Shown one piece after another: positions 1 through 64,000 of a DNA stretch of 64,000 bases; within the stretch, counting starts at the first letter, position 1; every line of letters begins with the position of its first letter. The stretch lies in the NCBI GenBank assembly GCA_046757565.1, contig JBHHYN010000003.1, positions 4,009 through 68,008 on the forward strand. The letters are read 5' to 3'. Made by a program: the position numbers and the translations under genes. Below the pieces are notes generated by a model that was given only the letters and a program-made list of their open reading frames with translations, was not told where the DNA came from and ran no database searches. This DNA is from Gammaproteobacteria bacterium. GTDB taxonomy: Bacteria > Pseudomonadota > Gammaproteobacteria > Eutrophobiales > Eutrophobiaceae.

Positions 1-1
1 C

Positions 2-778
2 GTAAGCATCGAGCAACTCAAGGACCTGGTAGAAGAGAAGCGCAAGAGCGGCATCGCGTTGAGTACTCTGGGATTTGGTGCCGGTAACTATAACGATCAG
101 TTAATGGAGCAGATCGCCGATGTGGGAAACGGGAACTATGCTTATATCGATACCCTGCAGGAAGCGCAGAAGGTCCTGGTCGACGAAATGAGTTCCACCA
201 TGCTGACGATAGCCAGGGACGTGAAGATCCAGATCGAGTTCAATCCTGCTGTCGTGGCGGAGTACCGGCTGATCGGCTATGAAAACCGCAGCCTGAAACG
301 CGAGGACTTTAATAATGACAATGTGGACGCCGGTGAAATCGGCGCCGGTCACAGCGTCACGGCACTCTACGAAATTGCCCTTAACGGCGGCAAAGGACGG
401 CGTATCGAACCTTTGCGTTACCGGTCAACAGAACAAAAAGCCAGCCATGGCAATGAAATAGGCTATTTGCGGTTGCGCTATAAAATGCCTGATGGCAACA
501 CCAGCAGACTGCTGGAGTGGCCGCTACGCAAGAGCGACATCACAGCTGCCGGCCTGAAGACCTCGAATGCGTTTCGCTTCTCAGCAGCCGTTGCAGCCTT
601 TGCGCAGAAATTGCGGGGCGGCGTATATACGGACCCATTCGATTATACGGACATCATGAAACTTGCGCGCAGCGGCAGAGGTGATGATCCCTTTGGCTAT
701 CGGGGTGAATTCCTGCATCTCGTGAATATGGCGCAGTCCTTAAGTCAGACTGAAGAATATGCACAAAGAACCGATTGA
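2..778 (+). CDS. von Willebrand factor type A domain protein, YfbK-like, 3' portion (5' end lies outside the window)
   Basis: The reading frame is open from position 2, the ORF-track start at 59 is internal, and the stop is at 776-778. The translation resembles the C-terminal region of vWA/DUF3520 (YfbK-family) proteins. Confidence 0.6.
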   Translation, partial: VSIEQLKDLVEEKRKSGIALSTLGFGAGNYNDQLMEQIADVGNGNYAYIDTLQEAQKVLVDEMSSTMLTIARDVKIQIEFNPAVVAEYRLIGYENRSLKREDFNNDNVDAGEIGAGHSVTALYEIALNGGKGRRIEPLRYRSTEQKASHGNEIGYLRLRYKMPDGNTSRLLEWPLRKSDITAAGLKTSNAFRFSAAVAAFAQKLRGGVYTDPFDYTDIMKLARSGRGDDPFGYRGEFLHLVNMAQSLSQTEEYAQRTD

Positions 779-1036
779 AGAGATAAAACCACGGAGATTA
801 CTGAACCTGCTTCTTTTAACTATTTTATTAACCACAGAGGCACAGGGTACACAGAGATAGTAAAAGTTAAAAAAACCAACGAAAATCCTGGGACTGGCCA
901 CCGAGTTGTTCATAACTTTCATTTCTATATTCTCCGTGCTCTCCGTGATTTCGAAAAAACCGTCTCTTCCCGGTTTCGGCTGCAGTGACGGCGATAATTT
1001 TGACTTGGTTAACGCTAAATCCATACACTTTCCCCT

Positions 1037-1585
1037 ATGGGGAAGGAACAGAGTGATGAGCAGCTGATGCTGGATTACCGGGAGGACGATGTCTCAGCTT
1101 TCGAGATCCTTTACAAACGGCATAAGGGCGCCCTGTATCGCTATTTGTTGCGGCAGTGCGGCAACCAGAGCACGGCGGAGGAGTTATATCAGGAGGTGTG
1201 GATGAACCTGATTAATGCCCGCCAGCGTTATGCCGTCAAGGCAAAATTCACCACCTATCTGTTCCAGATGGCCCATAACAGGCTGATCGATCATTACCGC
1301 CGGCAGAAGCCTGCTAATCCGGGTACGTCCGAAACCCCTGTTGATGGATTGCCGGCCCGGCAGCAGGAGCAACCTGAGCAGCAGGCGCTGCTGCATGAAC
1401 AGACTGATAAAATCGTGGCCATGGTCGAGACGCTGCCACCTGAACAGCGCGAGGCCTTTCTCTTGAAGGAAGAGGCCGGCAGGAGTATTCAGGAGATTGC
1501 GGAGATAACCGGTGTGAATACAGAGACGGCCAAGAGCCGTCTGCGTTATGCTGTCCATAAATTGCGGCAGGCATTGAGCGAATAA
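1037..1585 (+). CDS. ECF-type RNA polymerase sigma-70 family factor
   Basis: A 182 aa product with sigma region 2 (LYKRHKGALYRYLLRQCGN, ELYQEVWMNL) and region 4 HTH (REAFLLKEEAGRSIQEIAEITGVNTETAKSRLRYA). Its stop overlaps the next gene start (TAAGATG). Confidence 0.85.
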   Translation: MGKEQSDEQLMLDYREDDVSAFEILYKRHKGALYRYLLRQCGNQSTAEELYQEVWMNLINARQRYAVKAKFTTYLFQMAHNRLIDHYRRQKPANPGTSETPVDGLPARQQEQPEQQALLHEQTDKIVAMVETLPPEQREAFLLKEEAGRSIQEIAEITGVNTETAKSRLRYAVHKLRQALSE

Positions 1586-1586
1586 G

Positions 1587-2474
1587 ATGAGTCAGGATAA
1601 ACAGGATCCGGAGCTGAAAGAGACTCTGCAAGGGAAGACTGAACTCTCGCAGCGTTACCGGCGTTCGTCCCGGGAACAACCGCCGGCCCATCTTGATGAA
1701 GCGATCCTGGCCGCATCACGCCGGGCGGTAAAATCCAGGCCGCATCTCGCCTCGAGCCCGTTCTCTTCAGATTGGCATGTCCCGGTTTCACTGGCTGCAG
1801 TGCTGGCGCTGTGCATCACCCTGGTGGTGACCATGCAGGAAAGGCCCGTCGATAATGCATTGCAACCGCCTGCACAGGTGCAGCCTGCAGCGGCCGGTGG
1901 GGAGGAGCAGAAGTATGATGCCAGAACCAATGTTCCGGTAAAGCTGGAAGGTAAGGTGATGCGGGAACAGGATGCCATGGCGCCAGCGGCCGGTTTGGCC
2001 GGCAGGAGGGAAGATAGCGGCGCCTACGGGCCAACGGCATCAGACATAGCAACAGTCAGGGAACAGCCGCTTTCACCAGAGGCGCTGCAAAAGAAAAAAC
2101 GGGCGGAATCAGCGCTCCGGCCGTTGCGGCAGAAGAAAAACGCGCTCAGGCGGGAGATGGGGGCGAACGAGAAGATTATTGCTCCAACGGTCATGGCAAA
2201 ACCGGAAACGGCATTACCCGAACGCCGGGTTTCCAGGGAATATGCCGAGCGAATGGCCCTGGGAATTTCTTCTAAAGAACCCCTTGCCAAACCGGAAGAG
2301 TGGTTAAAGAGTATTGATCAATTATGGAAACAGGGAAACAAACAGGAAGCGGCCGGAGAGCTGAAAGCATTTATGCGCAGCTATCCCGGTTATCCTGTAG
2401 AAAAGCTCAAGATCGTACTGGCTGAAAGCTTGCTCAAATCGGTTGTGAATGATTTTACCGATCGGCCTGAATGA
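1587..2474 (+). CDS. Putative anti-sigma factor (single-pass membrane protein with a Pro/Ala/Lys-rich extracytoplasmic region)
   Basis: It is translationally coupled to the ECF sigma gene. It has a short cytoplasmic N-terminus, one transmembrane segment (VPVSLAAVLALCITLVVTM) and a low-complexity periplasmic tail. The role is inferred from position only. Confidence 0.5.
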   Translation: MSQDKQDPELKETLQGKTELSQRYRRSSREQPPAHLDEAILAASRRAVKSRPHLASSPFSSDWHVPVSLAAVLALCITLVVTMQERPVDNALQPPAQVQPAAAGGEEQKYDARTNVPVKLEGKVMREQDAMAPAAGLAGRREDSGAYGPTASDIATVREQPLSPEALQKKKRAESALRPLRQKKNALRREMGANEKIIAPTVMAKPETALPERRVSREYAERMALGISSKEPLAKPEEWLKSIDQLWKQGNKQEAAGELKAFMRSYPGYPVEKLKIVLAESLLKSVVNDFTDRPE

Positions 2475-2567
2475 GCTTTCAGGGCGGGAAAAAAACAGGT
2501 AAAGCGATGTTCGTTTCCTGCGGTTTGGGGTAGGATGCGCATTTTTTAGACTGCGGCATAATTTTTA

Positions 2568-3413
2568 ATGAGACTTTCGGGCAAGGAATTTCGCAATCAG
2601 CAACATAAGGCAATTACCCTCCTCGGGATGTCCGGGGTCGGGAAGACGCGGCTTGCCCGTATCCTGCGAAAACGCCACTGGTTTCACTATTCGGGTGATT
2701 ACCGTATCGGTACGCGTTACCTGGATGAAGCTATCCTGGATAACATCAAACATCAGGCCATGCAGGTACCGGCCCTGAAGGAGTTGTTACGTTCGGACAC
2801 TATTTATATTGCCAATAATATCAGCGTCGATAATTTAAAGCCCGTTACCGGCTTTCTTGGCAAGGTGGGCAATCCGGAGTTAGATGGACTCGGTTTGCAG
2901 GAATTTAAATGCAGGCAGGCATTGCATCGTAACGCCGAGATCGCCGCCATGATGGACGTACCTGAATATATACATAAGGCTCGAGACATCTACGGTTATG
3001 ATCATTTCGTCAATGATGCCGGTGGCAGTTTGTGTGAACTGGATGACGATGAGGCTATCAAAATCCTGGCCGAACACACGCTGATCTTCTATATAGAAGC
3101 TACCGCAAAGGATGAACTGGAATTAATCAGGCGCTCAGAGGAAGATCCAAAACCGCTGTATTACCGTGAAGAATTTCTGGATCAGCAGTTAACGGTGTAT
3201 ATGGACGAACACTCTCTTGATTATGTGGCGCTGATCGATCCGGATGATTTTGTGCGTTGGGTTTTCCCCAGGCTTTTTAAAGCACGGCTGCCACGTTACC
3301 AGGCTATCGCGGCAGCACACGGCTATACACTGGGTACCGACGAAGTGGCGGCGGTGGAAAATGAAGCAGAATTTCTCAGCTTGATTGAACAGGTACTAGA
3401 CCGGACGCACTAA
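2568..3413 (+). CDS. P-loop NTPase of unknown function, 36 nt upstream of metA
   Basis: Walker A motif GMSGVGKT near the N-terminus; 281 aa; no recognisable family beyond the P-loop fold; co-directional with metA. Confidence 0.6.
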   Translation: MRLSGKEFRNQQHKAITLLGMSGVGKTRLARILRKRHWFHYSGDYRIGTRYLDEAILDNIKHQAMQVPALKELLRSDTIYIANNISVDNLKPVTGFLGKVGNPELDGLGLQEFKCRQALHRNAEIAAMMDVPEYIHKARDIYGYDHFVNDAGGSLCELDDDEAIKILAEHTLIFYIEATAKDELELIRRSEEDPKPLYYREEFLDQQLTVYMDEHSLDYVALIDPDDFVRWVFPRLFKARLPRYQAIAAAHGYTLGTDEVAAVENEAEFLSLIEQVLDRTH

Positions 3414-3449
3414 TAAATGAAACGTAAATTTGCAGGACTGTAAACAAAC

Positions 3450-4514
3450 ATGCCCCTGGTCGCCAATACAGATCTGCCCAGTTTCCTGAGGTTGCGGGAT
3501 GAGGGAGAGACCGTCATTCCCCGTGAACACGCCGAGCACCAGGACATCCGCGAACTGCATATCGGCTTGCTGAACATGATGCCGGACAAGGCGCTGGAGG
3601 CGACCGAGCGGCAGTTCTTCAGGCTGGTCGGGGAGAGCAATCAGATCGCGCAGTTCTACATCCATCCCTTTACCCTCAAGGAGCTGAAACGAAATGCCCG
3701 GGGACAGGCCCATGTCGATCGGTTTTACATGAGTTTCGATGAGATAAAACAGGAGGGACTGGATGCCCTGATCATTACCGGCGCCAATGTGATCGGATCG
3801 GAACTGTCCGAGCAACCGTTCTGGAAACCTTTGATAGAGGTAATTGACTGGGCCTATGACAATGTCACCTCGATTTTATGTTCCTGTCTGGCGACCCATG
3901 CGGTGTTGCAGTTCCGGTACGGCCAGAAGCGGCGCCCCCTTCCTGCGAAGCGCTGGGGGGTCTATGCACACAAGGTAGTAGATAAAATCCATCCCCTGGT
4001 GACAGGGGTGAATACCCGGTTTGATGTCCCCCACTCAAGGTTTAACCAGGTGGATCGAGACCAGTTTGAAGCAGCCGGATTGAAGATACTGGTGGAAAGC
4101 GACGAGGCAGGTGTCCATCTGGCTGTCAGTGCGGATGGTTTTCGCATGGTGTTTTCCCAGGGCCATCCGGAATACGATGTCGTCAGCCTGCTGAAGGAGT
4201 ACAAACGTGAAGTAGGCCGCTATATTTTCGGAGAACTCCGCGAGTATCCTGCATTTCCGGAAAATTATTTTACGTTACAAAACCGGGCGATATTGGAGGA
4301 GTACCGGTACCGGGTGGACAGGGCCCGTGAACAGGATGCCGAGCCTCCGGATTTTCCCGAAACACTGCTCCTGCCGGGTGTCGACAATACCTGGCACGAT
4401 AGTGCCGAAGCGGTCCTGAATAACTGGATTGGTAAGGTCTACCAGTTAACACATATCGATCGGCGCATTCCTTTCCGGGAAGAGGTCGACCCCGGTAACC
4501 CTCTTGGGTTGTAG
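3450..4514 (+). CDS. metA: Homoserine O-acyltransferase (O-succinyl/acetyl) MetA
   Basis: 354 aa product with MetA family hallmarks (LNMMPDKALEATERQFFRL, ALIITGANV, VPHSRFN, SQGHPEYD). Confidence 0.9.
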   Translation: MPLVANTDLPSFLRLRDEGETVIPREHAEHQDIRELHIGLLNMMPDKALEATERQFFRLVGESNQIAQFYIHPFTLKELKRNARGQAHVDRFYMSFDEIKQEGLDALIITGANVIGSELSEQPFWKPLIEVIDWAYDNVTSILCSCLATHAVLQFRYGQKRRPLPAKRWGVYAHKVVDKIHPLVTGVNTRFDVPHSRFNQVDRDQFEAAGLKILVESDEAGVHLAVSADGFRMVFSQGHPEYDVVSLLKEYKREVGRYIFGELREYPAFPENYFTLQNRAILEEYRYRVDRAREQDAEPPDFPETLLLPGVDNTWHDSAEAVLNNWIGKVYQLTHIDRRIPFREEVDPGNPLGL

Positions 4515-4517
4515 ATA

Positions 4518-4883
4518 TCAACTCTTTTTTTTGGGTTTATCCCCGGTTGTTTTCGTTGCTGCCGGGGCTGCTGCTTCCGGTTTTTCCGGTGTAGCTGACT
4601 TGTTTTTATCCCCAACAGGCCAGGGACTGAATGGAAAGGGCCTCTCTTCCGATTGAAAGGTGATATACAATAATATCTGGAAGGCATACCGGGTCAGGCC
4701 ATCGCTGAAATTAAACAGATTCTGGTTGAGATTACCGGTGATGACCTTGGTCAGGAACTGGAAAATGACCAGCAGCCAGATAACGATATAGAGCACATAA
4801 AAAATTACACCAAATATCACAATAAACAGTCCGCGGATCCAGACGTCTACATTTTTAACGTTTTCTTTGACATTGATATTCAT
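4518..4883 (-). CDS. Small membrane protein, DUF4389-like, with a Lys/Pro-rich C-terminal tail
   Basis: 121 aa with two hydrophobic helices (LFIVIFGVIFYVLYIVIWLLVIF) and a basic low-complexity tail. Confidence 0.55.
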   Translation of the reverse strand: MNINVKENVKNVDVWIRGLFIVIFGVIFYVLYIVIWLLVIFQFLTKVITGNLNQNLFNFSDGLTRYAFQILLYITFQSEERPFPFSPWPVGDKNKSATPEKPEAAAPAATKTTGDKPKKKS

Positions 4884-5086
4884 TTTTCTACTCCCCTTTA
4901 CGCGACAACGGGACGGATGATGGAATACTATGCAACAGGCATCGATTATCCGAAATTAATACCACGAGACTCTTTGGATTTGCAACCTTTTTAGAGAAGG
5001 TGAGAGGTTGATTAGCGAAGAGCAGGTCATTATCAACAGGCGCCGGGATTTTCCCGGTGCGGCGCTGACAAGGTGAAGAAATTACC

Positions 5087-5698
5087 ATGAACGAAAAAAT
5101 TCGGGAATTGCTGGCACAGATAACCGCCCTCGAGGATGAAATTGAGGAGGTCCTCCTCACCCAGCAGGAGCAATTTCTCTATCATCTCAAGGACGGCAGG
5201 ATACGCTTTAAGCAGGGAATTGAGGAGGCGCACAGGGAGTTAAAGAAAGGGCTGCTGCGCTGGGCCCTCGATAGCCGCCCAAGGAATATGCTTTCAGCGC
5301 CCTTTATCTATGCGATGATTGTCCCGTTTGCTTTGTTGGATCTCTGCTTGACCTTGTATCAGTGGCTCTGTTTCCCCCTGTACCGGATCGGCAAGGTCAA
5401 GCGAAACGCTTACATTGTGATCGACCGGCATCACCTGAAGCATCTCAACAGTATCGAACGGTTTAATTGCATCTATTGTGGTTACGCCAATGGATTGCTT
5501 GCCTATGCCAGGGAAGTTGCCGCGCGGACGGAACAGTACTGGTGTCCCATCAAACACGCCAGGCGGGTACTGGACAGACATTCCCGATACCATGATTTCA
5601 TCGATTTCGGTGTCGGCGCCGAATACCACGCACGGCTCAATGATTACCGGAGTCAACTGCAATCAGAAACCCTGCATGATGAACAGGCTGACAGGTAG
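5087..5698 (+). CDS. Hypothetical membrane protein
   Basis: 203 aa with an N-terminal coiled-coil-like region, one hydrophobic helix (FIYAMIVPFALLDLCLTLYQWL) and a Cys-containing region (CIYCGY...WCPIKH). No family assignment. Confidence 0.5.
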   Translation: MNEKIRELLAQITALEDEIEEVLLTQQEQFLYHLKDGRIRFKQGIEEAHRELKKGLLRWALDSRPRNMLSAPFIYAMIVPFALLDLCLTLYQWLCFPLYRIGKVKRNAYIVIDRHHLKHLNSIERFNCIYCGYANGLLAYAREVAARTEQYWCPIKHARRVLDRHSRYHDFIDFGVGAEYHARLNDYRSQLQSETLHDEQADR

Positions 5699-5706
5699 AC
5701 AGGTAG

Positions 5707-7101
5707 ATGGAAGCGCTGAATCCATTATCTACAGCATCTCCCAAAGACGGGGAATACACGCCCGCATTCCGTTCATCACCAAAAGTCGGGTTTATCAGCC
5801 TGGGTTGCCCGAAGGCGCTGGTGGATTCCGAGCGCATCCTGACCGAGCTGCGTCTGCAAGGCTATGCGATTACTACGTCTTATAAGGATGCCGATGTAGT
5901 GGTGGTGAATACCTGTGGATTTATCGACAGCGCCAGACTGGAATCGCTGCAGAGCATCGCCGAGGCCATTGAGAAAAACGGCAAGGTGATAGTGAGCGGT
6001 TGTCTGGGGGTCCATGAAGACGAAATCCGCCGCGTTCATCCACAGGTATTGAGCATTTCCGGGCCACAGCAATACCAACAGGTCGTCACTGCCGTACACC
6101 GTCATGCCCCACAAAACCGGCAGCACGGTCACAGTGCGGATCCGGTTCCGCCCCAGGGTATCAAATTGACCCCACGCCATTACGCCTACCTGAAGATCGC
6201 GGAAGGCTGCAATCACCATTGCAGTTTCTGCATTATTCCCTCCCTGCGCGGCCGGCTGATCAGCCGTCCTGTCGATGCAGTCATGCACGAGGCCGAGGGC
6301 CTGGTCAACGCCGGGGTCAGGGAATTACTGGTGATCGCTCAGGACACCAGCGCTTACGGGGCGGACATGAAATATCAATCCAGCTCCTACCGGGGCAGGC
6401 CGGTTAAAACCAGCATACAGGCCCTGTGTGAAGCGTTGGCAGAGTTCGGGATCTGGATCCGCCTGCATTATCTCTATCCCTATCCCCATGTAGACCGGCT
6501 TATTCCGTTAATGGAGCAGGGAAAGATATTACCTTATCTTGATGTGCCGTTTCAGCATGCCAGTGCGAAGGTGTTAAAACAGATGCGGCGGCCGGCCGCC
6601 GCAGAAAACATTCTGTCGCGGATCCATGAATGGCGTGGCATCTGCCCCCGTATAGCCATCCGTTCCACCTTCATTGTCGGGTTCCCCGGTGAAACGGAGG
6701 AGGATTTTGAGATCCTGCTTGATTTTTTACATGCAGCACAACTGGACCGGGCAGGCTGTTTTCAATATTCAGCGGTTGCCGGCGCCGCTGCGAACAGACT
6801 GGCGCATGCCGTACCGGAAGAGATTAAACAGCAACGCTGGGAGCGCTTCATGCAGATCCAGGCGGCGATCAGCAGACGGAAATTGCAAACCAGGATTGGA
6901 CAGATAATGGAAGTATTGGTAGATGAGATCGAAGGCGACCATATTATTGGCCGTAGCCATGCGGATGCGCCGGAAATCGATGGCAAGGTTTTTATCCGGA
7001 ACGATGTGGCGCTACAGGTGGGTGACAGAGTGGATGTCCGTATCGACACTGCCGGGGAATATGATCTGTGGGGCCACGTAGCGGGTGGCACGGATCCATG
7101 A
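5707..7101 (+). CDS. rimO: Ribosomal protein S12 methylthiotransferase RimO
   Basis: MTTase N-terminal domain ([29 protein letters not shown]), radical-SAM [11 protein letters not shown] and a C-terminal TRAM domain. Confidence 0.9.
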
Positions 7102-7119
7102 TGCGGTTCCATTTGCGAA

Positions 7120-7923
7120 GTGGTGAGTGAATTGGACCTGAAGCTTAAAAATAAAATCATTATGGTTGCCGCCTCGAGCAGGGGAATTGGCTGCGGTATT
7201 GCCGAGGCCGTTGCCGGAGAAGGCGCCCGGCTCTCGCTCGCCAGCCGTTCACCGGAGGAGATTCAAAACGCCGCCTCGAAGATCCATACCCTGTACGGGA
7301 TCGAGGCCCGTGCTTATACCTTCGATGCCATGGATCCGGACTCTATTGAAAACTGGACCCGTTCCACCATTGATGATCTGGGTGGTGTGGACGGTATGGT
7401 CGTGAATGCCGGCGGTCCAACACCGGGCAGGTTCGATTCACTCGATGATGATGCCTGGAACCAGGCATATCAACTGACCCTGCTCAGTGCGGTCAGGATG
7501 ATCCGGTCCGTACTCCCCGGTTTCAGACAACAGCGCTCCGGTTCCATCCTGACCGTGACTTCGACTTCCATCAAGGAACCCATCGATGAGTTGCTGCTCT
7601 CGAATGTATTTCGGGCCGGGGTGCTGGGCCTTGTAAAAAGCGTTTCCAGGGAGCTTGCCCGGGAGGGGATCCGGATCAACAATCTGGTACCCGGGCGGAT
7701 CGATACTGAGCGGGTCCGTACCATTGACCGGCTGAATGCTGAAAAGATCGGCATAACCGTTGAGCAGAGGAGGGCGGAAGAGGAAGCGGCCATACCCGTT
7801 GGCCGTTATGGCACAATCCAGGAGTTGGGAGCGGCCGCTGCATTCCTGCTCTCGGATGCGGCCGGCTATATTACGGGAACGACGCTTGTCGTTGACGGCG
7901 GCAAGCTCAGAACGGTTCAATAG
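7120..7923 (+). CDS. Short-chain dehydrogenase/reductase (FabG-like)
   Basis: SDR fold with an ASSRGIG nucleotide-binding site variant and an NAG motif. The start could instead be an in-frame codon slightly downstream. Confidence 0.75.
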   Translation: MVSELDLKLKNKIIMVAASSRGIGCGIAEAVAGEGARLSLASRSPEEIQNAASKIHTLYGIEARAYTFDAMDPDSIENWTRSTIDDLGGVDGMVVNAGGPTPGRFDSLDDDAWNQAYQLTLLSAVRMIRSVLPGFRQQRSGSILTVTSTSIKEPIDELLLSNVFRAGVLGLVKSVSRELAREGIRINNLVPGRIDTERVRTIDRLNAEKIGITVEQRRAEEEAAIPVGRYGTIQELGAAAAFLLSDAAGYITGTTLVVDGGKLRTVQ

Positions 7924-7979
7924 AAATGACTCCATGGCGCTATCCGGGGTTTCCACTCCGGCCCAAAGGGAGGTAGAGT

Positions 7980-8549
7980 ATGAAATTAAGCACAAAACAG
8001 ACGGTCCGGACAGCGGCTATTGTCATGTGCCTGATTGGATTGCTGCAAGCACCGGCATATGGGGATAAAAAAATGGGTCTTGTACTGGGTTCGCCCGCTT
8101 TCGCCAACGGCGCCAACATACCTTCCAAATACACCTGCGAAGGGCAGGATATCGCACCGCCACTGGCATGGGGGCAGATACCTGCCGACAGCCGCAGTCT
8201 TGTTCTCATCGTTGATGACCCGGATGCACCGGATCCGGCCTCCCCGCAGATGACCTGGGTCCATTGGCTGCTCTTTAACATACCGCCCGGGACCAAAGGT
8301 CTTGCTGAAGGCGCCACATCGAGGGACCTTCCGAAGGGAACAGGTGCGGGGCTCAATGACTGGAAGCGCACCGGCTATGGCGGTCCTTGCCCACCCATAG
8401 GCCGTCACCGTTATTTCTTCAAGTTATACGCCCTGGATGTATTGTTGGAGGGACTGGGTACGCCGGCGAAGGCGATGCTGGAGTCCGCGATGCACGGTCA
8501 TATCATGGACAAGGCCGAGCTTATCGGTACCTACCAAAAGAAGCGCTGA
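7980..8549 (+). CDS. YbhB/YbcL-family PEBP (Raf kinase inhibitor-like) periplasmic protein
   Basis: Signal peptide plus PEBP motifs (DDPDAPDP, HWLLFNIP, YGGPCPPIGRHRYFFKLYAL). Confidence 0.85.
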   Translation: MKLSTKQTVRTAAIVMCLIGLLQAPAYGDKKMGLVLGSPAFANGANIPSKYTCEGQDIAPPLAWGQIPADSRSLVLIVDDPDAPDPASPQMTWVHWLLFNIPPGTKGLAEGATSRDLPKGTGAGLNDWKRTGYGGPCPPIGRHRYFFKLYALDVLLEGLGTPAKAMLESAMHGHIMDKAELIGTYQKKR

Positions 8550-8676
8550 ATTCCTCATGGATTAACATCTGCGTGGAAGCTGTTTGCGCGCGCTCTGCAT
8601 AGCTGGCGTATACTGTTACGCATGCGCATCAATCGACTGAGCAGGACACAGTATTCGACGCAGATCCCGTATAATA

Positions 8677-9405
8677 ATGAACAGTTCCATTCAAATAATC
8701 CCCGTTGCCAATCTTGCGCTTGCGTTCATACCTGTGCTCGTGGTGGCGGCGATTCTCTATAAATGGTCTTTGGGCAGCGGATTTCTGCTCTATGCGTCGG
8801 CGCGTATGGTGATCCAGCTGCTGCTCGTTGGCTATGTGCTTACCTATATTTTCGCCGTCAATCATGCTGCGCTGGTGATAGCCGTCCTGGCAATCATGCT
8901 GGTCATTGCCAGCAGCATTGCTCTACGACCGCTCAAGATCAGGCATCGCTTACTGTATGCCAAGGCCCTTGCAGCCATCACAGTCGGAGGGGGTCTGACC
9001 CTGCTATTGATCACACAGGGCGTGCTCTCCCTGAACCCCTGGTTTTCCCCCCGTTATCTGGTGCCCCTGGGGGGAATGATCTTCGCCAATGCAATGAATA
9101 CCGTCAGTCTCGCCGCTGAACGCTTCGAAGCGGAGATCGGAAACGCTGTGCACTATAATGAAGCGAGACGTACCGCGCTACGCGCTTCGCTCATTCCCCT
9201 GATCAATTCGCTTTTGGCAGTCGGTCTGGTCTCTTTTCCGGGGATGATGACCGGCCAGATCCTGTCCGGCGAATCGCCGCTGCTGGCGGTGCGGTATCAG
9301 ATCATGGTGATGTGTATGATATTCGGTTCGGCAGGTATCTCAGCAGCCTGCTTTCTTGTTTTACTCAGGCCCGACGATGAGAATCCGGGAGCGGAAGGAA
9401 TCTGA
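8677..9405 (+). CDS. FetB/YbbM-family (UPF0014) ABC-type permease
   Basis: 242 aa polytopic membrane protein resembling FetB/YbbM. No partner ATPase gene lies adjacent. Confidence 0.7.
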   Translation: MNSSIQIIPVANLALAFIPVLVVAAILYKWSLGSGFLLYASARMVIQLLLVGYVLTYIFAVNHAALVIAVLAIMLVIASSIALRPLKIRHRLLYAKALAAITVGGGLTLLLITQGVLSLNPWFSPRYLVPLGGMIFANAMNTVSLAAERFEAEIGNAVHYNEARRTALRASLIPLINSLLAVGLVSFPGMMTGQILSGESPLLAVRYQIMVMCMIFGSAGISAACFLVLLRPDDENPGAEGI

Positions 9406-9468
9406 ACGGGTTAAGTACGTGGCCGGGTTGATAATTTCCCCACACTGGGCGCAACACAGGAGGACGCT

Positions 9469-9783
9469 ATGATTTATAAGGTCAGGGCCAGATATATTGA
9501 AACTGAGGTTAAACGGTTTTTTGAGAAATTGACCGACGGTACTATTGCAGGCCAGGAGCCGGATGGTGAGGAGATTGTCACGGCTATGCAAACCGCAAAG
9601 ATCACAGAACCCGGTATCATCGAGTGGTATGAGACCTGTTATTGCCGAACTCCACTTGAACATGAAAGGGCCACTGTTTATGACTCTTTTCTCTCCGGGA
9701 TCAGCACTGAACGGGTCAGTGCATCCGGAGAGATAGCAGGAGATGCATTCTGGTCCTATATGGAAGCCGCATCCGGGCAGTGA
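9469..9783 (+). CDS. Hypothetical protein
   Basis: 104 aa ORF preceded by a strong SD (AGGAGG). No recognisable family. Confidence 0.5.
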   Translation: MIYKVRARYIETEVKRFFEKLTDGTIAGQEPDGEEIVTAMQTAKITEPGIIEWYETCYCRTPLEHERATVYDSFLSGISTERVSASGEIAGDAFWSYMEAASGQ

Positions 9784-9917
9784 TCTCCGCAGAAATTATT
9801 ATCTATCTATTTGTTTTAACTGTATAATTACCTGTTGTAGCACAATGGGTCCGTGCCTCTGAATGCGCTGCTCAGGGTAAGGCGGAATGAATAACAACAA
9901 TAACTGTTAGCCGATTT

Positions 9918-10841
9918 ATGTGGACCACAACGCTGTTCCCTGTTAGCGCGATTGCCGTCGCTATTCTCTCTTTTCTTCAGCCGCATATTTTATCTCCCTA
10001 CGGGAGCGCCATTATCCCGCTTCTGGGGGTGGTGATGCTCGGTATGGGCATGACATTGCGGCCGGAAAATTTTTTACAGATCTGCGCCCGGCCAAAGTTG
10101 ATCGCACTCGGTGTCTCCTTGCAGTTTCTGGTCATGCCCCTGATCGCCTATGTGGTGGGTATTGTACTCGGCCTGCAGGAAGCCTTGCTGGTAGGGCTTG
10201 TGCTGGTTGGTTCCTGTCCCGGTGGCACGGCCTCCAATGTGATTTGCTATCTGGCCCGCGGCGATGTCGCCTTATCGATTACGCTCACCACCACCTCCAC
10301 CATCCTTGCCGTGCTGTTTACTCCGTTGCTGACCTGGTTCTATATCGGTGAGCGCGTCCCCGTGCCGGTGCTGGAGATGATGCTTAATATCTTTCTGATC
10401 ATCCTGTTGCCGGTGACAACCGGCGTGCTGGTCAATCACTATCTTGGCCGCCATCTGGGCATCGTGAAGCGGATATTTCCCACTATCTCGGTATTCGCCA
10501 TTATTCTCATCATTGGCATTATCGTAGCCTTGAATAAGGCGCAAATCCTGATGGTCGCCTGGCCGGTCCTGGCTGCGGTATTCTGGCACAACATCCTGGG
10601 GCTGGCGTGCGGCTATCTGTTGGCGAGACTGTTCCGCCTGGACGGGAAAATTTGCCGGACCCTGGCCATCGAGGTAGGCATGCAGAACTCCGGCCTCGGT
10701 GTGGCCCTGGCCCATGGCTACTTCGCTGCCATGACCATGGCGACCCTGCCCGGCGCCATATTCAGTATCTGGCATAACATCAGCGGGTCGCTTCTGGCGG
10801 GTTATTGGTCACGAAAACCGGCAAACGGACCGGCTGCGTAG
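9918..10841 (+). CDS. Bile acid:sodium symporter (BASS) family transporter
   Basis: 307 aa polytopic protein with BASS family motifs (LGVVMLGMGMTL, GSCPGGTASNV). Confidence 0.8.
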   Translation: MWTTTLFPVSAIAVAILSFLQPHILSPYGSAIIPLLGVVMLGMGMTLRPENFLQICARPKLIALGVSLQFLVMPLIAYVVGIVLGLQEALLVGLVLVGSCPGGTASNVICYLARGDVALSITLTTTSTILAVLFTPLLTWFYIGERVPVPVLEMMLNIFLIILLPVTTGVLVNHYLGRHLGIVKRIFPTISVFAIILIIGIIVALNKAQILMVAWPVLAAVFWHNILGLACGYLLARLFRLDGKICRTLAIEVGMQNSGLGVALAHGYFAAMTMATLPGAIFSIWHNISGSLLAGYWSRKPANGPAA

Positions 10842-10848
10842 CGTTCCA

Positions 10849-11430
10849 TTAACGATTTATCTCCAGCACACGCTGCTCGGTGACCAGTATATCCATGGCG
10901 ATGTCCGTTTCATCGGCCGGGAGGTCACCAATGAGTTGGCACTCGTAGGCAATGCCGATCTTGCAAGCGACCGGATTTTCCGCAAACCATGTATCGTAAT
11001 AACCCCGTCCAAATCCAAGCCTTTGACCACAAGGGCTGAAGCCGAGGCCTGGTGTAATGCAGACATCGATTTGCCCCTGCACAGGCTCGGATGAGTTTGG
11101 GGTCAAGATCCCCAATTGTCCCGGCGCAAGCTCTTCCCAGGAGGTGAATGCCACAGCGATCATGGTGCGGGAGTCGATGATCTTCGGAACGGCAAGTTGC
11201 TTCCCCTGTTGCAGAAGGGTTTCGACGATACCATGGCTGTCGACTTCCGTGCCGCTGGAAAGAAAACAGAAAAGGGACCGGGCCGCGCTGACCGGGGAGA
11301 GAGCAAGCAGCTTCTTCCGGATTGCCTGGTCCAGGCGTTGCCGGGTTTCGCCCATAACGGTTTGCCGTACCCGTTTCAGCCGGTTTCGAAGTTCCGCTTT
11401 TTGGTCAGTCAACGAGGCCATGTGAATCAT
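10849..11430 (-). CDS. ygfA: 5-formyltetrahydrofolate cyclo-ligase
   Basis: 193 aa with MTHFS family motifs (CFLSSGTEVD; GLGFSPCGQRLGFGRGYYD). Confidence 0.85.
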   Translation of the reverse strand: MIHMASLTDQKAELRNRLKRVRQTVMGETRQRLDQAIRKKLLALSPVSAARSLFCFLSSGTEVDSHGIVETLLQQGKQLAVPKIIDSRTMIAVAFTSWEELAPGQLGILTPNSSEPVQGQIDVCITPGLGFSPCGQRLGFGRGYYDTWFAENPVACKIGIAYECQLIGDLPADETDIAMDILVTEQRVLEINR

Positions 11431-11460
11431 GCATTAACCATAGAGGGACAGAGACAATAA

Positions 11461-11626
11461 AAGTTAAAAATGAATGGTACTTACTTAAGCTTGTGAATTA
11501 TAAATACCCTCTTTTCGTCGTCTCCGCGAAAGCGGAGATCCAGTGGATAAAGTACATTTTGTTTAACTGGGTTCCCGCCTTCGCGGGAACGACGGGCTAA
11601 GTAAGTGCCATTCAAGTTAAAAATAA
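11461..11626. mobile_element. MITE-like element with an 11-bp flanking direct repeat (AAGTTAAAAAT) and ~19-bp terminal inverted repeats (GAATGGTACTTACTTAAGC / GCTAAGTAAGTGCCATTC), plus nested internal hairpins
   Basis: Seen directly in the sequence. Both flanking direct repeats are perfect 11-mers, the terminal inverted repeats match at 17 of 19 positions, and there are internal subterminal inverted repeats (CGTCGTCTCCGCGAAAGCGGAGA versus TTCCCGCCTTCGCGGGAACGACG). The alternative is a structured ncRNA such as 6S RNA, since ssrS lies upstream of ygfA in many gammaproteobacteria. Confidence 0.5.
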
Positions 11627-12050
11627 CTAATGGAAATCACGGTGACTTGCTCCCGGGTCGGAGTGCGATTATAGATGTGGATATCCATTATACTGAAACC
11701 CGGTCGCTTGCGGCCGGGTTGCTCATAACATTATAATGTATCAGATAGTGCTTGAAATAACAAATAGATATATTAAATATATAATGTAAATAATCATAAA
11801 GAATCTCTGCCTGCTGCAGCCAGAATAACATACTGCAAGTTTGTCCCGCCTTTCACTATCCCTTTCCTCAATGGCTGTTGCAGAGTTGCCGGTGTGAGGT
11901 TATCGGATGGTTTCGATGACGGGCCATGCAGTGCAGCAGGTTTTCGTCCTTCCTTTTTGTGGTATATAACGTACAATATCGACCTTTTTTTGTGGCGGAT
12001 TGTGTGTTCCCATACGATTCAGCCATACTTAACTGAGGTGAACTAGTCAG

Positions 12051-12308
12051 ATGGTAACAATCCGCTTGGCACGTGCCGGCACCAAGAAACGGCCTTTTTA
12101 TCACATTGTGGTAACCGATTCCCGTAACCGGCGTGATGGACGCTACATGGAGCGTGTTGGTTTCTTTAATCCCGTTGCCCTTGGCCAGGAAGTGGAGTTG
12201 AAGATTGATCACCAGCGGGTTGACTACTGGTTGTCGCAAGGGGCCAAGACCTCTGCTCGTGTAGCCAGTCTTATCAAGCAGGATACCCCGGAACAGTCAG
12301 CAGCCTGA
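12051..12308 (+). CDS. rpsP: 30S ribosomal protein S16
   Basis: [21 protein letters not shown] is the canonical S16 N-terminus. Confidence 0.95.
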
Positions 12309-12336
12309 GCTGCCCTGGGGAGTTCCCCACACCTTT

Positions 12337-12894
12337 GTGGGGAGAGAACCTTCAACTGCAGTCATTAGTATTGTGTCGACCGAGACTAAGGACCGCCGCC
12401 ACGTCATCCTGGGCCGGATCAATGGACTCTCCGGTGTGCGCGGCAGAGTGAAGGTATTCTCCTATACCAGACCACGGGAACAGATTTTTTCCTATAATCC
12501 CTGGTTGATAAAGTTTGATTCAGGCTGGGTTGAACGCAATGTCCAGGCAGGCGCGTCACGTGGAAGAGGTCTTTCTGTCTTGATTGAAGGAATTCATGAC
12601 AGAGAGGAGGCGGGGGCGTTAATTGGGAGTGACATTGCAGTCTACAGGAAGCAGTTGGCGCCATTGCCTGACGGGGAATTTTATTGGTGCGATCTGATTC
12701 GCTTGCAAGTGTTTGATCAGAAGGGCGATCTCCTGGGGAAGATCGTGGCAATACAGGAGACGGGCGCCAATGATGTATTGGTTGTGCAGGGTAAGCAGCG
12801 GCTGTTTATTCCTCTATTGATCGGCAGCGTGATCAAAGAGGTCGATCTGGATAAGGGACGGGTCCAGTTGGATTGGGATCCCGGGTTCAACTAA
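12337..12894 (+). CDS. rimM: Ribosome maturation factor RimM
   Basis: RimM motifs (ILGRINGLSGVRGRVKV; PRC barrel) and the conserved rpsP-rimM-trmD-rplS operon order. The true start may be the in-frame GTG near 12375. Confidence 0.85.
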   Translation: MGREPSTAVISIVSTETKDRRHVILGRINGLSGVRGRVKVFSYTRPREQIFSYNPWLIKFDSGWVERNVQAGASRGRGLSVLIEGIHDREEAGALIGSDIAVYRKQLAPLPDGEFYWCDLIRLQVFDQKGDLLGKIVAIQETGANDVLVVQGKQRLFIPLLIGSVIKEVDLDKGRVQLDWDPGFN

Positions 12895-13650
12895 ATGTTG
12901 CGTATCGCCATTGTGTCCCTGTTTCCACGGATGTTTGATGCCGTAACGGCCTATGGCGTGACCGGACGGGCAGTGGACAGGGGCTTGTTGGAACTCTGCA
13001 TCTTCAACCCCAGGGATTACACCAACGATGCTCACAGGAGCGTGGATGACCGGCCATACGGTGGTGGCCCCGGCATGGTCATGAGGTTCGGGCCACTGTG
13101 TGACGCAATCCGTGCCGCGCGTGAGCAACTGCAGAGTGCGAAAGTTATCTATTTATCGCCACAGGGACGCAGGCTCACGCAGCGGGATATCATGGCGCTG
13201 ACCGGCGGCAAAGAAATAATCCTGCTCGCCGGCCGCTACGAAGGGATTGATGAACGTCTTATCACCACTGAGGTGACTGAAGAATGGTCCATCGGCGATT
13301 ATGTCCTCAGTGGCGGCGAACTTCCGGCGATGGTGGTTATCGATGCCATGACCCGGCTCCTCCCGGGGGTACTGGGAGATGATGAGTCCGCCAGGCAGGA
13401 TTCTTTTTTTAACGGCTTGTTGGACCATCCGCATTATACGCGTCCGGAGCAGGTTGATGAGATGCAGGTGCCGGCAGTATTGTTAAGTGGCGATCACGCG
13501 GCGATCCAACGCTGGCGGTTAAAACAGGGTCTTGGCCGGACCTGGCAAAGGCGCCCCGATCTGCTGGAGGCAATGGAACTCGATGAGGAACAGAAGTCAT
13601 TGCTGGAGGAATTTATCCGGGAACAGGCGCAGCAGACCAGGAAGCACTGA
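12895..13650 (+). CDS. trmD: tRNA (guanine37-N1)-methyltransferase TrmD
   Basis: TrmD family motifs ([24 protein letters not shown]). Its start abuts the rimM stop. Confidence 0.95.
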
Positions 13651-13702
13651 TTTGTGCGAAGGTTCCACTGAATCATGAATGTCAACTACTGGAGTCAGGA
13701 TA

Positions 13703-14065
13703 ATGACAAACATCATTGAGCAACTTGAGGCGGAGCAGATGACCCGTGAGATACCGGATTTCAGCAGCGGCGACACGGTCGTGGTTCAGGTCCGGGTGAA
13801 GGAGGGTCAGCGCGAGCGTACCCAGGCCTTCGAGGGTGTGGTTATCGCCAGGAAGAACCGGGGTCTCAACTCCTCCTTCACCGTGCGCAAAATCTCCTAT
13901 GGGGAGGGGGTTGAGCGTGTATTCCAGACCTACAGTCCCGCCATTGCAAGCATCACCCTGAAACGCCGTGGAGATGTCCGACAGGCGAAACTCTATTACA
14001 TGCGTGCCAGACGCGGCAAGGCAGCGAGGATAAAAGAGAAGATTAAAAAATCATCCGCCTCCTGA
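13703..14065 (+). CDS. rplS: 50S ribosomal protein L19
   Basis: [13 protein letters not shown]... is the L19 family N-terminus. The ATG at 13703 has a GGAG SD; the ORF-track start at 13679 looks like an over-extension. Confidence 0.9.
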
Positions 14066-14163
14066 GTAAATTGCCGCACACTGCGGTATCGGCGCCTGAA
14101 TGAACAGTATCCCCGTAGCGCACTTTTAGCGTATGATTTATGCACTAATCGTGTATCAATCGA

Positions 14164-14667
14164 ATGCCTGGTCAATATCATCATCGTTATGATGTTGTGT
14201 ACCGTTCACCCTTAGCCTGCCTGGGTCTGAAGATGGATGGCGCCTGTCTCACTGCACTGGATTGGTTGCCTGCTTCCAGTACAGAATTGCCTGCCCAATC
14301 CGGCCCGGCCCAAAGTGTTTGCGAGACACTGGATGCCTATTTTGAATCTGCTACAGCCGTGCAGGACCATGACTGCCTGTTTTCCCTTCGTGGCACTGAA
14401 TTCCAGCGGCGAGTCTGGCAGGCACTGCAGCGCATCCCTGTTGGTCTGGTGATGACCTATGGTGAACTTGCCCGGAAATTGAACACCGGCAGCCGCGCCG
14501 TCGGACAGGCGTGCCGCAGCAATCCCGTAGCGGTCCTGATCCCTTGCCACCGGGTTATTGCGGCGAATGGGTTAGGGGGCTATATGGGGGACAAACGGCA
14601 ACTGCGGATAAAACAGTGGTTGCTAACGCATGAAGGAGTGGAGTGGCAGACGAAAACGAGACATTAG
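14164..14667 (+). CDS. ogt: Methylated-DNA-[protein]-cysteine S-methyltransferase (Ogt/MGMT)
   Basis: Active-site PCHRVI motif and HTH (TYGELARKL). Confidence 0.85.
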   Translation: MPGQYHHRYDVVYRSPLACLGLKMDGACLTALDWLPASSTELPAQSGPAQSVCETLDAYFESATAVQDHDCLFSLRGTEFQRRVWQALQRIPVGLVMTYGELARKLNTGSRAVGQACRSNPVAVLIPCHRVIAANGLGGYMGDKRQLRIKQWLLTHEGVEWQTKTRH

Positions 14668-15551
14668 ATCCGGCACAGGCCATTATCGATGATTTTCTGG
14701 ATACGCTGTGGATGGAGCGTGGTCTTAGCGAGAATACCCTGAAGGCTTACCGCAGTGATCAGTATGCATTTGCTGAATGGCTAATGCACAGGAACCGGCA
14801 ACTTCTCCAGACCCAATCCGCAGATCTGCTCGCCTATCTGGCTCAGCAGGGAATGAATTCAGCCAGGACCTCCGCAAGGCGTCTATCCAGTTTGCGCAGG
14901 CTATTCCAGTATCTACTCAGGGAGGGACGTATACATCATGACCCTACGGTTAATATTGAATCGCCCCGGTTAGGCCGGCCGCTACCCAAGTCTCTGACTG
15001 AATCCGAAGTGGAACAACTGCTGCAGGCGCCGGATGTTGAAACGGATAGGGGCCTGCGTGACCGGGCCATGTTGGAAGTCCTGTATGCTACAGGTCTGCG
15101 CGTATCCGAACTGGTTGGTTTGCGCCTGGAGCATATTAATTTACGCCAGGGGGTAGTCAGGGTTACAGGCAAAGGTAACAAGGAGCGTCTGGTGCCACTA
15201 GGTGAAGAAGCCATTGACTGGTTGCAGCGATATCTGCATGAAGCCCGCGGCTCATTCTTTAAAGGCTTGCCGGATGCCAGCCTGTTTCCATCGATACGGG
15301 GCAAGTGCATGACGCGCCAGACCTTCTGGTATGCCATCAAACGTTATGCCCTGAAGGCAGGTATCCGGAAACCGTTATCGCCGCATGTGTTGCGCCACGC
15401 CTTTGCCACCCATCTGCTCAATCATGGGGCCGATCTCAGGGTGGTGCAGATGCTGTTGGGGCATAGCGATATTTCAACTACTCAAATCTATACCCATGTC
15501 GCCCGCGAACGCCTGAAGGCCTTGCATGCGGCACACCATCCCAGGGCCTGA
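14643..15551 (+). CDS. xerD: Site-specific tyrosine recombinase XerD
   Basis: Catalytic R..HxxR..Y residues (LRHAFATHLL, GHSDISTTQIYTHV) and an XerD-type N-terminus. Confidence 0.9.
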   Translation: MADENETLDPAQAIIDDFLDTLWMERGLSENTLKAYRSDQYAFAEWLMHRNRQLLQTQSADLLAYLAQQGMNSARTSARRLSSLRRLFQYLLREGRIHHDPTVNIESPRLGRPLPKSLTESEVEQLLQAPDVETDRGLRDRAMLEVLYATGLRVSELVGLRLEHINLRQGVVRVTGKGNKERLVPLGEEAIDWLQRYLHEARGSFFKGLPDASLFPSIRGKCMTRQTFWYAIKRYALKAGIRKPLSPHVLRHAFATHLLNHGADLRVVQMLLGHSDISTTQIYTHVARERLKALHAAHHPRA

Positions 15552-15612
15552 GAAAGTGGAAAGTGGAAAGTGAAAAGTGGAAAGTGGAAAGTGGAAAGTG
15601 GAAAGTGGAAAG
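15552..15612. repeat. Tandem heptanucleotide repeat (GAAAGTG), about 8.7 units, in the convergent xerD/gspE-like intergenic gap
   Basis: Seen directly: GAAAGTG x3, AAAAGTG, GAAAGTG x4, GAAAG, starting immediately after the xerD stop codon. Confidence 0.9.
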
Positions 15613-15644
15613 AAAAAGAAGTGTGGTGTTAATAGATTTTCTTT

Positions 15645-17594
15645 CTACTTTTCATTCTCGGCGTTCTCCTGGGACACAACTGCATAAATTTCTTCCAGGG
15701 TGGTTAACCCTTCCGCGATTTTATAGGCGCCACTGATCGTTAGAGGACGCATCCCCTGTTTGGCTGCCATGTCATAGTATTTTCCAACGTCCGATGTGGT
15801 ATTAATCAGCTCGCGGACCGCCGCATCCACCGTCAGGGCTTCATAGATGCCAATGCGCCCCAGGTAGCCTGTATGCCGGCATTCATCGCATCCAACAGGG
15901 GCGTAGGCGGATTTTGGAAGACGCGCCTTGGCCGGGGCCAGCAGCTTGTCCCACGCCTTACGATCAATTTCCGTCGCCTGTTTACAATGTGGACATAAGG
16001 TGCGAATCAGGCGTTGTGCCAGGATGCCGAGTAACGTCGCACCAATCAAGTAGGGTTGCGCACCGATATCCAGCAGCCGGGTTATGGTGGAGGGGGCGTC
16101 ATTGGTGTGCAGGCTGGAGAGTACAAGATGGCCGGTAAGCGCCGCCTGGATCGCGACGTCGGCCGTTTCCCTGTCCCGGATCTCGCCCACCATGATGACA
16201 TCCGGGTCTTGTCTGAGCAAGGTCCTGACCCCCGTGGCAAAGTCCAGGCCGATGTTGGGTTGTACCTGCATCTGGTTGAATTGCGGTTCCACCAACTCAA
16301 TGGGGTCTTCCACCGTACAGATGTTAAGTTCCGGCCTGGCGATCTGTTTCAATCCGGAATAGAGCGTAGTGGTTTTTCCGGAACCCGTCGGGCCGGTCAC
16401 CAGAATAATGCCGTGGGGATTCGCGATCATCTCCTGCCAGCAAGACTGTTCATATCTGGTGAAGCCCAATTCGGGGAAACTCTTCATGAGCATTTCCGGA
16501 TCGAATATCCGTAATACCAGCTTTTCACCAAATGTGGTGGGCATGGTCGACAGCCGCATCTCTACTTCATTGCCTGCGGGTGTCTTGGTCTTTACCCTGC
16601 CGTCCTGGGGGCGGCGCCTGTCGGTGACGTCCATGCGGGCCAGGGATTTGAGGCGGCTGGTAATGGCGCCCATCAGTATGATCGGAAATTCATGCACGAA
16701 GTGCAGGACGCCGTCTATACGAAAACGGACGTTGCCCTTTTCCCGGCGGGGTTCCAGGTGGATATCGCTGGCCCTTTGCTCAAAGGCAAATTGCAACAAC
16801 CAGTCAACCAGACTGACGACGTGGCGGTCATTGGCATCCGGTTCGCCGACCTTACCTACTTCTATGAGTTGTTCGAAATTCTGGAGATTGCTGAGGGCGT
16901 GGGTGGAACTGTCCGAGGCAGCGCCGAGCATGGATCGGCTGATACCGTAAAATTCAATCAGATAACGGTCGATGTCCCTGGGGTTGACGATGACCCGCCT
17001 GATTTTTAATTTGGTAATACGGGACAGGTCATTTTCCCAGTGGCTGATAAAGGGTTCGCAGGTGGCCACAGTCAACTCCTTATCGGTCACGCCAACCGGC
17101 AGGATCTTGATGTTGGTTGCATAGGCTTGCGAGACGATATTGGTGATTTTATTGACGTCAATCTTGAGCGGGTCGATGCGTAAATACTCCTGCCCGCATT
17201 TACCGGCGAGCCATCGGGTCAACTGTTCCAATGTCAGCGGATAGGCGGGTTCTGTAATAGTTTGCCAGCCCTGATCGGCGATCATCACCAATGGGTGGTT
17301 GCCGGACCTGGCCTCTTCGGTCAGACGAGAGGTGAGTTGCATGATCTGCCCGGTGCTGATGATGCCGTCCAGCTGTAACTGTCCGAGCAGGAAATCGAGT
17401 GTCAGTTTTTCCCCCTCGGGCCTGTTGACTGCCGTGTTCACGCCGGCGTCAGCCCGGACCTGCTTGGAAGATAACTCCTCATAGCCGGGGAATATACCAT
17501 AATTAACCCCGTCATTGAGACGGGACGCCCTGTAAGCATGATTTTTTGATTCAGGGTTTATGCATGCATGAGGGAACAGACAACAACACTGCAA
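15645..17594 (-). CDS. GspE/PilB/MshE-family secretion ATPase with an N-terminal T2SSE_N (MshEN-like) domain; orphan, with no cognate secretion-system genes in the window
   Basis: Walker A VTGPTGSGKTTT, Asp box, Walker B DPDVIMVGEIRD, His box and a C-terminal tetra-Cys motif (CPHCKQ...CDECRHTGY). The N-terminus carries an MshEN-like segment, LDFLLGQLQLDGIISTGQIMQL. The only upstream start is a TTG at 17594 with a poor SD, so the 5' end is uncertain. Confidence 0.8.
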   Translation of the reverse strand: MQCCCLFPHACINPESKNHAYRASRLNDGVNYGIFPGYEELSSKQVRADAGVNTAVNRPEGEKLTLDFLLGQLQLDGIISTGQIMQLTSRLTEEARSGNHPLVMIADQGWQTITEPAYPLTLEQLTRWLAGKCGQEYLRIDPLKIDVNKITNIVSQAYATNIKILPVGVTDKELTVATCEPFISHWENDLSRITKLKIRRVIVNPRDIDRYLIEFYGISRSMLGAASDSSTHALSNLQNFEQLIEVGKVGEPDANDRHVVSLVDWLLQFAFEQRASDIHLEPRREKGNVRFRIDGVLHFVHEFPIILMGAITSRLKSLARMDVTDRRRPQDGRVKTKTPAGNEVEMRLSTMPTTFGEKLVLRIFDPEMLMKSFPELGFTRYEQSCWQEMIANPHGIILVTGPTGSGKTTTLYSGLKQIARPELNICTVEDPIELVEPQFNQMQVQPNIGLDFATGVRTLLRQDPDVIMVGEIRDRETADVAIQAALTGHLVLSSLHTNDAPSTITRLLDIGAQPYLIGATLLGILAQRLIRTLCPHCKQATEIDRKAWDKLLAPAKARLPKSAYAPVGCDECRHTGYLGRIGIYEALTVDAAVRELINTTSDVGKYYDMAAKQGMRPLTISGAYKIAEGLTTLEEIYAVVSQENAENEK

Positions 17595-17670
17595 GTCTGA
17601 TATGATAGTTCAGCGGATGGTAGCGGATTATCCGTCTACCTGGTTTACAACTCTTGCCTTGTGGTGATAG

Positions 17671-18396
17671 ATGATGAGATGGATACTGTTTTTGTTATTT
17701 TCATCGGTGCTGGTTCCCCTGTATGCGGAATCGACGGCGCCTGAGCAGCCGGTTACAGAAACTATCACCACTGCATTGAAGGGGGTATTTCCCGATCTGG
17801 AGGTTACCCGAATCAGGAAATCCCGGATAGATGGCCTGTATGAAGTCATGCTTGGACCGGAAGTGATCTATGTTTCGGGCGATGGCCGCTTTCTCTTCCA
17901 GGGGAATCTGCTGGACCTGCAGCAACACCGTAACCTGAGCGAAGAACAACGCAAGAATGCCCGCGTGGATCTGTTACGGAATATCCCGAAGAATGAGTTC
18001 ATTGAATTTGCCCCGGAACACGTCAAACATACGATTTATGTCTTTACGGACATAACGTGTCCTTACTGCCAACGACTGCACAAGGACATGCCAACATTGA
18101 ATAAACTTGGCATCGCCGTGCGTTATCTGGCCTTTCCCAGGGCCGGTGTACCCTCAAGGACCTACGAAGATATGGAGTCGGTCTGGTGCGCTGCGGATCG
18201 GAACAAGGCGTTAACCGATGCCAAGCTGGGGAAAAAAGTAAAATCCAAACAGTGCAATAACCCGGTCGCCCATCAATTTGCCCTCGGTCAGGCCATGGGG
18301 GTGCGCGGTACGCCGGCAATCTACCTGGAGAACGGTCGGGAATTACCGGGATATATGCCGCCCAAAGCGATAGCACAGGCGATTCAACAGGAGTGA
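17671..18396 (+). CDS. dsbC: Thiol:disulfide interchange protein DsbC
   Basis: Signal peptide, dimerisation N-domain and a thioredoxin CPYC active site, next to xerD as in enterobacteria. Confidence 0.85.
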   Translation: MMRWILFLLFSSVLVPLYAESTAPEQPVTETITTALKGVFPDLEVTRIRKSRIDGLYEVMLGPEVIYVSGDGRFLFQGNLLDLQQHRNLSEEQRKNARVDLLRNIPKNEFIEFAPEHVKHTIYVFTDITCPYCQRLHKDMPTLNKLGIAVRYLAFPRAGVPSRTYEDMESVWCAADRNKALTDAKLGKKVKSKQCNNPVAHQFALGQAMGVRGTPAIYLENGRELPGYMPPKAIAQAIQQE

Positions 18397-18450
18397 CCGG
18401 GAGGATTCGGGATAATCGTGGCGCAGAAAATCTGCATGTGTGTACAGGAT

Positions 18451-19176
18451 TTAGCGATGAATACCTGAAAAGGATTCGAGGATTGCAACGGTTTTTCTTC
18501 CGTCCTTGCTGATATTTTCCACTCTGACCGGTAAATAACCCAGTTCACGGGCGCACCAGAAGGTCGTTTTGTGCTTGCTGTTTTTCCTGATGCGTTTCAG
18601 TTTCACCGTAGCGAATTCGCCCAGTGGCGTCTTGACAGGCTCTTCACCCAGGATGTCGAAATTGTAAATCTTGATTTTTCCTCCATCTGCAATCGTGTAA
18701 CTGAACTGCTCTTTACCGCTATCCAGATCGTGCATGATGGCAAGTTGATAGAGTAGCTTATCCATCACGGCAGGCTGTATGGGCATTCGCCATGCAGCGC
18801 CGTTCACGGAATTCGTGATTTGCCCGCTTGCCCAGTCGAATTGTACAGTGACGTCGCGATCCTTTTTACCGCCGCTGCGCAGGTAGCTGTAACGCAGAGG
18901 TTTTAATTGATCTTCATCCATAAACCAGGTGCTTTGCTCCTCGATATGGTCATTTCGCAAAAGCGATACCAGACCTGTTGTATTCGTTTCGGAATGGTAA
19001 AGATAGGTTCCATCCTGTAGCCGGGAAACGCTGCGTTTCATTTTAGCGAATGTGTAGCCCCTGCTATGCAGTGAATAACTGGCTTCAAATGGATCAGGAA
19101 AACTATCTGCCGCGGCAACCAGGCCGGAAAGGAACAGGCAGCTAGCCAGGATAATCGGTTTAATATAGAAGGACAT
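18451..19176 (-). CDS. DUF3108-family secreted protein
   Basis: Signal peptide (MSFYIKPIILASCLFLSGLVAAA) and DUF3108-like beta-rich sequence. The longer ORF-track start at 19209 is probably an over-extension. Confidence 0.6.
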   Translation of the reverse strand: MSFYIKPIILASCLFLSGLVAAADSFPDPFEASYSLHSRGYTFAKMKRSVSRLQDGTYLYHSETNTTGLVSLLRNDHIEEQSTWFMDEDQLKPLRYSYLRSGGKKDRDVTVQFDWASGQITNSVNGAAWRMPIQPAVMDKLLYQLAIMHDLDSGKEQFSYTIADGGKIKIYNFDILGEEPVKTPLGEFATVKLKRIRKNSKHKTTFWCARELGYLPVRVENISKDGRKTVAILESFSGIHR

Positions 19177-19261
19177 AATACATTCTATGTGGTAACTGTA
19201 TGTTAACATTCAGGATCTGATCGTTAATGCTCGAATATTTTCCGGAAACAAGCAAACGGCA

Positions 19262-20692
19262 ATGTATAAATATTTTCAGCCATCGGCAACTGCGCGCATT
19301 TTAGTCGTTGGCGATGTGATACTGGATCGTTATGTGTATGGAGATACGACCCGCATTTCACCGGAAGCGCCGGTGCCGGTGGTAAAAGTCCGTTCTACCC
19401 GGGACCGGCCCGGCGGTGCAGCCAATGTCGCACTGAATATTGGAGCCCTGGGCGTGACAGTGCAATTGATAGGTATTACCGGTGAAGATGAGAATGCCGA
19501 GGTGCTGTCTGGCCAACTTAACGATGCGGGTGTCCAGAGCCGGTTCGTGCGCCAGCCGGGTTTTCCCACCATCACAAAATTACGGGTCTTGAGCCGGCAC
19601 CAGCAACTGCTGCGTCTGGATTATGAGGCGGATTCTGTCAGTGCCGATTCGAATGCACTGCAACAACTCTACATTGACGAACTGGAGCAGGCCGATGCCG
19701 TGATCCTGTCCGATTATGCAAAGGGCAGCCTGCACGCCACCAATGCATTGATAGACCTTGCAAGGAACAGCGATATCCGGGTGCTGGTTGACCCCAAGGG
19801 CGATGACTTCAGCCGTTACCGTCATGCCAGCCTGTTGACGCCGAATCTCACGGAGTTCGAGACCATTGTCGGCGCCTGCCGTAACCAGGACGACCTGGTG
19901 GAGAAAGGGAGATCGCTCTGCCAGGAACTCGCCCTGGAGGCGCTGTGTATTACCCGTGGTGAACAGGGCATGACCCTGATCGACAGGCAACAGGACAATG
20001 TCGTCCATCTCCCGGCGCAGGCCCGGGAAGTGTTCGATGTGACCGGTGCCGGCGATACCGTTATTGCCACCCTGGCCGCGGCAATGGTATCGGGATATGG
20101 CCTGGAAGAGGCACTGCTGTTTGCCAATCGGGCGGCGGGCCTGGTTGTCGAAAAACTGGGGGCTGCGCCCGTCAGCGTCCGGGAACTGAATACCTCTCCT
20201 GAAAATCCGCTGACGGCAACTTCCGCTGTTGTCGGGCGGGAGGAGTTGATCAGGGCCGTGGCGGCAGCCAGGGACAGGGGCGAGACCATTGCCATGACCA
20301 ATGGCTGTTTTGATCTGCTGCATGCCGGGCATGTGCATTATCTGACTGAGGCGGGGTGTTGTGCTGATCGTCTGATCGTTGCGGTGAATGATGATGCCTG
20401 CGTCAAACGTCTAAAAGGCAGGGGGCGGCCGATCAATCCACTGCCGCAGCGTATGGCGGTATTGGCCGGTCTGGCCGCCGTGGACTGGGTAACGGCCTTC
20501 AGTGAGGATACGCCCGAGGCACTGGTTAAACTGGTAAAACCGGATGTCCTGGTAAAGGGGGGGGACTATCGGCCGGAACAGATCGCCGGTGCGGAATACG
20601 TCAGGCAAAACGGCGGGAAAGTCGAGGTGATCCCTTTTAAAGATGATAGTTCCACCAGCAGCATTATCCGGACTATCCGTAACAGTGAATAG
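19262..20692 (+). CDS. hldE: Bifunctional D-beta-D-heptose 7-phosphate kinase / D-beta-D-heptose 1-phosphate adenylyltransferase
   Basis: 476 aa with an N-terminal ribokinase-like domain (ILVVGDVILDRYVYG) and a C-terminal cytidylyltransferase domain (NGCFDLLHAGHVHYL). Confidence 0.9.
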   Translation: MYKYFQPSATARILVVGDVILDRYVYGDTTRISPEAPVPVVKVRSTRDRPGGAANVALNIGALGVTVQLIGITGEDENAEVLSGQLNDAGVQSRFVRQPGFPTITKLRVLSRHQQLLRLDYEADSVSADSNALQQLYIDELEQADAVILSDYAKGSLHATNALIDLARNSDIRVLVDPKGDDFSRYRHASLLTPNLTEFETIVGACRNQDDLVEKGRSLCQELALEALCITRGEQGMTLIDRQQDNVVHLPAQAREVFDVTGAGDTVIATLAAAMVSGYGLEEALLFANRAAGLVVEKLGAAPVSVRELNTSPENPLTATSAVVGREELIRAVAAARDRGETIAMTNGCFDLLHAGHVHYLTEAGCCADRLIVAVNDDACVKRLKGRGRPINPLPQRMAVLAGLAAVDWVTAFSEDTPEALVKLVKPDVLVKGGDYRPEQIAGAEYVRQNGGKVEVIPFKDDSSTSSIIRTIRNSE

Positions 20693-20705
20693 ATAAGGGA
20701 TTTAA

Positions 20706-21656
20706 ATGATTGTTGTGACTGGCGGCGCAGGGTTTATTGGCAGTAATCTGCTCAGCGGCCTCAATGCCCGTGGACGTGATGACATCATGCTTGTGGATGA
20801 TTTGAGTGATGACAGGAAATTCAAAAACATCGTTGATGGCACTATTCAGGATTATGTTGACAAGGATGAATTCAGGGAAATGATAGAGGCCGACGCGAAG
20901 AATCTACCCGATATCGATATTGTTTTTCATCAGGGCGCCTGTTCGGATACCACTCTCCGCGACGGCTGTTTTATGATGGAAAATAATTACCATTATTCAA
21001 AGATACTGTTTGAATTTTGCCTGCGAAAACAGATTCCCTTTATATACGCGTCGAGTGCCGCCGTCTACGGGACCGGCAACACGTTTATTGAAAAACGGGA
21101 ATCAGAAGCGCCGCTTAATATCTATGGGTATTCCAAATTTCTGTTTGATGAATATGTCCGGCGCAAGCGGGACCCGGCTCGATCCCAGATCGCCGGACTT
21201 CGTTATTTCAACGTTTATGGACCCCGCGAACAACATAAGGGAACCATGGCCAGTATGATCTTTCAGATAAACAGGCAGTTATTGCAGGGTGACAAGGTGT
21301 CCCTGTTTGAAGGTAGTGGTGGTTATGAGGCAGGAGAGCAACGGCGGGATTTCATCCATGTTGATGATGTCGTGGCGGTGAATCTCTGGTTTATGCAGCA
21401 CCCGCATGTTTCCGGGATTTTTAATGTGGGAACAGGACGCGCACGCTCATTTAATGAGGTGGCGGGGAGCGTGATCGCCAGACACGGTCATGGCGCCATT
21501 GACTATATCCCTTTCCCCGGTTCCCTGAAGGGGCGTTATCAACATTTTACCGAGGCGGATCTATCGGCACTGCGCCGTACCGGATGTGAAATCGAATTCA
21601 TGCCGCTTGAACAGGGCGTGAACCGTTACCTGGACTGGCTGAATAACAGGGATTGA
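20706..21656 (+). CDS. hldD: ADP-L-glycero-D-manno-heptose-6-epimerase
   Basis: MIVVTGGAGFIGSN Rossmann N-terminus and the HldD/RfaD family. It directly follows hldE. Confidence 0.9.
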   Translation: MIVVTGGAGFIGSNLLSGLNARGRDDIMLVDDLSDDRKFKNIVDGTIQDYVDKDEFREMIEADAKNLPDIDIVFHQGACSDTTLRDGCFMMENNYHYSKILFEFCLRKQIPFIYASSAAVYGTGNTFIEKRESEAPLNIYGYSKFLFDEYVRRKRDPARSQIAGLRYFNVYGPREQHKGTMASMIFQINRQLLQGDKVSLFEGSGGYEAGEQRRDFIHVDDVVAVNLWFMQHPHVSGIFNVGTGRARSFNEVAGSVIARHGHGAIDYIPFPGSLKGRYQHFTEADLSALRRTGCEIEFMPLEQGVNRYLDWLNNRD

Positions 21657-21686
21657 TATCCGTTATTAGTACAACCAGGGAAAATC

Positions 21687-22985
21687 TTGAGACTCCTTTA
21701 TTCCATCGTCCTCTACCTGCTTACCCCTTTTGTTGTGGCGCGTCTGTTATGGCTCGGTTTCAGGGATCATGAATACTGGAAGGGGTGGCCGCAACGGTTC
21801 GGATTTATCACTGTTCCGGTAAGCGTCCGCCCATTGCTCTGGATCCACGCCGTTTCAGTGGGCGAGGTCCAGGCGGCCGTACCCCTGGTCCAGCGCCTCC
21901 TTGCCGGGTATTCTCACTATCAGATCCTGTTGACGACGGTCACACCGACAGGCGCCGCCATGGTCAGGCAGCGATTTGCCGGCAGGGTGCCCCACTGTTA
22001 TTTGCCCTATGATCTGCCCGGCGCCGTCAACCGTTTTCTCCGGTCGGTTTGTCCGGAAACCGTGTTCATTATGGAAACGGAGTTATGGCCGAACCTGTTT
22101 CACCAGTGTCATAAGCATGGCATACGAATATTTCTGATAAATGCCCGTATGTCGCCGCGCTCTTTCGCCGGCTATAAAAGAGCCGGTCTGCTCACCCGGC
22201 AGTTATTATCCAGGATTGACGGGATCGCGGCACAAACCGGAGAAGACAGCCAGAGGTTTATCTCTCTGGGCGCAGAGGCAAGCCGGGTGCATGTCACCGG
22301 CAACCTGAAGTGTGACGTGAATGTGCCACCGGGTATTGTGGAGCAAGCCCGGTCACTGAGACGATTCTTTTCGGTTGCACGGCCAGTCTGGATCGCCGCC
22401 AGCACTCATGAAGGCGAAGAGGCGCTGATTCTGGATGCGCATTGCACTATCCTGGAGAAGCGCCAATCATGTTTACTGATTATGGCGCCACGTCATCCGG
22501 AGCGGTTTGGCAGGGTTGCCGGACTCTCGGTGGGAAAAGGGTTCAGGACGGTATGCAAGAGTCAGGTCAGTGAGTGCGCCGCTGATGTGCAGGTTTATAT
22601 TCTGGATACCCTGGGTGAATTGCCGGTCTATTATGCAGCATCCGATGTGGCCTTCGTTGGCGGCAGCCTGGCGCCGGCATGCGGCGGTCATAATGTGCTG
22701 GAACCGGCCAGTCTCGGTATCCCTGTCATCAGCGGCGGATATACGCAAAACTTTACTGAAATAAATCGATTGTTAATGGAGCAGGGCGCTGAGTGGCAGG
22801 TGTCGGACAGCAGGGAGTTGGCAGAAAAGGTTGAACTGTTGTTGGCGGATGGGAACTTACGTCATCGAATGGGCAAGCTGGGCAAGGAGATGGTGGAGCA
22901 GAACCGGGGCAGCACGGACCTTGTTATGAAACTTATTGGGGGAAATCTGTCCGTGCACACATCGGACGGAAATTCCCCCGGTTAA
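21687..22985 (+). CDS. waaA: 3-deoxy-D-manno-octulosonic acid (Kdo) transferase
   Basis: KdtA/WaaA family motifs (WIHAVSVGEV) and a glycosyltransferase C-terminal domain. Confidence 0.85.
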   Translation: MRLLYSIVLYLLTPFVVARLLWLGFRDHEYWKGWPQRFGFITVPVSVRPLLWIHAVSVGEVQAAVPLVQRLLAGYSHYQILLTTVTPTGAAMVRQRFAGRVPHCYLPYDLPGAVNRFLRSVCPETVFIMETELWPNLFHQCHKHGIRIFLINARMSPRSFAGYKRAGLLTRQLLSRIDGIAAQTGEDSQRFISLGAEASRVHVTGNLKCDVNVPPGIVEQARSLRRFFSVARPVWIAASTHEGEEALILDAHCTILEKRQSCLLIMAPRHPERFGRVAGLSVGKGFRTVCKSQVSECAADVQVYILDTLGELPVYYAASDVAFVGGSLAPACGGHNVLEPASLGIPVISGGYTQNFTEINRLLMEQGAEWQVSDSRELAEKVELLLADGNLRHRMGKLGKEMVEQNRGSTDLVMKLIGGNLSVHTSDGNSPG

Positions 22986-23135
22986 ATGTTAAAATATCGC
23001 CATGCCGTATCATCCGGTTGCAGGGTGGTGCTTGATTGCAACTCCCGCTGCGATGCAGTTGTCCTGACGTCCACAGCGGGTTTAATATAACAGGCAAAAT
23101 TTACTGGCTGAAATGCCGGATAATGGAGACGATGT

Positions 23136-23519
23136 ATGATGAAGAGATTACGCCTTACCTTTGCACTGCTCAGTGTTGTGCCGGTTTTTTGCATGGCCAA
23201 TGATTTTCCAACCTATGATCGCGTTAATTATGTTTTATTTTGCATGGATAAGCTTGGCGGGCCGAGTTTTGAAAATCTGCATACCTGCTCATGCCGGATC
23301 GATGCCATAGCAGACAGGATGCCCTTCGCCGAGTATGATGAGGCAACGATATTCGAACGGGCCCTGCGTATGGGTGGTGAAAAGGGCGGGGTGGTGCGGG
23401 ACAATAAGCGTGCGAAATCGCTGGATAACAAGCTCGCGCAGATCAGTCAACAGGCAGACAGGCAGTGTAAGTTGATTCCGCATATAGAACACCCGCCCCT
23501 GAAAAAAATCGCAAAGTAG
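23136..23519 (+). CDS. Hypothetical secreted Cys-containing protein
   Basis: 127 aa with a signal peptide and a good SD. No family recognised. Confidence 0.5.
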   Translation: MMKRLRLTFALLSVVPVFCMANDFPTYDRVNYVLFCMDKLGGPSFENLHTCSCRIDAIADRMPFAEYDEATIFERALRMGGEKGGVVRDNKRAKSLDNKLAQISQQADRQCKLIPHIEHPPLKKIAK

Positions 23520-24329
23520 AGAACGGCACACCCTTAAAAAGCAGCGGTGATATTAAACGGGATAATAACGATCTTGCCGGCATGTTAGTCATCTCCTCTC
23601 TGTATTTAATGTGCTCCGTATCATTGCACGTTGTCTCGCCGGGTCCGGGCGGCACGCCATTATCCGCCGCTTATTCCTGCAATGACGGGCCATATGTTTT
23701 TTGTGCTCGTTGATGGCCTCTCCGGTTCCAGGGCCATTTTACAGTCATTTCTTCGGTAGTTTGTGTAACTATATGTTAATTAAAGGTTATGTTAAATATA
23801 TTAAATTCAAACCGGGAAAATTTGCCGGCGGGGATGAGGTAGGGATGAATTTCACTTGCGCCGGTAACTGAAATTTCCTAGAATCCAGTTACTTAGATAG
23901 CTGTTTTTTGAAAAATAATTAAAGAAATTCAATAAACATTAAACTACAATCAGAAGATGGACTTTAAAGATTTTTGAGAGGCGGGAATGATTGATAGAGG
24001 CTCGGCGATAAAAAAACAACAATCCTCTATGATTGCTTATCTTTGCTGTTTTCCTTTCGCTACTTCTTTGGCAGGCGACGATGTGCGCCCTGCGGCTGCA
24101 ACCTTAATAGATAGTTGATAGATAATTGCTTCAGTGAATAAGCGTGTGCAATAATGACAGGCATTCATAAATCAATCGGGATTTGTCGGGTATGGTTTTT
24201 TACTGGCAGCGTTACGACTCACAACAGGCTTTCAACTCCCTGGTATCTTTTGATCTCTAGGTATCCGGGGGTTTTTTTATTTAACGTAGAGATCAATCAC
24301 ATGATCAACTAATAATAGAGGAGGAGGTC

Positions 24330-26177
24330 ATGAGTAAATTGTCCTTGAGTAAATGGGTACTTATTGCTCTGGCCCTGGCTGTTCCTGCGTTAGCCTCCGC
24401 GAATGACGAAGTCGCGAGGCTGACGCAGAATCCGAACTACTGGGCCTACCCGGGTGGTGATTACAACAACTGGCGGTATTCAAAGCTTAACCAGATCAAC
24501 AACAGGAATGCTGGCAAGCTGGTGGCCGCCTGGACGTTCTCGACCGGCAGACTGCAGGGCCATGAAGGTGGTCCCCTGGTTTTACCGCCGAGTGCCACGG
24601 GACTGAGTACGGACACACTGTTCATCCATACGTCTTTTCCGAACGATGTGTTCGCCATCAACCTCGATACCCTGGCGCTGGAATGGGTGTATGAGCCGCA
24701 GCAGGACGCCAGCGTTCCCAGCGTCATGTGTTGCGATATCGTCAATCGTGGTCTCAGTTATGCCGATGGCAAGATCTTCCTGCAGCAGGCCGATACCGTC
24801 CTGGTAGCGATTAACGCCAAGACCGGTAAGGCCGTCTGGAAGACCAAGAACGGGGATCCCACGAAGGGCCAGACCAACACCAATGCACCACATCCGATCA
24901 AAGACTATGTCTTTACCGGTATCTCCGGTGCGGAGTTTGGCGTGCGTTGCTGGATGGCCGCCTATCGCATCAAAGATGGCAGCCTGGCCTGGAAGGCCTA
25001 CAGCATGGGTCCGGATTCCGACATCCTGTTCGACCGGCATACCACAACCATGGGTAAGAGAGTCGGCAAGAACTCCAGCTTGAAGACCTGGAAAGGCGAT
25101 CAATGGAAACTGGGCGGCGGTTCCGTCTGGGGCTGGTGGCCGTGGAACAAGAAAGAGAACCTGATGTACTACGGTTCCGGTAACCCCGGCACCTGGAACC
25201 CGGTGGTCCGTCCCGGTGACAACAGATGGTCCATGACCATGTTCGCCCGTGATGTGGATACCGGTATCGCCCGCTGGGTCTACCAGATGACGCCTCACGA
25301 CGAGTGGGACTATGATGGTGTCAACGAGATGATCCTGGCTGATCTCACTGTCAAGGGTAAGAAGCAGAACGTGGTGGTCCATTTTGACCGTAACGGTTTT
25401 GGCTACACCGTGAACAGTGCGACGGGTAAACTGCTGGTTGCTGAGAAGTTCGATCCGGCGGTCAACTGGGCCACGGGCATCGACATGAAGACCGGTAAGC
25501 CAAAACGTGTGGCGAAATACAGCACCGATAGCAACGGTGAAGACGTCGTATCCAAGGATATTTGCCCGGCAGCGTTGGGTACCAAAGACGAGCAGCCGGC
25601 GTCCTACAGCCCGCGTACCGGCCTGTTCTACGTGCCGACTAACCATGTCTGCATGACCTACGAGCCGGTCAGCTATGCGGCGGGTGGTAGCCACTATACG
25701 GCGGGTCAATGGTTTGTGAATGCCAACCTGACCATGTATCCGGCCGGTAATGTCCTGAAAGACGGCACCACCAACATGGGTAACATGATTGCCTGGGATG
25801 CCTCCAAGGGTAAGATCGTCTGGTCTATCCCCGAGCAGTGGTCCGTCTGGAGTGGCGTGCTGTCGACCGCTGGTGACGTGGTCTTCTACGGTACACTCGA
25901 CAGCTATGCCAAGGCCATCGACGCCAAGACCGGCAAGGCGCTCTGGAAGTTCAAGGTGCCTTCCGGCATTATCGGTAACTTCAACACCTGGAGCCATAAA
26001 GGCAAACAGTATGTTGGCGTGCTCTCCGGTATTGGTGGTTGGGCCGGCGCCGTGGTGGCTATCCGCGCCCTGGCGACCGCCCCCGGTGAAGCTGCGCTGG
26101 GTGCCGTCGGTGGTTACCGCGCCCTGAATAACACAGGTCGTCCGGGTGGCGTGCTGATGGTATTCAGCTTGCCGTAA
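24330..26177 (+). CDS. xoxF: PQQ-dependent methanol dehydrogenase, lanthanide-type (XoxF)
   Basis: Signal peptide, vicinal disulfide MCCDIV, W-repeat propeller, and the EWDYDGVNE motif with Asp two residues after the catalytic Asp, which is the XoxF/Ln-ligand signature, not the MxaF DYA. Confidence 0.9.
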
Positions 26178-26219
26178 GACAGTACAGACACAATAAAAGC
26201 GATTTGTAGTCATTACTTC

Positions 26220-26256
26220 GTCCCCGGCATCTCATCGGATGCCGGGGATTTTTATT
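26220..26256 (+). terminator. Rho-independent terminator after xoxF
   Basis: GC stem TCCCCGGCATC..GATGCCGGGGA followed by a TTTTTATT run. Confidence 0.7.
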
Positions 26257-26488
26257 GATAACTACAAGAACTAAAAAATCCTAAATCAGTCTCAACTTGT
26301 CAGATTCCAGTGATTGACGTAATCTCGGCAGGTACTGCGGCGGAAGCAGTGGGTGATAAACACTACAGCACAGCCTGGTGTGGATAACCGCTTCAGGTCA
26401 TGATTCAGATACAGTGTGGGTTAGATATATTTACCTGGGAAAAGCTGCAACAAGCAGGCATTAATTATTTATACGGGAGAATAGACCG

Positions 26489-26920
26489 ATGATATTCAAG
26501 AGTTGTAAATCAATTTTAATTACCATTTTGCTTCTGTTTTCAACAGCTGTTTTGGCTGAAGACCATATCATTGCCGCGCAGGCTACCAGCTTCGCTCCGA
26601 AGATCCTGTTCATCCAGCCGGGTGATACCGTTCAATGGACGCGTATGTCGCCGATCCATGATGCGCAATCGATGGAAGGCCTGATACCTGAAGGCGCCAA
26701 GGGCTGGAAGTTTGCCGTCGGCGAAAACGGCAAAGTGACCCTGGATAAAGAAGGGGTTTATGTCTATAAATGTAATCCCCACTATGCCGTGGGTATGGCC
26801 GGAGCGATCATTGTTGGCAAGGCAACAAACCTGGAGCAGGTCAAGGCGAACGCCACGGGCAGAGCGAAAGGCGTGGTGATCAAGGTTGACCGGGCCCTGG
26901 CAGCCCTGGCCAATAAATAG
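26489..26920 (+). CDS. Pseudoazurin-like type-1 blue copper protein (cupredoxin)
   Basis: Signal peptide and copper ligands (His in SPIHDA; C-x2-H-x4-M in YKCNPHYAVGMAG). By recall it is similar to pseudoazurin (IPEGA, KC.PHYAMGM). Confidence 0.8.
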   Translation: MIFKSCKSILITILLLFSTAVLAEDHIIAAQATSFAPKILFIQPGDTVQWTRMSPIHDAQSMEGLIPEGAKGWKFAVGENGKVTLDKEGVYVYKCNPHYAVGMAGAIIVGKATNLEQVKANATGRAKGVVIKVDRALAALANK

Positions 26921-27030
26921 AAAAACTCATAATAGTGCCTTCAGAATTTATGTTGTTTTCTGGCCCCGTCTCGAAAATAATGGCAATCGGCAGGATCTGC
27001 CGGTTACAGGCGGTGGGGCATGAAAATCTG

Positions 27031-27906
27031 ATGTTACTACCCGGTTTGCCGGCACTTCTCTTTTTGATACTTGCACCGGTTATGGCTCAGGCGCAGCCCC
27101 CCTCCGATAACCCTATCGCCGTGTTAAAGGTGTGTGCAGATCCCTATCTGCTTCCATTTTCCAACAGGAAAAAACTGGGTTATGAGAACAGGATAGCGGA
27201 ATTATTTGCCGCCGAGTTGGGCGCAAAGTTGCAATATACCTTTTTCCCGCAACGTATGGGTTTTATCCGCAATACCTTGCGGGCGGAAGTGAGTAATGGA
27301 TCCTATAAATGTGATCTGGTGATCAGTGCCCCCGCCTATTTTGAACTTGCCGCCACCACACAGGCCTATTACAAGTCCATGTATATGATGGTTTATGTCA
27401 AAGGCAGGGGGCTTGATGAGGTGACCCGGCCGGAACTGCTTCCGGAAGTGGTGCAACGGGGGAAAAGCATCAGGTTCGGTCTTTTTGACCGCGGTCCTGA
27501 ACAGCTCTGGGTCTTTAAAAATAACTTAATGGAATATATGGTGCCTTATGTCTCTCAACCGGGCGCCCTGGATGCCAATCCCGGGATGGATATTTTACAG
27601 GATTTGGTTGACGGTAAAATCGATGTAACCATCGTATGGGGACCGGTTGCCGGGTATTTTGCCAGGCAACATAGGGGTAAGGTCGAACTGGTCATGCTGC
27701 CCTTGCAAAACGATCCGGATGACCCCCAGATGCGATTCGAGTACAAGGTTGCCATGGCGGTCCGTTACGGTGAACCTGCCTGGAAGGAACGGGTCAGCCG
27801 GTTGATTACTGACAACCAGGGAAAGATCGACACCATCCTTAAGGATTATGGTATCCCGCTGTTGCCGCTTGATACAACCAGCCCGCCTGTTCAAGATAAG
27901 GATTGA
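27031..27906 (+). CDS. xoxJ: XoxJ/MoxJ-like periplasmic binding protein (quinoprotein-dehydrogenase-associated SBP)
   Basis: MxaJ/XoxJ family SBP-like sequence with a signal peptide starting at MLLPGLPALLFLILAPVMAQA. The ORF-track start at 26935 is probably an over-extension. Confidence 0.75.
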   Translation: MLLPGLPALLFLILAPVMAQAQPPSDNPIAVLKVCADPYLLPFSNRKKLGYENRIAELFAAELGAKLQYTFFPQRMGFIRNTLRAEVSNGSYKCDLVISAPAYFELAATTQAYYKSMYMMVYVKGRGLDEVTRPELLPEVVQRGKSIRFGLFDRGPEQLWVFKNNLMEYMVPYVSQPGALDANPGMDILQDLVDGKIDVTIVWGPVAGYFARQHRGKVELVMLPLQNDPDDPQMRFEYKVAMAVRYGEPAWKERVSRLITDNQGKIDTILKDYGIPLLPLDTTSPPVQDKD

Positions 27907-27927
27907 TACATTAATTGAAATAGCGTT

Positions 27928-28698
27928 ATGCAGATAAGATATCTATTTTTAACCTTAATGCTTGCCATCGGTCCCTCCCCGGTATTGGCGGATAACAATG
28001 CCGGACCTGATAAGGAGGTTATGACGGAACATATGCCGAATGTCGGCAGATATGGCGAATCCGCTGCGGTAGACCCGGCCAAGTTCAAGTTTTCCACGGC
28101 TGAGGTGGAACTCTGGATGGAGGACCATCTTCATAATATCGACAAGCCTGCCAGGCTCTATTATGCGTTTAACAAGAGCGGCAGTTTCGAGGAGGGATTT
28201 TCGGACTCGGTCTATCTGGATATCCTGGATATAAACAAGGACGGTACAAAAAATGCCAGTCTGAAATTTATGAGTGGCGCGCGTGAACAGCACTTTGCCC
28301 ATGCCGGGAACCTGACACATATAACAGGCAATCCGGTGCTGGGTGTCTACCTGCAAGGTGATGTCAATGAAATGAACCGCCTGACAGAGGGTAGCTGGCG
28401 TTATTTTCAAAAAAGGATTAAATTGGCGCTCGCGAAAACGGCTAAGGTGGATCCGACACGCTTTGAATTCGAAGGGAAAAAGATTGAGGGGGAAGTCATC
28501 ACTCTGATTCCCTATGCCAAGGACCCGAGAAGAAGGCGTTTTGAGAAATTTGCCGACAAGCGATACGAAATTACGCTTTCAGATAGCGTGCCGGGCACCT
28601 TATACCAGATAAAAACCATAGTTCCGGATGGTAATGGCAAAGAACCACTGATTGAAGAGATCTTGACACTTCAGCATGTGGAGTTCCGGGATCGATAA
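27928..28698 (+). CDS. Hypothetical periplasmic protein encoded downstream of xoxJ
   Basis: Signal peptide and 256 aa. No recognisable family, and no heme-binding CxxCH. Confidence 0.5.
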   Translation: MQIRYLFLTLMLAIGPSPVLADNNAGPDKEVMTEHMPNVGRYGESAAVDPAKFKFSTAEVELWMEDHLHNIDKPARLYYAFNKSGSFEEGFSDSVYLDILDINKDGTKNASLKFMSGAREQHFAHAGNLTHITGNPVLGVYLQGDVNEMNRLTEGSWRYFQKRIKLALAKTAKVDPTRFEFEGKKIEGEVITLIPYAKDPRRRRFEKFADKRYEITLSDSVPGTLYQIKTIVPDGNGKEPLIEEILTLQHVEFRDR

Positions 28699-28715
28699 CG
28701 CTCCTTTTTTCCTCA

Positions 28716-31478
28716 TCAGTCATTCGCTGTTCGTGCCAGCTTAACCGCACAATATTTAAATTCCGGTATCTTGCCAACGGGATCCAGCGCCTCATTGGTC
28801 AGTAAGTTCGCTGCCGCCTCGTTATAGCAAAAGGCCATGAATACCAGACCTTTTTGCATGCCTGGATCTTCCCTCGCAATCACGCTAATCGCGCCCCGTT
28901 TCGATTCAATCCATACCTGATCCCCGGGCCTGGCGGGGATGCCGGCAAGATCGGCAGGGTGGAGACTGGCGACGGGAAGCGGTTCGATGGCATCCAGTAT
29001 ATTGCTGCGGCGGGTCATGCTGCCGGTATGCCAGTGTTCCAGCTGCCTCCCGGTTGTAAAAACAAATGGATAGTCTTCATCCGGCAATTCATCTGCATGC
29101 TGATAGTCAGCCGGGATAAACAGGCCGCGCCGGGAATCAGTCGGAAATCCGTCCGTGAATAATACCGCCTGGCCCTCATCGCCCTCATGCATTAACGGCA
29201 GGGTGAGTGAACCCTGTTCCTGCAGGCGCTCCCACGTCATCCCTCCCATGCTGGGTGTAACCGAGCGCATTTCATCGAATACGTCCCGGACCTCGGGGTA
29301 ATGCCAGTCAAGACCCAGGCGTTTGGCCATCTCCTGAATGATCCAGAGGTCCTGTCTGGCCTCCCCGGGCGGATCGATTGCCTGGCGTCCCAGTTGCACC
29401 CGGCGGTCGGTATTAGTGAACGTTCCGGTCTTCTCGGGAAAGGCCGAGGCAGGCAGAATGACGTCGGCGTAACCGGCCGTTTCCGTGAAGAAGATATCCT
29501 GAACGACGAGATGATCCAGTTTGGCGAGGGCCTGCCGGGAGTGGTTCAGGTTGGGATCCGACATGGCCGGATTTTCCCCCATGATATACATGCCTTGCAT
29601 CGTGCCGTTGTGAATCGCATCCAGGATCTCGACCACCGTGAGACCGGGACGGGGATCCAGTGCCGGCGTGTTCCAGATTTTCTGAAACCTCACCCGTACC
29701 GCATCGTCGTCTACCGGCTGATAATCGGGATAGACCATGGGGATTAAACCGACGTCCGAGGCGCCCTGCACATTATTCTGGCCGCGAAGCGGATGCAGGC
29801 CGGTCCCGGGCCGTCCGATCTGGCCGGTCATCAAGGCCAGGGAGATCAGACAGCGCGCATTATCTGTGCCGTGTATGTGCTGGGAAATCCCCATCCCCCA
29901 GAAGATCATGGCGGCCCTGGATGTCGCATAAAGACGGGCTACCTTTCTTAACATTTCCGCGGGAATGCCGCAAATGGGAGCGACCTTCTCGGGGCTGTAT
30001 TTCTCAACGATCTGTTTCAGCGCCTCAAAGCCGTCGGTGTGTTGCTGTATGTACTGATCGTTATGCAGTCCCTCCTCAATAATGGTATGCATCAGGCCGT
30101 TGAGCAGCGGTACGTCCGTATCCGGGTGGAATTGCAGGAAAAAATCCGCGTGACGGGCCAGATCGGAGCGGCAGGGATCCATGACGATCAAGGTCTTGCC
30201 TGCCTTTGCGGCGTTTTTCATGAATGTGGCGGCAACGGGATGGTTCACAGTGGGTTTTGATCCGATTACGATGATCACTTCCGTATCGGCAACGTCCGCC
30301 ACAGGATTGGACACCGCCCCGGAGCCAATCGTCTCGAGTAGCGCGGCGACCGAGGAGGCGTGGCATAAACGGGTACAATGGTCGACATTATTCGTACCGA
30401 ATCCCGTCCTCACCAGTTTCTGAAACAGATAGGCCTCTTCATTACTGCCCTTGGCCGATCCAAAACCTGCCAGTGCCTGGGGACCGGCCTGGGCACGGAT
30501 CTCCTGTAAGCGTCCGGCTGCCAGATCCAGGGCCTCATCCCATGAGGCCTCGCGGAAGTAGTCTGGGATATCCCCTTTTGATAACAGTTGTGCCGTTTTC
30601 GCCATACCCTGTTTACGTATTAACGGCGTGGTCAACCGCTCCGGATGATGAACATAATCAAAACCAAAACGGCCCTTCACACATAACCTGCTGTGGTTGG
30701 AGGGGCCGTTCCGTCCATCGACGGAGAGGATCCTGTTCTCCTTGACCTTAAAGGTAACCAGGCAACCGACACCGCAGTAGGGGCAGACCGACTCCACTTC
30801 CCTGTCAGGGGCGGTGTTCATGTTGCTTTGGGCCGGCAGCAGGGCCCCGGTTGGACAGGCCTGCACACATTCTCCACAACTTACGCAGCTACTCAGCCCC
30901 ATGGCATCATCGATATCGAACACTATCCTGGCATGCTTGCCCCGGAAGGCGTAACCGATGACATCATTGACCTGCTCCTCACGGCAGGCCCGGACACAGC
31001 GGGTACATTGAATACAGGCGTCCAGGTTGACGGCAATGGCCGGGTTACTCAGGTCGGGCCGGGGTTGTTCCCGGGGAGGGAAACGGGGTGCACCGATGTG
31101 AAGCTTTTCGCACCACTCATTCAACTCGGAATTCGGAGTATAGGGAGAGGATGACTGCGCCGGCATCTCTGATTTGAGCAGTTCCAGCACCATTTTTTGG
31201 GAATGTAGTGCCCGCTCGCTGTGGCTGTGGACCTGCATGCCGGTACTGGGCATGCGCGAGCAGGCCGGTGCGAGCGCACGCTCTCCCTCGATCTCAACCA
31301 TGCACGCCCGGCAGTTTCCATCGGGGCGGTAGCCCTCCTGATAACAGAGGTAGGGGATTTCTATGCCGAGCCGCCTGGCGCAGTGTAACAGGGTCTCGCC
31401 CGGGAGGGCATTTATCTGCTGGTCGTTAAAACTGAAAGGGATGCTATCTTCATAAAGGCTATCAGGATTGGCCGCCAC
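28716..31478 (-). CDS. fdsA: NAD-dependent formate dehydrogenase alpha subunit (FdsA-type molybdoenzyme with a NuoG-like N-terminus)
   Basis: N-terminal 2Fe-2S and 4Fe-4S cysteine clusters, then a molybdopterin oxidoreductase domain with the Cys in HASSVAAL; 920 aa. Confidence 0.85.
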   Translation of the reverse strand: MAANPDSLYEDSIPFSFNDQQINALPGETLLHCARRLGIEIPYLCYQEGYRPDGNCRACMVEIEGERALAPACSRMPSTGMQVHSHSERALHSQKMVLELLKSEMPAQSSSPYTPNSELNEWCEKLHIGAPRFPPREQPRPDLSNPAIAVNLDACIQCTRCVRACREEQVNDVIGYAFRGKHARIVFDIDDAMGLSSCVSCGECVQACPTGALLPAQSNMNTAPDREVESVCPYCGVGCLVTFKVKENRILSVDGRNGPSNHSRLCVKGRFGFDYVHHPERLTTPLIRKQGMAKTAQLLSKGDIPDYFREASWDEALDLAAGRLQEIRAQAGPQALAGFGSAKGSNEEAYLFQKLVRTGFGTNNVDHCTRLCHASSVAALLETIGSGAVSNPVADVADTEVIIVIGSKPTVNHPVAATFMKNAAKAGKTLIVMDPCRSDLARHADFFLQFHPDTDVPLLNGLMHTIIEEGLHNDQYIQQHTDGFEALKQIVEKYSPEKVAPICGIPAEMLRKVARLYATSRAAMIFWGMGISQHIHGTDNARCLISLALMTGQIGRPGTGLHPLRGQNNVQGASDVGLIPMVYPDYQPVDDDAVRVRFQKIWNTPALDPRPGLTVVEILDAIHNGTMQGMYIMGENPAMSDPNLNHSRQALAKLDHLVVQDIFFTETAGYADVILPASAFPEKTGTFTNTDRRVQLGRQAIDPPGEARQDLWIIQEMAKRLGLDWHYPEVRDVFDEMRSVTPSMGGMTWERLQEQGSLTLPLMHEGDEGQAVLFTDGFPTDSRRGLFIPADYQHADELPDEDYPFVFTTGRQLEHWHTGSMTRRSNILDAIEPLPVASLHPADLAGIPARPGDQVWIESKRGAISVIAREDPGMQKGLVFMAFCYNEAAANLLTNEALDPVGKIPEFKYCAVKLARTAND

Positions 31479-33084
31479 TCTGGAATTCCTCCGAAAAGTA
31501 TTTTATGGCACAACGTAACGGATTAGGGGCCGATTGCCCCAAACCGCAGATGGAAGCATCACTCATTGCCATCGCCAACTCTTCGAGTAAGGATTGATCC
31601 CAAGTCTGTTGTTGCATCAAGTTTACTGCTTTTGTTGTCCCGACGCGACATGGCGTACACTGTCCGCAGGACTCATGTTCAAAAAAACGCATGCTGTTCA
31701 GGGCGGCGTCTTTCGCCCTGTCATGATCGGACAACACGATAATGGCGGCTGACCCGATAAAACAGCCATATTCGTTAAGTGTATCAAAATCCAACGGTAT
31801 GTCTCCCATGGAGGCGGGTAATAGGCCACCTGAAGCGCCACCGGGGAAATAGCCATAAAATTCATGACCGGGTAACATACCGCCACAATATTCGTCGATC
31901 AATTCGCGTACGGTAATTCCCGCCGGGGCAAGATGGACCCCGGGGTTCTGAATGCGGCCGCTGACAGAAAATGAGCGAAGACCGTGTCTGCCATGCCGGC
32001 CATGGGAGGTAAACCAGCCTGCCCCTTTTTCAATCAGGTCGCGAATCCAATGCAGGGTTTCCATATTATGTTCCAGTGTCGGGCGGCCGAACAGTCCCAC
32101 TTCCGCCACATAGGGGGGACGCAGGCGCGGCATCCCGCGTTTTCCCTCAATGGATTCGATCATGGCCGATTCTTCACCGCATATATAGGCGCCGGCGCCG
32201 CGGCGCAGATGGATGGGCGCCACGGCGCAGGGTGGATTGGCTTGCAGGGCAGCCAGTTCCTGCTGCAATATCCGGCGGCAGCCGGCATATTCATCGCGTA
32301 AATAGAGGTAGATCTCCTCCGCCTCGATGGCCCAGGCCGCGATCAACGCACCTTCCAGAAAGCGGTGAGGGTCCCGTTCCAGGTAATAGCGGTCCTTAAA
32401 GGTACCGGGTTCCCCCTCATCGATATTCACTGCAATCAACCTGGGTTTTTGCTGTTGGCGCAGGATCTCCCATTTTACCCCGGCGGGAAAACCGGCCCCC
32501 CCGAGACCACGTAGCCTGGAATCCTTCAGGACACCGATGATGGAATCGGCTGTATGGGTTCCTGCATGACACCCCTGCAATAATGTGTAGCCGCCTGTTG
32601 CGGTATATTGCTCATAGTTTATGTATTCACCGGGAGAGGCTTCAATCTCATTATTTTCAATAGCCTTACTAATGCTTTCCAAACTGGCGTCCTCGATGGG
32701 ATGGGTGCCGACGACGGCCACCGGCGCGCTGTGACAGCGACCGACACAAGGTACAGTCTGAATACGGATATTGCCGTTCAGACCTGCTTTCAATGCCTTG
32801 ATTAAGGATTGCGCCCCGAACATTTCGCAGCTGACGGAGTCGCACACCCGGACAGTTAATTCCGGAGCCGTGGTATTTTTTTCTTTCACTACGTCAAAGT
32901 GGTGGTAAAAGGTGGCGACTTCGTAGACCTCTGTGGTGGCCAGTTTCAATTCTTCCGAAAGCGCTGCGATATGCTCTGCGGATATCTGATGATATTTGTC
33001 CTGAATCCGATGCAGGAACTCAATTAACAGATCACGCCGTCTGGGCGCCTTACCCAGTAAATTGTTGACTTGCTGCAGCGCCAT
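31462..33084 (-). CDS. fdsB: Formate dehydrogenase fused gamma-beta subunit (NuoE-like 2Fe-2S plus NuoF-like FMN/NAD/4Fe-4S)
   Basis: A NuoE-like segment (CDSVSC...PCVGRCHSAP) is continuous with a NuoF-like segment (GLGGAGFP, ESCGQCTPCR). The start was chosen at MALQQ (33084), because the first 83 codons of the ORF-track frame would overlap fhcC. Confidence 0.75.
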   Translation of the reverse strand: MALQQVNNLLGKAPRRRDLLIEFLHRIQDKYHQISAEHIAALSEELKLATTEVYEVATFYHHFDVVKEKNTTAPELTVRVCDSVSCEMFGAQSLIKALKAGLNGNIRIQTVPCVGRCHSAPVAVVGTHPIEDASLESISKAIENNEIEASPGEYINYEQYTATGGYTLLQGCHAGTHTADSIIGVLKDSRLRGLGGAGFPAGVKWEILRQQQKPRLIAVNIDEGEPGTFKDRYYLERDPHRFLEGALIAAWAIEAEEIYLYLRDEYAGCRRILQQELAALQANPPCAVAPIHLRRGAGAYICGEESAMIESIEGKRGMPRLRPPYVAEVGLFGRPTLEHNMETLHWIRDLIEKGAGWFTSHGRHGRHGLRSFSVSGRIQNPGVHLAPAGITVRELIDEYCGGMLPGHEFYGYFPGGASGGLLPASMGDIPLDFDTLNEYGCFIGSAAIIVLSDHDRAKDAALNSMRFFEHESCGQCTPCRVGTTKAVNLMQQQTWDQSLLEELAMAMSDASICGLGQSAPNPLRCAIKYFSEEFQSGGQS

Positions 33085-33164
33085 CGGATCGACCTGTCTG
33101 CCGCGTAACTGGTTGCGCTTTTTCTGTCCGATTGCTGTTTTTTGTGTGCTTATGTCCACGATTG

Positions 33165-33986
33165 TTATACACCACTTATCATGATTAAAATTTCCCCCTT
33201 GCCATCCACTGAAATGTCCCCGGCATAGCGCTGTACCTCGGGCCCAAATTCCCTGAAAAATCTGAAGCGCCTGCCCATGCCGGCGATCTGCTTGTAGAAG
33301 AGCCTCAGGAACTCCATCTTGAGCTTCCCGCAACTGCTGAATGCCGGGGACAGTTTCAATGGTCTTTTCCCGAGAACAATCGTCCCGCGCTTCATGCCAT
33401 AACCGGCATGATTATCAGTTCTCCCGAGAACCACTATGGTCCCGGCTATCATGCGGCTGCCGGTGTAGGATCCGGCCTGGCCGAGGACGATGATCATCCC
33501 CCGGCGCATGCGATCCCCCGTCCGGTCACCGGCATTGCCCTCTATCGTGACAGCTCCACCCGACATGCCATGTGCCTTATGCACCAGGGCCGCACCGGTA
33601 AAATTACCGGCGTCACCGGAAATAGCTATTCTGCCGCCCGACATGCCGGTTGCAGTCCAGTCCCCGGCATCGCCCTGAACGTTAATCCGGCCGCCGCTCA
33701 TATCCTCGCCGAGGTAATCGCCGGCATGGCCCCGTACCTCTATGATACCACGGCTCATATCATGACCGATGCGGGACAAGCCCCCGGAACAACGGCGTAA
33801 CTGGATAAATTCGGAATCTTCGCCAGTCACATCGAACAACTCTCTGACGGCAATGCGGTGTCCACCCGCGTTCAGTTTGACAGCCCGGATAGCGTTAATG
33901 TTCCGTCCCGCCAGCTTGTCAGGCGTCAACGGGGAGAGATCGATGTTACCATCCGTCCTTTTTTTGAGAGTAAATACCAAGGGCAT
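33165..33986 (-). CDS. fhcC: Formyltransferase/hydrolase complex subunit C (FwdC-like beta-helix)
   Basis: Glycine-rich GxxGxxxG beta-helix repeats typical of FwdC/FhcC. Its ATG overlaps the ftr stop (TAATG). Confidence 0.8.
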   Translation of the reverse strand: MPLVFTLKKRTDGNIDLSPLTPDKLAGRNINAIRAVKLNAGGHRIAVRELFDVTGEDSEFIQLRRCSGGLSRIGHDMSRGIIEVRGHAGDYLGEDMSGGRINVQGDAGDWTATGMSGGRIAISGDAGNFTGAALVHKAHGMSGGAVTIEGNAGDRTGDRMRRGMIIVLGQAGSYTGSRMIAGTIVVLGRTDNHAGYGMKRGTIVLGKRPLKLSPAFSSCGKLKMEFLRLFYKQIAGMGRRFRFFREFGPEVQRYAGDISVDGKGEILIMISGV

Positions 33987-34882
33987 TATTTTAATATGTC
34001 CCATAGATGGAAATGATAGGGACCCAGTTTGCCACCGAAATTACCGGCACTGATACGGTAGATACCCTTATCGGGACCATGCTGACACACAGCCATGACC
34101 CCCGCATACATGGCCTCCTTGATCGCCTCTTCATTCAGTCCGTCGATGACGATTTCCAGCACAGAGCCAATCTCGTCGGTCAGTTCGCTGTGGACCTGCC
34201 CTTTCAGGGTCGGGCAAAAGGCCTCATTGGTAGATGCCGGCATAAATTTATATTTGGCGCCGATTTTGGATCCTGAACCGACGATTCCGCCCGGAAAAGT
34301 CGTGACGGCGCCGTGGACCCTGCGAATCGCTTTAACGGCTTTTTCACAGGCACTCAGACCATGTCTGGAGGTCTTTGCCAGGACCAGAAAATTCCCTCCG
34401 CCGATGGCGGGGACGATCCCCGTCGTTTCCTCACAAAGAAATTCACCGTGCATCACCGGAATGCGCCAGTAACGGATGCCGTTTATCTTTTTCGATATCT
34501 GATAACCGTCACCGAAATATCTGAGGCTTTTCCCCAACGAGATCATGTGATCGCTATGACTGCCGGCAAAACAGGCGCTGGTTGCGGTGGTCATTACCGA
34601 TTGTCCCACACGTCTCTTTACCTGCTCCTGCAGTTGCGATGTCGACATGGCGAACATGATGACGGCGATTCCGGGCCGCCCGTCGGGCGTCTCATCGGGA
34701 TCGAGTTCACGCTCAATATCCGCTTCACAACCACAGGCGATGACCGAAGAGGCAAAGCCCGTCAACGAGTTTGCCGCCCGGTAGGCCCACTTTATGGTCA
34801 TGGCGGTAATGATGAGGCGCGTGGCCTTCATGGGGAAGGCCTCGGCGAAGCTGTTATCGATTTTTACGCCGTTGATTTCCAT
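33986..34882 (-). CDS. fhcD: Formylmethanofuran:tetrahydromethanopterin formyltransferase (Ftr/FhcD), copy 1
   Basis: 298 aa Ftr family protein, about half identical by eye to the second copy at 40566-41465. Confidence 0.8.
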   Translation of the reverse strand: MEINGVKIDNSFAEAFPMKATRLIITAMTIKWAYRAANSLTGFASSVIACGCEADIERELDPDETPDGRPGIAVIMFAMSTSQLQEQVKRRVGQSVMTTATSACFAGSHSDHMISLGKSLRYFGDGYQISKKINGIRYWRIPVMHGEFLCEETTGIVPAIGGGNFLVLAKTSRHGLSACEKAVKAIRRVHGAVTTFPGGIVGSGSKIGAKYKFMPASTNEAFCPTLKGQVHSELTDEIGSVLEIVIDGLNEEAIKEAMYAGVMAVCQHGPDKGIYRISAGNFGGKLGPYHFHLWDILK

Positions 34883-34887
34883 TGCTG

Positions 34888-36549
34888 TTACTTTTGATGG
34901 CAGGGGTGGACACTGATCGATTCCCTTCCATATCCCATTAACTCGTCATCACTGATTCTGAAATTCCCGGGAGTGACGGTGAGATAGCGGTTAAAGAACT
35001 GTTTCAGGTGATGTTCAATGCCGGGCTCATAATCAGGCTTGACGGTGTGGGTAATCCCGGCCGGCGTTCTTAACAATCTGCCGTTGCGTACTATTAATCC
35101 CCCGTTTTTAAAGACATATTCAGGCCGGGCAAACATCTTTTCCCGGTTTGCCATATCTTTATAAACAGTAATATCTGCGTTGGCGCCGGTGCCAAGATGC
35201 CCGCAGTCCCGCAGCCCCAGACTCTTTGCCGGTGCTGCACGTGTCATGATGGCAATCTCATATAAGGAATATTCCCGGTCGAGACCGCCAAGGGTGGTAA
35301 CGCTCTGCGCCTGTCTGTTGATGGAATGCAGCATGTCGTTACGAAATGATCGGTCCATTAACAGGCGGATCAGGTGGGGATAACTGGTGAACGGCGCGCC
35401 GTTTGGATGATCGGTAGTAAGAAAAATCCGCCAGGGATCATCAGCCATAAGAAAAATTTCGAGCCCGATACACCATTGCAAGGCATTCACAAAATTCCTG
35501 TCACGGTAGCGGAAAGGTACTACACCACAGCCGGCATCACACTCGATATCCATACTGACCCATTTTTTGGGGTGGGCATGCACACGACCCTTGAATTGCA
35601 TCATGGTGTCGCCGGAGGCAGTAACGGTCTGGCCGAACATTATTTGCCCCACATCCATGGAAATGGCGCTATTTTTATTGAATGCCTCGCTAATCTCCGC
35701 TGCGGCAGAGGAAAAGTTTTTATCGCCCTCGGTCCCATAACTGTGAAACTGGATATGGGTCAGATGCATCGGCACGCCGTCCACTGCCTGCATGGTTTCC
35801 AGGGTGGTTTTCATATTTCCGGGGACGCCCAGATTGCAACCGTGAACGTGTAACGGATGGGGCACGCCTAACGCCTGTAATGCCCGGCTGAGCGATGTCA
35901 GGATCATCCGCGGAGTTACCCCGTAGTAACTGTTCTTGTCATCCAGGTCCAGTTTGCGCTGGTTGAATTTAAAGGCATTAATGCCGCCGGGATTGACTAC
36001 TTTGATCCCGATTGCCTGGGTCGCATGCATGGTCCATGCAACATAGTCTTTGATAAGCTCCTGGTCTTCATTCCTGGCCAGCATGCGCAGCAGGAAATCA
36101 TCGTTGCCGAGCAGGGCGTAGGCGCCTGTATCGATGATAGGGATGTCAGCCATTTCCATGTGGGCCTGGCGGGCATTGCTTGGCAGCATGGCGGGTTCAA
36201 AGCAGGTGGTGTATCCCATTTCCGCGTAACGGTAGCCGGTGCTGAATGTAGATGGGGCAGCATGGCCGCATCCGGCTCTAGTGATATGCGTGCGCCGGAT
36301 TAAATTCGCCTGATGGTCCTCGGGAAGCAGCATCCTGGCAATATTAATCTTACCGCCACCGATATGGGTGTGGATATCGATAGCGCCGGCCATCACCACT
36401 CTGTCCGTCACATCGATGACTTTATCCGGCCCCCTGTTTTTGCCCGGTTTACGTACTATGCGGCCATCGCGGATATAGATATCACGCCGTTTACCGTTGA
36501 CCCCATGCATGGGGTCATACACTGTTCCACCCGCGAGTTTTATCAGCAT
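34888..36549 (-). CDS. fhcA: Formyltransferase/hydrolase complex subunit A (FwdA-like amidohydrolase)
   Basis: Amidohydrolase metal-binding motif IDIHTHIGGG; 553 aa. Confidence 0.85.
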   Translation of the reverse strand: MLIKLAGGTVYDPMHGVNGKRRDIYIRDGRIVRKPGKNRGPDKVIDVTDRVVMAGAIDIHTHIGGGKINIARMLLPEDHQANLIRRTHITRAGCGHAAPSTFSTGYRYAEMGYTTCFEPAMLPSNARQAHMEMADIPIIDTGAYALLGNDDFLLRMLARNEDQELIKDYVAWTMHATQAIGIKVVNPGGINAFKFNQRKLDLDDKNSYYGVTPRMILTSLSRALQALGVPHPLHVHGCNLGVPGNMKTTLETMQAVDGVPMHLTHIQFHSYGTEGDKNFSSAAAEISEAFNKNSAISMDVGQIMFGQTVTASGDTMMQFKGRVHAHPKKWVSMDIECDAGCGVVPFRYRDRNFVNALQWCIGLEIFLMADDPWRIFLTTDHPNGAPFTSYPHLIRLLMDRSFRNDMLHSINRQAQSVTTLGGLDREYSLYEIAIMTRAAPAKSLGLRDCGHLGTGANADITVYKDMANREKMFARPEYVFKNGGLIVRNGRLLRTPAGITHTVKPDYEPGIEHHLKQFFNRYLTVTPGNFRISDDELMGYGRESISVHPCHQK

Positions 36550-36553
36550 GCGT

Positions 36554-37828
36554 TTACAGGGATTGATGGATTCTGGTCAGTATATCGCTGACGCTGTGTC
36601 TCCCTGTCTGCCGGATTTTTTTCAACGGCAGACAGACGACGTTGTCGGTACGAAACAGGTTCCCCACATGGTCCAGTCCGGGTGTGGCAATGGGGATATA
36701 CACCTCGGCATCGAGGGCGATCTTTTTCGATGGGCGTGTCAGCATGATGGCGGGAATATTTGTCTGAGGCGGTTGCAGTCCCTTATCGAAACTGGATATC
36801 CAGAGCAGGGCATCGGCCTCCGTTTTTCCCAGCACCGCCTTTTCCGAAAAATTATAGGGATCATATTCCGGGTAACCCTCTGTGTAACTGATCCGTGACG
36901 GGTATCCGCTTTGCCAGGTACAGACATTAACAAAAGAGGTTCCGCCGTTATCGCCCCCCAGCGCCAGGCCGGCACAACGGGACATCTGATTGAGTTCCTT
37001 GAGCAATTCGCAGATCGTCTGGATGGTTAATTCCGCATGGGGTTGCAGCAGTTCACCGGGTGCCCAGATGAACACCCCGTAGCTGGCTTGTTTGATACGT
37101 TCAGATACTCTCTTCAAGGCGCCCAGCTTCCTGCCGGTGATGGAATCCGATTTTATTTCGCAACCCTTTACCAGGGCGCGCAGTACAGCAACGGTTTCGC
37201 CCAGGGATTCGTCAGTGCAATGGATAACTGTCGCTTTTCCAGCGCCAGGATTCAACCCCGGTCGGGTTTTCAAATTATGCCCTAAATATATGATTTCCCG
37301 ATTATTTTTCTTTAAACCGGAGCATGAATACTGGTTCCATATAAAGCGTTCGAACAATCTCGGGAAATTAGAATTGCCATCGGTGCCTATGAAGACAATC
37401 ACATCGGCCCGGTTTTTAAGTTCTGCCAGGGTGGTCATAACCCATCCGCCGGATTGTAATGCCAGGGCGTTATTGATGGCCCCATCGGCATGACTGTGGT
37501 CGAGAATTGCGCCACTGGACTCAGCCAACAGCATCGCTGCGCGACTGCCGGAAACATCCGTGCCAAGACCGGTAATAATGGGTTGACGGGCATCGCGCAA
37601 TATTTCTGCGGCATGTGTGACGGCTTCATCCAGCGAGGTTTGTTTGCCGTGTATATGGGGAGGAACGTCAGAATCGGCAGTTTCAAAACCACGCACCGCC
37701 TTCGCGCAGCCATTACGTTTGACGGTGAGTTTACCGTCCCGATTCCTTAACACCAGGTCATCGCATAACAGACTACAGAAGGGACAGGTGACCTCTTCGA
37801 AGATTTTTGATTGACTGCTGGATGACAT
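36554..37828 (-). CDS. fhcB: Formyltransferase/hydrolase complex subunit B (FwdB-like, lacking the Mo/W-ligating cysteine)
   Basis: FwdB-like N-terminus (CPFCSLLCDD). The position that aligns to VCHGPS in the paralog reads LDHSHADG, so the cofactor-ligating Cys is absent. Confidence 0.8.
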   Translation of the reverse strand: MSSSSQSKIFEEVTCPFCSLLCDDLVLRNRDGKLTVKRNGCAKAVRGFETADSDVPPHIHGKQTSLDEAVTHAAEILRDARQPIITGLGTDVSGSRAAMLLAESSGAILDHSHADGAINNALALQSGGWVMTTLAELKNRADVIVFIGTDGNSNFPRLFERFIWNQYSCSGLKKNNREIIYLGHNLKTRPGLNPGAGKATVIHCTDESLGETVAVLRALVKGCEIKSDSITGRKLGALKRVSERIKQASYGVFIWAPGELLQPHAELTIQTICELLKELNQMSRCAGLALGGDNGGTSFVNVCTWQSGYPSRISYTEGYPEYDPYNFSEKAVLGKTEADALLWISSFDKGLQPPQTNIPAIMLTRPSKKIALDAEVYIPIATPGLDHVGNLFRTDNVVCLPLKKIRQTGRHSVSDILTRIHQSL

Positions 37829-37837
37829 AGAATCTCT

Positions 37838-37895
37838 GGTTCAGGGTTCAGGGTTCAGGGTTCAAGGTTGAACCTTGAACGTTGAACTTTGAACC
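37838..37895. repeat. Palindromic heptad array (GGTTCAG x3, GGTTCAA, GGTT | GAACCTT, GAACGTT, GAACTTT, GAACC) that fills the fpr-fhcB intercistronic gap exactly
   Basis: Seen directly. The two arms are imperfect reverse complements and would form a stem of about 26 bp between the fpr stop (37897) and the fhcB start (37828). Confidence 0.85.
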
Positions 37896-37896
37896 T

Positions 37897-39279
37897 TTAA
37901 TCCAGCAAGGCCAGCATCTCTTCGACACTAGTATACTTCTCGCGAGGTTTCTCATTAGCTGTCCCGTGCTCGATTTCACTTTTATCGATTTTTTTCCAGT
38001 CGGAAAAATTGATATAACGAATTCCTTTTTTATCAAGAATGCTGTAAATCCCTTCGGCGCCACATTTCTTTTCACCGGAATCCAGTAGCGCGATATCTTC
38101 TAACAGGTGGGTGACGGTTTCCACACTATCTGCGCGGTTCGTGCCGATAATACCGGTAGCCCCCCGTTTAATCCATCCGGCAGTATACAACCGGGGAATA
38201 AAGGCATTATCTGTGCCAATGATGCGGCCGTTTTCGTTAGGGAATCGCCCCTGTTTTTCATCAAACGGGACACCGGGCATGGCGATGCCACGATAGCCGA
38301 TACTCCTGAACACGATACCGGTTTCGAGCGCACAGGTTTCGCCGCTCCCCCGGGCGGATTGCCGGAATGGCTCGCCACTCAGTTGGTTTCTTTCCAGAAT
38401 AATCTTCTCCACCCGGTCGCCGCCGGTAATCTCTTTCGGGCTTTTCAGGAAAGTAAAGTGGCAGGTGCGTTGTTTTGCCGGGTCAATCTCCCGCCGGGAA
38501 AATCCCTGGAAGAGTTCATAGATTTTTCTGTTTCCCGCGTGATTCTTGTCGGCTAGTTCGGTCTCGCTTTCAGGGTTCAACGCCAGTTCATTTGCTGCTA
38601 CAAACGGATTGCAATCCTGCAACTCACCAAATTCTTTCAACTCCTTCGATGTAAATTTTGCCTGCGCCGGCCCGCGTCTGCCTATGACATATATATTACG
38701 TATTTTGCTTGCAGCCAGGCAGTCCAGGGCATGTTGCGCGATATCGGTGTGTTTGAGTTCATCGATGGTTTTGGCCAGGATGCGCGCCACGTCAGCGGCG
38801 ACATTCCCCTGCCCGATGATCACGGCATTTTCATGGGATAGATCAAAATTCCGGTCGCGATAATCCGGGTGGCCGTTATACCAGCCGACAAATTCCGTGG
38901 CCGTATGACTGCCGGGAAGATCTTCTCCAGGTATTCCCAGTTTGCGGTCGGTCTCGGCGCCACAAGTAAAAACAACGGCATGGTGACTGCTGGTCAAATC
39001 ATCAATGCTGATATCCCTGCCCACGGTGACATTGCCGATATAATTGAATTCAGGCGATTCCGCTATTTTTGCGTATAACTGAATCGCCTGCTTCAGTTTC
39101 TGATGATCCGGCGCCACCCCGCTGCGTACCAGACCATAGGGACTGGGCAGCCGTTCAAGCATATCTACTTTCACTGAAATATCGGATCGGATCAGTGCTT
39201 CGGTGGCATAGAACCCACTTGGTCCACTGCCGACAATTGCGACAAGCAAGGGGTTTTGCTCAGTACCGAGTTGACTCAT
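37897..39279 (-). CDS. fpr: FprA-type ferredoxin-NADP+ reductase (adrenodoxin-reductase-like FAD/NAD(P) oxidoreductase)
   Basis: FAD-binding motif VAIVGSGPSGFY and NADP-binding motif AVIIGQGNVAADVARIL; 460 aa. Confidence 0.8.
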   Translation of the reverse strand: MSQLGTEQNPLLVAIVGSGPSGFYATEALIRSDISVKVDMLERLPSPYGLVRSGVAPDHQKLKQAIQLYAKIAESPEFNYIGNVTVGRDISIDDLTSSHHAVVFTCGAETDRKLGIPGEDLPGSHTATEFVGWYNGHPDYRDRNFDLSHENAVIIGQGNVAADVARILAKTIDELKHTDIAQHALDCLAASKIRNIYVIGRRGPAQAKFTSKELKEFGELQDCNPFVAANELALNPESETELADKNHAGNRKIYELFQGFSRREIDPAKQRTCHFTFLKSPKEITGGDRVEKIILERNQLSGEPFRQSARGSGETCALETGIVFRSIGYRGIAMPGVPFDEKQGRFPNENGRIIGTDNAFIPRLYTAGWIKRGATGIIGTNRADSVETVTHLLEDIALLDSGEKKCGAEGIYSILDKKGIRYINFSDWKKIDKSEIEHGTANEKPREKYTSVEEMLALLD

Positions 39280-39398
39280 ACAGGTTCACTATTTTGACGC
39301 AGAAACACGCACAAAGGACGACAAAAACGAAAAAAAATTGATAGAGGTGGGAGATTAGCAGTTCCATACCTCTTTTTTTTGCCAATGGGTAAACGGGA

Positions 39399-39704
39399 TT
39401 AGAATCCCAGTTCTGCTTTTCTCTCCTCGGCGCCGGGCAATGGTTCCATCTGGTCCGAACATACGGGTAATCCGGGAGCGCGATCAGCATTTATCTGTAT
39501 CCATGCTTGCTGTTCTTCCGGTAAATCGTCTTCTTCGTAGATCGCCTGGACCGGACATTCGGGTATACAGGCGCTGCAGTCGATACAGACATCGGGGTCG
39601 ATATACAGCATCTCGTCGTCATAATGGAAGCACTCTACCGGACAGACCGTTACACAATCCGTGAAACGGCATTTATTACAGTTCTCGGTTACGACTGTGG
39701 TCAT
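39399..39704 (-). CDS. fdxA: 7Fe ferredoxin (FdxA, Azotobacter type)
   Basis: MTTVVTENCNKCRFTDCVTVCPVECF...CIDCSACIPECP fits the 3Fe-4S plus 4Fe-4S ferredoxin pattern. The ATG at 39704 is preceded by AGGAGG; the longer ORF-track frame looks like an over-extension. Confidence 0.85.
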   Translation of the reverse strand: MTTVVTENCNKCRFTDCVTVCPVECFHYDDEMLYIDPDVCIDCSACIPECPVQAIYEEDDLPEEQQAWIQINADRAPGLPVCSDQMEPLPGAEERKAELGF

Positions 39705-39759
39705 TGTCCCCTCCTGATTAATTGATGTTTGTTCGGGTAATGCTATTTTTAACAAGGTG

Positions 39760-40569
39760 TTAACCCTTGTAAAGTAAAATCTCACCCCGGTTAAGTTCGA
39801 TGGCGTCGCCACTCCAACGCTGATACGCCCCACTGATCTGTTCTTCCCTGAGCGGCAGGTCCAATCCCTGCAAGTACAGCAGATATATCCGTAAATAGGC
39901 CGGTTGGTAGGTACATGCGTAACTGAAGGTCGGTAAAAGTTCAGTAGCATGCATGCTGATGATGGTCCCCCTCTTCATGCCTGCGCCGCTCCTGTTGCCC
40001 AATTCGCCCAGGACAATAATCGTCCCCGCCAGCATATTGACCCCGGTGAAATCACCGCTGTTACCGCCAATAACGATGATGCCATTACGCATGCCGTGAC
40101 CGATTTCATTGCGTGCATTACCATGGACGATGATCTCTCCACCCTGTATCCCGATAGTGCTGCCACGGTAGGCGCTACCAATCATGTGTCCGGCATCTCC
40201 CTTGATCTGGATGCGCCCGCCTGACATATCCGGTGCCACCCAGTCACCCACATTGCCTGTCACGACGATCTCGCCGCCGGACATGCCTGCACCCAGGTGG
40301 GCGCCGACGTTGCCATTAACATGCAGATGTCCCGATGACATACCGGCGCCGATATATTTTACATTGGTAAGGTCCCCGTGCAGCCGGGTCGTACCGTTCG
40401 ATGTTCCTTCAACATTGAAGAAATCGCCCACTGCCGCCTGTTCATTGCCATGCTGTACTGATAAAGACTCGATTTCGGCGGGACTCAGGCCAGCCACTCT
40501 GTCAGGAGAAATATTTTCCGCTTCCAACGGCACCTCCGGGGCCGTGTGTAACGTCAGCTCCAGACTCAT
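39760..40569 (-). CDS. fwdC: Formylmethanofuran dehydrogenase subunit C, copy 2
   Basis: The same Gly-rich beta-helix repeat family as fhcC. ATGA overlap with the upstream ftr copy. Confidence 0.8.
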   Translation of the reverse strand: MSLELTLHTAPEVPLEAENISPDRVAGLSPAEIESLSVQHGNEQAAVGDFFNVEGTSNGTTRLHGDLTNVKYIGAGMSSGHLHVNGNVGAHLGAGMSGGEIVVTGNVGDWVAPDMSGGRIQIKGDAGHMIGSAYRGSTIGIQGGEIIVHGNARNEIGHGMRNGIIVIGGNSGDFTGVNMLAGTIIVLGELGNRSGAGMKRGTIISMHATELLPTFSYACTYQPAYLRIYLLYLQGLDLPLREEQISGAYQRWSGDAIELNRGEILLYKG

Positions 40570-41465
40570 GGCGCCTGTCCTTCCAACAAGCTGTGCAGTT
40601 CAATTTTGAACTGGCCGAGACCGCCACCGTAATTACCGGCCGATATCTGCCGGATGCCGGGTTTGGCTGCGGCATAGAGCCCACGCTGCATGGCCGCCCG
40701 CACTGCCTCTTCATCCAGACCGTCGATAACGATTTCCAGTACGCAATTTACCCCCGGCCCGAGACTGGAATCCTGCCTGATGCCACGCAGGGTAGGGCAG
40801 TAGGCATCATTGGTTGAAGCAATCAGGGATTTATATTTCGAACCGACTTTACTGCCGCTGCGGACGACTCCATCGGGAAAGGGCAGAATGATACCGGCTA
40901 TCTCCTGCATGGCCTTGACCGCTGCATTGGCGGATCGCAGTGTCGTTTTCAGGTCTTTCCCCAGCAGCAGCAGATTTCCTCCACCTACAGCCGGCTGTAT
41001 ATTGAAGCGTTCATCCACCAGGAACTCGCCGTCCATGACCGGGATACGCCAGAAACGCCTGCCGTTTAACTGTTTACTTCCCTGGAAACCGTCACCGAAA
41101 TAACGCAACTGGCCACCGACCACGACGGGATGCTCCGATTCCAGTCCGTTGTAACAGGCCGTTGTCGGGCAGGTCATGACGCATTGGCCGATGCGCTCGA
41201 CCAGGCGTTTCCCGGCACTTTGCGCATCCATGGCAAACAGCAGCACGCTGATGCCAGGGCGCTTGTCAGGCGTTTCCTCCGCCGGCATCTCCCGTTCGAT
41301 GCCTGCCTCGCATTTACAGCCAATAACGGATGTTGCAAAACCGGTGATGGAGCGGGCCGCCGCCAGGGCCCATTGCCGGGTCTCGGCCGTGATGACGATG
41401 CGTGCACCCCACATTTTGAAGGCCTCTGCAAAGGTATCGACAATTTCTGTGGATTTTATTTTCAT
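40566..41465 (-). CDS. ftr: Formylmethanofuran:tetrahydromethanopterin formyltransferase, copy 2
   Basis: 299 aa Ftr paralog, translationally coupled on both sides. Confidence 0.8.
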   Translation of the reverse strand: MKIKSTEIVDTFAEAFKMWGARIVITAETRQWALAAARSITGFATSVIGCKCEAGIEREMPAEETPDKRPGISVLLFAMDAQSAGKRLVERIGQCVMTCPTTACYNGLESEHPVVVGGQLRYFGDGFQGSKQLNGRRFWRIPVMDGEFLVDERFNIQPAVGGGNLLLLGKDLKTTLRSANAAVKAMQEIAGIILPFPDGVVRSGSKVGSKYKSLIASTNDAYCPTLRGIRQDSSLGPGVNCVLEIVIDGLDEEAVRAAMQRGLYAAAKPGIRQISAGNYGGGLGQFKIELHSLLEGQAP

Positions 41466-43099
41466 TTTGTCGGGATAATTTCATGGTCGTGCAGATATCT
41501 GTCAGCGACGGCGTAATTATCAAACTCGATAGAGTAGTAATCTTCAAAAAACGGCCGCACACTGTCAACGATGGCCTCATCATATTTCGGCGTAACGTGT
41601 AACAGGCGGCCGATATGGTCCTGTGTAAACTCATGGTCTTCGATAATGGGTTTCCCCGACTTGATGACATAACGTGGCGCGCTGAACATGATTTCCTTGT
41701 CCTGGTGCTCATCATAAATCGTGATATCTGCCTCCGCACCAACGCCCAGGTGGCCCTTGTTGGCGAGTCCAAGCACTCTGGCGGGGCCGGCCCGGGTAAT
41801 GATCGCAATCTCGTTCAGGGTATACTCGCGGTCGAGATCCGGCAGCAGCGACTTGCTGATTGCCTTCTGGTTGACATGTTTGCACTCTTCCTTCCTGAAC
41901 TCCCTGTCCATTAACAGGCGGATTAACTTGGGGTAACTCATAAACGAGCCGCCATTGGGATGGTCGGTGGAGAGGATCGTGCGCCAGGGGTCCTGCGATA
42001 ATAGAAACAGTTCCAGGCCAATCGCCCACTGCAGGGCATGCACATAAATATGTTCCTGATAGCTGAACGGCACAATACCGCAGCCGCTCTCGCACTCGGT
42101 ATCGGCATTAACCCATTTGTTTTTACTGATGCCCCGGAGCATATAGGCCAGTGGGGCGTCGGCCGTCATGATGGTGGATTTTCCAAACATGACCTGGCCG
42201 ACGTCACAGGTGATGTTTGGGTGGGCGTTGATATATTCCGCGATGATTTTCGCGCCTGAACGCGGGTTTTTCCCGACCTCGCCTGCGTAGCTGTGAAACT
42301 GGATATGGGCCATATGCAGGCGCCGGTCACCGGCGGTGCGCATTGTCTCCAGCGTGGTATCAATATTGCCGCTGTGGCCAAGGTTATTGCTGTGGATGTG
42401 CGTGGGGTGGGGAAGGCCCAGTTCAGTCACGGCATCTACGAAAGCATCTATGATCTGTCTTGGGCTTATTTCAAAGACATCATTTTTTTCATCAATGTTG
42501 GCGACATTGGAATTGCGCTTTCCCTTCCAGGGTTCATCGCCGCCCGGGTTGACCAGTTTCGCCGTATAGCCCTTGCAGGCATTCAACCACCAGGCGACGG
42601 CCTGTTGGAATTCTTCTTTGCGGCCCTGTTGCAGTAATTGTTGTAAAAAAATATTATTGCCGAGCAGCACATAAAAACCCTTGTCGATGACCGGCGTGTC
42701 TTGCAACTCTTCCAGGGCATGTCTGGCGCCGATGGGTGGGACGGCCGCCTCCATGGCGGTAGTGTAACCCAGCGTGGCGTAGCGATAACCGGTAGCAAAG
42801 GTGGATGGCACGATGCCTCCTGTCCCCGAACGGGTCAGTCGTGTACCGGGATGCGGATCATGGCGATGGTCCTCAGGTTGCAGTTTACGGGCAAGATTTA
42901 CCTTCGGACCGGCTATATGACAATGAATATCGATACCGCCCGGCATGATCACCATGCCATCGGCGTCTATCTTTTTTGTATCGGCAGGAACGCTCTCGAC
43001 GATTCTACCGTCTTCGATGCAGAGTTCACAGGTCTTACCGTCAATAGCGTTCGCGGGATCATAGACTTTTCCATTAACGATGCGCAGCCGTATACTCAT
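41462..43099 (-). CDS. fwdA: Formylmethanofuran dehydrogenase subunit A, copy 2 (amidohydrolase)
   Basis: IDIHCHIAGPK metal-binding motif; a 545 aa paralog of fhcA. Confidence 0.85.
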   Translation of the reverse strand: MSIRLRIVNGKVYDPANAIDGKTCELCIEDGRIVESVPADTKKIDADGMVIMPGGIDIHCHIAGPKVNLARKLQPEDHRHDPHPGTRLTRSGTGGIVPSTFATGYRYATLGYTTAMEAAVPPIGARHALEELQDTPVIDKGFYVLLGNNIFLQQLLQQGRKEEFQQAVAWWLNACKGYTAKLVNPGGDEPWKGKRNSNVANIDEKNDVFEISPRQIIDAFVDAVTELGLPHPTHIHSNNLGHSGNIDTTLETMRTAGDRRLHMAHIQFHSYAGEVGKNPRSGAKIIAEYINAHPNITCDVGQVMFGKSTIMTADAPLAYMLRGISKNKWVNADTECESGCGIVPFSYQEHIYVHALQWAIGLELFLLSQDPWRTILSTDHPNGGSFMSYPKLIRLLMDREFRKEECKHVNQKAISKSLLPDLDREYTLNEIAIITRAGPARVLGLANKGHLGVGAEADITIYDEHQDKEIMFSAPRYVIKSGKPIIEDHEFTQDHIGRLLHVTPKYDEAIVDSVRPFFEDYYSIEFDNYAVADRYLHDHEIIPTK

Positions 43100-43165
43100 A
43101 CCTCTTTCCAGTCTCTGCTTTTTTATTCGTTGTTATCAGAGCGGGAGATCAGCTGATGAGCTGCA

Positions 43166-44524
43166 TTAGACGCTGAATGGTGCGGCGGCGGCTTCAGCCG
43201 TTCCACGCGTCCCGCTTTTTGCTAACACCAGTTCCTGTACTCTATTCCTTATGGACGTTAATATCTCCTCATCTGCCGGAAATGGAGACTCAAAGGCAGG
43301 CTTCAGTGTGATGGGAACATCGTCCATTCGATATACTGTACCGGAGGTATTGATCCCGTAAGTGGCCGTACGGAAGGCTACGTGTGCCAGCCTGCTTGTA
43401 TCCGTCTCTTTTGTATCAAGTGAAATAACGGGGATCTTATGCAGGTGATCGATTGCCCTCTGGGGAAAATTGGAGGCCGGATCACTGGCAATGATCAACG
43501 CCGCGTCGGCATCGCCCCGGGCCAACACATCAACCGTGGTAAATTCACCCGGATTAAAGCGGGGAAAACCGCGGCTGAAATTGACTCCGAACGGGTACCC
43601 GGTCTGCCAGGAGACGACGTTATCTGCTCCGGTAACGTTGCCGTGGCCACGCACGGGTTTGGCGACAAAATGGGTGAACCCATTCAGATCCGTAGCCAGC
43701 GCAAGCAATGCACCGGAATTGAAATGCCGGCCACGTGTCATGGTCAGGCCCATGCCGAAGAACAGCACCCCGTAACGGCAACTTTTCATGCGTTGCACCA
43801 GATCCTCGAGCGTCTCCAGGGGCACGCCGGTGTTCTCCTCGATGGACGGGTTGATGGCATGTCCTTTGACCAGGGCGCGCAGCGCCCACAACACTTCAAA
43901 GTCCCTGCCGGGTTTTACCTGGATAAAGATATCGGCAACCGGGGTGCTCGCCGTCTTCCTGACATCGACCAGGACAACCGTGCGGTCTTTTTTACCGTTC
44001 GGGGTATACATACCTTTTGGCGTGACCGCATACTTTGTAAAATGGCGTGGATGCGCTTCAGCGGGGTTTCCACCCCAATAGATGACGAGATCTGCACGGT
44101 TTTTGACTTCCCCCAGGGTCATAGTGCTTTCTCCAATCCCCTGAAAGGCAAGTCCCGATGGACCGTGGCAGACCGAGGTGGTGGTATCGACCGTGCCCCG
44201 GACAATATCCGTGATAGCGACAGCCTGACGTTGCGCCTCGCAAGTAGTATCACTTAATCCATAGGTGATCGGATAGCGGGCGTGTACCAGGATCTGTGCG
44301 GCTTCTTCCACCGCTTCATCAAGGCTGGCTTCCCGGCTGTCGATCATCGCCGCCGGCGCGGCTTCAATGGTATGTTCGGCAAACCAGGCGCGGCCCAGTA
44401 CACAGGCGTTCTTTGCCTTTGTAATGCGTTTCTCATCCATGTCGACGGTCAATATCATATCGTCACAGACACAGCCACAGAACGTGCATGTTGCGTTGTT
44501 AACGGTTCTTATGTTTTCGCCCAT
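43166..44524 (-). CDS. fwdB: Formylmethanofuran dehydrogenase subunit B, copy 2, retaining the molybdopterin-ligating cysteine
   Basis: N-terminal Cys cluster (TCTFCGCVCDD) and a TTTSVCHGPSG motif. This corresponds to the SeCys/Cys-HGP Mo/W-ligand motif of the formate dehydrogenase family. The start was chosen at MGENIRTV; the longer ORF-track frame would overlap fwdD. Confidence 0.75.
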   Translation of the reverse strand: MGENIRTVNNATCTFCGCVCDDMILTVDMDEKRITKAKNACVLGRAWFAEHTIEAAPAAMIDSREASLDEAVEEAAQILVHARYPITYGLSDTTCEAQRQAVAITDIVRGTVDTTTSVCHGPSGLAFQGIGESTMTLGEVKNRADLVIYWGGNPAEAHPRHFTKYAVTPKGMYTPNGKKDRTVVLVDVRKTASTPVADIFIQVKPGRDFEVLWALRALVKGHAINPSIEENTGVPLETLEDLVQRMKSCRYGVLFFGMGLTMTRGRHFNSGALLALATDLNGFTHFVAKPVRGHGNVTGADNVVSWQTGYPFGVNFSRGFPRFNPGEFTTVDVLARGDADAALIIASDPASNFPQRAIDHLHKIPVISLDTKETDTSRLAHVAFRTATYGINTSGTVYRMDDVPITLKPAFESPFPADEEILTSIRNRVQELVLAKSGTRGTAEAAAAPFSV

Positions 44525-44606
44525 CTTTACTAGTATAGATAATAAGAGCTTGCTGTGAAACGCAGTGAGTCCAATAAATATATTGATGATATCCAGGTTT
44601 ACCGGT

Positions 44607-44954
44607 TTAACCGGTAACTTTCTCCACCTCAACTTCAAGATGTTTCGATTGTGGCATTCCACTCGCGGCCGTGTCACTCCCCATTAACCGGCTAGAACCG
44701 GGGCCATAGGCCATAAACAGCAATCCGGGAGGCAGGTCAGCCACCTTTCTGCTTTTACACCCCACAATGGTTTCCCCGATGTGGTTACAAAGCCGCACTT
44801 TGTCACCCTCATTCAGATCCAGCCTTTTCATGTCATCTTCATTCATCTCGACGGTGCTGGTGATCGCCAGGTATTCCTCTTTACATTTTCCTTTGTTCAG
44901 TGATGTGCCCTGTTTGGTGGAGCGGCCCGGGATCAATAGCATCGTTTCCGTCAT
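44607..44954 (-). CDS. fwdD: Formylmethanofuran dehydrogenase subunit D (small molybdopterin-dinucleotide-binding-like subunit)
   Basis: 115 aa resembling FwdD/FmdD. It lies immediately upstream of fwdB copy 2, and cluster 1 has no equivalent. Confidence 0.65.
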   Translation of the reverse strand: MTETMLLIPGRSTKQGTSLNKGKCKEEYLAITSTVEMNEDDMKRLDLNEGDKVRLCNHIGETIVGCKSRKVADLPPGLLFMAYGPGSSRLMGSDTAASGMPQSKHLEVEVEKVTG

Positions 44955-45416
44955 GTAATGTCTCCGCTGCGAGGCAGCTTTATTGTCCGGGGGGATCTAT
45001 TTTAGATCAAAAATTTCCAAGGGATAGCGAGCGCCCCCTTTTCACATATCCTCATCCTTATTATCATTTTAGGTTTAAGCCGTCAAATTTCTCTTAAAGT
45101 CTTCACGACAGGCCTGTTTTTCGGATCAACATGTGCGTGTCGGCCGGATGCCTTCATAGTGGACTTAAACCCCCTGTCCCAGTGATGAGTTTAGCATAAA
45201 GTTGTATCAAATATTGCCCCGCCTTCGGCATCCGGAATAGATTTCCTGATCACATTTAGCATAAACCCGGGGCCATGTTAAAATAGAGAGTGCGGTATAA
45301 CTTAGGGATTAACCGATCCGATGAAGGTCAACGTATCATATAAGGATTAATGACATCCCGGTTTCACCGATTGTTCAAAAAATAATCTCTATTTCCACTT
45401 GAGTCGGAAGGATCAA

Positions 45417-46406
45417 ATGGATGAATTACGTGTGAGTGTTTTTGCCCCGGCGCGGCTGCATTTGGGATTTATCGATATGCATGGTGGCCTGGGCAGGTAT
45501 TTTGGCAGTCTGGGAATCAGCCTGGCCGAGATCCATACCGATCTGGTCATGACGCGGGATTCCGGCATCTCAGCCGATGGACCCGGTTCTGATCGGGCCG
45601 CCGTTTGTGCCGAAAGGCTGATAACGCATCTGCAGCTGGATGGTGGTGTGCATATCAAGCTAAACAGCGTCATTCCGGAACATATGGGTCTGGGATCCGG
45701 GACCCAGATGTCGCTCGCGGTAGCAACAGCCATAGCCAGACTCCATGGGCTTAATATCTCAATAGCCGACCTGGCTGCGGTGATGGATCGTGGCAGCCGC
45801 TCCGGTATCGGTATCGGGGCCTTTATGTATGGTGGCTTTATTGTTGATGGTGGGCTGGGCGCTGACAGCAAGGTACCGCCAATTATCAGCCACATGGATT
45901 TTCCGGAAACGTGGCGCTTTATATTGGTCATCGATAACGAGCGCCGTGGTATCGAAGGCCCTGCAGAAAAGCAGGCATTCAAGCATTTGGCCGGTATGGA
46001 CGAGCGCACGGTAGCGGACGTGTGCCGTCTGGTCCTGATGCAGGTGTTACCCGCTGTTGCGGAAAGCGATTGCCGCCAGTTTGGCGAGGCGATTACGGCG
46101 ATTCAGCAGGTGTCCGGGAATTATTTCGCAGAGATACAGGGAGGGCAGTACAACAGTCCGGAGGTGGGGCGCGCGCTTTCATCGTTGCTGGACGACGGTG
46201 CACACGGTATCGGACAAAGCTCCTGGGGGCCGACCGGTTTTGCCGTTTTTGCGAGCGAAACGGATGCCCGCCATGCATTAGAGCGGTTAATCAATGACCA
46301 TGAAAACAGCCATCGGCTGCAATTTATATTATGCAGGGCCCGTAACAACAAAGCAGACGTGCGGTTAGAAGAGGCTACTTATAACAGTTCAATCCCTATT
46401 TCATAA
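45417..46406 (+). CDS. mptG: Beta-ribofuranosylaminobenzene 5'-phosphate synthase (GHMP-kinase fold; methanopterin biosynthesis)
   Basis: GHMP kinase motif PEHMGLGSGTQMSLAVA, plus its position in the H4MPT gene island. The ATG at 45417 is preceded by a GGAAGGA SD. Confidence 0.75.
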   Translation: MDELRVSVFAPARLHLGFIDMHGGLGRYFGSLGISLAEIHTDLVMTRDSGISADGPGSDRAAVCAERLITHLQLDGGVHIKLNSVIPEHMGLGSGTQMSLAVATAIARLHGLNISIADLAAVMDRGSRSGIGIGAFMYGGFIVDGGLGADSKVPPIISHMDFPETWRFILVIDNERRGIEGPAEKQAFKHLAGMDERTVADVCRLVLMQVLPAVAESDCRQFGEAITAIQQVSGNYFAEIQGGQYNSPEVGRALSSLLDDGAHGIGQSSWGPTGFAVFASETDARHALERLINDHENSHRLQFILCRARNNKADVRLEEATYNSSIPIS

Positions 46407-46424
46407 CACGATATTGAGACCAAA

Positions 46425-47342
46425 ATGAATGATCCCTATTTGCTCCATATATTTAATCCAACCAAAAATGTCAGTCCCTTCGATGTCAATATGGCCTATG
46501 AAACTGCGTACGACGGCGTTATCCCTTACACGAATGTTACACTCGAAGAGATCCATGGGTTGACGCAGGATACGATTTTTTCGCGCGGCCCGGCCGGTAT
46601 GAAACGCACCGCTATATTTATAGGCGGGCGTGAATTCGGTCTGGCCATGGATATGCTGGACCATGCCAGGAATGCCATGATTCCCCCGTTTGCGGTCTCG
46701 GTTTTTGCCGATCCAAGCGGCGCCATTACCACTGCGGCGGCCCTGGTGGCCTGCATTGAGTCCTGTATGAAGAGCCGGAACGGGGAGACCCTGGCCGGCA
46801 AGAAGGTCCACATTATGGGGGGTACCGGTCCTGTCGGGATTTGTGCGGGGGTTTTAGCGTATGGCTGTGGCGCGGAAGTCTATCTGGCCAGCAGCCGGGG
46901 ATGCGACGTGGCGCGAAATGTTGCCGAAGAATATAACGCCCGCTGCGGGGTGGCCATGCGGGGGGCATCCAGTCATTCCGGGGATGAGATACTGGAGTTT
47001 CTTGAGCAGACCCAGGTCGTGATCGGCGCCGCCAAAGCCGGTATCAAGTTGCTCGATCGGGAACAACTGGAAAAAGCCGGTGAATTGATGATTGCGGCGG
47101 ATGTCAATGCCGTGCCGCCGCCCGGTATCGAAGGGGTCGATGTCAACGATATGGGGACCCCTATGGATTTCACTCCTAAAAAGGCTGTCGCCATTGGCGC
47201 ATTGGCCATAGGCAATGTCAAATATAAAGTCCACTACCGGCTGTTTGAGATGATGCAGTCGGCAAAGGAGCCGGTCTATCTGGACCATATCAAGGCATTC
47301 GATGTCGCCAGGAAATTCATGTCAAAACGGGTCTATGAATGA
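46425..47342 (+). CDS. mtdB: NAD(P)-dependent methylene-tetrahydromethanopterin dehydrogenase (MtdA/MtdB family)
   Basis: MtdA/B family pattern (FDV....YDG, AIFIGG, TTAAALVA, GGTGPVG). Confidence 0.8.
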   Translation: MNDPYLLHIFNPTKNVSPFDVNMAYETAYDGVIPYTNVTLEEIHGLTQDTIFSRGPAGMKRTAIFIGGREFGLAMDMLDHARNAMIPPFAVSVFADPSGAITTAAALVACIESCMKSRNGETLAGKKVHIMGGTGPVGICAGVLAYGCGAEVYLASSRGCDVARNVAEEYNARCGVAMRGASSHSGDEILEFLEQTQVVIGAAKAGIKLLDREQLEKAGELMIAADVNAVPPPGIEGVDVNDMGTPMDFTPKKAVAIGALAIGNVKYKVHYRLFEMMQSAKEPVYLDHIKAFDVARKFMSKRVYE

Positions 47343-48333
47343 CGTAATGAAGGATGAGCAATTTATCAGTATTAACGGCCTTGCCGGACCATTAGTTCAA
47401 TCATTAATCGCTGATGCCGCAAGTCTGCGGCTGCTGGTCTCAAAACTGGAAAATGGGGCCACCATTGTCGATGCAGGCATTGAGTCTGTCGGCAGCCTGG
47501 AGGCGGGCAGGCGCATTGCCGGGATCTGCCTTGGCGGCCTCGGGACAGTCAGGCTGCGCTCATCGGCCAATTCGGAACGATGGCCGTGGCATGTCGATGT
47601 CCATGCCTCCAATCCGGTATTGGCCTGTTTGGCCAGCCAGTACGCCGGCTGGAGTCTGTCCCATGGACACGGCAAGCGGGCGTTCCACGCGCTCGGTTCG
47701 GGACCGGCCCGGGCGCTGGGCAGCAAAGAACCGCTGTTTGAGGAGATCGCCTACCGTGACAAAGCAGACAGCACCTGTCTGGTGCTGGAGGTGGATACCT
47801 GTCCCCCCGTTGAGATTGCCCGGGAAGTGGCGGAAAAGTGCCATGTTGCAGGGGAGAATTTGACCCTGATCCTCACGCCTACCTCCAGCCTCAGCGGCAT
47901 CGTGCAGATTGTCTCCCGGGTGCTGGAGACGGCCTTGCACAAGGCCCATGCGCTGGGTTTCCCGTTGGAAAAGATCGTCGATGGCGCCGGCAGCGCGCCG
48001 TTGTGCCCGCCCGCCGGTGATTTTCTGACTGCCATGGGACGCACCAATGACGCCATACTGTTTGCCGGACACGTACAGCTGTTCGTCGATGCCGGGGATG
48101 TTGAGGCGGCGGAACTGGCGAACCGTCTCCCGAGCAGCGCCTCGGAGGATTTCGGCAAACCTTTCGGTGAGATCTTCAAGGAGGTAAATTATGACTTTTA
48201 CAAGATTGACCCGATGCTGTTCAGCCCGGCAAGCGTTACGGTGAGTACCCTGAAGAGGGGTAAATCTTATCATGCCGGCCGGATCAATCCGGAATTGCTT
48301 GATCGGTCATTTACTGGAGATTTCAGTTGCTAG
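47335..48333 (+). CDS. mch: Methenyltetrahydromethanopterin cyclohydrolase
   Basis: Mch family. Its start ATG overlaps the mtdB stop (ATGA). Confidence 0.8.
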   Translation: MNDVMKDEQFISINGLAGPLVQSLIADAASLRLLVSKLENGATIVDAGIESVGSLEAGRRIAGICLGGLGTVRLRSSANSERWPWHVDVHASNPVLACLASQYAGWSLSHGHGKRAFHALGSGPARALGSKEPLFEEIAYRDKADSTCLVLEVDTCPPVEIAREVAEKCHVAGENLTLILTPTSSLSGIVQIVSRVLETALHKAHALGFPLEKIVDGAGSAPLCPPAGDFLTAMGRTNDAILFAGHVQLFVDAGDVEAAELANRLPSSASEDFGKPFGEIFKEVNYDFYKIDPMLFSPASVTVSTLKRGKSYHAGRINPELLDRSFTGDFSC

Positions 48334-48351
48334 GAGTCTGCCGGATTTAGG

Positions 48352-49188
48352 ATGCGCAGGAATGAACTCGAGGAGGTGGTTTTGGCCAGCTTCAGGGGGG
48401 AAATCGATGCCCTGAAACCGGGTAATGTGAGCCGCTATGCCGGCGGGCACGGTATGAGCTACCAGGATTTTATCCAAAGCGCTGAAGCGGTCGTTCCCAT
48501 ATTGTGCCACTGCGATTACTCTGTAGGCGAGCGTATTCTCGAGAGTGTCGTGGCGACCCGGGAGGTGGCCGGGTGCAATACCAATCTGGGGATGCTGCTT
48601 CTGTATGCCCCGCTGATCAAGGCGTTCGAGGTGAGCGTGGACAGCAGAGATCTGCGGCGGAGCCTTGTTACCACCCTGGCTGCATTGCAACATGCTGATA
48701 CGGAGGCGATATTCGCCGCGATTCGCCTGGCAAACCCGGCCGGGCTTGGACAAGTGGCCCAATATGACGTACATTCTACCACTGAGGCCGATATAATAAC
48801 GGTCATGCAGGCGGCGGCGGACCGTGATCTGATTGCCAGGGAATATGTAACCGGCTTTGAGATCGTCTGTACAACGGGATTTGAGTGCCTGGGTGACTTC
48901 GGCAGGCGCTGGAATAGTGTAGAATGGGCGGCCGTAGCCTGCTACATGACGATTTTGGCGAATTTCCCGGATTCCCACATCCGCAGGAAATTCGGAATTG
49001 AAGCCGCCGAGCGTGTCAGGGCACAATCTGTTCCGATGCTGAAGCGGTTACAAAAGAACAAGAAGCCGGACAGCGCCATACCGATGCTGCTGGCATACGA
49101 TAAGGAGCTTAAAGAGTCGAAACTAAATCCAGGCGCTTGTGCAGACCTGACTGCGGCAAGCCTCCTGTTTTACAACTTGAGTACCTGA
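48352..49188 (+). CDS. Triphosphoribosyl-dephospho-CoA synthase-like protein (CitG/MdcB family; H4MPT-linked)
   Basis: 278 aa CitG-like protein, as found in methylotroph H4MPT clusters. Confidence 0.65.
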   Translation: MRRNELEEVVLASFRGEIDALKPGNVSRYAGGHGMSYQDFIQSAEAVVPILCHCDYSVGERILESVVATREVAGCNTNLGMLLLYAPLIKAFEVSVDSRDLRRSLVTTLAALQHADTEAIFAAIRLANPAGLGQVAQYDVHSTTEADIITVMQAAADRDLIAREYVTGFEIVCTTGFECLGDFGRRWNSVEWAAVACYMTILANFPDSHIRRKFGIEAAERVRAQSVPMLKRLQKNKKPDSAIPMLLAYDKELKESKLNPGACADLTAASLLFYNLST

Positions 49189-49339
49189 TCAATTTCAGGG
49201 ATTGCCGGCCTGTAGCCGTGTCATCCTGCGGACCGGTATGGCGGAGGGCTGTTCGCAGCGTCATGGCTTCATGACGGGAATTCAGCGATGTCTATACTGA
49301 AAAAACTTATTGATTTTTTTAACCGGAGGAGAAAGAAAA

Positions 49340-49852
49340 ATGGCAGTTATCGATAGAGTATTAATAGGTGAGGCACTGGTAGGTGACGGTAACGAGGTTG
49401 CCCATATCGATTTGATGATGGGTCCGCGCGGCAGTGCGGCGGAAACGGCCTTTTGTAATGCACTGACCAACAACAAGGACGGTTTCAGTACCTTAATGGC
49501 TGTGGTTGCGCCAAACCTTGCGTGTAAACCCAACACCATCCTGTTTAACAAGGTGACGATTAAAGGGGCAACCCAGGCGGTCCAGATGTTTGGTCCTGCC
49601 CAGCGCGCCGTTGCCATGGCAGTGATGGATTGCGTTGAAGACGGCACCATCCCCGCGGATGAGGCCGATGATATCTTCATCAGTGTCGGTGTCTTCATCC
49701 ATTGGCTGGCTGAAGACGGCGCCAAGATCCAGGATTACAACTATGAGGCAACCAAGTTATCAATCAAGCGTGCCGTCGCCCGTGAGCCCAAGGCCTCTGA
49801 GGTCCTCAGCAAACGTGGTTCTGCTGATCACCCGTTTGCGGCACATTCATAG
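49340..49852 (+). CDS. fae: Formaldehyde-activating enzyme
   Basis: Near-canonical Fae sequence ([56 protein letters not shown]). The ATG at 49340 follows a GGAGGAGA SD. Confidence 0.95.
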
Positions 49853-49891
49853 TCCTTTCACATTCCAGGTTGGATGTTCCAACCAACAACA

Positions 49892-49920
49892 CGCCCCGGC
49901 CTATGCCGGGGTTTTTATTT
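49892..49920 (+). terminator. Rho-independent terminator after fae
   Basis: CGCCCCGGCCTATGCCGGGG stem-loop followed by TTTTTATTT. Confidence 0.8.
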
Positions 49921-50074
49921 ACAGGATGTAATGTATGCCGTGGGTGCATGGATGCACAGGACGCATATATGGATATATGCGGTTGATTACGTCTGGAACG
50001 AGTAATCTAGCGGCGATTTACAGGATGTAGAAATGTGCCTGGAACAATGTTGAGGAGTCTGCAGCAGCGAATTT

Positions 50075-50767
50075 TCAGGACCGATACTTATGCAAGGTCT
50101 CGACACTAATTTTGTTATTATGCAGCGCAGTTGCCAATAGGGCACCCGAGATCCCCCTGGAGCAGAGCTGTTCCAGGTCCTGTTCATTGCGGACCCCGCC
50201 GGCTGTAAACAGGTTTTTTCCGGGGACAATGGAGTTGATGTAGCGCAGCAGGTCCATTTCCGGGCCCATGCCCGACCCGACCCGGTGTAACGCCATAATA
50301 ATGATGTCCTGCGGCCAGCACAGCGGCTGTTCCAGCAGATCTGCATCGCCTTTTAAGACCCGGCCGGTAAAATCCAGAGAAAGGATAATCTTACGGTTGG
50401 CATGACCACAGTCGGCAAGTTGCCGGCAACCGATGCCTGTCTCACTGCCGATAACGGGCCGCAGGCGGTCATGGGAAAACAGATAGTCAGCAAAATTGTT
50501 ACCGGCGTCGATCCAGAAGCTCAGCCCGGGAAAATTACGGTGTAGTGCGTCGATCACCCGCCTGTTGTCGCCCTTACCTTGAATGGCGTCCAGATCGGCC
50601 ACATACAGGGTGGTAAAAGGGTAGAGTGACAGATACGCCCGGACAACAGCGTCCACGTCGGCCTGCGGAGACAGTAGCGATTGGACCGGTTTGTATTCCT
50701 CACGTCTGCCGGCACGGGCAAGGACGGCAATTCCATCACGAATATCGATTACAGGTATAATGAGCAT
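50075..50767 (-). CDS. HisA/HisF-family (beta/alpha)8 barrel protein of the H4MPT cofactor island
   Basis: MLIIPVIDIRDG N-terminus typical of HisA-like barrels, and a C-terminal GG phosphate-binding motif. Start chosen at the internal ATG 50767. Confidence 0.65.
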   Translation of the reverse strand: MLIIPVIDIRDGIAVLARAGRREEYKPVQSLLSPQADVDAVVRAYLSLYPFTTLYVADLDAIQGKGDNRRVIDALHRNFPGLSFWIDAGNNFADYLFSHDRLRPVIGSETGIGCRQLADCGHANRKIILSLDFTGRVLKGDADLLEQPLCWPQDIIIMALHRVGSGMGPEMDLLRYINSIVPGKNLFTAGGVRNEQDLEQLCSRGISGALLATALHNNKISVETLHKYRS

Positions 50768-50860
50768 GAAACAGAAACTCCAGGTTAGCGTCATTGTGAC
50801 GTACCCGGGGAGAAGAATGAAGTGGCTCAATTCAATCGCCGGAACTTCTAACTTATTCGA

Positions 50861-51856
50861 ATGCGCCTGTTTGTCTGTGAATATATTACCTGCGGGGGAA
50901 TGAGGGACCAGGAACTGCGTGCATCGCTCAGGTTCGATGGCGAGACCATGTTGCAGGCGCTCATGACCGATCTGAGGGTCCTTGCCGGCATTGATATCAT
51001 CTCGACACGTGATGACAGGTTGGAGAATTTGCCTGAATCGATCGCCGCTATTGGCATCAACGACAATGTCCGGGACATCTGGACATCATGCATGCAGGCC
51101 GCGGATGCCGTCTGGGTCATTGCCCCTGAGAGCGGTGGTCTGTTGGCCACTATGCATAAACTGGCGCTCGATTCAGGTTGCGGTTTTGTCGGTTGCAATA
51201 CATCGGCCATGCACATCGCAGCCAGTAAATCCAGGACAGCCGAGGCCCTGTCAACATGCGCTATCCCGTGTATCGAAACCTTTCTTCCAGGCGGGCAACT
51301 TCCCCGGAGTAACACCGGCTGGGTAGTTAAACCCGATGACGGAGCCGGTTCGGAGGATTGCTATTTTTTTGAAAAGAAGCAGCAGTTGCGAAAGTGGTGG
51401 GAGGAAAATCGTACACAACAGCCGTTTGTCGTTCAGAGATATGTGCCAGGTTTAGCGGCAAGTGTGTCGGCGCTGTATGATAACGGCCGGGCCCTGCTGC
51501 TCTCCTGTAATGAGCAGTTATTCCAGTTTGAGGATGGCCGTGGAAGAAACCGCGGTGTCGTGGTAAATGGTTTGAGGCAACATCGGAGCGTATTCGAAGA
51601 CATTGCGATCCAGGTCGGCAAGGCGATTCCGGGATTATGGGGCTATATCGGTATCGATCTGATCCTGACAAAATCCGGTCCCGTCGTGGTGGAAATCAAT
51701 CCCCGCTTGACAACCTCTTATGCCGGCCTGAGCAAGTCATTGGGGCTCAATGTTGCAGAACTCATCCTGCAATTCTTTAATGGACAGGGACTATTTGAAT
51801 TCCCTCGAATAAAAGCGGGCGTGACCACTGTCGAAATGTATGCGGGCAATGACTGA
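50861..51856 (+). CDS. ATP-grasp domain protein (methanopterin/methanofuran-cofactor ligase-like)
   Basis: ATP-grasp fold elements and its position within the H4MPT island. Confidence 0.6.
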   Translation: MRLFVCEYITCGGMRDQELRASLRFDGETMLQALMTDLRVLAGIDIISTRDDRLENLPESIAAIGINDNVRDIWTSCMQAADAVWVIAPESGGLLATMHKLALDSGCGFVGCNTSAMHIAASKSRTAEALSTCAIPCIETFLPGGQLPRSNTGWVVKPDDGAGSEDCYFFEKKQQLRKWWEENRTQQPFVVQRYVPGLAASVSALYDNGRALLLSCNEQLFQFEDGRGRNRGVVVNGLRQHRSVFEDIAIQVGKAIPGLWGYIGIDLILTKSGPVVVEINPRLTTSYAGLSKSLGLNVAELILQFFNGQGLFEFPRIKAGVTTVEMYAGND

Positions 51857-52901
51857 TCGAAATTATATTGGCTGGGATATCGGTGGAGCCCATCTGAAAA
51901 TGGCGCATATTGACGGCCGGGGCAGGAGTCTCCGCGCCGAACAATTTGCGACGCCACTCTGGCAGGGACTGGAGCCGCTGGTCCAGGCGTTGCAGGAGGT
52001 TAAAAAAAAGTTGCCGGACACGAAGCTCAGCCATGCGGTCACTACTACCGGTGAACTGGCCGATTGCTTTCCAGACCGCAAAACGGGTGTATGCACCCTG
52101 GTTGAGCGGATTTCATCGATATTTGATAATAGTCAGGTGCTGGTTTATGCCGGTGCGGGTGGGTTCATTCCGGTAAACCAGGCGGGCGATCGCTATCGCC
52201 AGGTCGCTTCCGCCAACTGGCATGCGACCACGCAATTCGTTGCCCGTCACTACGGTTCCGGCGTGCTCATGGATATCGGCAGCAGCACGGTGGATATCGT
52301 TCCTTTTCAGCAAGGCAGCCTGTGCTGTCGTGGCCATACCGATGAAGAGCGGCTCCGATATAATGAACTGGTTTATAGCGGCATCGTCCGCACGCCGCTG
52401 ATGGCCATCACCGGCCAGGTCCCTTATGCAGGTGAGTGGCAGCCGTTGGCGGCGGAAAACTTTGCCTGCACGGCGGATATCTACCGGTTGACCGGCGAAT
52501 TGAACGAGTTTGACGATATGATGGTTCCTGCCGATGGTGGCGGCAAGACGGTCACCGATAGTGCGCGGCGGCTCGCCAGAATGGTGGGGGTGGACATCGA
52601 CCCGGCGGCATCGCTTGCAGAGTGGCGCCGGCCGGCACGCTATATTGCAGAACAACAGTTGCAGACAATCAGTTGCGCGCTGCATCGGGTGATGTCAGCA
52701 GCCGGTCTTAACGAGGGAACAACGTTGGTTGGCGCGGGTTGTGGCCGTTTTCTCGTGCGTAAACTGGCACAGCGCCATGCGTGTCATTACGCTGATTTTG
52801 AGGAGATATTATACGAGCCCGATAAAATGCCGGGCGCGGCCGGCAACTGCGCTACGGCAATCTCTGTAGCGCAACTGGCGAGATTGGCCGAGCACCCATG
52901 A
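51849..52901 (+). CDS. H4MPT-linked C1-transfer pathway protein, hydantoinase/oxoprolinase-like ATPase family
   Basis: YIGWDIGGAHLK N-terminal actin-like ATPase motif; conserved companion gene of H4MPT clusters. Confidence 0.6.
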   Translation: MTDRNYIGWDIGGAHLKMAHIDGRGRSLRAEQFATPLWQGLEPLVQALQEVKKKLPDTKLSHAVTTTGELADCFPDRKTGVCTLVERISSIFDNSQVLVYAGAGGFIPVNQAGDRYRQVASANWHATTQFVARHYGSGVLMDIGSSTVDIVPFQQGSLCCRGHTDEERLRYNELVYSGIVRTPLMAITGQVPYAGEWQPLAAENFACTADIYRLTGELNEFDDMMVPADGGGKTVTDSARRLARMVGVDIDPAASLAEWRRPARYIAEQQLQTISCALHRVMSAAGLNEGTTLVGAGCGRFLVRKLAQRHACHYADFEEILYEPDKMPGAAGNCATAISVAQLARLAEHP

Positions 52902-54277
52902 AATTGGCCGAGCTTCCCTATTACCGGGATTCCGCCGGACTCTTCAGTCTCATTGCCTCCGAACCCTGGAGCATTTATCTCGATAGTTGCTATCCCTATA
53001 GCGATTCCGGGCGTTTTGATATCATCTCCACGCGACCTTACAAGACCTTTGCCACGTATGGGATGGATACCTATGTGGATGATGGTCAGCAGGTCAGGTG
53101 TTTCCAGGATGACCCCTTCGAACTGATAAAAGCCGCCATCGGAGAGATCACGGGCAATCTCACGGGCCTGCCTTTTTGTGGCGGCGCCATGGGCTATTTC
53201 GGTTATGACCTGGGCCGGCGGATAGAGTCGTTGCCGGTTATAGCGGTGCAGGACATCGATGCCCCCGATATGGCCGTCGGACTCTATGACTGGGCCGTCA
53301 TTGTCGACCACCATAAACGCCGCTCCTGGTTGATCGGGCAGGGCCGGGACGCTGCTACTGAAGTGCAATGGCAAGCATTACAGGAGTTGTTTCAGGCTCG
53401 GGAAAGCTCTTCCACAGCCGGATTTCAAGTGCGTTCCGAAATCCACTCGAACCTGGACAAGGCAAGTTATGCCAGGGCGTTCCGCAGAATAAAAGAATAC
53501 ATACGAGAGGGAGATTGTTATCAGGTCAATCTGGCGCAACGCTTCTCGGTAGACCTGGAAGGCGACCTCTGGGAGCTCTATCTGCAGCTACGCAGGAACA
53601 ATCCGGCGCCTTTCGCCTGTTATTTAAAGTTGCCGGACGGATGCGTACTGAGTTCCTCGCCGGAACGATTCCTGAGTGTCGTCAACGGGCAGGTCGAGAC
53701 CAAGCCCATTAAAGGCACCATCCGCCGCTCGATCTTCGCCTATGAAGACAAGGCCCTGGCGGAGAAACTGCTGGAGAGCGAAAAGGACAGGGCGGAAAAC
53801 CTGATGATTGTGGATCTGTTACGTAACGATATCGGTAAAAATTGTGCCACGGGTAGTGTCACCGTGCCAAAACTGTTTGCCCTCGAAAGCTATGCCAGTA
53901 TCCATCACCTGGTCAGCACCATCAGCGGTCAACTGAAGCGTGATCGACATGTTCTGGATCTGCTGCGTGGCTGTTTCCCGGGGGGTTCGATAACCGGAGC
54001 ACCCAAATTACGCGCCATGCAGATTATTGAGGAGCTGGAGCCCCACCGGCGCAACATTTATTGTGGCGCGATTGCCTATATTGGCTACGATGGCAATATG
54101 GACAGCAATATTGCCATACGCACACTGCTTGCTTACCGGGACAAGGTACATATCTGGGCGGGAGGCGGCATTGTCGCCGATTCAGTTCTGGAAGTGGAAT
54201 ACCAGGAGTGTTTTGAAAAGGCCGCTGCAATCCTGAAACTGTTTGAACGGAAAAGCGACCGGGATGTGGGTCGTTAA
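52898..54277 (+). CDS. pabB: Aminodeoxychorismate synthase component I (PabB)
   Basis: Chorismate-binding enzyme motifs (PFACYLKL, SSPERF, GAIAYIGYDGNMDSNIAIRT, GGGIVADS). Confidence 0.8.
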   Translation: MKLAELPYYRDSAGLFSLIASEPWSIYLDSCYPYSDSGRFDIISTRPYKTFATYGMDTYVDDGQQVRCFQDDPFELIKAAIGEITGNLTGLPFCGGAMGYFGYDLGRRIESLPVIAVQDIDAPDMAVGLYDWAVIVDHHKRRSWLIGQGRDAATEVQWQALQELFQARESSSTAGFQVRSEIHSNLDKASYARAFRRIKEYIREGDCYQVNLAQRFSVDLEGDLWELYLQLRRNNPAPFACYLKLPDGCVLSSSPERFLSVVNGQVETKPIKGTIRRSIFAYEDKALAEKLLESEKDRAENLMIVDLLRNDIGKNCATGSVTVPKLFALESYASIHHLVSTISGQLKRDRHVLDLLRGCFPGGSITGAPKLRAMQIIEELEPHRRNIYCGAIAYIGYDGNMDSNIAIRTLLAYRDKVHIWAGGGIVADSVLEVEYQECFEKAAAILKLFERKSDRDVGR

Positions 54278-54875
54278 ACTGGGCGGAAGCCTGCAGCAGA
54301 CATCCAGCCGTCTGGATGAATGGTTGAATATTCTCTCGGATTATGGTGGCGGCAAGGTGATTATCGTCCCTGGCGGAGGGCGTTTTGCCGGGCAGGTCAG
54401 AAGTATGCAGTCATCCTGGGGATTTGGTGATGTGACGGCGCACAGGATGGCTCTCCTGGGCATGCAGCAATTCGCCTATATGTTGCTGGGTCTGGAAACA
54501 CGCCTGCACCCGGCCGGATCAAACGATGAAATAATGTATTGTCTGCAACATGATAAGGTGCCTGTATGGTTGCCTTATGAGATGATTGTGAACAACGAAC
54601 AGATCCCTGCTTCATGGGAGATGAGCGCTGACAGCCTGGCACTATGGCTGGCCGGACAGCTGCAGGCGGAACATCTGGTGCTGATAAAATCAGTGAAACT
54701 CCCGAATAGCGCCTTTTCAATCGAACAGTTGTCAGACAGTGGTTTGCTCGATGCATGTTTTCCCGGCCTATTGCAGGACGTGAACATACCTGTGACATGG
54801 CTGGCCCGGGATGAGCAAGCCGTGATGACAGCGGCATTGCAACAGAACAGGCTTCCCAATCATCCCTTTTTTTGA
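54264..54875 (+). CDS. Amino-acid-kinase-fold protein of the cofactor island
   Basis: MWVVKLGGSL is an amino-acid kinase family N-terminus. It overlaps the pabB stop. Confidence 0.6.
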   Translation: MWVVKLGGSLQQTSSRLDEWLNILSDYGGGKVIIVPGGGRFAGQVRSMQSSWGFGDVTAHRMALLGMQQFAYMLLGLETRLHPAGSNDEIMYCLQHDKVPVWLPYEMIVNNEQIPASWEMSADSLALWLAGQLQAEHLVLIKSVKLPNSAFSIEQLSDSGLLDACFPGLLQDVNIPVTWLARDEQAVMTAALQQNRLPNHPFF

Positions 54876-55201
54876 CGCTTAATGAGCAATTTATAATCTG
54901 CCGGCATACACAGGCGCCGGTAATCCGCAACAGGGTGACGTACGGGTTGACCCGCTTCCACTTTAAATCTCCTACCTGTTCAAGCAGATGCAGTGATTGA
55001 ACAGGTGGCACGGCCGGGCGTCACGGGAAGCTTTAAGTGAATCAGAGGTTGCTTAAAAAATAGCTTAAAGAAATTGCTGTTTCTGTCGTTAACCCCCTGT
55101 AACAGATGGTTGTAATCATTCCGGGGGTGGTGAGATTTGAGGCATGAACCCCGTTGGAGAGATGATAAAAAAAGTTAATTTACAGGTTTTGGAGAGAGCT
55201 A

Positions 55202-56404
55202 ATGTTTGACTTTTTCAGATGGTATTCCTTACGTTACCAGATGTATATCCTGGCGGGTATTAACTCATTCAGTTTCCTGATCGTGAGTATCTATCTATGG
55301 GTGAAAATACCTCCAGAATCGGCCCTGCACGCAGTAGTCACCGGGGTTAGCGTCCTCGAGATACTTACCTTGGTAGGGATTTTTTATATCGCACACTTTA
55401 TGGGTAAGATGAACGCCGGACGGGCGGAGGAAATCGTCGCGGCCCTGGGCGCCATGGCAAAAGGTGACCTGACAAAAAAAATCGACCTACGGGGTAAAGA
55501 TGAATTTGCCTGGATGTGCTGGGAATATACAAAGGCCCGCAAGGGGTTTAGCGAAGTGGTGAAACGGGTGATTAGCGATTCTACCCATCTGGCTTCAGCG
55601 GCGGAAGAGCTGTCTGCGATTACGTCCCAGGGGTCGCAGGGCGTTGCCCGTCAACAGGGTGAAATTCAACAGGTAGCGGCTGCAACGGAAGAGATGTCCG
55701 CGACCGTGCAGGAAGTGGCTAAAAACGCAGCCAATGCCGCCACGGCCGCGCAGGAAGCCGATGAACAGTCCAAGAACGGTTTTAAGGTCGTAAGCAAATC
55801 AGTAGACACCATTCATTCGCTGGCGCAGGAGGTACAACGGACTTCTGAAGTGATCGAAAGGCTTAAGGGTGATTGCATCAGTATTGGGACAGTCCTCGAT
55901 GTTATCCGCGATATAGCGGAGCAGACGAATTTGCTGGCCCTGAATGCGGCGATTGAAGCTGCCCGGGCCGGCGAGCAGGGCAGGGGGTTCGCCGTGGTGG
56001 CCGATGAGGTCCGTACCCTGGCAAGCCGTACCCAGCATTCCACCCAGGAGATTCATGAAATGATCGAACGTCTGCAGGTAGGTTCCAATGAGGCGGTCAT
56101 GGCGATGGAAAAGGGCAGGGAGAAGGCGAATGCTAGTGTCGAGCAGGCGGCCAAGGCCGGTGAAGCGCTGGAGGCAATTACAGCAGTTGTTGACCGGATC
56201 AAGTCCATGAACATGCAGATCGCAAGCGCTGCCGAGGAACAGAGTGCAACAACAGAAGAGATTAACCGAAACATTGTTACCATCAGTGATGTGGCCAAGG
56301 AATCGGCAACAGGCGCGCAGCAAATGGCCGGTTCCAGTGATGATCTGGCGCGGCTTGCACTGGAATTACAGGAACAGGTTGCGGAATTCCATGTGCTGGA
56401 TTGA
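55202..56404 (+). CDS. Methyl-accepting chemotaxis protein (two TM helices, HAMP, MA domain; no periplasmic sensor domain)
   Basis: MCP signalling domain ([31 protein letters not shown]) and methylation heptads. Confidence 0.85.
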
Positions 56405-56691
56405 CCCGCATTGCTGAAAAAGAAACGGGCGACGGGTGCTTCTCTAATCGTCGGTCTGGTTGACCAGCGGGTCCTGCAATGGGTGTAGAGTCTCTTTATC
56501 CAGTAACGAGATGGCTCTCTCTGCGGCAGGCAGGCCAAACTCCAGGGCGATGCGGTAACAATCGAGCAGGTCGATACCCTTACTGTTGTTTTCCTTCATT
56601 TGTGCTATACCTGATAGTAAATTAAGAATACTCCGGTTGATGCGAAGCGTTTCATAAAATAATGCAGACCGATTCAGATCGGCCTGCCTGA

Positions 56692-56997
56692 GAATAAGAA
56701 GGCCCGGTATCCGAAAGAGGTTGGAGATACCAGGCAATAGCCAAGCCTCCAGCTCGGCTGGCCGCTAAGGAGCGGTCACGGTAAAATCGATGTTCACGTC
56801 GCAGTGAAACCCCACACTCCTCCCGTCCGCTATTCGCCAGGGCGAATAGCCCTGTATGACAAAACATAATGTAAACCTGCCCGGACTGGTTTGCATTGGA
56901 ATAAGAAGGCCTGGTATCCGGAAGAGGCTGGAGATACCAGGCAAGAGCCAAGCCTCCAGCCTGGCTTCCCGCTAAGGAGCGGTCACGGTAAAATCGT
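56692..56997. repeat. Two ~98-nt direct repeats (56692-56789 and 56899-56997, about 90% identical), each carrying internal hairpins, downstream of nrdB
   Basis: Seen directly. Each copy reads GAATAAGAAGGCC(C/T)GGTATCCG(A/G)AAGAGG(T/C)TGGAGATACCAGGCAA(T/G)AGCCAAGCCTCCAGC..GCTAAGGAGCGGTCACGGTAAAATCG. A perfect 10-bp-stem hairpin, GCTATTCGCCAGGGCGAATAGC, sits between the two copies. Confidence 0.85.
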
Positions 56998-57010
56998 TGC
57001 CGGGAGGTCA

Positions 57011-58258
57011 TCATTCCCAACTTAACGTCCCCCCCGTCTGATATTCGGTAACGCGGGTCTCAAAAAAATTCTTTTCCTTCTTCAGATCGATTACCTCGCT
57101 CATCCAGGGAAATGGATTGGAGGCCCCCGGATACTGCTCCGGCAGACCGATCTGGGCATAGCGCCGGTTCGCGATAAACTGCAGGTAGTCTTCGAAGATA
57201 TTGGCGTTCAGGCCCAGTACGCCTCTGGGCATGCTGTCATAGGCATAACGCGTCTCCAGATCAACCGCATCCCGGATCATGGTAATCACTTCCTGCTGGA
57301 AGTCATCACTCCACAGACGGGGATTTTCTATCTTGATCTGATTGATCACATCGATTCCGAAATTCAGATGCATGGATTCATCCCGGAGAATGTACTGGAA
57401 CTGCTCGGCGCAACCGGTCATCTTGTTGCGGCGGCCCATCGACAGCACCTGTATGAAACCCACATAGAAAAATATTCCTTCAAAGATGACATAGAAGGCG
57501 ATCAGGTCGCGCAACAGGCGCTGATCATCTTTAATCGAGCCGGTATGGAAAGTTGGGTCCCCGAGGCTTTTTGTGAAACGCATGGCCCACTGGGCCTTGT
57601 CGTGTATTGAGGGTATCTCACGGTACATGTTGAACACTTCGGCTTCATCCAGCCCCAGGGATTCGACGCAGTATTGATAGGCATGGGTATGCAATGCCTC
57701 TTCGAACGCCTGCCGCAGCAGGTATTGGCGGCACTCAGGATTGGTGATGTGCCGGTAGACTGCAAGTACCAGGTTATTCGCAACCAGCGAATCAGCCGAT
57801 GCAAAAAAACCCAGATTACGTTTAATAATCGTGCGCTCGTCATCGCTCAGTCCTGTTGGATTTTTCCACAGGGCAATATCTGCATTCATGTTGATCTCTT
57901 GTGGCATCCAGTGGTTGGCACAGGCATCCAGGTATTTTTGCCAGGCCCATTTGTATTTGAAGGGCACAAGTTGATTGAGATCGGCCCGGCAGTTGATCAT
58001 CTGTTTATCGTCCACGGTAATTCTGGCCGCACCGAATTCCACCGCTTCCAGGCCGGTCAGGTGCGGTCCATCCTCCTCATGGTCAAGCCCTGCCGCGGCA
58101 GGATTTGGATTGACCACCGGTGCCTCTCCAGCAGTGGCCATAAGCACATCATTTTCCTGTAGTCCCATACCGGGATGTACGACCGGGATCCGTGCCGTTT
58201 CTACGACAGCTTTCTTGTTTACACCGTGGCCGGCAATCGGGTCATCCCAAATCAACAT
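57011..58258 (-). CDS. nrdB: Class Ia ribonucleotide reductase beta subunit
   Basis: Di-iron/tyrosyl radical family; 415 aa. Confidence 0.9.
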
Positions 58259-58318
58259 TGGTTTATTCCTCCAAAAAAATTTCTACTTTGCACTGTTAAC
58301 CTTTACCATTCACTGCCT

Positions 58319-61234
58319 CTATTGGCATGCATCACAGTCCGGGTCATCGATAGCGCAGGCCTTGGGCTGCGTTGCTGTAAAATTGCGTTGCACGGCGGCA
58401 AGCGTGTTTTCACGGCCACCGCTCAAGGTGCTTTTTTCCACATGGGTCGCGCCCATGCTGCGCAGATAATAGGTGGTCTTCAGTCCGCGGACCCAGGCCA
58501 GTTTGTAAAGATTATCGAGCTTCTTGCCGTCCGGTTCGGACATATACAGGTTCAGTGATTGTGCCTGGTCAATCCATTTTTGCCGGCGCGAAGCGCACTC
58601 GATCAGCCAGCGCGGATCAATCTCGAAAGCGGTTGCATAGAGTTGCTTTAGATCGTCCGGTATACGCTCAATGGGCTGTACACTCCCATCGAAATATTTA
58701 AGGTCATTCACCATAACCTCGTCCCAGAGGCCTCGTGCCTTGAGATCGCGTACCAGGTAAGGGTTTACAATGGTAAATTCACCGGACAGGTTCGATTTGA
58801 CGAACAGATTCTGATAGGTGGGTTCAATCGATTGCGATACCCCGCAAATATTGGAGATGGTAGCGGTTGGCGCGATCGCCATGCAGTTGGAGTTGCGCAG
58901 GCCCGTTTTACGAACCCGTTGCCGCAATGTGTCCCACTCCAGGGTCTGAGTGCGATCCACATCCAGGTAACCGTCACGCTCGGCTTCGAGAATATCGATG
59001 GAGTCAATCGGTAGTTTGCCCTGGCTCCATAAAGAGCCGTTAAAGCTGAGATAGGGGCTCCGCTCCTGTGCCAAGAGAACGGATGCCTGAATAGCGAAGT
59101 AACTGACGGCCTCCATGCTGCTGTCGGCAAACAGGATGGCCTCTTCCGAGGCGTAAGGGAGACGCAGTTGATACAGGGCATCCTGAAAACCCATAATCCC
59201 CAGGCCGACCGGACGGTGACGGAGATTGGAACGGCGCGCCTGGGGCACACTGTAATAGTTGTAATCAATAACATTGTCCAGCATGCGCATGGCCGTGGTA
59301 ATGGTCTGCTCCAGTTTTTCCACGTTCAGGCCGTTTTCATCCACATGCCGGGCCAGGTTGACGGAGCCGAGATTACATACCGCGATTTCCTCATCCGAGG
59401 TATTCAGGGTAATTTCCGTGCACAGGTTGGAGGAGTGTACTACCCCGATGTGCTGTTGCGGCGAGCGCAGGTTACAGGGGTCCTTGAAGGTGATCCATGG
59501 ATGCCCGGTTTCGTACAGCATCGACAGTATCTTGCGCCACAGATCGGTTGCCTTGACGGTTTTGAAGCTTTTAATTTCACCACGGGCCGCCATCTCTTCG
59601 TATTCGATATAACGTTTTACAAATGACTGACCGCTGAGTTCGTGCAAATCGGCTGTCTCAACCGGAGAGAACAAGGACCAGTTATCCTTTTCACTGACCC
59701 GCTTCATGAAGAGATCCGGGATCCAGTTGGCCGTATTCATATCATGGGTGCGGCGCCGGTCATCTCCGGTATTTTTTCTGAGTTCCAGAAACTCCTCGAT
59801 ATCGAGGTGCCAGGTTTCCAGGTAGGCGCACATGGCCCCCTTGCGTTTGCCTCCCTGATTGACCGCAACAGCCGTGTCATTGGCCACCTTCAGGAAGGGG
59901 ACCACACCCTGGGATGTACCATTGGTCCCCTTGATATGGGAACCCATGGCGCGCACCCGGGTCCAGTCATTGCCCAGACCTCCGGCGAACTTGGACAGTA
60001 ATGCATCGTCCCTGATGGCGCTGAAGATGCCGTCGAGATTGTCCGGCACGGTGCTCAGGTAGCAACTGGAAAGCTGCGGCCGGCAGGTGCCGGAATTAAA
60101 CAGGGTCGGTGTGGAACTCATAAAATCGAATGAGGAGAGCAGTTCATAGAATTCGATGGCACGGGCCTCACGTTCCAGTTCATTCATGGCGAGTCCCATG
60201 GCCACCCGCATAAAGAAAGCCTGTGGCAGCTCGAAGCGTGCACCGTGCGAGTGGATAAAATAGCGGTCATAAAGGGTTTGCAGGCCCAGGTAACTAAACT
60301 GGTGATCGCGCTCCACTTTGAGGGCGTTACCCAGCTGCTCCAGATCAAATTTGACCAACTTGTGATCCAGCAGCCCCAGTTCAGCACCGCGTTTGATATA
60401 TTGTTTAAAATAGAACGGGTAACGATCCGCCATCTCGGACTGGGTCAGTTCGATATTTTTTCCCTCTACGAAACTCACGGCCTCGCGCCGCAGGGCGTCC
60501 AGCAACAGGCGCGCGGCGACGTAGCTGTAATTCGGTTCTTTTTCGATGAGGGAACGGGCGCTCATCACCAGCGCCGGATTGACATCCGCCTCATTCACGC
60601 CATCAAACAGGTTACGCAAGGCGTCATCGATGATTAACTGACCGTCAACGGACTCCAGTCCACTGCATGCCTCGTTCACGATAGCGATCAAACGGCCCGT
60701 GTCCAGCGGCGTGACAGAACCATCGGCACGGTTGACATTGATGCCGGGGCCGGTCTCCTCCTGCCCCTGGTGCGTGTTCGACTGCGCCAGCTTTTCGGCG
60801 CGTAACCGGGCCCGCTCCTCACGGTAAATGACATAGGCGCGCGCTACTTTCTGTTCCCCCGCCCGCATCAGCGCAAGCTCGACCTGGTCCTGGATATCCT
60901 CGATATGCACCGAGCCGCCGCCGGGCAGGCGTCTGGTGACTGCATGCACCACCTGTTCTGTCAGTACTGCGACGGTTTCATGAATACGCGTGGACGCTGC
61001 GGCGGCACCCCCTTCCACTTCGAGAAAGGCCTTGGTCATCGCCACCTGGATCTTGCCGGGATCGAACGCCGTGACCTTGTTATTGCGGCGGATGGCCTTG
61101 TAGACACCGGGTTGATGGGCGTTCAGGTCTGCAAGGGAACCTGCCGGCAGGGACACCGCCGCCGTAATCGATTGTACATTCGCGACGGAACCGGTAATGA
61201 CACCCCCCTCAGTGACGGTTTTCTCGACCCCCAT
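58319..61234 (-). CDS. nrdA: Class Ia ribonucleotide reductase alpha subunit with tandem N-terminal ATP-cone domains
   Basis: 971 aa with two ATP-cone-like segments before the catalytic barrel, and catalytic Cys motifs. Confidence 0.9.
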   Translation of the reverse strand: MGVEKTVTEGGVITGSVANVQSITAAVSLPAGSLADLNAHQPGVYKAIRRNNKVTAFDPGKIQVAMTKAFLEVEGGAAAASTRIHETVAVLTEQVVHAVTRRLPGGGSVHIEDIQDQVELALMRAGEQKVARAYVIYREERARLRAEKLAQSNTHQGQEETGPGINVNRADGSVTPLDTGRLIAIVNEACSGLESVDGQLIIDDALRNLFDGVNEADVNPALVMSARSLIEKEPNYSYVAARLLLDALRREAVSFVEGKNIELTQSEMADRYPFYFKQYIKRGAELGLLDHKLVKFDLEQLGNALKVERDHQFSYLGLQTLYDRYFIHSHGARFELPQAFFMRVAMGLAMNELEREARAIEFYELLSSFDFMSSTPTLFNSGTCRPQLSSCYLSTVPDNLDGIFSAIRDDALLSKFAGGLGNDWTRVRAMGSHIKGTNGTSQGVVPFLKVANDTAVAVNQGGKRKGAMCAYLETWHLDIEEFLELRKNTGDDRRRTHDMNTANWIPDLFMKRVSEKDNWSLFSPVETADLHELSGQSFVKRYIEYEEMAARGEIKSFKTVKATDLWRKILSMLYETGHPWITFKDPCNLRSPQQHIGVVHSSNLCTEITLNTSDEEIAVCNLGSVNLARHVDENGLNVEKLEQTITTAMRMLDNVIDYNYYSVPQARRSNLRHRPVGLGIMGFQDALYQLRLPYASEEAILFADSSMEAVSYFAIQASVLLAQERSPYLSFNGSLWSQGKLPIDSIDILEAERDGYLDVDRTQTLEWDTLRQRVRKTGLRNSNCMAIAPTATISNICGVSQSIEPTYQNLFVKSNLSGEFTIVNPYLVRDLKARGLWDEVMVNDLKYFDGSVQPIERIPDDLKQLYATAFEIDPRWLIECASRRQKWIDQAQSLNLYMSEPDGKKLDNLYKLAWVRGLKTTYYLRSMGATHVEKSTLSGGRENTLAAVQRNFTATQPKACAIDDPDCDACQ

Positions 61235-61565
61235 GTACCCCTCCTGCTGCCCGGTGCAACGATTATTCTTATCGTTTCAAAAAGAGCCTTAATAACGTAG
61301 AAACGAGATGAACTTTTTTATGTAAGGTGAATATATAGCACTACCATAGGATGTGGTCAAGTTTTATTTAAACACAATATATTGTGGATTTCACTGTTAT
61401 TTTGTAGGGGATTTCCTGTGGATAAGTTGCGTGCAAAAATGGACAAAAGCGGCTGCTGGGCGTTAAGTCAAGTCTATTCAGTGGCTTATCTCAGTAGCAA
61501 AACAGGGCAGGGGTTGTGGGCATAAAATTTGCCGTTAAATAAACTAATCTTTTTCGGTGCGATAA

Positions 61566-61645
61566 ATTCTTTGGTTCAAAGTTCAGGGTTCAAAGTTCTA
61601 CGTTAAACCCTGAACTTTGAACCCTGAACCATGAACCATGAACCG
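61566..61645. repeat. Palindromic heptad array (GGTTCAA/AGTTCAG units) in the divergent nrdA/lpdA promoter region
   Basis: Seen directly: GGTTCAAAGTTCAGGGTTCAAAGTTC tacgtta AACCCTGAACTTTGAACCCTGAACC ATGAACC ATGAACC. The same unit family occurs at 37838-37895. Confidence 0.85.
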
Positions 61646-61696
61646 GTTTATGGCATAGTATCCCACTACTAAAAACAAATAAGGGACGGTACGTTA

Positions 61697-63424
61697 ATGA
61701 ACAACAGCACAGAGGTTCGGATCCCCAATATCGGTGACTTCAGTGAAGTGGAAGTTATTGAAGTTCTGGTAAGGCCGGGCGACAGCGTTCAACCTGAAGA
61801 TCCATTGCTGACACTGGAGAGTGATAAGGCGGCCATGGATATCCCTTCCCCGGCGCAGGGAGTGGTGAAGGAGATTAACATCAAGGTGGGGGACCGGGTC
61901 TCGGAAGGGGATCTGATCTTGTCTCTGGCGGTGCAGAATCGGCCCGCCACAACAGCAGCAGCGCAGACGAATACCCCGCCACAGCCGGCGTCCACACCTG
62001 GCGTCAATACGGATGCCGATATGCAGGCCGAAGTGGTCGTGCTGGGTTCCGGTCCAGGCGGTTACACGGCGGCCTTCCGCACTGCCGATCTGGGAAAAAA
62101 AACCCTGTTGATTGAGCGTTATCCCTCACTGGGAGGGGTCTGTCTCAACGTCGGCTGTATCCCTTCCAAGGCGCTATTGCATGTGGCCCGTGTCATGGGC
62201 GAGGTCAAGGAGATCGGACAGTTCGGGGTTGAATACGGCAGGCCAAAAATCGATTTAACCCGGTTGCGCAAGTGGAAGAACCAGGTAACCGGCCAGCTCA
62301 CCAGGGGGCTTGCAGGATTAGCCAGGCAACGCAAGGTGACAGTGGTGCAGGGAATCGGGCAGTTCCTGTCCAGCAACCGGATAAGGGTCGATAGCGGGGC
62401 CGGGATGAAGACAATCGCCTTTGAGCAGGCCATCGTCGCCGCCGGTTCCCAGGCGAGCAGGGTGCCTGGATTGCCGCAGGACCCGCGTATTATCGATTCC
62501 ACCAGGGCCCTGGAACTGGAGGAGGTGCCCGGGCGTCTGCTGGTTATCGGCGGCGGCATTATCGGCCTCGAAATGGCTGCTGTCTATTTCCGACTGGGCG
62601 CGAAGATCACGGTCGTTGAAATGCTGGCAGGCCTTGTTACCGGCGCCGATCCGGATCTGGTCAAGCCCTTGCAACGCCAAATCCGGCAGCAATACGAGCA
62701 TATCTATCTCAACACCACAGTTACGGCGATTAAGGCCGCAAAAAAGGGATTAACCGTCACCTTTGAGGGTCCCGGTGCACCACAGAGTGAATCGTTTGAC
62801 CGTGTCCTGGTGGCCGTTGGCAGGCAGCCCAACGGCCATAAAATCGGTGCCGTTGATGCGGGCATAACGGTCGATGAACAGGGGTTTATTCCCGTCGACA
62901 GGCAACAACGCACCAATGTCCCGCATATATTCGCCATTGGCGATATCGTGGGTCCACCCATGCTGGCGCATAAGGCCTCCCATGAAGGCAAAGTGGCTGC
63001 AGAGGCCGCAGCGGGACTCAAAAGCAGCTTTGATGCCCGGGTAATTCCGTCAGTGGCCTATACCGACCCGGAAGTGGCCTGGGTGGGGACAACGGAGACG
63101 GAAGCCAGGGCGCAGGGAGTTGACTACGGCAAGGGTGTCTTTCCCTGGGCTGCCAGCGGCCGTTCGTTAAGCCTGGGGCGTAAGGAAGGCATGACCAAAC
63201 TGCTGTTTGATAAAGAGTCTAACCGTGTTATCGGCGCAGGTATCGTTGGCCCGAATGCGGGGGATCTGATTGCTGAAGCCACCCTGGCCATTGAGATGGG
63301 TTGTGATGCGGAAGATATCGGGCTGACAATCCATCCGCACCCGACCCTGTCGGAGACGATTGCCTTTTCTGCGGAGGCCTTTGCCGGAACAATAACGGAC
63401 CTTTATATGCCGGCCGGCGAATAA
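61697..63424 (+). CDS. lpdA: Dihydrolipoyl dehydrogenase (E3) with an N-terminal lipoyl domain
   Basis: Lipoyl attachment motif LESDKAAMDIPSP, then FAD (GSGPGGY), redox disulfide GGVCLNVGCIPSK, NAD and dimerisation domains. Confidence 0.9.
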   Translation: MNNSTEVRIPNIGDFSEVEVIEVLVRPGDSVQPEDPLLTLESDKAAMDIPSPAQGVVKEINIKVGDRVSEGDLILSLAVQNRPATTAAAQTNTPPQPASTPGVNTDADMQAEVVVLGSGPGGYTAAFRTADLGKKTLLIERYPSLGGVCLNVGCIPSKALLHVARVMGEVKEIGQFGVEYGRPKIDLTRLRKWKNQVTGQLTRGLAGLARQRKVTVVQGIGQFLSSNRIRVDSGAGMKTIAFEQAIVAAGSQASRVPGLPQDPRIIDSTRALELEEVPGRLLVIGGGIIGLEMAAVYFRLGAKITVVEMLAGLVTGADPDLVKPLQRQIRQQYEHIYLNTTVTAIKAAKKGLTVTFEGPGAPQSESFDRVLVAVGRQPNGHKIGAVDAGITVDEQGFIPVDRQQRTNVPHIFAIGDIVGPPMLAHKASHEGKVAAEAAAGLKSSFDARVIPSVAYTDPEVAWVGTTETEARAQGVDYGKGVFPWAASGRSLSLGRKEGMTKLLFDKESNRVIGAGIVGPNAGDLIAEATLAIEMGCDAEDIGLTIHPHPTLSETIAFSAEAFAGTITDLYMPAGE

Positions 63425-63462
63425 TTTCTAAGCCTCTGCCATAATTCTGGCCTTCACCAACC

Positions 63463-64000
63463 ATGAAAAATAAAACACGTCCCATAGAAGACGGCGAGTA
63501 TATTCATTCCCTTGCCCGTGGTTTGTCCGTGCTGCGGACGTTTACCCGGCAGCGGCCGGAAATGACACTCAGTGAGGTGGCCGCGGCTGCCGATTTAAGC
63601 CCGGCGGTAGCGCGTCGCTGTCTTAATACCCTGGAGCACCTGGGCTATGTCGGCAGGAAGGGCAAGCTGTTTTTGCTGCGTCCGGAAGTGATGGTATTTG
63701 CCTCTGCTTATCTGGGATCCATGAATGTCGAGGAAGTGGTACGGCCTTACCTGCAAAACGTCCGGGACAGGACGGGGGACAGCTCTTCGTTGGCGGTGTT
63801 ATTCCATAGCGATATCCTCTATCTGGTCCATGTTTCAACCAGGCGAATGATTCGCCTGGACGCCGGCGTCGGCACGCAATTCCCCGTATTCGCCACATCG
63901 CTCGGCAGGATTCTCATGGCTTATCAGCACAGGGATGTGATTGAGAATTATCTGCATACCACCGAATTCAAGGCGCTCACCGATAAGACGGAGACATCCG
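63463..64000 (+). CDS. IclR-family transcriptional regulator, 5' portion (continues beyond the window)
   Basis: Frame translated by hand: MKNKTRPIEDGEYIHSLARGLSVLRTF...LSEVAAAADLSPAVARRCLNTLEHLGYV (HTH), followed by an IclR effector domain. No stop before the window end. Confidence 0.7.
   Translation, partial: MKNKTRPIEDGEYIHSLARGLSVLRTFTRQRPEMTLSEVAAAADLSPAVARRCLNTLEHLGYVGRKGKLFLLRPEVMVFASAYLGSMNVEEVVRPYLQNVRDRTGDSSSLAVLFHSDILYLVHVSTRRMIRLDAGVGTQFPVFATSLGRILMAYQHRDVIENYLHTTEFKALTDKTETS

What the first reader, a model, noticed from the sequence alone, without database searches (positions are those of the whole stretch)
24330..28698. xoxF locus where a cupredoxin sits in the position usually held by the cytochrome cL gene
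The XoxF gene carries the DYD lanthanide signature. It is followed by its own terminator. Next comes a pseudoazurin-like blue copper protein with a signal peptide, the C-x2-H-x4-M ligands and an upstream His. Then comes xoxJ and an unknown periplasmic protein. Canonical loci are xoxF-xoxG(cytochrome cL)-xoxJ, and no CxxCH heme motif occurs in any ORF of this locus. A cupredoxin as the physiological electron acceptor of a lanthanide methanol dehydrogenase would be a distinct electron-transfer arrangement.
Basis: partly seen in the sequence, partly recalled or inferred. Interest (0 to 1): 0.6.

Follow-up and report, generated by a model that had tools for sequence, protein, structure and literature searches.

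The report
Pseudoazurin replaces cytochrome in xoxF operon
In a lineage of uncultured, mostly marine Gammaproteobacteria, the gene slot next to the lanthanide methanol dehydrogenase gene xoxF that normally holds its haem electron acceptor (xoxG) holds a blue-copper pseudoazurin gene instead, which makes this copper protein a testable candidate for the still-debated electron acceptor of gammaproteobacterial XoxF.

Summary
Window 24330-28698 encodes a XoxF5-type lanthanide methanol dehydrogenase, a strong terminator-like hairpin, a signal-peptide pseudoazurin with all four type-1 copper ligands, XoxJ, and an unannotated periplasmic protein. No c-type cytochrome gene occurs anywhere in the 64 kb.

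Comparison shows more than a local oddity. Thirty related loci, some redundant, carry xoxF-cupredoxin(-xoxJ-Unk256). They include about 21 GTDB species representatives. The next-closest XoxF genes (52 metagenome loci) carry a XoxG-family cytochrome in exactly that slot, within the same gene frame. Cupredoxin-linked XoxFs form one clade. One outlier suggests a second, independent swap.

Positional displacement of xoxG by a pseudoazurin is therefore well supported. Direct electron transfer from XoxF to the copper protein is inferred, not shown. One genome with the cluster also encodes an unlinked XoxG homologue. XoxG-like cytochromes also sit beside membrane-tethered pseudoazurin paralogues in two related loci. 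The pseudoazurin could therefore act one step downstream of a cytochrome.

I found no paper describing this arrangement. Verdict: a new variant of a known kind, of moderately high interest.

The parts
23136..23519 (+). Unk127: small secreted Cys-containing protein of unknown function, a recurrent member of XoxF5 clusters
   Evidence: It matches no Pfam, NCBIfam or PDB entry. tblastn finds it upstream of xoxF in most cupredoxin-type loci. It also occurs in many XoxG-type loci, sometimes between xoxF and xoxG, as in L132 and L147.
24330..26177 (+). xoxF: XoxF5-type lanthanide/PQQ methanol dehydrogenase with signal peptide, Cys-Cys pair and WDYDG motif
   Evidence: TIGR03075 scores 661 bits. Best PDB matches are 6DAM at 807 bits and 6OC5 at 778 bits, against about 525-560 bits for MxaF. 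It carries two insertions specific to the cupredoxin-linked clade, PPSATGLS at residues 86-93 and AAGGS at 450-454. Both are absent from all 52 XoxG-linked XoxFs.
26220..26257 (+). Terminator-like or mRNA-stabilising hairpin (13-bp stem, 4-nt loop, T-run) after xoxF
   Evidence: It was found by the pattern scan. The RNAfold energy of the hairpin is -24.5 kcal/mol. It is conserved in position but not in sequence in all 24 cupredoxin-type loci tested.
26489..26920 (+). Soluble periplasmic pseudoazurin-type cupredoxin in the xoxG slot
   Evidence: It matches Pfam PF00127. TIGR02375 scores 90 bits, below the cut-off. Pseudoazurins are the best PDB hits. The ligands H57, C95, H98 and M103 are invariant. 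All 37 xox-linked homologues keep C-x2-H-x4-M. The AF2 model has pLDDT 84.9, and its top 27 fold matches are pseudoazurins.
26950..27906 (+). xoxJ, the periplasmic binding-protein-like XoxF accessory protein. The start is uncertain: ATG 26950 as called on the Logan contig, or ATG 27031 just before the signal peptide
   Evidence: TIGR03871 scores 240 bits against a cut-off of 212. The best PDB hit is XoxJ 6ONP, E 1e-36, ahead of MxaJ at 7e-14. The sequence was read.
27928..28698 (+). Unk256: conserved secreted protein of unknown function, last gene of the cupredoxin-xoxJ unit
   Evidence: No family matches it. A homologue search found 269 proteins, all unnamed or called hypothetical. It follows xoxJ in both cupredoxin-type and several XoxG-type loci. 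The AF2 model has pLDDT 82.7. It shows a weak resemblance to the LolA/LprG superfamily (Foldseek E 2e-5, but TM only 0.3-0.4).

Best explanation
The locus is a lanthanide-dependent methanol-oxidation module in which a soluble pseudoazurin has displaced the XoxG cytochrome as the operon-encoded periplasmic redox partner of XoxF.

Proposed mechanism:
- XoxF (PQQ plus a lanthanide) oxidises methanol in the periplasm.
- The reduced PQQ passes single electrons to the type-1 copper of the pseudoazurin.
- The pseudoazurin carries them on to the respiratory chain. This may go through the lipoprotein-tethered pseudoazurin paralogues found in the same genomes, or directly to a terminal oxidase.
- Formaldehyde is handled by the adjacent H4MPT pathway and formate dehydrogenase genes.

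xoxF is probably made as an abundant message of its own, ending at a conserved hairpin. The genes for the cupredoxin, XoxJ and Unk256 form a tight downstream unit.

Shown here: gene identities, copper ligands, pseudoazurin fold, absence of any cytochrome c gene in the 64 kb, and the clade-wide slot replacement.

Inferred: direct XoxF-to-copper electron transfer, the onward route, and iron sparing in marine habitats as the selective reason.
For: - Identity of the parts.
- There is no CxxCH ORF in the 64-kb window. In the 24 syntenic loci scanned, covering up to 10 kb either side, the only credible CxxCH ORF is an unrelated cytochrome in L086; three other hits look like shadow ORFs.
- The order xoxF-Cup-xoxJ(-Unk256) recurs in about 21 GTDB species-representative loci, found by searching with the cupredoxin. 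It recurs again in all 8 metagenome loci that were found independently by XoxF similarity, have XoxF 66-74% identical to the window, and have enough downstream DNA.
- At 57-66% XoxF identity, 52 loci carry a cytochrome in the same slot. All 51 of these that were tested match TIGR03874, the XoxG family.
- Several XoxG-type loci share the flanking Unk127 and Unk256 genes, so the frame is the same and only the slot gene differs.
- In the XoxF tree, 29 of 30 cupredoxin-linked sequences form one clade. L086 nests among XoxG-linked XoxFs, suggesting an independent second swap.
- The cupredoxin is more tightly tied to xoxJ than to anything else. The gaps are 30-110 nt, and L079 keeps Cup-xoxJ-Unk256 even without xoxF.
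- Literature: XoxG acceptors fall into four unrelated groups, so the partner is evolutionarily replaceable (PMC5874918). The acceptor of gammaproteobacterial XoxF5 is considered unresolved (PMC6277846).
- From established knowledge, not tested here: cupredoxins are the dedicated acceptors of other periplasmic quinoprotein dehydrogenases, for example amicyanin for methylamine dehydrogenase.
Against: - No biochemical or expression data exist for these uncultured organisms.
- A conserved strong hairpin and a 150-500 nt AT-rich spacer separate xoxF from the cupredoxin gene. Co-transcription with xoxF is therefore not assured.
- At least one genome with the cluster (GCA_012103475.1) also encodes an unlinked XoxG homologue, P0173.
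- In the closest well-studied relatives, the gammaproteobacterial methanotrophs, the XoxF5 acceptor gene is unlinked anyway (PMC8527097, PMC5874918).
- XoxG-like cytochromes sit beside tethered pseudoazurin paralogues in L009 and L049. This hints that a cytochrome-to-pseudoazurin step exists in this group.
- Much of the surrounding region (waaA, FDH, fhc) is also syntenic across the main clade. Part of the order conservation may therefore reflect shared ancestry rather than selection.
- The XoxF positions that distinguish the cupredoxin clade are not shared by the independent case L086, which is cupredoxin-like at 0 of 20 positions. They give no convergent support.
Confidence: 0.55

Rival explanations
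1. The pseudoazurin is the second carrier, not the first. An unlinked XoxG-family cytochrome still takes electrons from XoxF, as XoxG4 does in methanotrophs. The operon-encoded pseudoazurin plays the role of cytochrome cH and shuttles electrons from that cytochrome to the oxidase. On this view xoxG moved out of the cluster and the cupredoxin gene moved in.
For: - P0173 (GKR93_04565, on WLWS01000001.1) lies in the same MAG as cupredoxin locus L050. It is 45% identical (E 3e-26) to the slot XoxGs of L124 and L153.
- L049 has a lipoprotein cytochrome 51% identical to slot XoxGs, convergent with two pseudoazurin genes. L009 has a XoxG-like cytochrome about 1 kb upstream of the tethered pseudoazurin that is the closest relative of the window's cupredoxin.
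- Unlinked xoxG is the rule in gammaproteobacterial methanotrophs (PMC8527097, PMC5874918).
- Pseudoazurins classically substitute for small class-I cytochromes c (established knowledge; PMC12423496).
Against: - P0173 scores only 37 bits on TIGR03874 against a cut-off of 162, barely above its c550/c551 scores. It lies among unrelated catabolic genes.
- No member of that cytochrome family was listed on the two megabase-scale contigs that carry the cluster, of 1,442,423 and 3,519,297 bp. The check matched contig lengths against the listed hits and is a weak test.
- Genes for second-step carriers such as cytochrome cH are not normally placed inside mxa or xox clusters, whereas first acceptors are (established knowledge).
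- The swap occupies exactly the xoxG slot.
Confidence: 0.28
2. The cupredoxin is a general periplasmic electron carrier or copper-handling protein. Its position beside xoxF is a historical accident kept by genome synteny, and it has no specific role in methanol oxidation.
For: - Related pseudoazurins are widespread in Methylophaga and other Gammaproteobacteria in unrelated contexts.
- In the cupredoxin tree, xox-linked and unlinked tethered forms interleave.
- The flanking housekeeping genes are syntenic too.
- A terminator-like hairpin separates the gene from xoxF.
Against: - The core xoxF-Cup-xoxJ order persists down to 60% XoxF identity and 33% cupredoxin identity, where the flanks are no longer shared (L080, L086, L087).
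- The gene sits tightly against xoxJ, a Xox-specific accessory gene.
- The slot is precisely the one held by xoxG in sister lineages.
- The same replacement appears to have happened a second time, in L086.
Confidence: 0.1
3. The cupredoxin serves XoxF maturation rather than turnover, working with XoxJ. For example, it might oxidise the active-site Cys-Cys pair or set the PQQ redox state during assembly.
For: - It is tightly coupled to xoxJ, which has been proposed to aid XoxF activation (for its identity; the proposed role is established knowledge).
- L079 keeps Cup-xoxJ-Unk256 without an adjacent xoxF.
Against: - There is no precedent for such a role.
- The protein has the standard electron-shuttle pseudoazurin architecture, with intact type-1 copper ligands.
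- Sister clusters have an electron acceptor, not a maturation factor, in this slot.
Confidence: 0.05

Closest known systems
Canonical xoxF-xoxG-xoxJ clusters (XoxF with a dedicated c-type cytochrome XoxG; M. extorquens structures 6OC5, 6ONQ, 6ONP)
   Same: The enzyme is the same XoxF5 type and XoxJ is the same. In the nearest metagenomic relatives the flanking Unk127 and Unk256 genes are the same too. The gene order matches slot for slot.
   Different: The slot gene encodes a haem-free type-1 copper protein instead of a TIGR03874 cytochrome. No CxxCH ORF exists in the 64-kb window.
Gammaproteobacterial methanotroph xoxFJ with unlinked XoxG4 (Methylomonas sp. LW13, Methylococcus, M. alcaliphilum)
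   Same: These have the closest solved XoxF (6DAM, M. buryatense) and belong to the same class of bacteria. In both cases no cytochrome gene sits in the cluster. The acceptor question is open there.
   Different: The methanotroph clusters have nothing between xoxF and xoxJ (PMC8527097). Here a pseudoazurin gene is inserted and conserved across a clade.
Amicyanin (mauC) as dedicated acceptor of methylamine dehydrogenase; azurin as acceptor of aromatic amine dehydrogenase and of quinohaemoprotein alcohol dehydrogenase (own knowledge, not tested here)
   Same: A small periplasmic cupredoxin is encoded with, or used by, a periplasmic quinoprotein dehydrogenase of C1 or alcohol metabolism.
   Different: Those enzymes use TTQ, or PQQ plus an internal haem. 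No cupredoxin partner is documented for a haem-free PQQ/lanthanide methanol dehydrogenase. The protein here is pseudoazurin-like (E 1e-22), not amicyanin-like (E about 3e-4).
Classical pseudoazurins of denitrifiers and methylotrophs (A. faecalis, A. cycloclastes, Paracoccus, M. extorquens AM1 1PMY, H. denitrificans 3EF4)
   Same: The fold, the C-terminal helices and the H/C/H/M ligand set are the same, at 29-39% identity.
   Different: Those proteins donate to nitrite or nitrous-oxide reductases and are not encoded in methanol dehydrogenase clusters. The score on the NCBIfam pseudoazurin equivalog model is below its cut-off. No denitrification genes lie nearby.

Membership tests
XoxF (lanthanide-dependent PQQ methanol dehydrogenase, XoxF5 clade) | Membership of the PQQ methanol/ethanol dehydrogenase family | tested here: met
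   TIGR03075 scores 661 bits against a cut-off of 480. The Pfam PQQ domain also matches.
XoxF (lanthanide-dependent PQQ methanol dehydrogenase, XoxF5 clade) | Extra lanthanide-coordinating Asp (D-Y-D in place of the D-Y-A of MxaF) and the vicinal Cys-Cys | tested here: met
   WDYDG and MCCD are present and align with the same motifs in XoxF 6DAM.
XoxF (lanthanide-dependent PQQ methanol dehydrogenase, XoxF5 clade) | Closer to characterised XoxF5 enzymes than to MxaF or to ExaF/PedH | tested here: met
   6DAM scores 807 bits and 6OC5 778 bits. The XoxF of SolV scores 594, MxaF enzymes about 525-560, and PedH about 300.
XoxF (lanthanide-dependent PQQ methanol dehydrogenase, XoxF5 clade) | Lanthanide-dependent methanol oxidation activity | not testable with these tools
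   This needs the purified enzyme.
Pseudoazurin (type-1 copper cupredoxin) | Four type-1 copper ligands: an upstream His plus C-x2-H-x4-M | tested here: met
   H57, C95, H98 and M103 are invariant in 20 homologues. The motif is kept in all 37 xox-linked homologues.
Pseudoazurin (type-1 copper cupredoxin) | Cupredoxin beta-sandwich with the pseudoazurin-specific C-terminal helices | tested here: met
   The AF2 model has pLDDT 84.9 and helices at 115-121 and 124-141. Its top 27 Foldseek PDB hits are pseudoazurins, with target-normalised TM-scores of 0.71-0.79.
Pseudoazurin (type-1 copper cupredoxin) | Score above the curated NCBIfam equivalog threshold (TIGR02375) | tested here: not met
   The score is 90 bits against a cut-off of 109.85. 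It is therefore a divergent pseudoazurin-like protein, not an equivalog of the classical nitrite-reductase donor.
Pseudoazurin (type-1 copper cupredoxin) | Periplasmic location | tested here: met
   The N-terminal sequence MIFKSCKSILITILLLFSTAVLA/ED reads as a signal peptide. This was judged by eye; no signal-peptide predictor was available.
XoxJ | Quinoprotein-dehydrogenase-associated periplasmic binding-protein family, closest to XoxJ | tested here: met
   TIGR03871 scores 240 bits against a cut-off of 212. The MoxJ model TIGR03870 scores only 77 against 258. The PDB XoxJ 6ONP matches at E 1e-36 and MxaJ at 7e-14.
XoxG / cytochrome cL in the locus | c-type haem-binding CxxCH motif in a secreted protein encoded beside xoxF | tested here: not met
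   No real CxxCH ORF exists in 64 kb. In the 24 syntenic loci scanned, the only credible one is an unrelated cytochrome in L086; three other CxxCH ORFs look like shadows.
Dedicated cupredoxin acceptor of a quinoprotein dehydrogenase (amicyanin-type arrangement) | Cupredoxin gene conserved inside the dehydrogenase gene cluster | tested here: met
   Thirty loci have this arrangement. The XoxFs linked to it form one clade, and sister XoxFs have xoxG in the same slot.
Dedicated cupredoxin acceptor of a quinoprotein dehydrogenase (amicyanin-type arrangement) | Direct, specific electron transfer from the dehydrogenase to the cupredoxin | not testable with these tools
   This needs kinetics with purified proteins. 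No complex modelling was available.
Dedicated cupredoxin acceptor of a quinoprotein dehydrogenase (amicyanin-type arrangement) | Absence of an alternative dedicated cytochrome acceptor in the genome | tested here: inconclusive
   Whole genomes could not be scanned. One MAG with the cluster has an unlinked XoxG homologue, P0173. None was seen on two megabase-scale contigs, by contig-length matching.

The most novel reading that the evidence does not exclude
A widespread lineage of uncultured Gammaproteobacteria, found mostly in marine water, hydrothermal-plume, sediment and host-associated metagenomes, runs lanthanide-dependent methanol oxidation with a haem-free first step. XoxF hands electrons directly to a type-1 copper pseudoazurin that displaced the XoxG cytochrome. 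The displacement arose at least twice and may be an iron-sparing adaptation. This would add a fifth, non-cytochrome class of XoxF acceptor. It would also point to copper proteins as candidates for the unresolved XoxF5 partner in other Gammaproteobacteria.
Probability: 0.5. Interest if true: 0.72.

Novelty: new variant of a known kind. Interest (0 to 1): 0.62.

Why it matters
XoxF enzymes are the most widespread methanol dehydrogenases in nature and the founding example of lanthanide biochemistry. Their physiological electron acceptors are nevertheless poorly settled. The known XoxG cytochromes fall into four unrelated groups (PMC5874918). For gammaproteobacterial XoxF5, the literature states that an alternative partner must exist (PMC6277846).

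A clade-wide, slot-exact replacement of xoxG by a pseudoazurin gives a concrete candidate that can be expressed and tested. If it is confirmed:
- It would show direct coupling of a PQQ/lanthanide centre to type-1 copper.
- It would link methanol oxidation to copper rather than iron supply in the sea.
- It would change how xoxF-bearing metagenome bins are scored for a complete methanol-oxidation chain, because pipelines that look for xoxG would call these incomplete.

The comparison also flags two unannotated genes, Unk127 and Unk256, as recurrent members of XoxF5 clusters.

Tried and rejected
- Looking up the 99%-identical NCBI protein P0001 to recover its 78-kb MAG contig failed. The truncated product is not on record.
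- I tried to show that XoxG is present or absent genome-wide. As a proxy, I searched with the XoxG-like cytochrome of L009 and matched locus-tag prefixes and contig lengths. This gave one positive co-occurrence (GKR93) and no match for the 1.44-Mb and 3.52-Mb contigs. The result is suggestive only.
- Comparing the charge and pI of xox-linked and unlinked pseudoazurin domains showed no consistent difference.
- I tested for convergent XoxF residues in the independent cupredoxin case L086. It is cupredoxin-like at 0 of 20 signature positions. The two insertions specific to the cupredoxin clade therefore cannot yet be tied to partner choice.
- Unk127 matches nothing.
- The cytochrome ORF near L086 is not XoxG-like.
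- Seven literature searches paired xoxF or methanol dehydrogenase with pseudoazurin, cupredoxin, azurin, blue copper protein, plastocyanin or amicyanin. None found a description of this arrangement. Absence from the open-access corpus is not proof of absence.
- The promoter-like hit at 26404-26431 is no better than chance: 6 sites were found against 6.7 expected. It is not claimed.

Full report
**What is in the window**

The stretch 23136-28698 on the + strand holds five ORFs and one structured spacer.
- The ORF at 24330-26177 (615 aa) belongs to the PQQ methanol/ethanol dehydrogenase family. TIGR03075 scores 661 bits against a cut-off of 480.
- Against solved structures it is closest to the lanthanide enzymes XoxF of Methylomicrobium buryatense (6DAM, 807 bits) and XoxF1 of M. 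extorquens (6OC5, 778 bits).
- It is well separated from calcium MxaF enzymes (about 525-560 bits) and from PedH-type ethanol dehydrogenases (about 300 bits).
- The WDYDG motif with the extra lanthanide-binding Asp, and the vicinal Cys-Cys, align with those of 6DAM.

**The hairpin after xoxF**

- About 43 nt after the stop codon lies a 13-bp hairpin with 8 G-C pairs, followed by a T-run (26220-26257).
- I checked all 24 related cupredoxin-type loci that have a complete xoxF 3' end. Each has a hairpin of -19 to -32 kcal/mol plus a T-run, at or near offsets 19-58 nt into the spacer measured from the xoxF end.
- The stems differ in sequence between loci, so the structure, not the sequence, is conserved.
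- The rest of the spacer is long (150-500 nt) and mostly AT-rich.

**The cupredoxin**

- ORF 26489-26920 (143 aa) has an N-terminal signal peptide and a Pfam Copper-bind domain. Its best PDB matches are pseudoazurins, E 1e-22.
- His57, Cys95, His98 and Met103 are invariant in an alignment of 20 homologues. The C-x2-H-x4-M motif is kept in all 37 xox-linked homologues I collected.
- An AlphaFold model (pLDDT 84.9) has the beta-sandwich plus the two C-terminal helices typical of pseudoazurin. Its 27 best Foldseek hits in the PDB are all pseudoazurins.
- It does not reach the NCBIfam equivalog threshold for pseudoazurin, at 90 bits against 109.85. It is best called a divergent pseudoazurin-type cupredoxin.

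**XoxJ and the unknown protein**

- The next ORF, ending at 27906, is XoxJ. TIGR03871 scores 240 bits against a cut-off of 212. The best PDB hit is XoxJ 6ONP at E 1e-36, ahead of MxaJ.
- The last ORF (27928-28698, 256 aa) matches no family. Its model resembles LolA/LprG-type half-barrels only weakly.

**No cytochrome c gene, and the wider context**

- In the whole 64 kb only two CxxCH strings occur in ORFs of at least 70 aa. Both are antisense to real genes, mch and pabB.
- The surroundings form a methylotrophy island. It holds an NAD-linked formate dehydrogenase, two fhc/fwd-like gene sets, and H4MPT/methanofuran pathway genes including fae and mch.
- There are no denitrification genes.

**Is it more than a local accident?**

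A search with the cupredoxin found a near-identical protein in an NCBI Gammaproteobacteria MAG and a family of 137-156-aa homologues.
- Three context look-ups showed that the short forms sit in the same order, PQQ dehydrogenase - cupredoxin - binding protein - about 255-aa unknown. Longer forms of 200-246 aa lie in unrelated contexts.
- A scan of one genome per GTDB species with the cupredoxin alignment returned 80 loci.
- tblastn with the window's proteins showed the order xoxF-Cup-xoxJ(-Unk256) in about 21 of them. All are uncultured bins, most labelled Gammaproteobacteria. A few carry labels (Gemmatimonadota, Planctomycetota, Enterobacteriaceae) that look like binning or naming errors.
- In these loci XoxF is 60-77% identical to the window's protein and the cupredoxin 33-64%.
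- Methylophaga species have related pseudoazurins, both soluble and membrane-anchored, but not beside xoxF.

**The independent test**

I scanned JGI metagenomes with XoxF rather than the cupredoxin as the query and then examined what follows xoxF in each locus.
- Loci whose XoxF is 66-74% identical to the window's, and which have enough downstream DNA (L097, L099, L100, L101, L103, L104, L106, L108), all have a cupredoxin next. Where the contig continues, xoxJ follows.
- Loci at 57-66% identity have, in the same place, an ORF of 134-273 aa with a CxxCH motif, followed by xoxJ.
- All 51 such ORFs tested match TIGR03874, the methanol-metabolism c-type cytochrome (XoxG) family, with a best E-value of 1e-80.
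- Several of these XoxG-type loci also carry Unk256 after xoxJ and Unk127 before or just after xoxF (L124, L147, L153, L158, L166, L174).
- The frame Unk127 - xoxF - [slot] - xoxJ - Unk256 is therefore shared. Only the slot gene differs.
- Counting every locus fetched that has a near-full-length XoxF match: 30 have the cupredoxin, 52 have the cytochrome, 6 have neither immediately adjacent, and 14 are too short to tell.
- In a neighbour-joining tree of XoxF, 29 of the 30 cupredoxin-linked sequences form one clade, on the opposite side of the midpoint root from the cytochrome-linked ones. The exception, L086 (a Granulosicoccaceae MAG whose cupredoxin is only 33% identical), nests among cytochrome-linked XoxFs. 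This suggests a second, independent replacement.
This is a non-orthologous displacement of xoxG by a pseudoazurin gene.

**How it most likely works**

The gene encoded in that slot in all sister clusters is the dedicated first electron acceptor. The simplest reading is that the pseudoazurin took over that job.
- XoxF oxidises methanol in the periplasm, and the reduced PQQ passes single electrons to the type-1 copper.
- The reduced pseudoazurin delivers them to the respiratory chain.
- Formaldehyde goes into the adjacent H4MPT and formate dehydrogenase route.

The literature makes this plausible. XoxG cytochromes fall into four unrelated groups that cannot substitute for one another, so the partner has been replaced repeatedly (PMC5874918). 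For gammaproteobacterial XoxF5 the acceptor is regarded as unresolved. XoxG4 is unlinked, is not lanthanide-regulated, and does not track XoxF (PMC5874918, PMC6277846).

From my own knowledge, not tested here: cupredoxins already serve as dedicated acceptors for other periplasmic quinoprotein dehydrogenases, such as amicyanin for methylamine dehydrogenase and azurin for aromatic amine dehydrogenase.

The bins come mostly from marine water, hydrothermal plumes, sediments and host-associated samples. A copper-for-haem swap would fit iron sparing, but this is inference.

**What argues for caution**

- The conserved hairpin and long spacer mean that the cupredoxin, xoxJ and Unk256 genes may be transcribed separately from xoxF. 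The cupredoxin is in fact tied more tightly to xoxJ than to xoxF. The gaps are 30-110 nt, and L079 keeps Cup-xoxJ-Unk256 with no xoxF upstream.
- The same MAGs often also carry a lipoprotein-tethered pseudoazurin paralogue elsewhere (five MAGs). In a tree of the copper domains, linked and tethered forms interleave. Pseudoazurins are therefore general periplasmic carriers in this group. In Methylophaga, pseudoazurin is among the most highly expressed genes during methanol-fed growth (PMC5918138).
- In L009 and L049 a small cytochrome lies beside the tethered pseudoazurin gene. These cytochromes are XoxG relatives. They score 34 and 84 bits on TIGR03874, and the L009 cytochrome matches XoxG 6ONQ at E 5e-4. 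The L049 protein is 51% identical to slot XoxGs.
- One member of this stand-alone cytochrome family, P0173 (locus tag GKR93_04565 on WLWS01000001.1), belongs to the same MAG as cupredoxin locus L050 (WLWS01000002.1; Unk256 homologue GKR93_06345). It is 45% identical to the slot XoxGs of L124 and L153.
- So at least one genome with the cluster still has a XoxG homologue. A chain XoxF -> XoxG-like cytochrome -> pseudoazurin cannot be excluded.
- Against that, P0173 scores barely higher on the XoxG model than on c550/c551 models, and it lies among unrelated catabolic genes. No member of that family was listed on the two megabase-scale contigs that carry the cluster. That check is weak, since it rests on contig lengths among the 120 listed hits.
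- I could not scan complete genomes.

**Other checks**

- Cupredoxin-linked XoxFs share two insertions, PPSATGLS at residues 86-93 and AAGGS at 450-454, plus a handful of substitutions. All are absent from all 52 cytochrome-linked XoxFs. The independent case L086 lacks them too, so they may be phylogenetic rather than partner-specific.
- Charge and pI do not separate linked from unlinked copper domains.

**Comparison with what is known, and novelty**

- The parts are familiar: XoxF5, XoxJ and a pseudoazurin-type cupredoxin.
- The arrangement is not familiar. Seven full-text searches paired xoxF or methanol dehydrogenase with pseudoazurin, cupredoxin, azurin, blue copper protein, plastocyanin or amicyanin. 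None found a paper that describes a cupredoxin in a xox cluster or proposes one as XoxF acceptor. The corpus is open-access only.
- I rate this a new variant of a known kind: a lanthanide methanol dehydrogenase module with the acceptor slot filled by a copper protein.

**Confidence and interest**

- Positional displacement: high confidence.
- Pseudoazurin as the direct acceptor: about 0.55.
- Pseudoazurin as second carrier behind an unlinked cytochrome: about 0.28.
- Incidental linkage or a maturation role: the remainder.
- Interest: about 0.6. The finding bears on an acknowledged open question and can be tested directly with recombinant proteins, but it rests on genomic context alone.

Noticed in passing
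window 23136-23519 and 27928-28698; also L124, L132, L147, L153, L158, L166, L174: Two unannotated secreted proteins, Unk127 and Unk256, recur in XoxF5 clusters whether the slot holds XoxG or the cupredoxin. They appear to be undescribed accessory genes of the xox module. Unk256 has a weak LolA/LprG-like fold, and Unk127 matches nothing.
   Followed up: partly
window 33165-37828 (-) and 37897-44677 (-): There are two paralogous formylmethanofuran dehydrogenase / formyltransferase-hydrolase gene sets (subunits C, D, A, B). The second has a longer B subunit (503 aa, 509 bits on TIGR03129, with molybdopterin-enzyme-like matches). A ferredoxin-like ORF and a GltD-like NAD(P)-binding oxidoreductase lie next to it. 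It may therefore be a redox-active Fmd/Fwd-type enzyme rather than the usual hydrolytic Fhc complex.
   Followed up: no
L006-L015, L019, L023 (lipoprotein forms); L029-L085 (Methylophaga forms): Pseudoazurin domains are fused to a lipobox or an N-terminal transmembrane helix plus a long acidic or Pro/Ala-rich linker (200-309 aa). These look like membrane-tethered pseudoazurins. Five MAGs carry both a tethered copy and the xox-linked soluble copy. In a tree, the two kinds interleave.
   Followed up: partly
L009 8218-8682 (+); L049 10537-11295 (-); P0121-P0240: A family of small c-type cytochromes, some stand-alone and some lipoprotein-tethered, is distantly related to XoxG (TIGR03874 at 34-84 bits, below the cut-off). 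It is widespread in uncultured Gammaproteobacteria. Two members lie beside tethered pseudoazurin genes, and one lies in the same MAG as a cupredoxin-type xox cluster.
   Followed up: partly
window XoxF residues 86-93 (nt about 24585-24608) and 450-454 (nt about 25677-25691): The insertions PPSATGLS and AAGGS are conserved in 86-96% of cupredoxin-linked XoxFs. They are absent from all 52 XoxG-linked XoxFs and from L086. They could be docking-surface loops, but their location on the structure was not determined.
   Followed up: partly
L086 (OZ244967.1, Granulosicoccaceae MAG) 8014-11338: This locus has xoxF-cupredoxin-xoxJ, but its XoxF groups with XoxG-linked enzymes and its cupredoxin is only 33% identical to the window's. 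This is probably an independent replacement of xoxG. A non-XoxG cytochrome c gene lies about 6 kb upstream.
   Followed up: partly
L108 2352-3497; L079 10001-12117; L093 4470-10771: Three variants of the module were seen. L108 has two tandem cupredoxin genes after xoxF. L079 has Cup-xoxJ-Unk256 without xoxF upstream and with a transposase nearby. L093 has an IS110-family transposase inserted between xoxF and the cupredoxin, on an IS-rich 3.5-Mb contig.
   Followed up: no
L011, L022 (Gemmatimonadota label); L023, L061 (Planctomycetota label); L015, L021, L025, L042 (Enterobacteriaceae label); L035 (Klebsiella pneumoniae label): Several contigs carrying pseudoazurin genes of this family, some of them within the xox cluster, are filed under unrelated phyla or under Enterobacteriaceae or Klebsiella in public MAG records. 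These look like binning or naming errors.
   Followed up: no
window 26178-26488 and the equivalent spacers in 24 loci: The hairpin after xoxF keeps its position and strength while its stem sequence changes between lineages. This fits selection for a 3' structure, either a terminator or an mRNA stabiliser, on the xoxF message.
   Followed up: partly

Follow-up and report, generated by a model that had tools for sequence, protein, structure and literature searches.

In archaea, the tungsten- or molybdenum-dependent FwdABCDFG complex is represented by the Methanothermobacter wolfeii structure (PDB 5T5I; also 7BKB, 9SFI and 9SW6), and Candidatus Ethanoperedens thermophilum possesses an oxidative, F420-reducing FMD (PDB 8RJA) that is wired to a higher-potential two-electron carrier providing a thermodynamic pull (PMC11493965, PMC11656701). 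The sole bacterial counterpart, as treated in PMC6926001 and PMC11656701, is Fhc. The Fhc complex of Methylorubrum extorquens (PDB 6S6Y) has no FwdD, its B subunit is without Cys118, His119, Arg288 and the Fe–S domain, and formate is released (PMC6926001); for Proteobacteria, fwdD has been stated as not present (PMC5020050). A fwdDBA–ftr–fwdC operon has, however, been described from Actinobacteria of the Hakuba serpentinite, where FwdB carries an N-terminal [4Fe-4S] domain and Cys118, the fwdE, F and G genes are missing, and the host is an anaerobic Wood–Ljungdahl actinobacterium in which methanopterin biosynthesis genes were not found (PMC7325909).

The window considered here is a 64,000-nucleotide stretch of DNA whose host is an uncultured methanol-oxidizing gammaproteobacterium; all carriers of the fwd operon that we found are uncultured MAGs. 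Every gene named in the preliminary description was recovered in place on the minus strand, in the 5′ to 3′ order fwdD–fwdB–fwdA–ftr–fwdC–fdx–fpr (44954–37897), fhcB–A–D–C (37828–33165) and then a formate dehydrogenase (FDH). The surroundings form a methanol-oxidation island with an xoxF-like dehydrogenase, fae, mch and FDH. Upstream of fwdD, an intergenic region (44955–45398, no strand assigned) separates it from divergent H4MPT/methanofuran biosynthesis and mtdB–mch–fae genes; the promoters presumably lie in this region, and an Rfam search of it found no riboswitch.

The fwd genes (cluster 2) match the A, B, C and D subunits of the archaeal complex. The claim that the cluster contains FwdD is borne out for fwdD (44607–44954, 115 aa), whose product is the "domain IV" cap that binds molybdopterin dinucleotide at the Mo/W-pterin site, by Pfam PF01568 (Molydop_binding, E 2e-10), the NCBIfam FwdD model (E 1e-19) and PDB FwdD chains 2ki8_A, 9sfi_S, 5t5i_D, 7bkb_J and 8rja_D (E 4e-15 to 5e-10), and most related loci carry an ortholog. 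The Mo/W-bisPGD dehydrogenase subunit with its N-terminal [4Fe-4S] motif is encoded by fwdB (43166–44524, 452 aa). Its start was placed at Met52 of a 503-aa open reading frame (position 44524; the long frame begins at 44677) on the basis of 100% identity between the 452-aa protein and a database protein (P0001). FwdB matches TIGR03129 (509 bits), aligns over nearly its full length with PDB 9sfi_Q, 8rja_B and 5t5i_B (E 1e-113 to 1e-116; E 9e-114 for the Ca. Ethanoperedens thermophilum comparison), and shares about 50% identity with archaeal FwdB of known structure, with end-to-end alignment to five solved chains. The amidohydrolase (formyl-MFR hydrolase/synthase) subunit FwdA (41462–43099, 545 aa; TIGR03121, 714 bits) scores higher against archaeal FwdA in the PDB (474–482 bits, with 482 for Ca. 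Ethanoperedens thermophilum) than against M. extorquens FhcA (386 bits), and its binuclear-metal ligand motifs (HxH, K, H, H, D) are intact in alignment with 5t5i_A. The formyl-MFR:H4MPT formyltransferase gene ftr (40566–41465, 299 aa; Pfam FTR and FTR_C) sits between A and C like fhcD in Fhc operons, and its product is slightly closer to M. extorquens FhcD (6s6y_D, 310 bits) than to archaeal Ftr (292 bits). The GXGXG subunit gene fwdC (39760–40569, 269 aa; TIGR03122, 271 bits; Pfam GXGXG) follows.

Cluster 2 thus shares a separate FwdD cap and the FwdA metal-ligand motifs with archaeal FwdABCDFG, and the gene order B–A–ftr(D)–C with Fhc. It differs from the former in lacking the FwdF/FwdG polyferredoxin and FwdE/H genes, in the insertion of ftr between A and C, and in an electron module that consists of a soluble-type 7Fe ferredoxin and FprA; neither FwdF nor FwdG, the archaeal electron-transfer subunits, is encoded in the operon, and Pfam and NCBIfam searches of it found no bifurcating or energy-coupling module. 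By its published description, the Hakuba operon has an identical gene order; unlike the window, it has no paralogous Fhc and no reported fdx–fpr or diflavin module (PMC7325909).

With respect to the active site, the contention that the FwdB cysteine occupies the Mo/W-ligand position is upheld by alignment with chains of known structure. Opposite its VCHGPS motif, solved FwdB chains read SVCHGPS, and one chain reads SVXHGPS with X at the ligand position. Specifically, Cys119–His120, within SVCHGPS (codons 44165–44170, minus strand; ligand Cys codon 44170–44168), correspond to M. wolfeii Cys118–His119, and Arg292 (codon 43649–43651, minus strand) matches Arg288. FwdB therefore keeps the same metal-ligand Cys, adjacent His, catalytic Arg and [4Fe-4S] cysteines as its archaeal counterpart, and it is in these residues, in FwdD and in the Fe–S domain that cluster 2 departs from M. 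extorquens Fhc. The Cys, His and Arg292, together with Cys13, 16, 18, 20 and 41, are invariant in all 81 species-level orthologous loci. Judged from sequence, cluster 2 appears to be an archaeal-type set retaining every residue needed for oxidation of the formyl group to CO2, and the ligand residues, FwdD and intact FwdA motifs support its predicted competence as a Mo/W dehydrogenase, as had been proposed; the sequence-based checks suggested in the preliminary description all turned out favorably.

A quite different picture emerges for cluster 1 (33165–37828, minus strand), a true Fhc-type paralog set of the formyltransferase/hydrolase kind that coexists with cluster 2, which would itself serve the same H4MPT/methylofuran pathway as M. 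extorquens Fhc. Gene content and alignment agree with the preliminary description that it has no FwdD and that FhcB is without the ligand Cys. Where M. wolfeii has Cys118, His119 and Arg288, FhcB has Gly116, Ala117 and Gly291, and these positions vary freely among relatives. Window FhcB retains four N-terminal Fe–S cysteines that M. extorquens FhcB lacks; it is only 29% identical to window FwdB. Across the 29 genomes with both clusters, median identity is 80% for FwdB, 46% for FhcB and 80% for Fdx, and the FwdB/FhcB difference is as one would expect of a catalytic subunit compared with a scaffold.

The fdx gene (39399–39704, minus strand, 101 aa), preceded by a strong GGAGG ribosome-binding site, encodes a 7Fe ([3Fe-4S][4Fe-4S]) ferredoxin of the Azotobacter FdI type. 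It matches PDB 1frk_A, 1axq_A and others (E about 1e-30) and retains all FdI cysteines (8, 11, 16, 20, 24, 39, 42, 45 and 49). The fpr gene (37897–39279, minus strand, 460 aa) encodes an FprA/adrenodoxin-reductase-type NADPH:ferredoxin oxidoreductase with full-length matches to M. tuberculosis FprA (1lqt_A, E 1e-105) and 1cjc_A (E 2e-94). The pair is therefore of the same protein types as M. tuberculosis FprA and Azotobacter vinelandii ferredoxin I. In M. tuberculosis, FprA is an established redox partner of ferredoxins (PMC6208970), and such couples carry electrons from NADPH to P450s and other acceptors; the window pair, operonic with a low-potential dehydrogenase, would instead run toward NADP+.

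Comparative data strongly support the suggestion that these genes form a dedicated ferredoxin/FNR relay for Fwd. Fdx orthologs are about 80% identical, 61 of the 68 loci carry one directly behind fwdC, the fdx–fpr pair follows fwdC in 60 of the 68 species-level loci with room for it, and in four Gemmatimonadales loci (fdx-)fpr is immediately upstream of fwdD. The succession of fpr by an fhc cluster is seen in only 27 of 57 loci, so the pair travels with fwd and not with fhc. Moreover, Methylococcales-type MAGs have a Cys-type fwdB–A–ftr–C operon without fdx–fpr that adjoins a gene whose product joins FwdD to flavodoxin, FAD and NAD(P) domains in a single chain. The fusion partner is a CysJ-like NADPH diflavin reductase, the architecture recurs in at least 85 protein clusters, and its N-terminal domain is 55–59% identical to window FwdD. 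This fusion offers independent, Rosetta-stone support for a probable NADPH link of Fwd.

Two further features of the locus had been described differently. The fpr–fhcB spacer does contain a palindrome (37838–37900, no strand assigned), built of inverted tandem heptamers (GGTTCAG ×4.6/TTGAACC ×4.3) with a predicted dG of −31.5 kcal/mol (z −5.8) and no T-tract. It does not, however, mark a conserved fpr–fhc link: the corresponding spacers of the 29 relatives examined do not contain the heptamer hairpin, and a sibling element lies at 61573–61644. We consequently rejected it as a conserved part of the system and regard it as a genome-specific heptamer-repeat element. The neighboring NAD-linked FDH (28716–33333, minus strand; Pfam, PDB) was mislabeled as FdsGBA. 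Its alpha subunit (28716–31478, minus strand) is most like that of M. extorquens tungsten FDH1 (7vw6_A, 1259 bits), with a conserved CTRLCHASS ligand motif, and its partner (31462 to about 33150, minus strand) is a fused FdsG/FdsB-like beta subunit, so this is not the three-gene FdsGBA.

In terms of function, we consider it probable, at roughly 60%, that the seven genes fwdD–B–A–ftr–C–fdx–fpr encode a bacterial, redox-competent formyl-MFR dehydrogenase on the Fhc gene plan that passes electrons to NADP+ via Fdx/FprA, in parallel with Fhc plus FDH. Ftr would take the formyl group off H4MPT and load it onto methanofuran/methylofuran, FwdA would hydrolyze formyl-MFR, and the formate would travel inside the complex to the bis-pterin site (Mo or W) of FwdB/FwdD (Cys119, His120, Arg292) for oxidation to CO2. 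From the [4Fe-4S] cluster of FwdB, electrons would then reach in turn the 7Fe ferredoxin, the FAD of FprA and NADP+, giving formyl-H4MPT + NADP+ + H2O → CO2 + H4MPT + NADPH; free formate would be bypassed, alongside the Fhc and NAD-linked FDH encoded next to it. Because FwdF and FwdG are absent, docking of the soluble 7Fe ferredoxin on FwdB is a conjecture. The proposal is based on gene content, residue conservation, synteny and the independent FwdD–NADPH reductase fusion, from which we infer which way the reaction runs, which metal is used, how the subunits assemble and that Fdx/FprA act as partners in vivo. The NADP+/NADPH couple lies at about −0.32 V. As the E0′ of formyl-MFR/CO2 is well below this, at −0.53 V (PMC11656701), oxidation of formyl-MFR with reduction of NADP+ would be downhill. 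A similar pull operates in the Ca. Ethanoperedens thermophilum FMD; that enzyme is archaeal, anaerobic and equipped with an F420 reductase module, whereas the link here would be to NADP via Fdx/FprA (or the diflavin fusion in Methylococcales). The window host, unlike those of archaeal FwdABCDFG, is an aerobic-type methylotrophic gammaproteobacterium, and the direction is presumed oxidative.

It is conceivable, albeit unlikely, that the enzyme is a true Mo/W formyl-MFR dehydrogenase serving another acceptor (another ferredoxin, Rnf or quinone), with fdx–fpr devoted to cofactor biosynthesis or Fe–S/redox housekeeping. The Fdx/FprA partnership is predicted from gene context, the divergent neighbors are H4MPT/methanofuran biosynthesis genes, the pair is missing after fwdC in 8 of 68 loci, and 7Fe ferredoxins of the Azotobacter type are often found as housekeeping proteins; the window ferredoxin scores 114 bits against NCBIfam FdxA, below the 135-bit cut-off. 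Nonetheless, fdx–fpr remain neighbors of fwd also when fhc and the biosynthesis genes have a different location, in Gemmatimonadales the pair has been rearranged to the opposite flank of fwd, and an independent lineage has fused FwdD itself to an NADPH reductase. We find it quite improbable that FwdB/FwdD act mainly as an NADP-linked FDH on free formate, such as that released by Fhc, with the paralogous A, Ftr and C forming a second Fhc-like hydrolase and no obligatory channeling. FwdA is nearer to archaeal FwdA than to FhcA, genes for B and D never occur apart from those for A, Ftr and C, and a separate NAD-linked FDH is already present; this is so even though FwdBD belongs to the formate dehydrogenase family, the two routes are encoded side by side, and the formate channel of M. 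extorquens Fhc is open to solvent (PMC6926001).

Operation in the archaeal direction, from NADPH through FprA and ferredoxin so that Fwd would fix CO2 to formyl-MFR and bring C1 units into H4MPT for assimilation, seems very doubtful. With the potentials given above, two electrons would have to climb about 0.2 V with no coupling device; the operon encodes no bifurcating or energy-coupling module, and the context is a methanol-oxidation island. In its favor, FprA and CysJ-type reductases usually run from NADPH to an acceptor, the [4Fe-4S] cluster of Azotobacter-type 7Fe ferredoxins has a very low potential, and archaeal Fwd provides a precedent (PMC11656701). That cluster 2 is merely a second non-redox Fhc paralog, its Cys and FwdD being evolutionary leftovers, is disfavored as extremely improbable. 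The bacterial homologs characterized to date (Fhc) are hydrolytic (PMC6926001) and databases give both clusters like names, but none of the 81 loci has a substitution at the Cys, His, Arg or five N-terminal cysteines, FwdB conservation stands at 80% while the true scaffold FhcB drifts to 46% with free variation at those positions, and FwdD is kept or fused to a reductase.

The bacterial fwdDBA–ftr–fwdC operon with Cys118 is not in itself new, having been reported earlier in Actinobacteria (PMC7325909). The literature (PMC5020050, PMC6926001, PMC11656701) agrees with the preliminary description that a direct, ferredoxin-coupled route through a formyl-MFR dehydrogenase lies outside the classic methylotroph picture. 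If our preferred reading of an NADP+-linked Fwd is true, the locus would end C1 oxidation with a step that yields NADPH and bypasses formate, which would be new for methanol-oxidizing bacteria of this kind.

The window is the methylotrophy island of an uncultured gammaproteobacterium, and two paralogous formyl-methanofuran (formyl-MFR) clusters lie next to each other on its minus strand. The first comprises fwdD (44954-44607), fwdB (44524-43166, with the true start at Met52 of a longer ORF), fwdA (43099-41462), ftr (41465-40566) and fwdC (40569-39760), together with genes for a 101-residue ferredoxin (fdx, 39704-39399) and a 460-residue reductase (fpr, 39279-37897). The second is fhcB-A-D-C (37828-33165), beside which stand two formate dehydrogenase genes (33333-28716). 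As this order and these positions were all recovered on the minus strand, the gene calls and coordinates of the preliminary description are correct. Divergent from fwdD, on its upstream side, are genes for tetrahydromethanopterin (H4MPT) and methanofuran biosynthesis, an mtdB-like gene, mch and fae. Elsewhere in the island (24330-27906, plus strand), a xoxF-like PQQ methanol/ethanol dehydrogenase gene (TIGR03075, 661 bits) is followed by genes for a pseudoazurin-like protein and a MoxJ-like binding protein, such that a blue-copper protein occupies the usual place of the cytochrome cL-type partner (XoxG).

With respect to catalytic potential, the residues of FwdB are consistent with a functional pterin site. 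The 452-residue form of FwdB, which is 100% identical to an NCBI protein labelled 'MAG: Gammaproteobacteria bacterium', matches five solved archaeal FwdB chains across its whole length (E 1e-97 to 1e-116). Its SVCHGPS segment corresponds to SVCHGPS of the archaeal chains when aligned to 9sfi_Q and 8rja_B (SVXHGPS in one chain, X being the ligand position), and its PVRGHGNVTG segment pairs with the Arg288 motif (P-x-RGH) of archaeal FwdB. The metal-ligand cysteine proposed in the preliminary description is thus found by alignment to solved FwdB at the structural Cys118 position, with the His and Arg alongside; the Cys and His codons are at 44165-44170 and the Arg codon at 43649-43651. The N-terminus also carries a [4Fe-4S] motif, C13-x2-C16-x-C18-x-C20...C41, that aligns with the archaeal CxxCxxxC...C. 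None of the 81 orthologs deviates at the Cys, His or Arg or at any of the five N-terminal cysteines. One of these cysteines, Cys18 (motif at 44465-44488, minus strand), is an addition shared by all 81 bacterial proteins and absent from the archaeal CxxCxxxC.

The remaining Fwd subunits are likewise present. The D subunit is encoded as a separate gene and is, judged by homology, a bona fide FwdD, its earlier assignment being borne out by PF01568, the NCBIfam FwdD model and five solved FwdD chains (E 4e-15 to 5e-10). FwdA retains the binuclear-site motifs in alignment (HxH, the Lys178 and His229 equivalents, His and Asp), and FwdC, the GXGXG-fold subunit, scores 271 bits on TIGR03122. The operon contains no gene for a polyferredoxin subunit (FwdF/FwdG or equivalent); the sole Fe-S protein gene besides the Fwd subunits is that of the 7Fe ferredoxin, which matches FwdF (E 3e-8) and FwdG (E 4e-5) weakly. 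In the remainder of the window, annotation revealed no Mo/W transport or cofactor genes, and Rfam scans, run on the full window with the gathering threshold and on 37700-45500 with E values up to 1, detected no riboswitch, including Moco/Tuco elements upstream of fwdD. Promoter and terminator scans gave site counts not above those of shuffled sequence and hence offer no guide to operon boundaries.

The neighbouring paralog presents a different picture. In an alignment with 5t5i_B, which also served to check the M. wolfeii numbering, Cys118, His119 and Arg288 of M. wolfeii face Gly116, Ala117 and Gly291 of FhcB (36554-37828, minus strand). M. extorquens FhcB has lost the same three equivalents, along with FwdD and the Fe-S domain (PMC6926001). 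As had been proposed, a B subunit devoid of pterin-site residues and the lack of an FwdD therefore mark the fhc cluster, and not the fwd operon, as Fhc. A difference from M. extorquens, where the Fe-S domain is missing entirely, is that the window FhcB keeps four N-terminal Fe-S cysteines (Cys15, 18, 22 and 41), which are invariant in 29 of 29 relatives.

Consistent with distinct roles for the two B subunits, the paralogs differ sharply in conservation. A scan of one genome per species returned more than 586 relatives, and we analysed loci from the best 80 of these plus others from contig look-ups. Relative to the window proteins, the 29 genomes with both clusters show median identities of 80% for FwdB, 77% for FwdA, 80% for the ferredoxin, 70% for the reductase and 66% for FwdD, and 46% for both FhcB and FhcC. 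The three former active-site positions of FhcB in these genomes are freely variable and never hold Cys, His or Arg. This contrast between FwdB and FhcB is the pattern expected of a catalytic subunit versus a scaffold. Carriers among the matches include upland-soil-cluster-gamma atmospheric methane oxidisers, Methylococcales MAGs, sponge-associated lineages and Gemmatimonadales. In terms of cultured carriers, plasmids and chromids in PLSDB hold only FhcB-type genes (at most 28% identity) and no FwdD, and the named matches are all MAGs. Eight MAG records with the methylotrophy operon (L006, L014, L021, L025, L037, L047, L074 and L081) bear the title 'uncultured Enterobacteriaceae bacterium' or 'Mycobacterium sp.', labels that are probably unreliable.

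Between the two window clusters, sequence identity is 29% for the B subunits, 45% for A, 51% for Ftr and 37% for C. Their affinities were judged from similarity scores rather than from a rooted phylogeny. FwdA scores 474-482 bits against its archaeal counterparts and 386 bits against M. extorquens FhcA, and FhcA is marginally nearer to M. extorquens FhcA (440 bits) than to archaeal FwdA (432 bits); both Ftr copies are slightly nearer to FhcD than to archaeal Ftr. The fwd operon also shares the gene plan of Fhc (order B-A-D-C), in that ftr is inserted between fwdA and fwdC, overlapping each by 4 bp, in an order that is kept in relatives.

We next consider the proposed electron acceptor. The ferredoxin is of the Azotobacter FdI 7Fe type and keeps every FdI cysteine in an alignment to 1frk_A, a pattern that predicts one [3Fe-4S] and one [4Fe-4S] cluster. 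The reductase matches FprA/adrenodoxin reductase over its full length (1lqt_A, E 1e-105, residues 9-457), including the N-terminal dinucleotide-binding motif (VGSGPSGFYA versus VGSGPSAFFA of 1lqt_A), and FprA and ferredoxins are an established couple (PMC6208970). At the 68 loci where the sequence continues for 2.2 kb or more past fwdC, fdx and fpr follow fwdC directly in 60, with a median gap of 72 bp. Four Gemmatimonadales-labelled loci (L056, L061, L062 and L080) instead have fpr directly upstream of fwdD, with fdx there too in L056; this is the same fpr linkage in another order and, if the bin labels are right, in hosts outside the Proteobacteria. By comparison, fhcB comes after fpr in only 27 of 57 loci, and formate dehydrogenase genes do so directly in three. 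Taken together, these observations indicate that fdx-fpr travel with fwd and not with fhc. The four Gemmatimonadales-labelled loci also carry the Cys-type fwd and a second, fhc-like cluster in tandem (B about 35% identical), and in L021, L041 and L054 the formate dehydrogenase genes directly follow fwdDBA-ftr-C-fdx-fpr with no fhc cluster between.

The preliminary description has fpr joined to the fhc cluster through a palindromic stem, which lies in the spacer between fpr and fhcB. The stem itself (37838-37900) is real (dG -31.5 kcal/mol, z -5.8), but no conserved link from fpr to fhc accompanies it. It is built of inverted heptamer arrays of the GGTTCAG/TTGAACC type, lacks a T-tract, has a sibling at 61573-61644 and was not found in the fpr-fhcB spacer (11-319 bp) of 29 relatives. 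We therefore reject the hairpin as a device coupling fpr to fhc and regard it as, most plausibly, a repeat element specific to this genome. A third intergenic heptamer array lies at 15552-15612 (GAAAGTG x8.7), long hairpins being formed only by the other two; all three look like members of a genome-specific REP-like repeat family. The neighbouring formate dehydrogenase also needs to be renamed, as it is not FdsGBA: its alpha subunit most resembles that of the tungsten FDH1 of M. extorquens (7vw6_A, 1259 bits), and its beta subunit is a fused FdsG/FdsB-like protein. The FDH1-like alpha subunit hints that the organism handles tungsten.

Further support for a pyridine-nucleotide connection comes from loci at which fdx-fpr are missing. 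Locus L059 (Methylococcales-like) and the Methylothermaceae B42 MAG both carry a Cys-type fwdB-A-ftr-C without fdx-fpr. In B42, an upstream, divergent gene encodes a 729-residue protein of four domains, namely an FwdD-like Molydop_binding domain (residues 9-103), Flavodoxin (197-328), FAD_binding_1 (359-555) and NAD_binding_1 (587-693). Two assemblies are identical in DNA at this gene, and the shorter gene is NCBI's call. At L087 7452-9822 (LSNW01000032.1), the public call cuts the fusion to 596 residues, although the ORF is continuous over 729-738; such truncation is one reason why the fusion has been overlooked. The architecture recurs in at least 85 protein clusters (59-94% identity), all from MAGs of Methylohalobius, Methylococcaceae, Crenotrichaceae and similar taxa, under the database annotation '(assimilatory) sulfite reductase flavoprotein'. 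Fusion genes that join FwdD to a diflavin reductase of CysJ-like type (flavodoxin-FAD-NAD(P); 715-760 residues in all) lie at 7633-9822 (minus strand) in L086, 8001-10202 (plus) in L088, 5209-7422 (plus) in L089 and 533-2737 (minus) in L090, in the vicinity of Cys-type fwdB-A-ftr-C operons of Methylococcales-type MAGs. Besides B42, three contigs have the fusion gene beside, or 7 kb from, such an operon. The N-terminal domain of the fusion is 55-59% identical to the window FwdD over its full length, and the neighbouring FwdB keeps the Cys, His and Arg. The fdx-fpr operon and the FwdD-diflavin fusion thus suggest that two lineages have found different ways to connect one dehydrogenase module with pyridine-nucleotide reductases. 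Within the reach of sequence and comparative evidence, the proposal of a Mo/W formyl-MFR dehydrogenase served by a ferredoxin and its reductase is supported, and these fusion proteins strengthen it.

In terms of mechanism, all steps beyond the level of genes and residues are drawn by analogy with archaeal structures. Most likely, Ftr would load the formyl group onto methanofuran or methylofuran, FwdA would hydrolyse formyl-MFR, and the formate would reach the FwdB/FwdD pterin site and be oxidised there to CO2, with electrons passing from the FwdB cluster through the 7Fe ferredoxin and FprA to NADP+. The formyl-MFR/CO2 couple has a potential of -0.53 V (PMC11656701), considerably more negative than that of NADP+/NADPH, so that the oxidative direction is downhill. 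The reverse reaction, CO2 reduction, would run only with an energy input, and there is no gene to provide one. A precedent for the oxidative direction is an archaeal ethane oxidiser, in which oxidation by formyl-MFR dehydrogenase is pulled by the higher-potential carrier F420 (PMC11493965, PMC11656701). On a more far-reaching reading, to which we assign a probability of roughly 35%, Ftr and FwdABCD would form an all-in-one machine, possibly with a tethered methylofuran as in Fhc, that oxidises formyl-H4MPT to CO2 in a direct route and supplies NADPH. Such a machine would stand as a living link between the archaeal Fwd and the bacterial Fhc, served by two convergently evolved NADP modules (7Fe ferredoxin plus FprA, or the FwdD-diflavin reductase), and would be the main dissimilatory C1 route of widespread uncultured methylotrophs and methanotrophs, including upland-soil-cluster-gamma atmospheric methane oxidisers and sponge symbionts.

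Previous work has reported fwdD to be kept in Archaea, Synergistetes, Firmicutes and NC10 and not present in Planctomycetes or Proteobacteria (Chistoserdova, PMC5020050). Both the Fhc structure paper (PMC6926001) and a 2024 review of the enzyme (PMC11656701) treat Fhc as the only bacterial relative, the M. capsulatus genome was described with A, B and C genes only plus an extra A/ftr pair (PMC517821), and a superfamily survey counted 149 bacterial FwdB matches that it did not analyse (PMC10100899). The operon type is not new for Bacteria, since an operon of identical gene order (fwdDBA-ftr-fwdC), with both the Fe-S domain and Cys118 retained, was noted in serpentinite Actinobacteria (PMC7325909). 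In the literature covered, with most subscription papers outside its scope, there is no report of the fdx-fpr link, of the FwdD-diflavin fusion, of a Cys-type Fwd in Proteobacteria or of its wide occurrence there next to Fhc.

In the accepted scheme, the archaeal CO2-reducing enzyme lost its dehydrogenase half to become the formate-releasing Fhc of bacterial methylotrophs, and it is at formate that assimilation and oxidation part ways. An enzyme with the dehydrogenase half and NADP wiring, conserved and widespread among Proteobacteria, would represent an intermediate stage on the evolutionary path from Fwd to Fhc that structures have suggested. It would also be a natural, probably oxygen-exposed CO2/formyl-amide catalyst coupled to pyridine nucleotide, and as such of interest for CO2-conversion biocatalysis. 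For the organisms themselves, it would open a second way out to CO2, one that does not depend on formate and yields NADPH instead of NADH, and would thereby alter redox and carbon balances in metabolic models.
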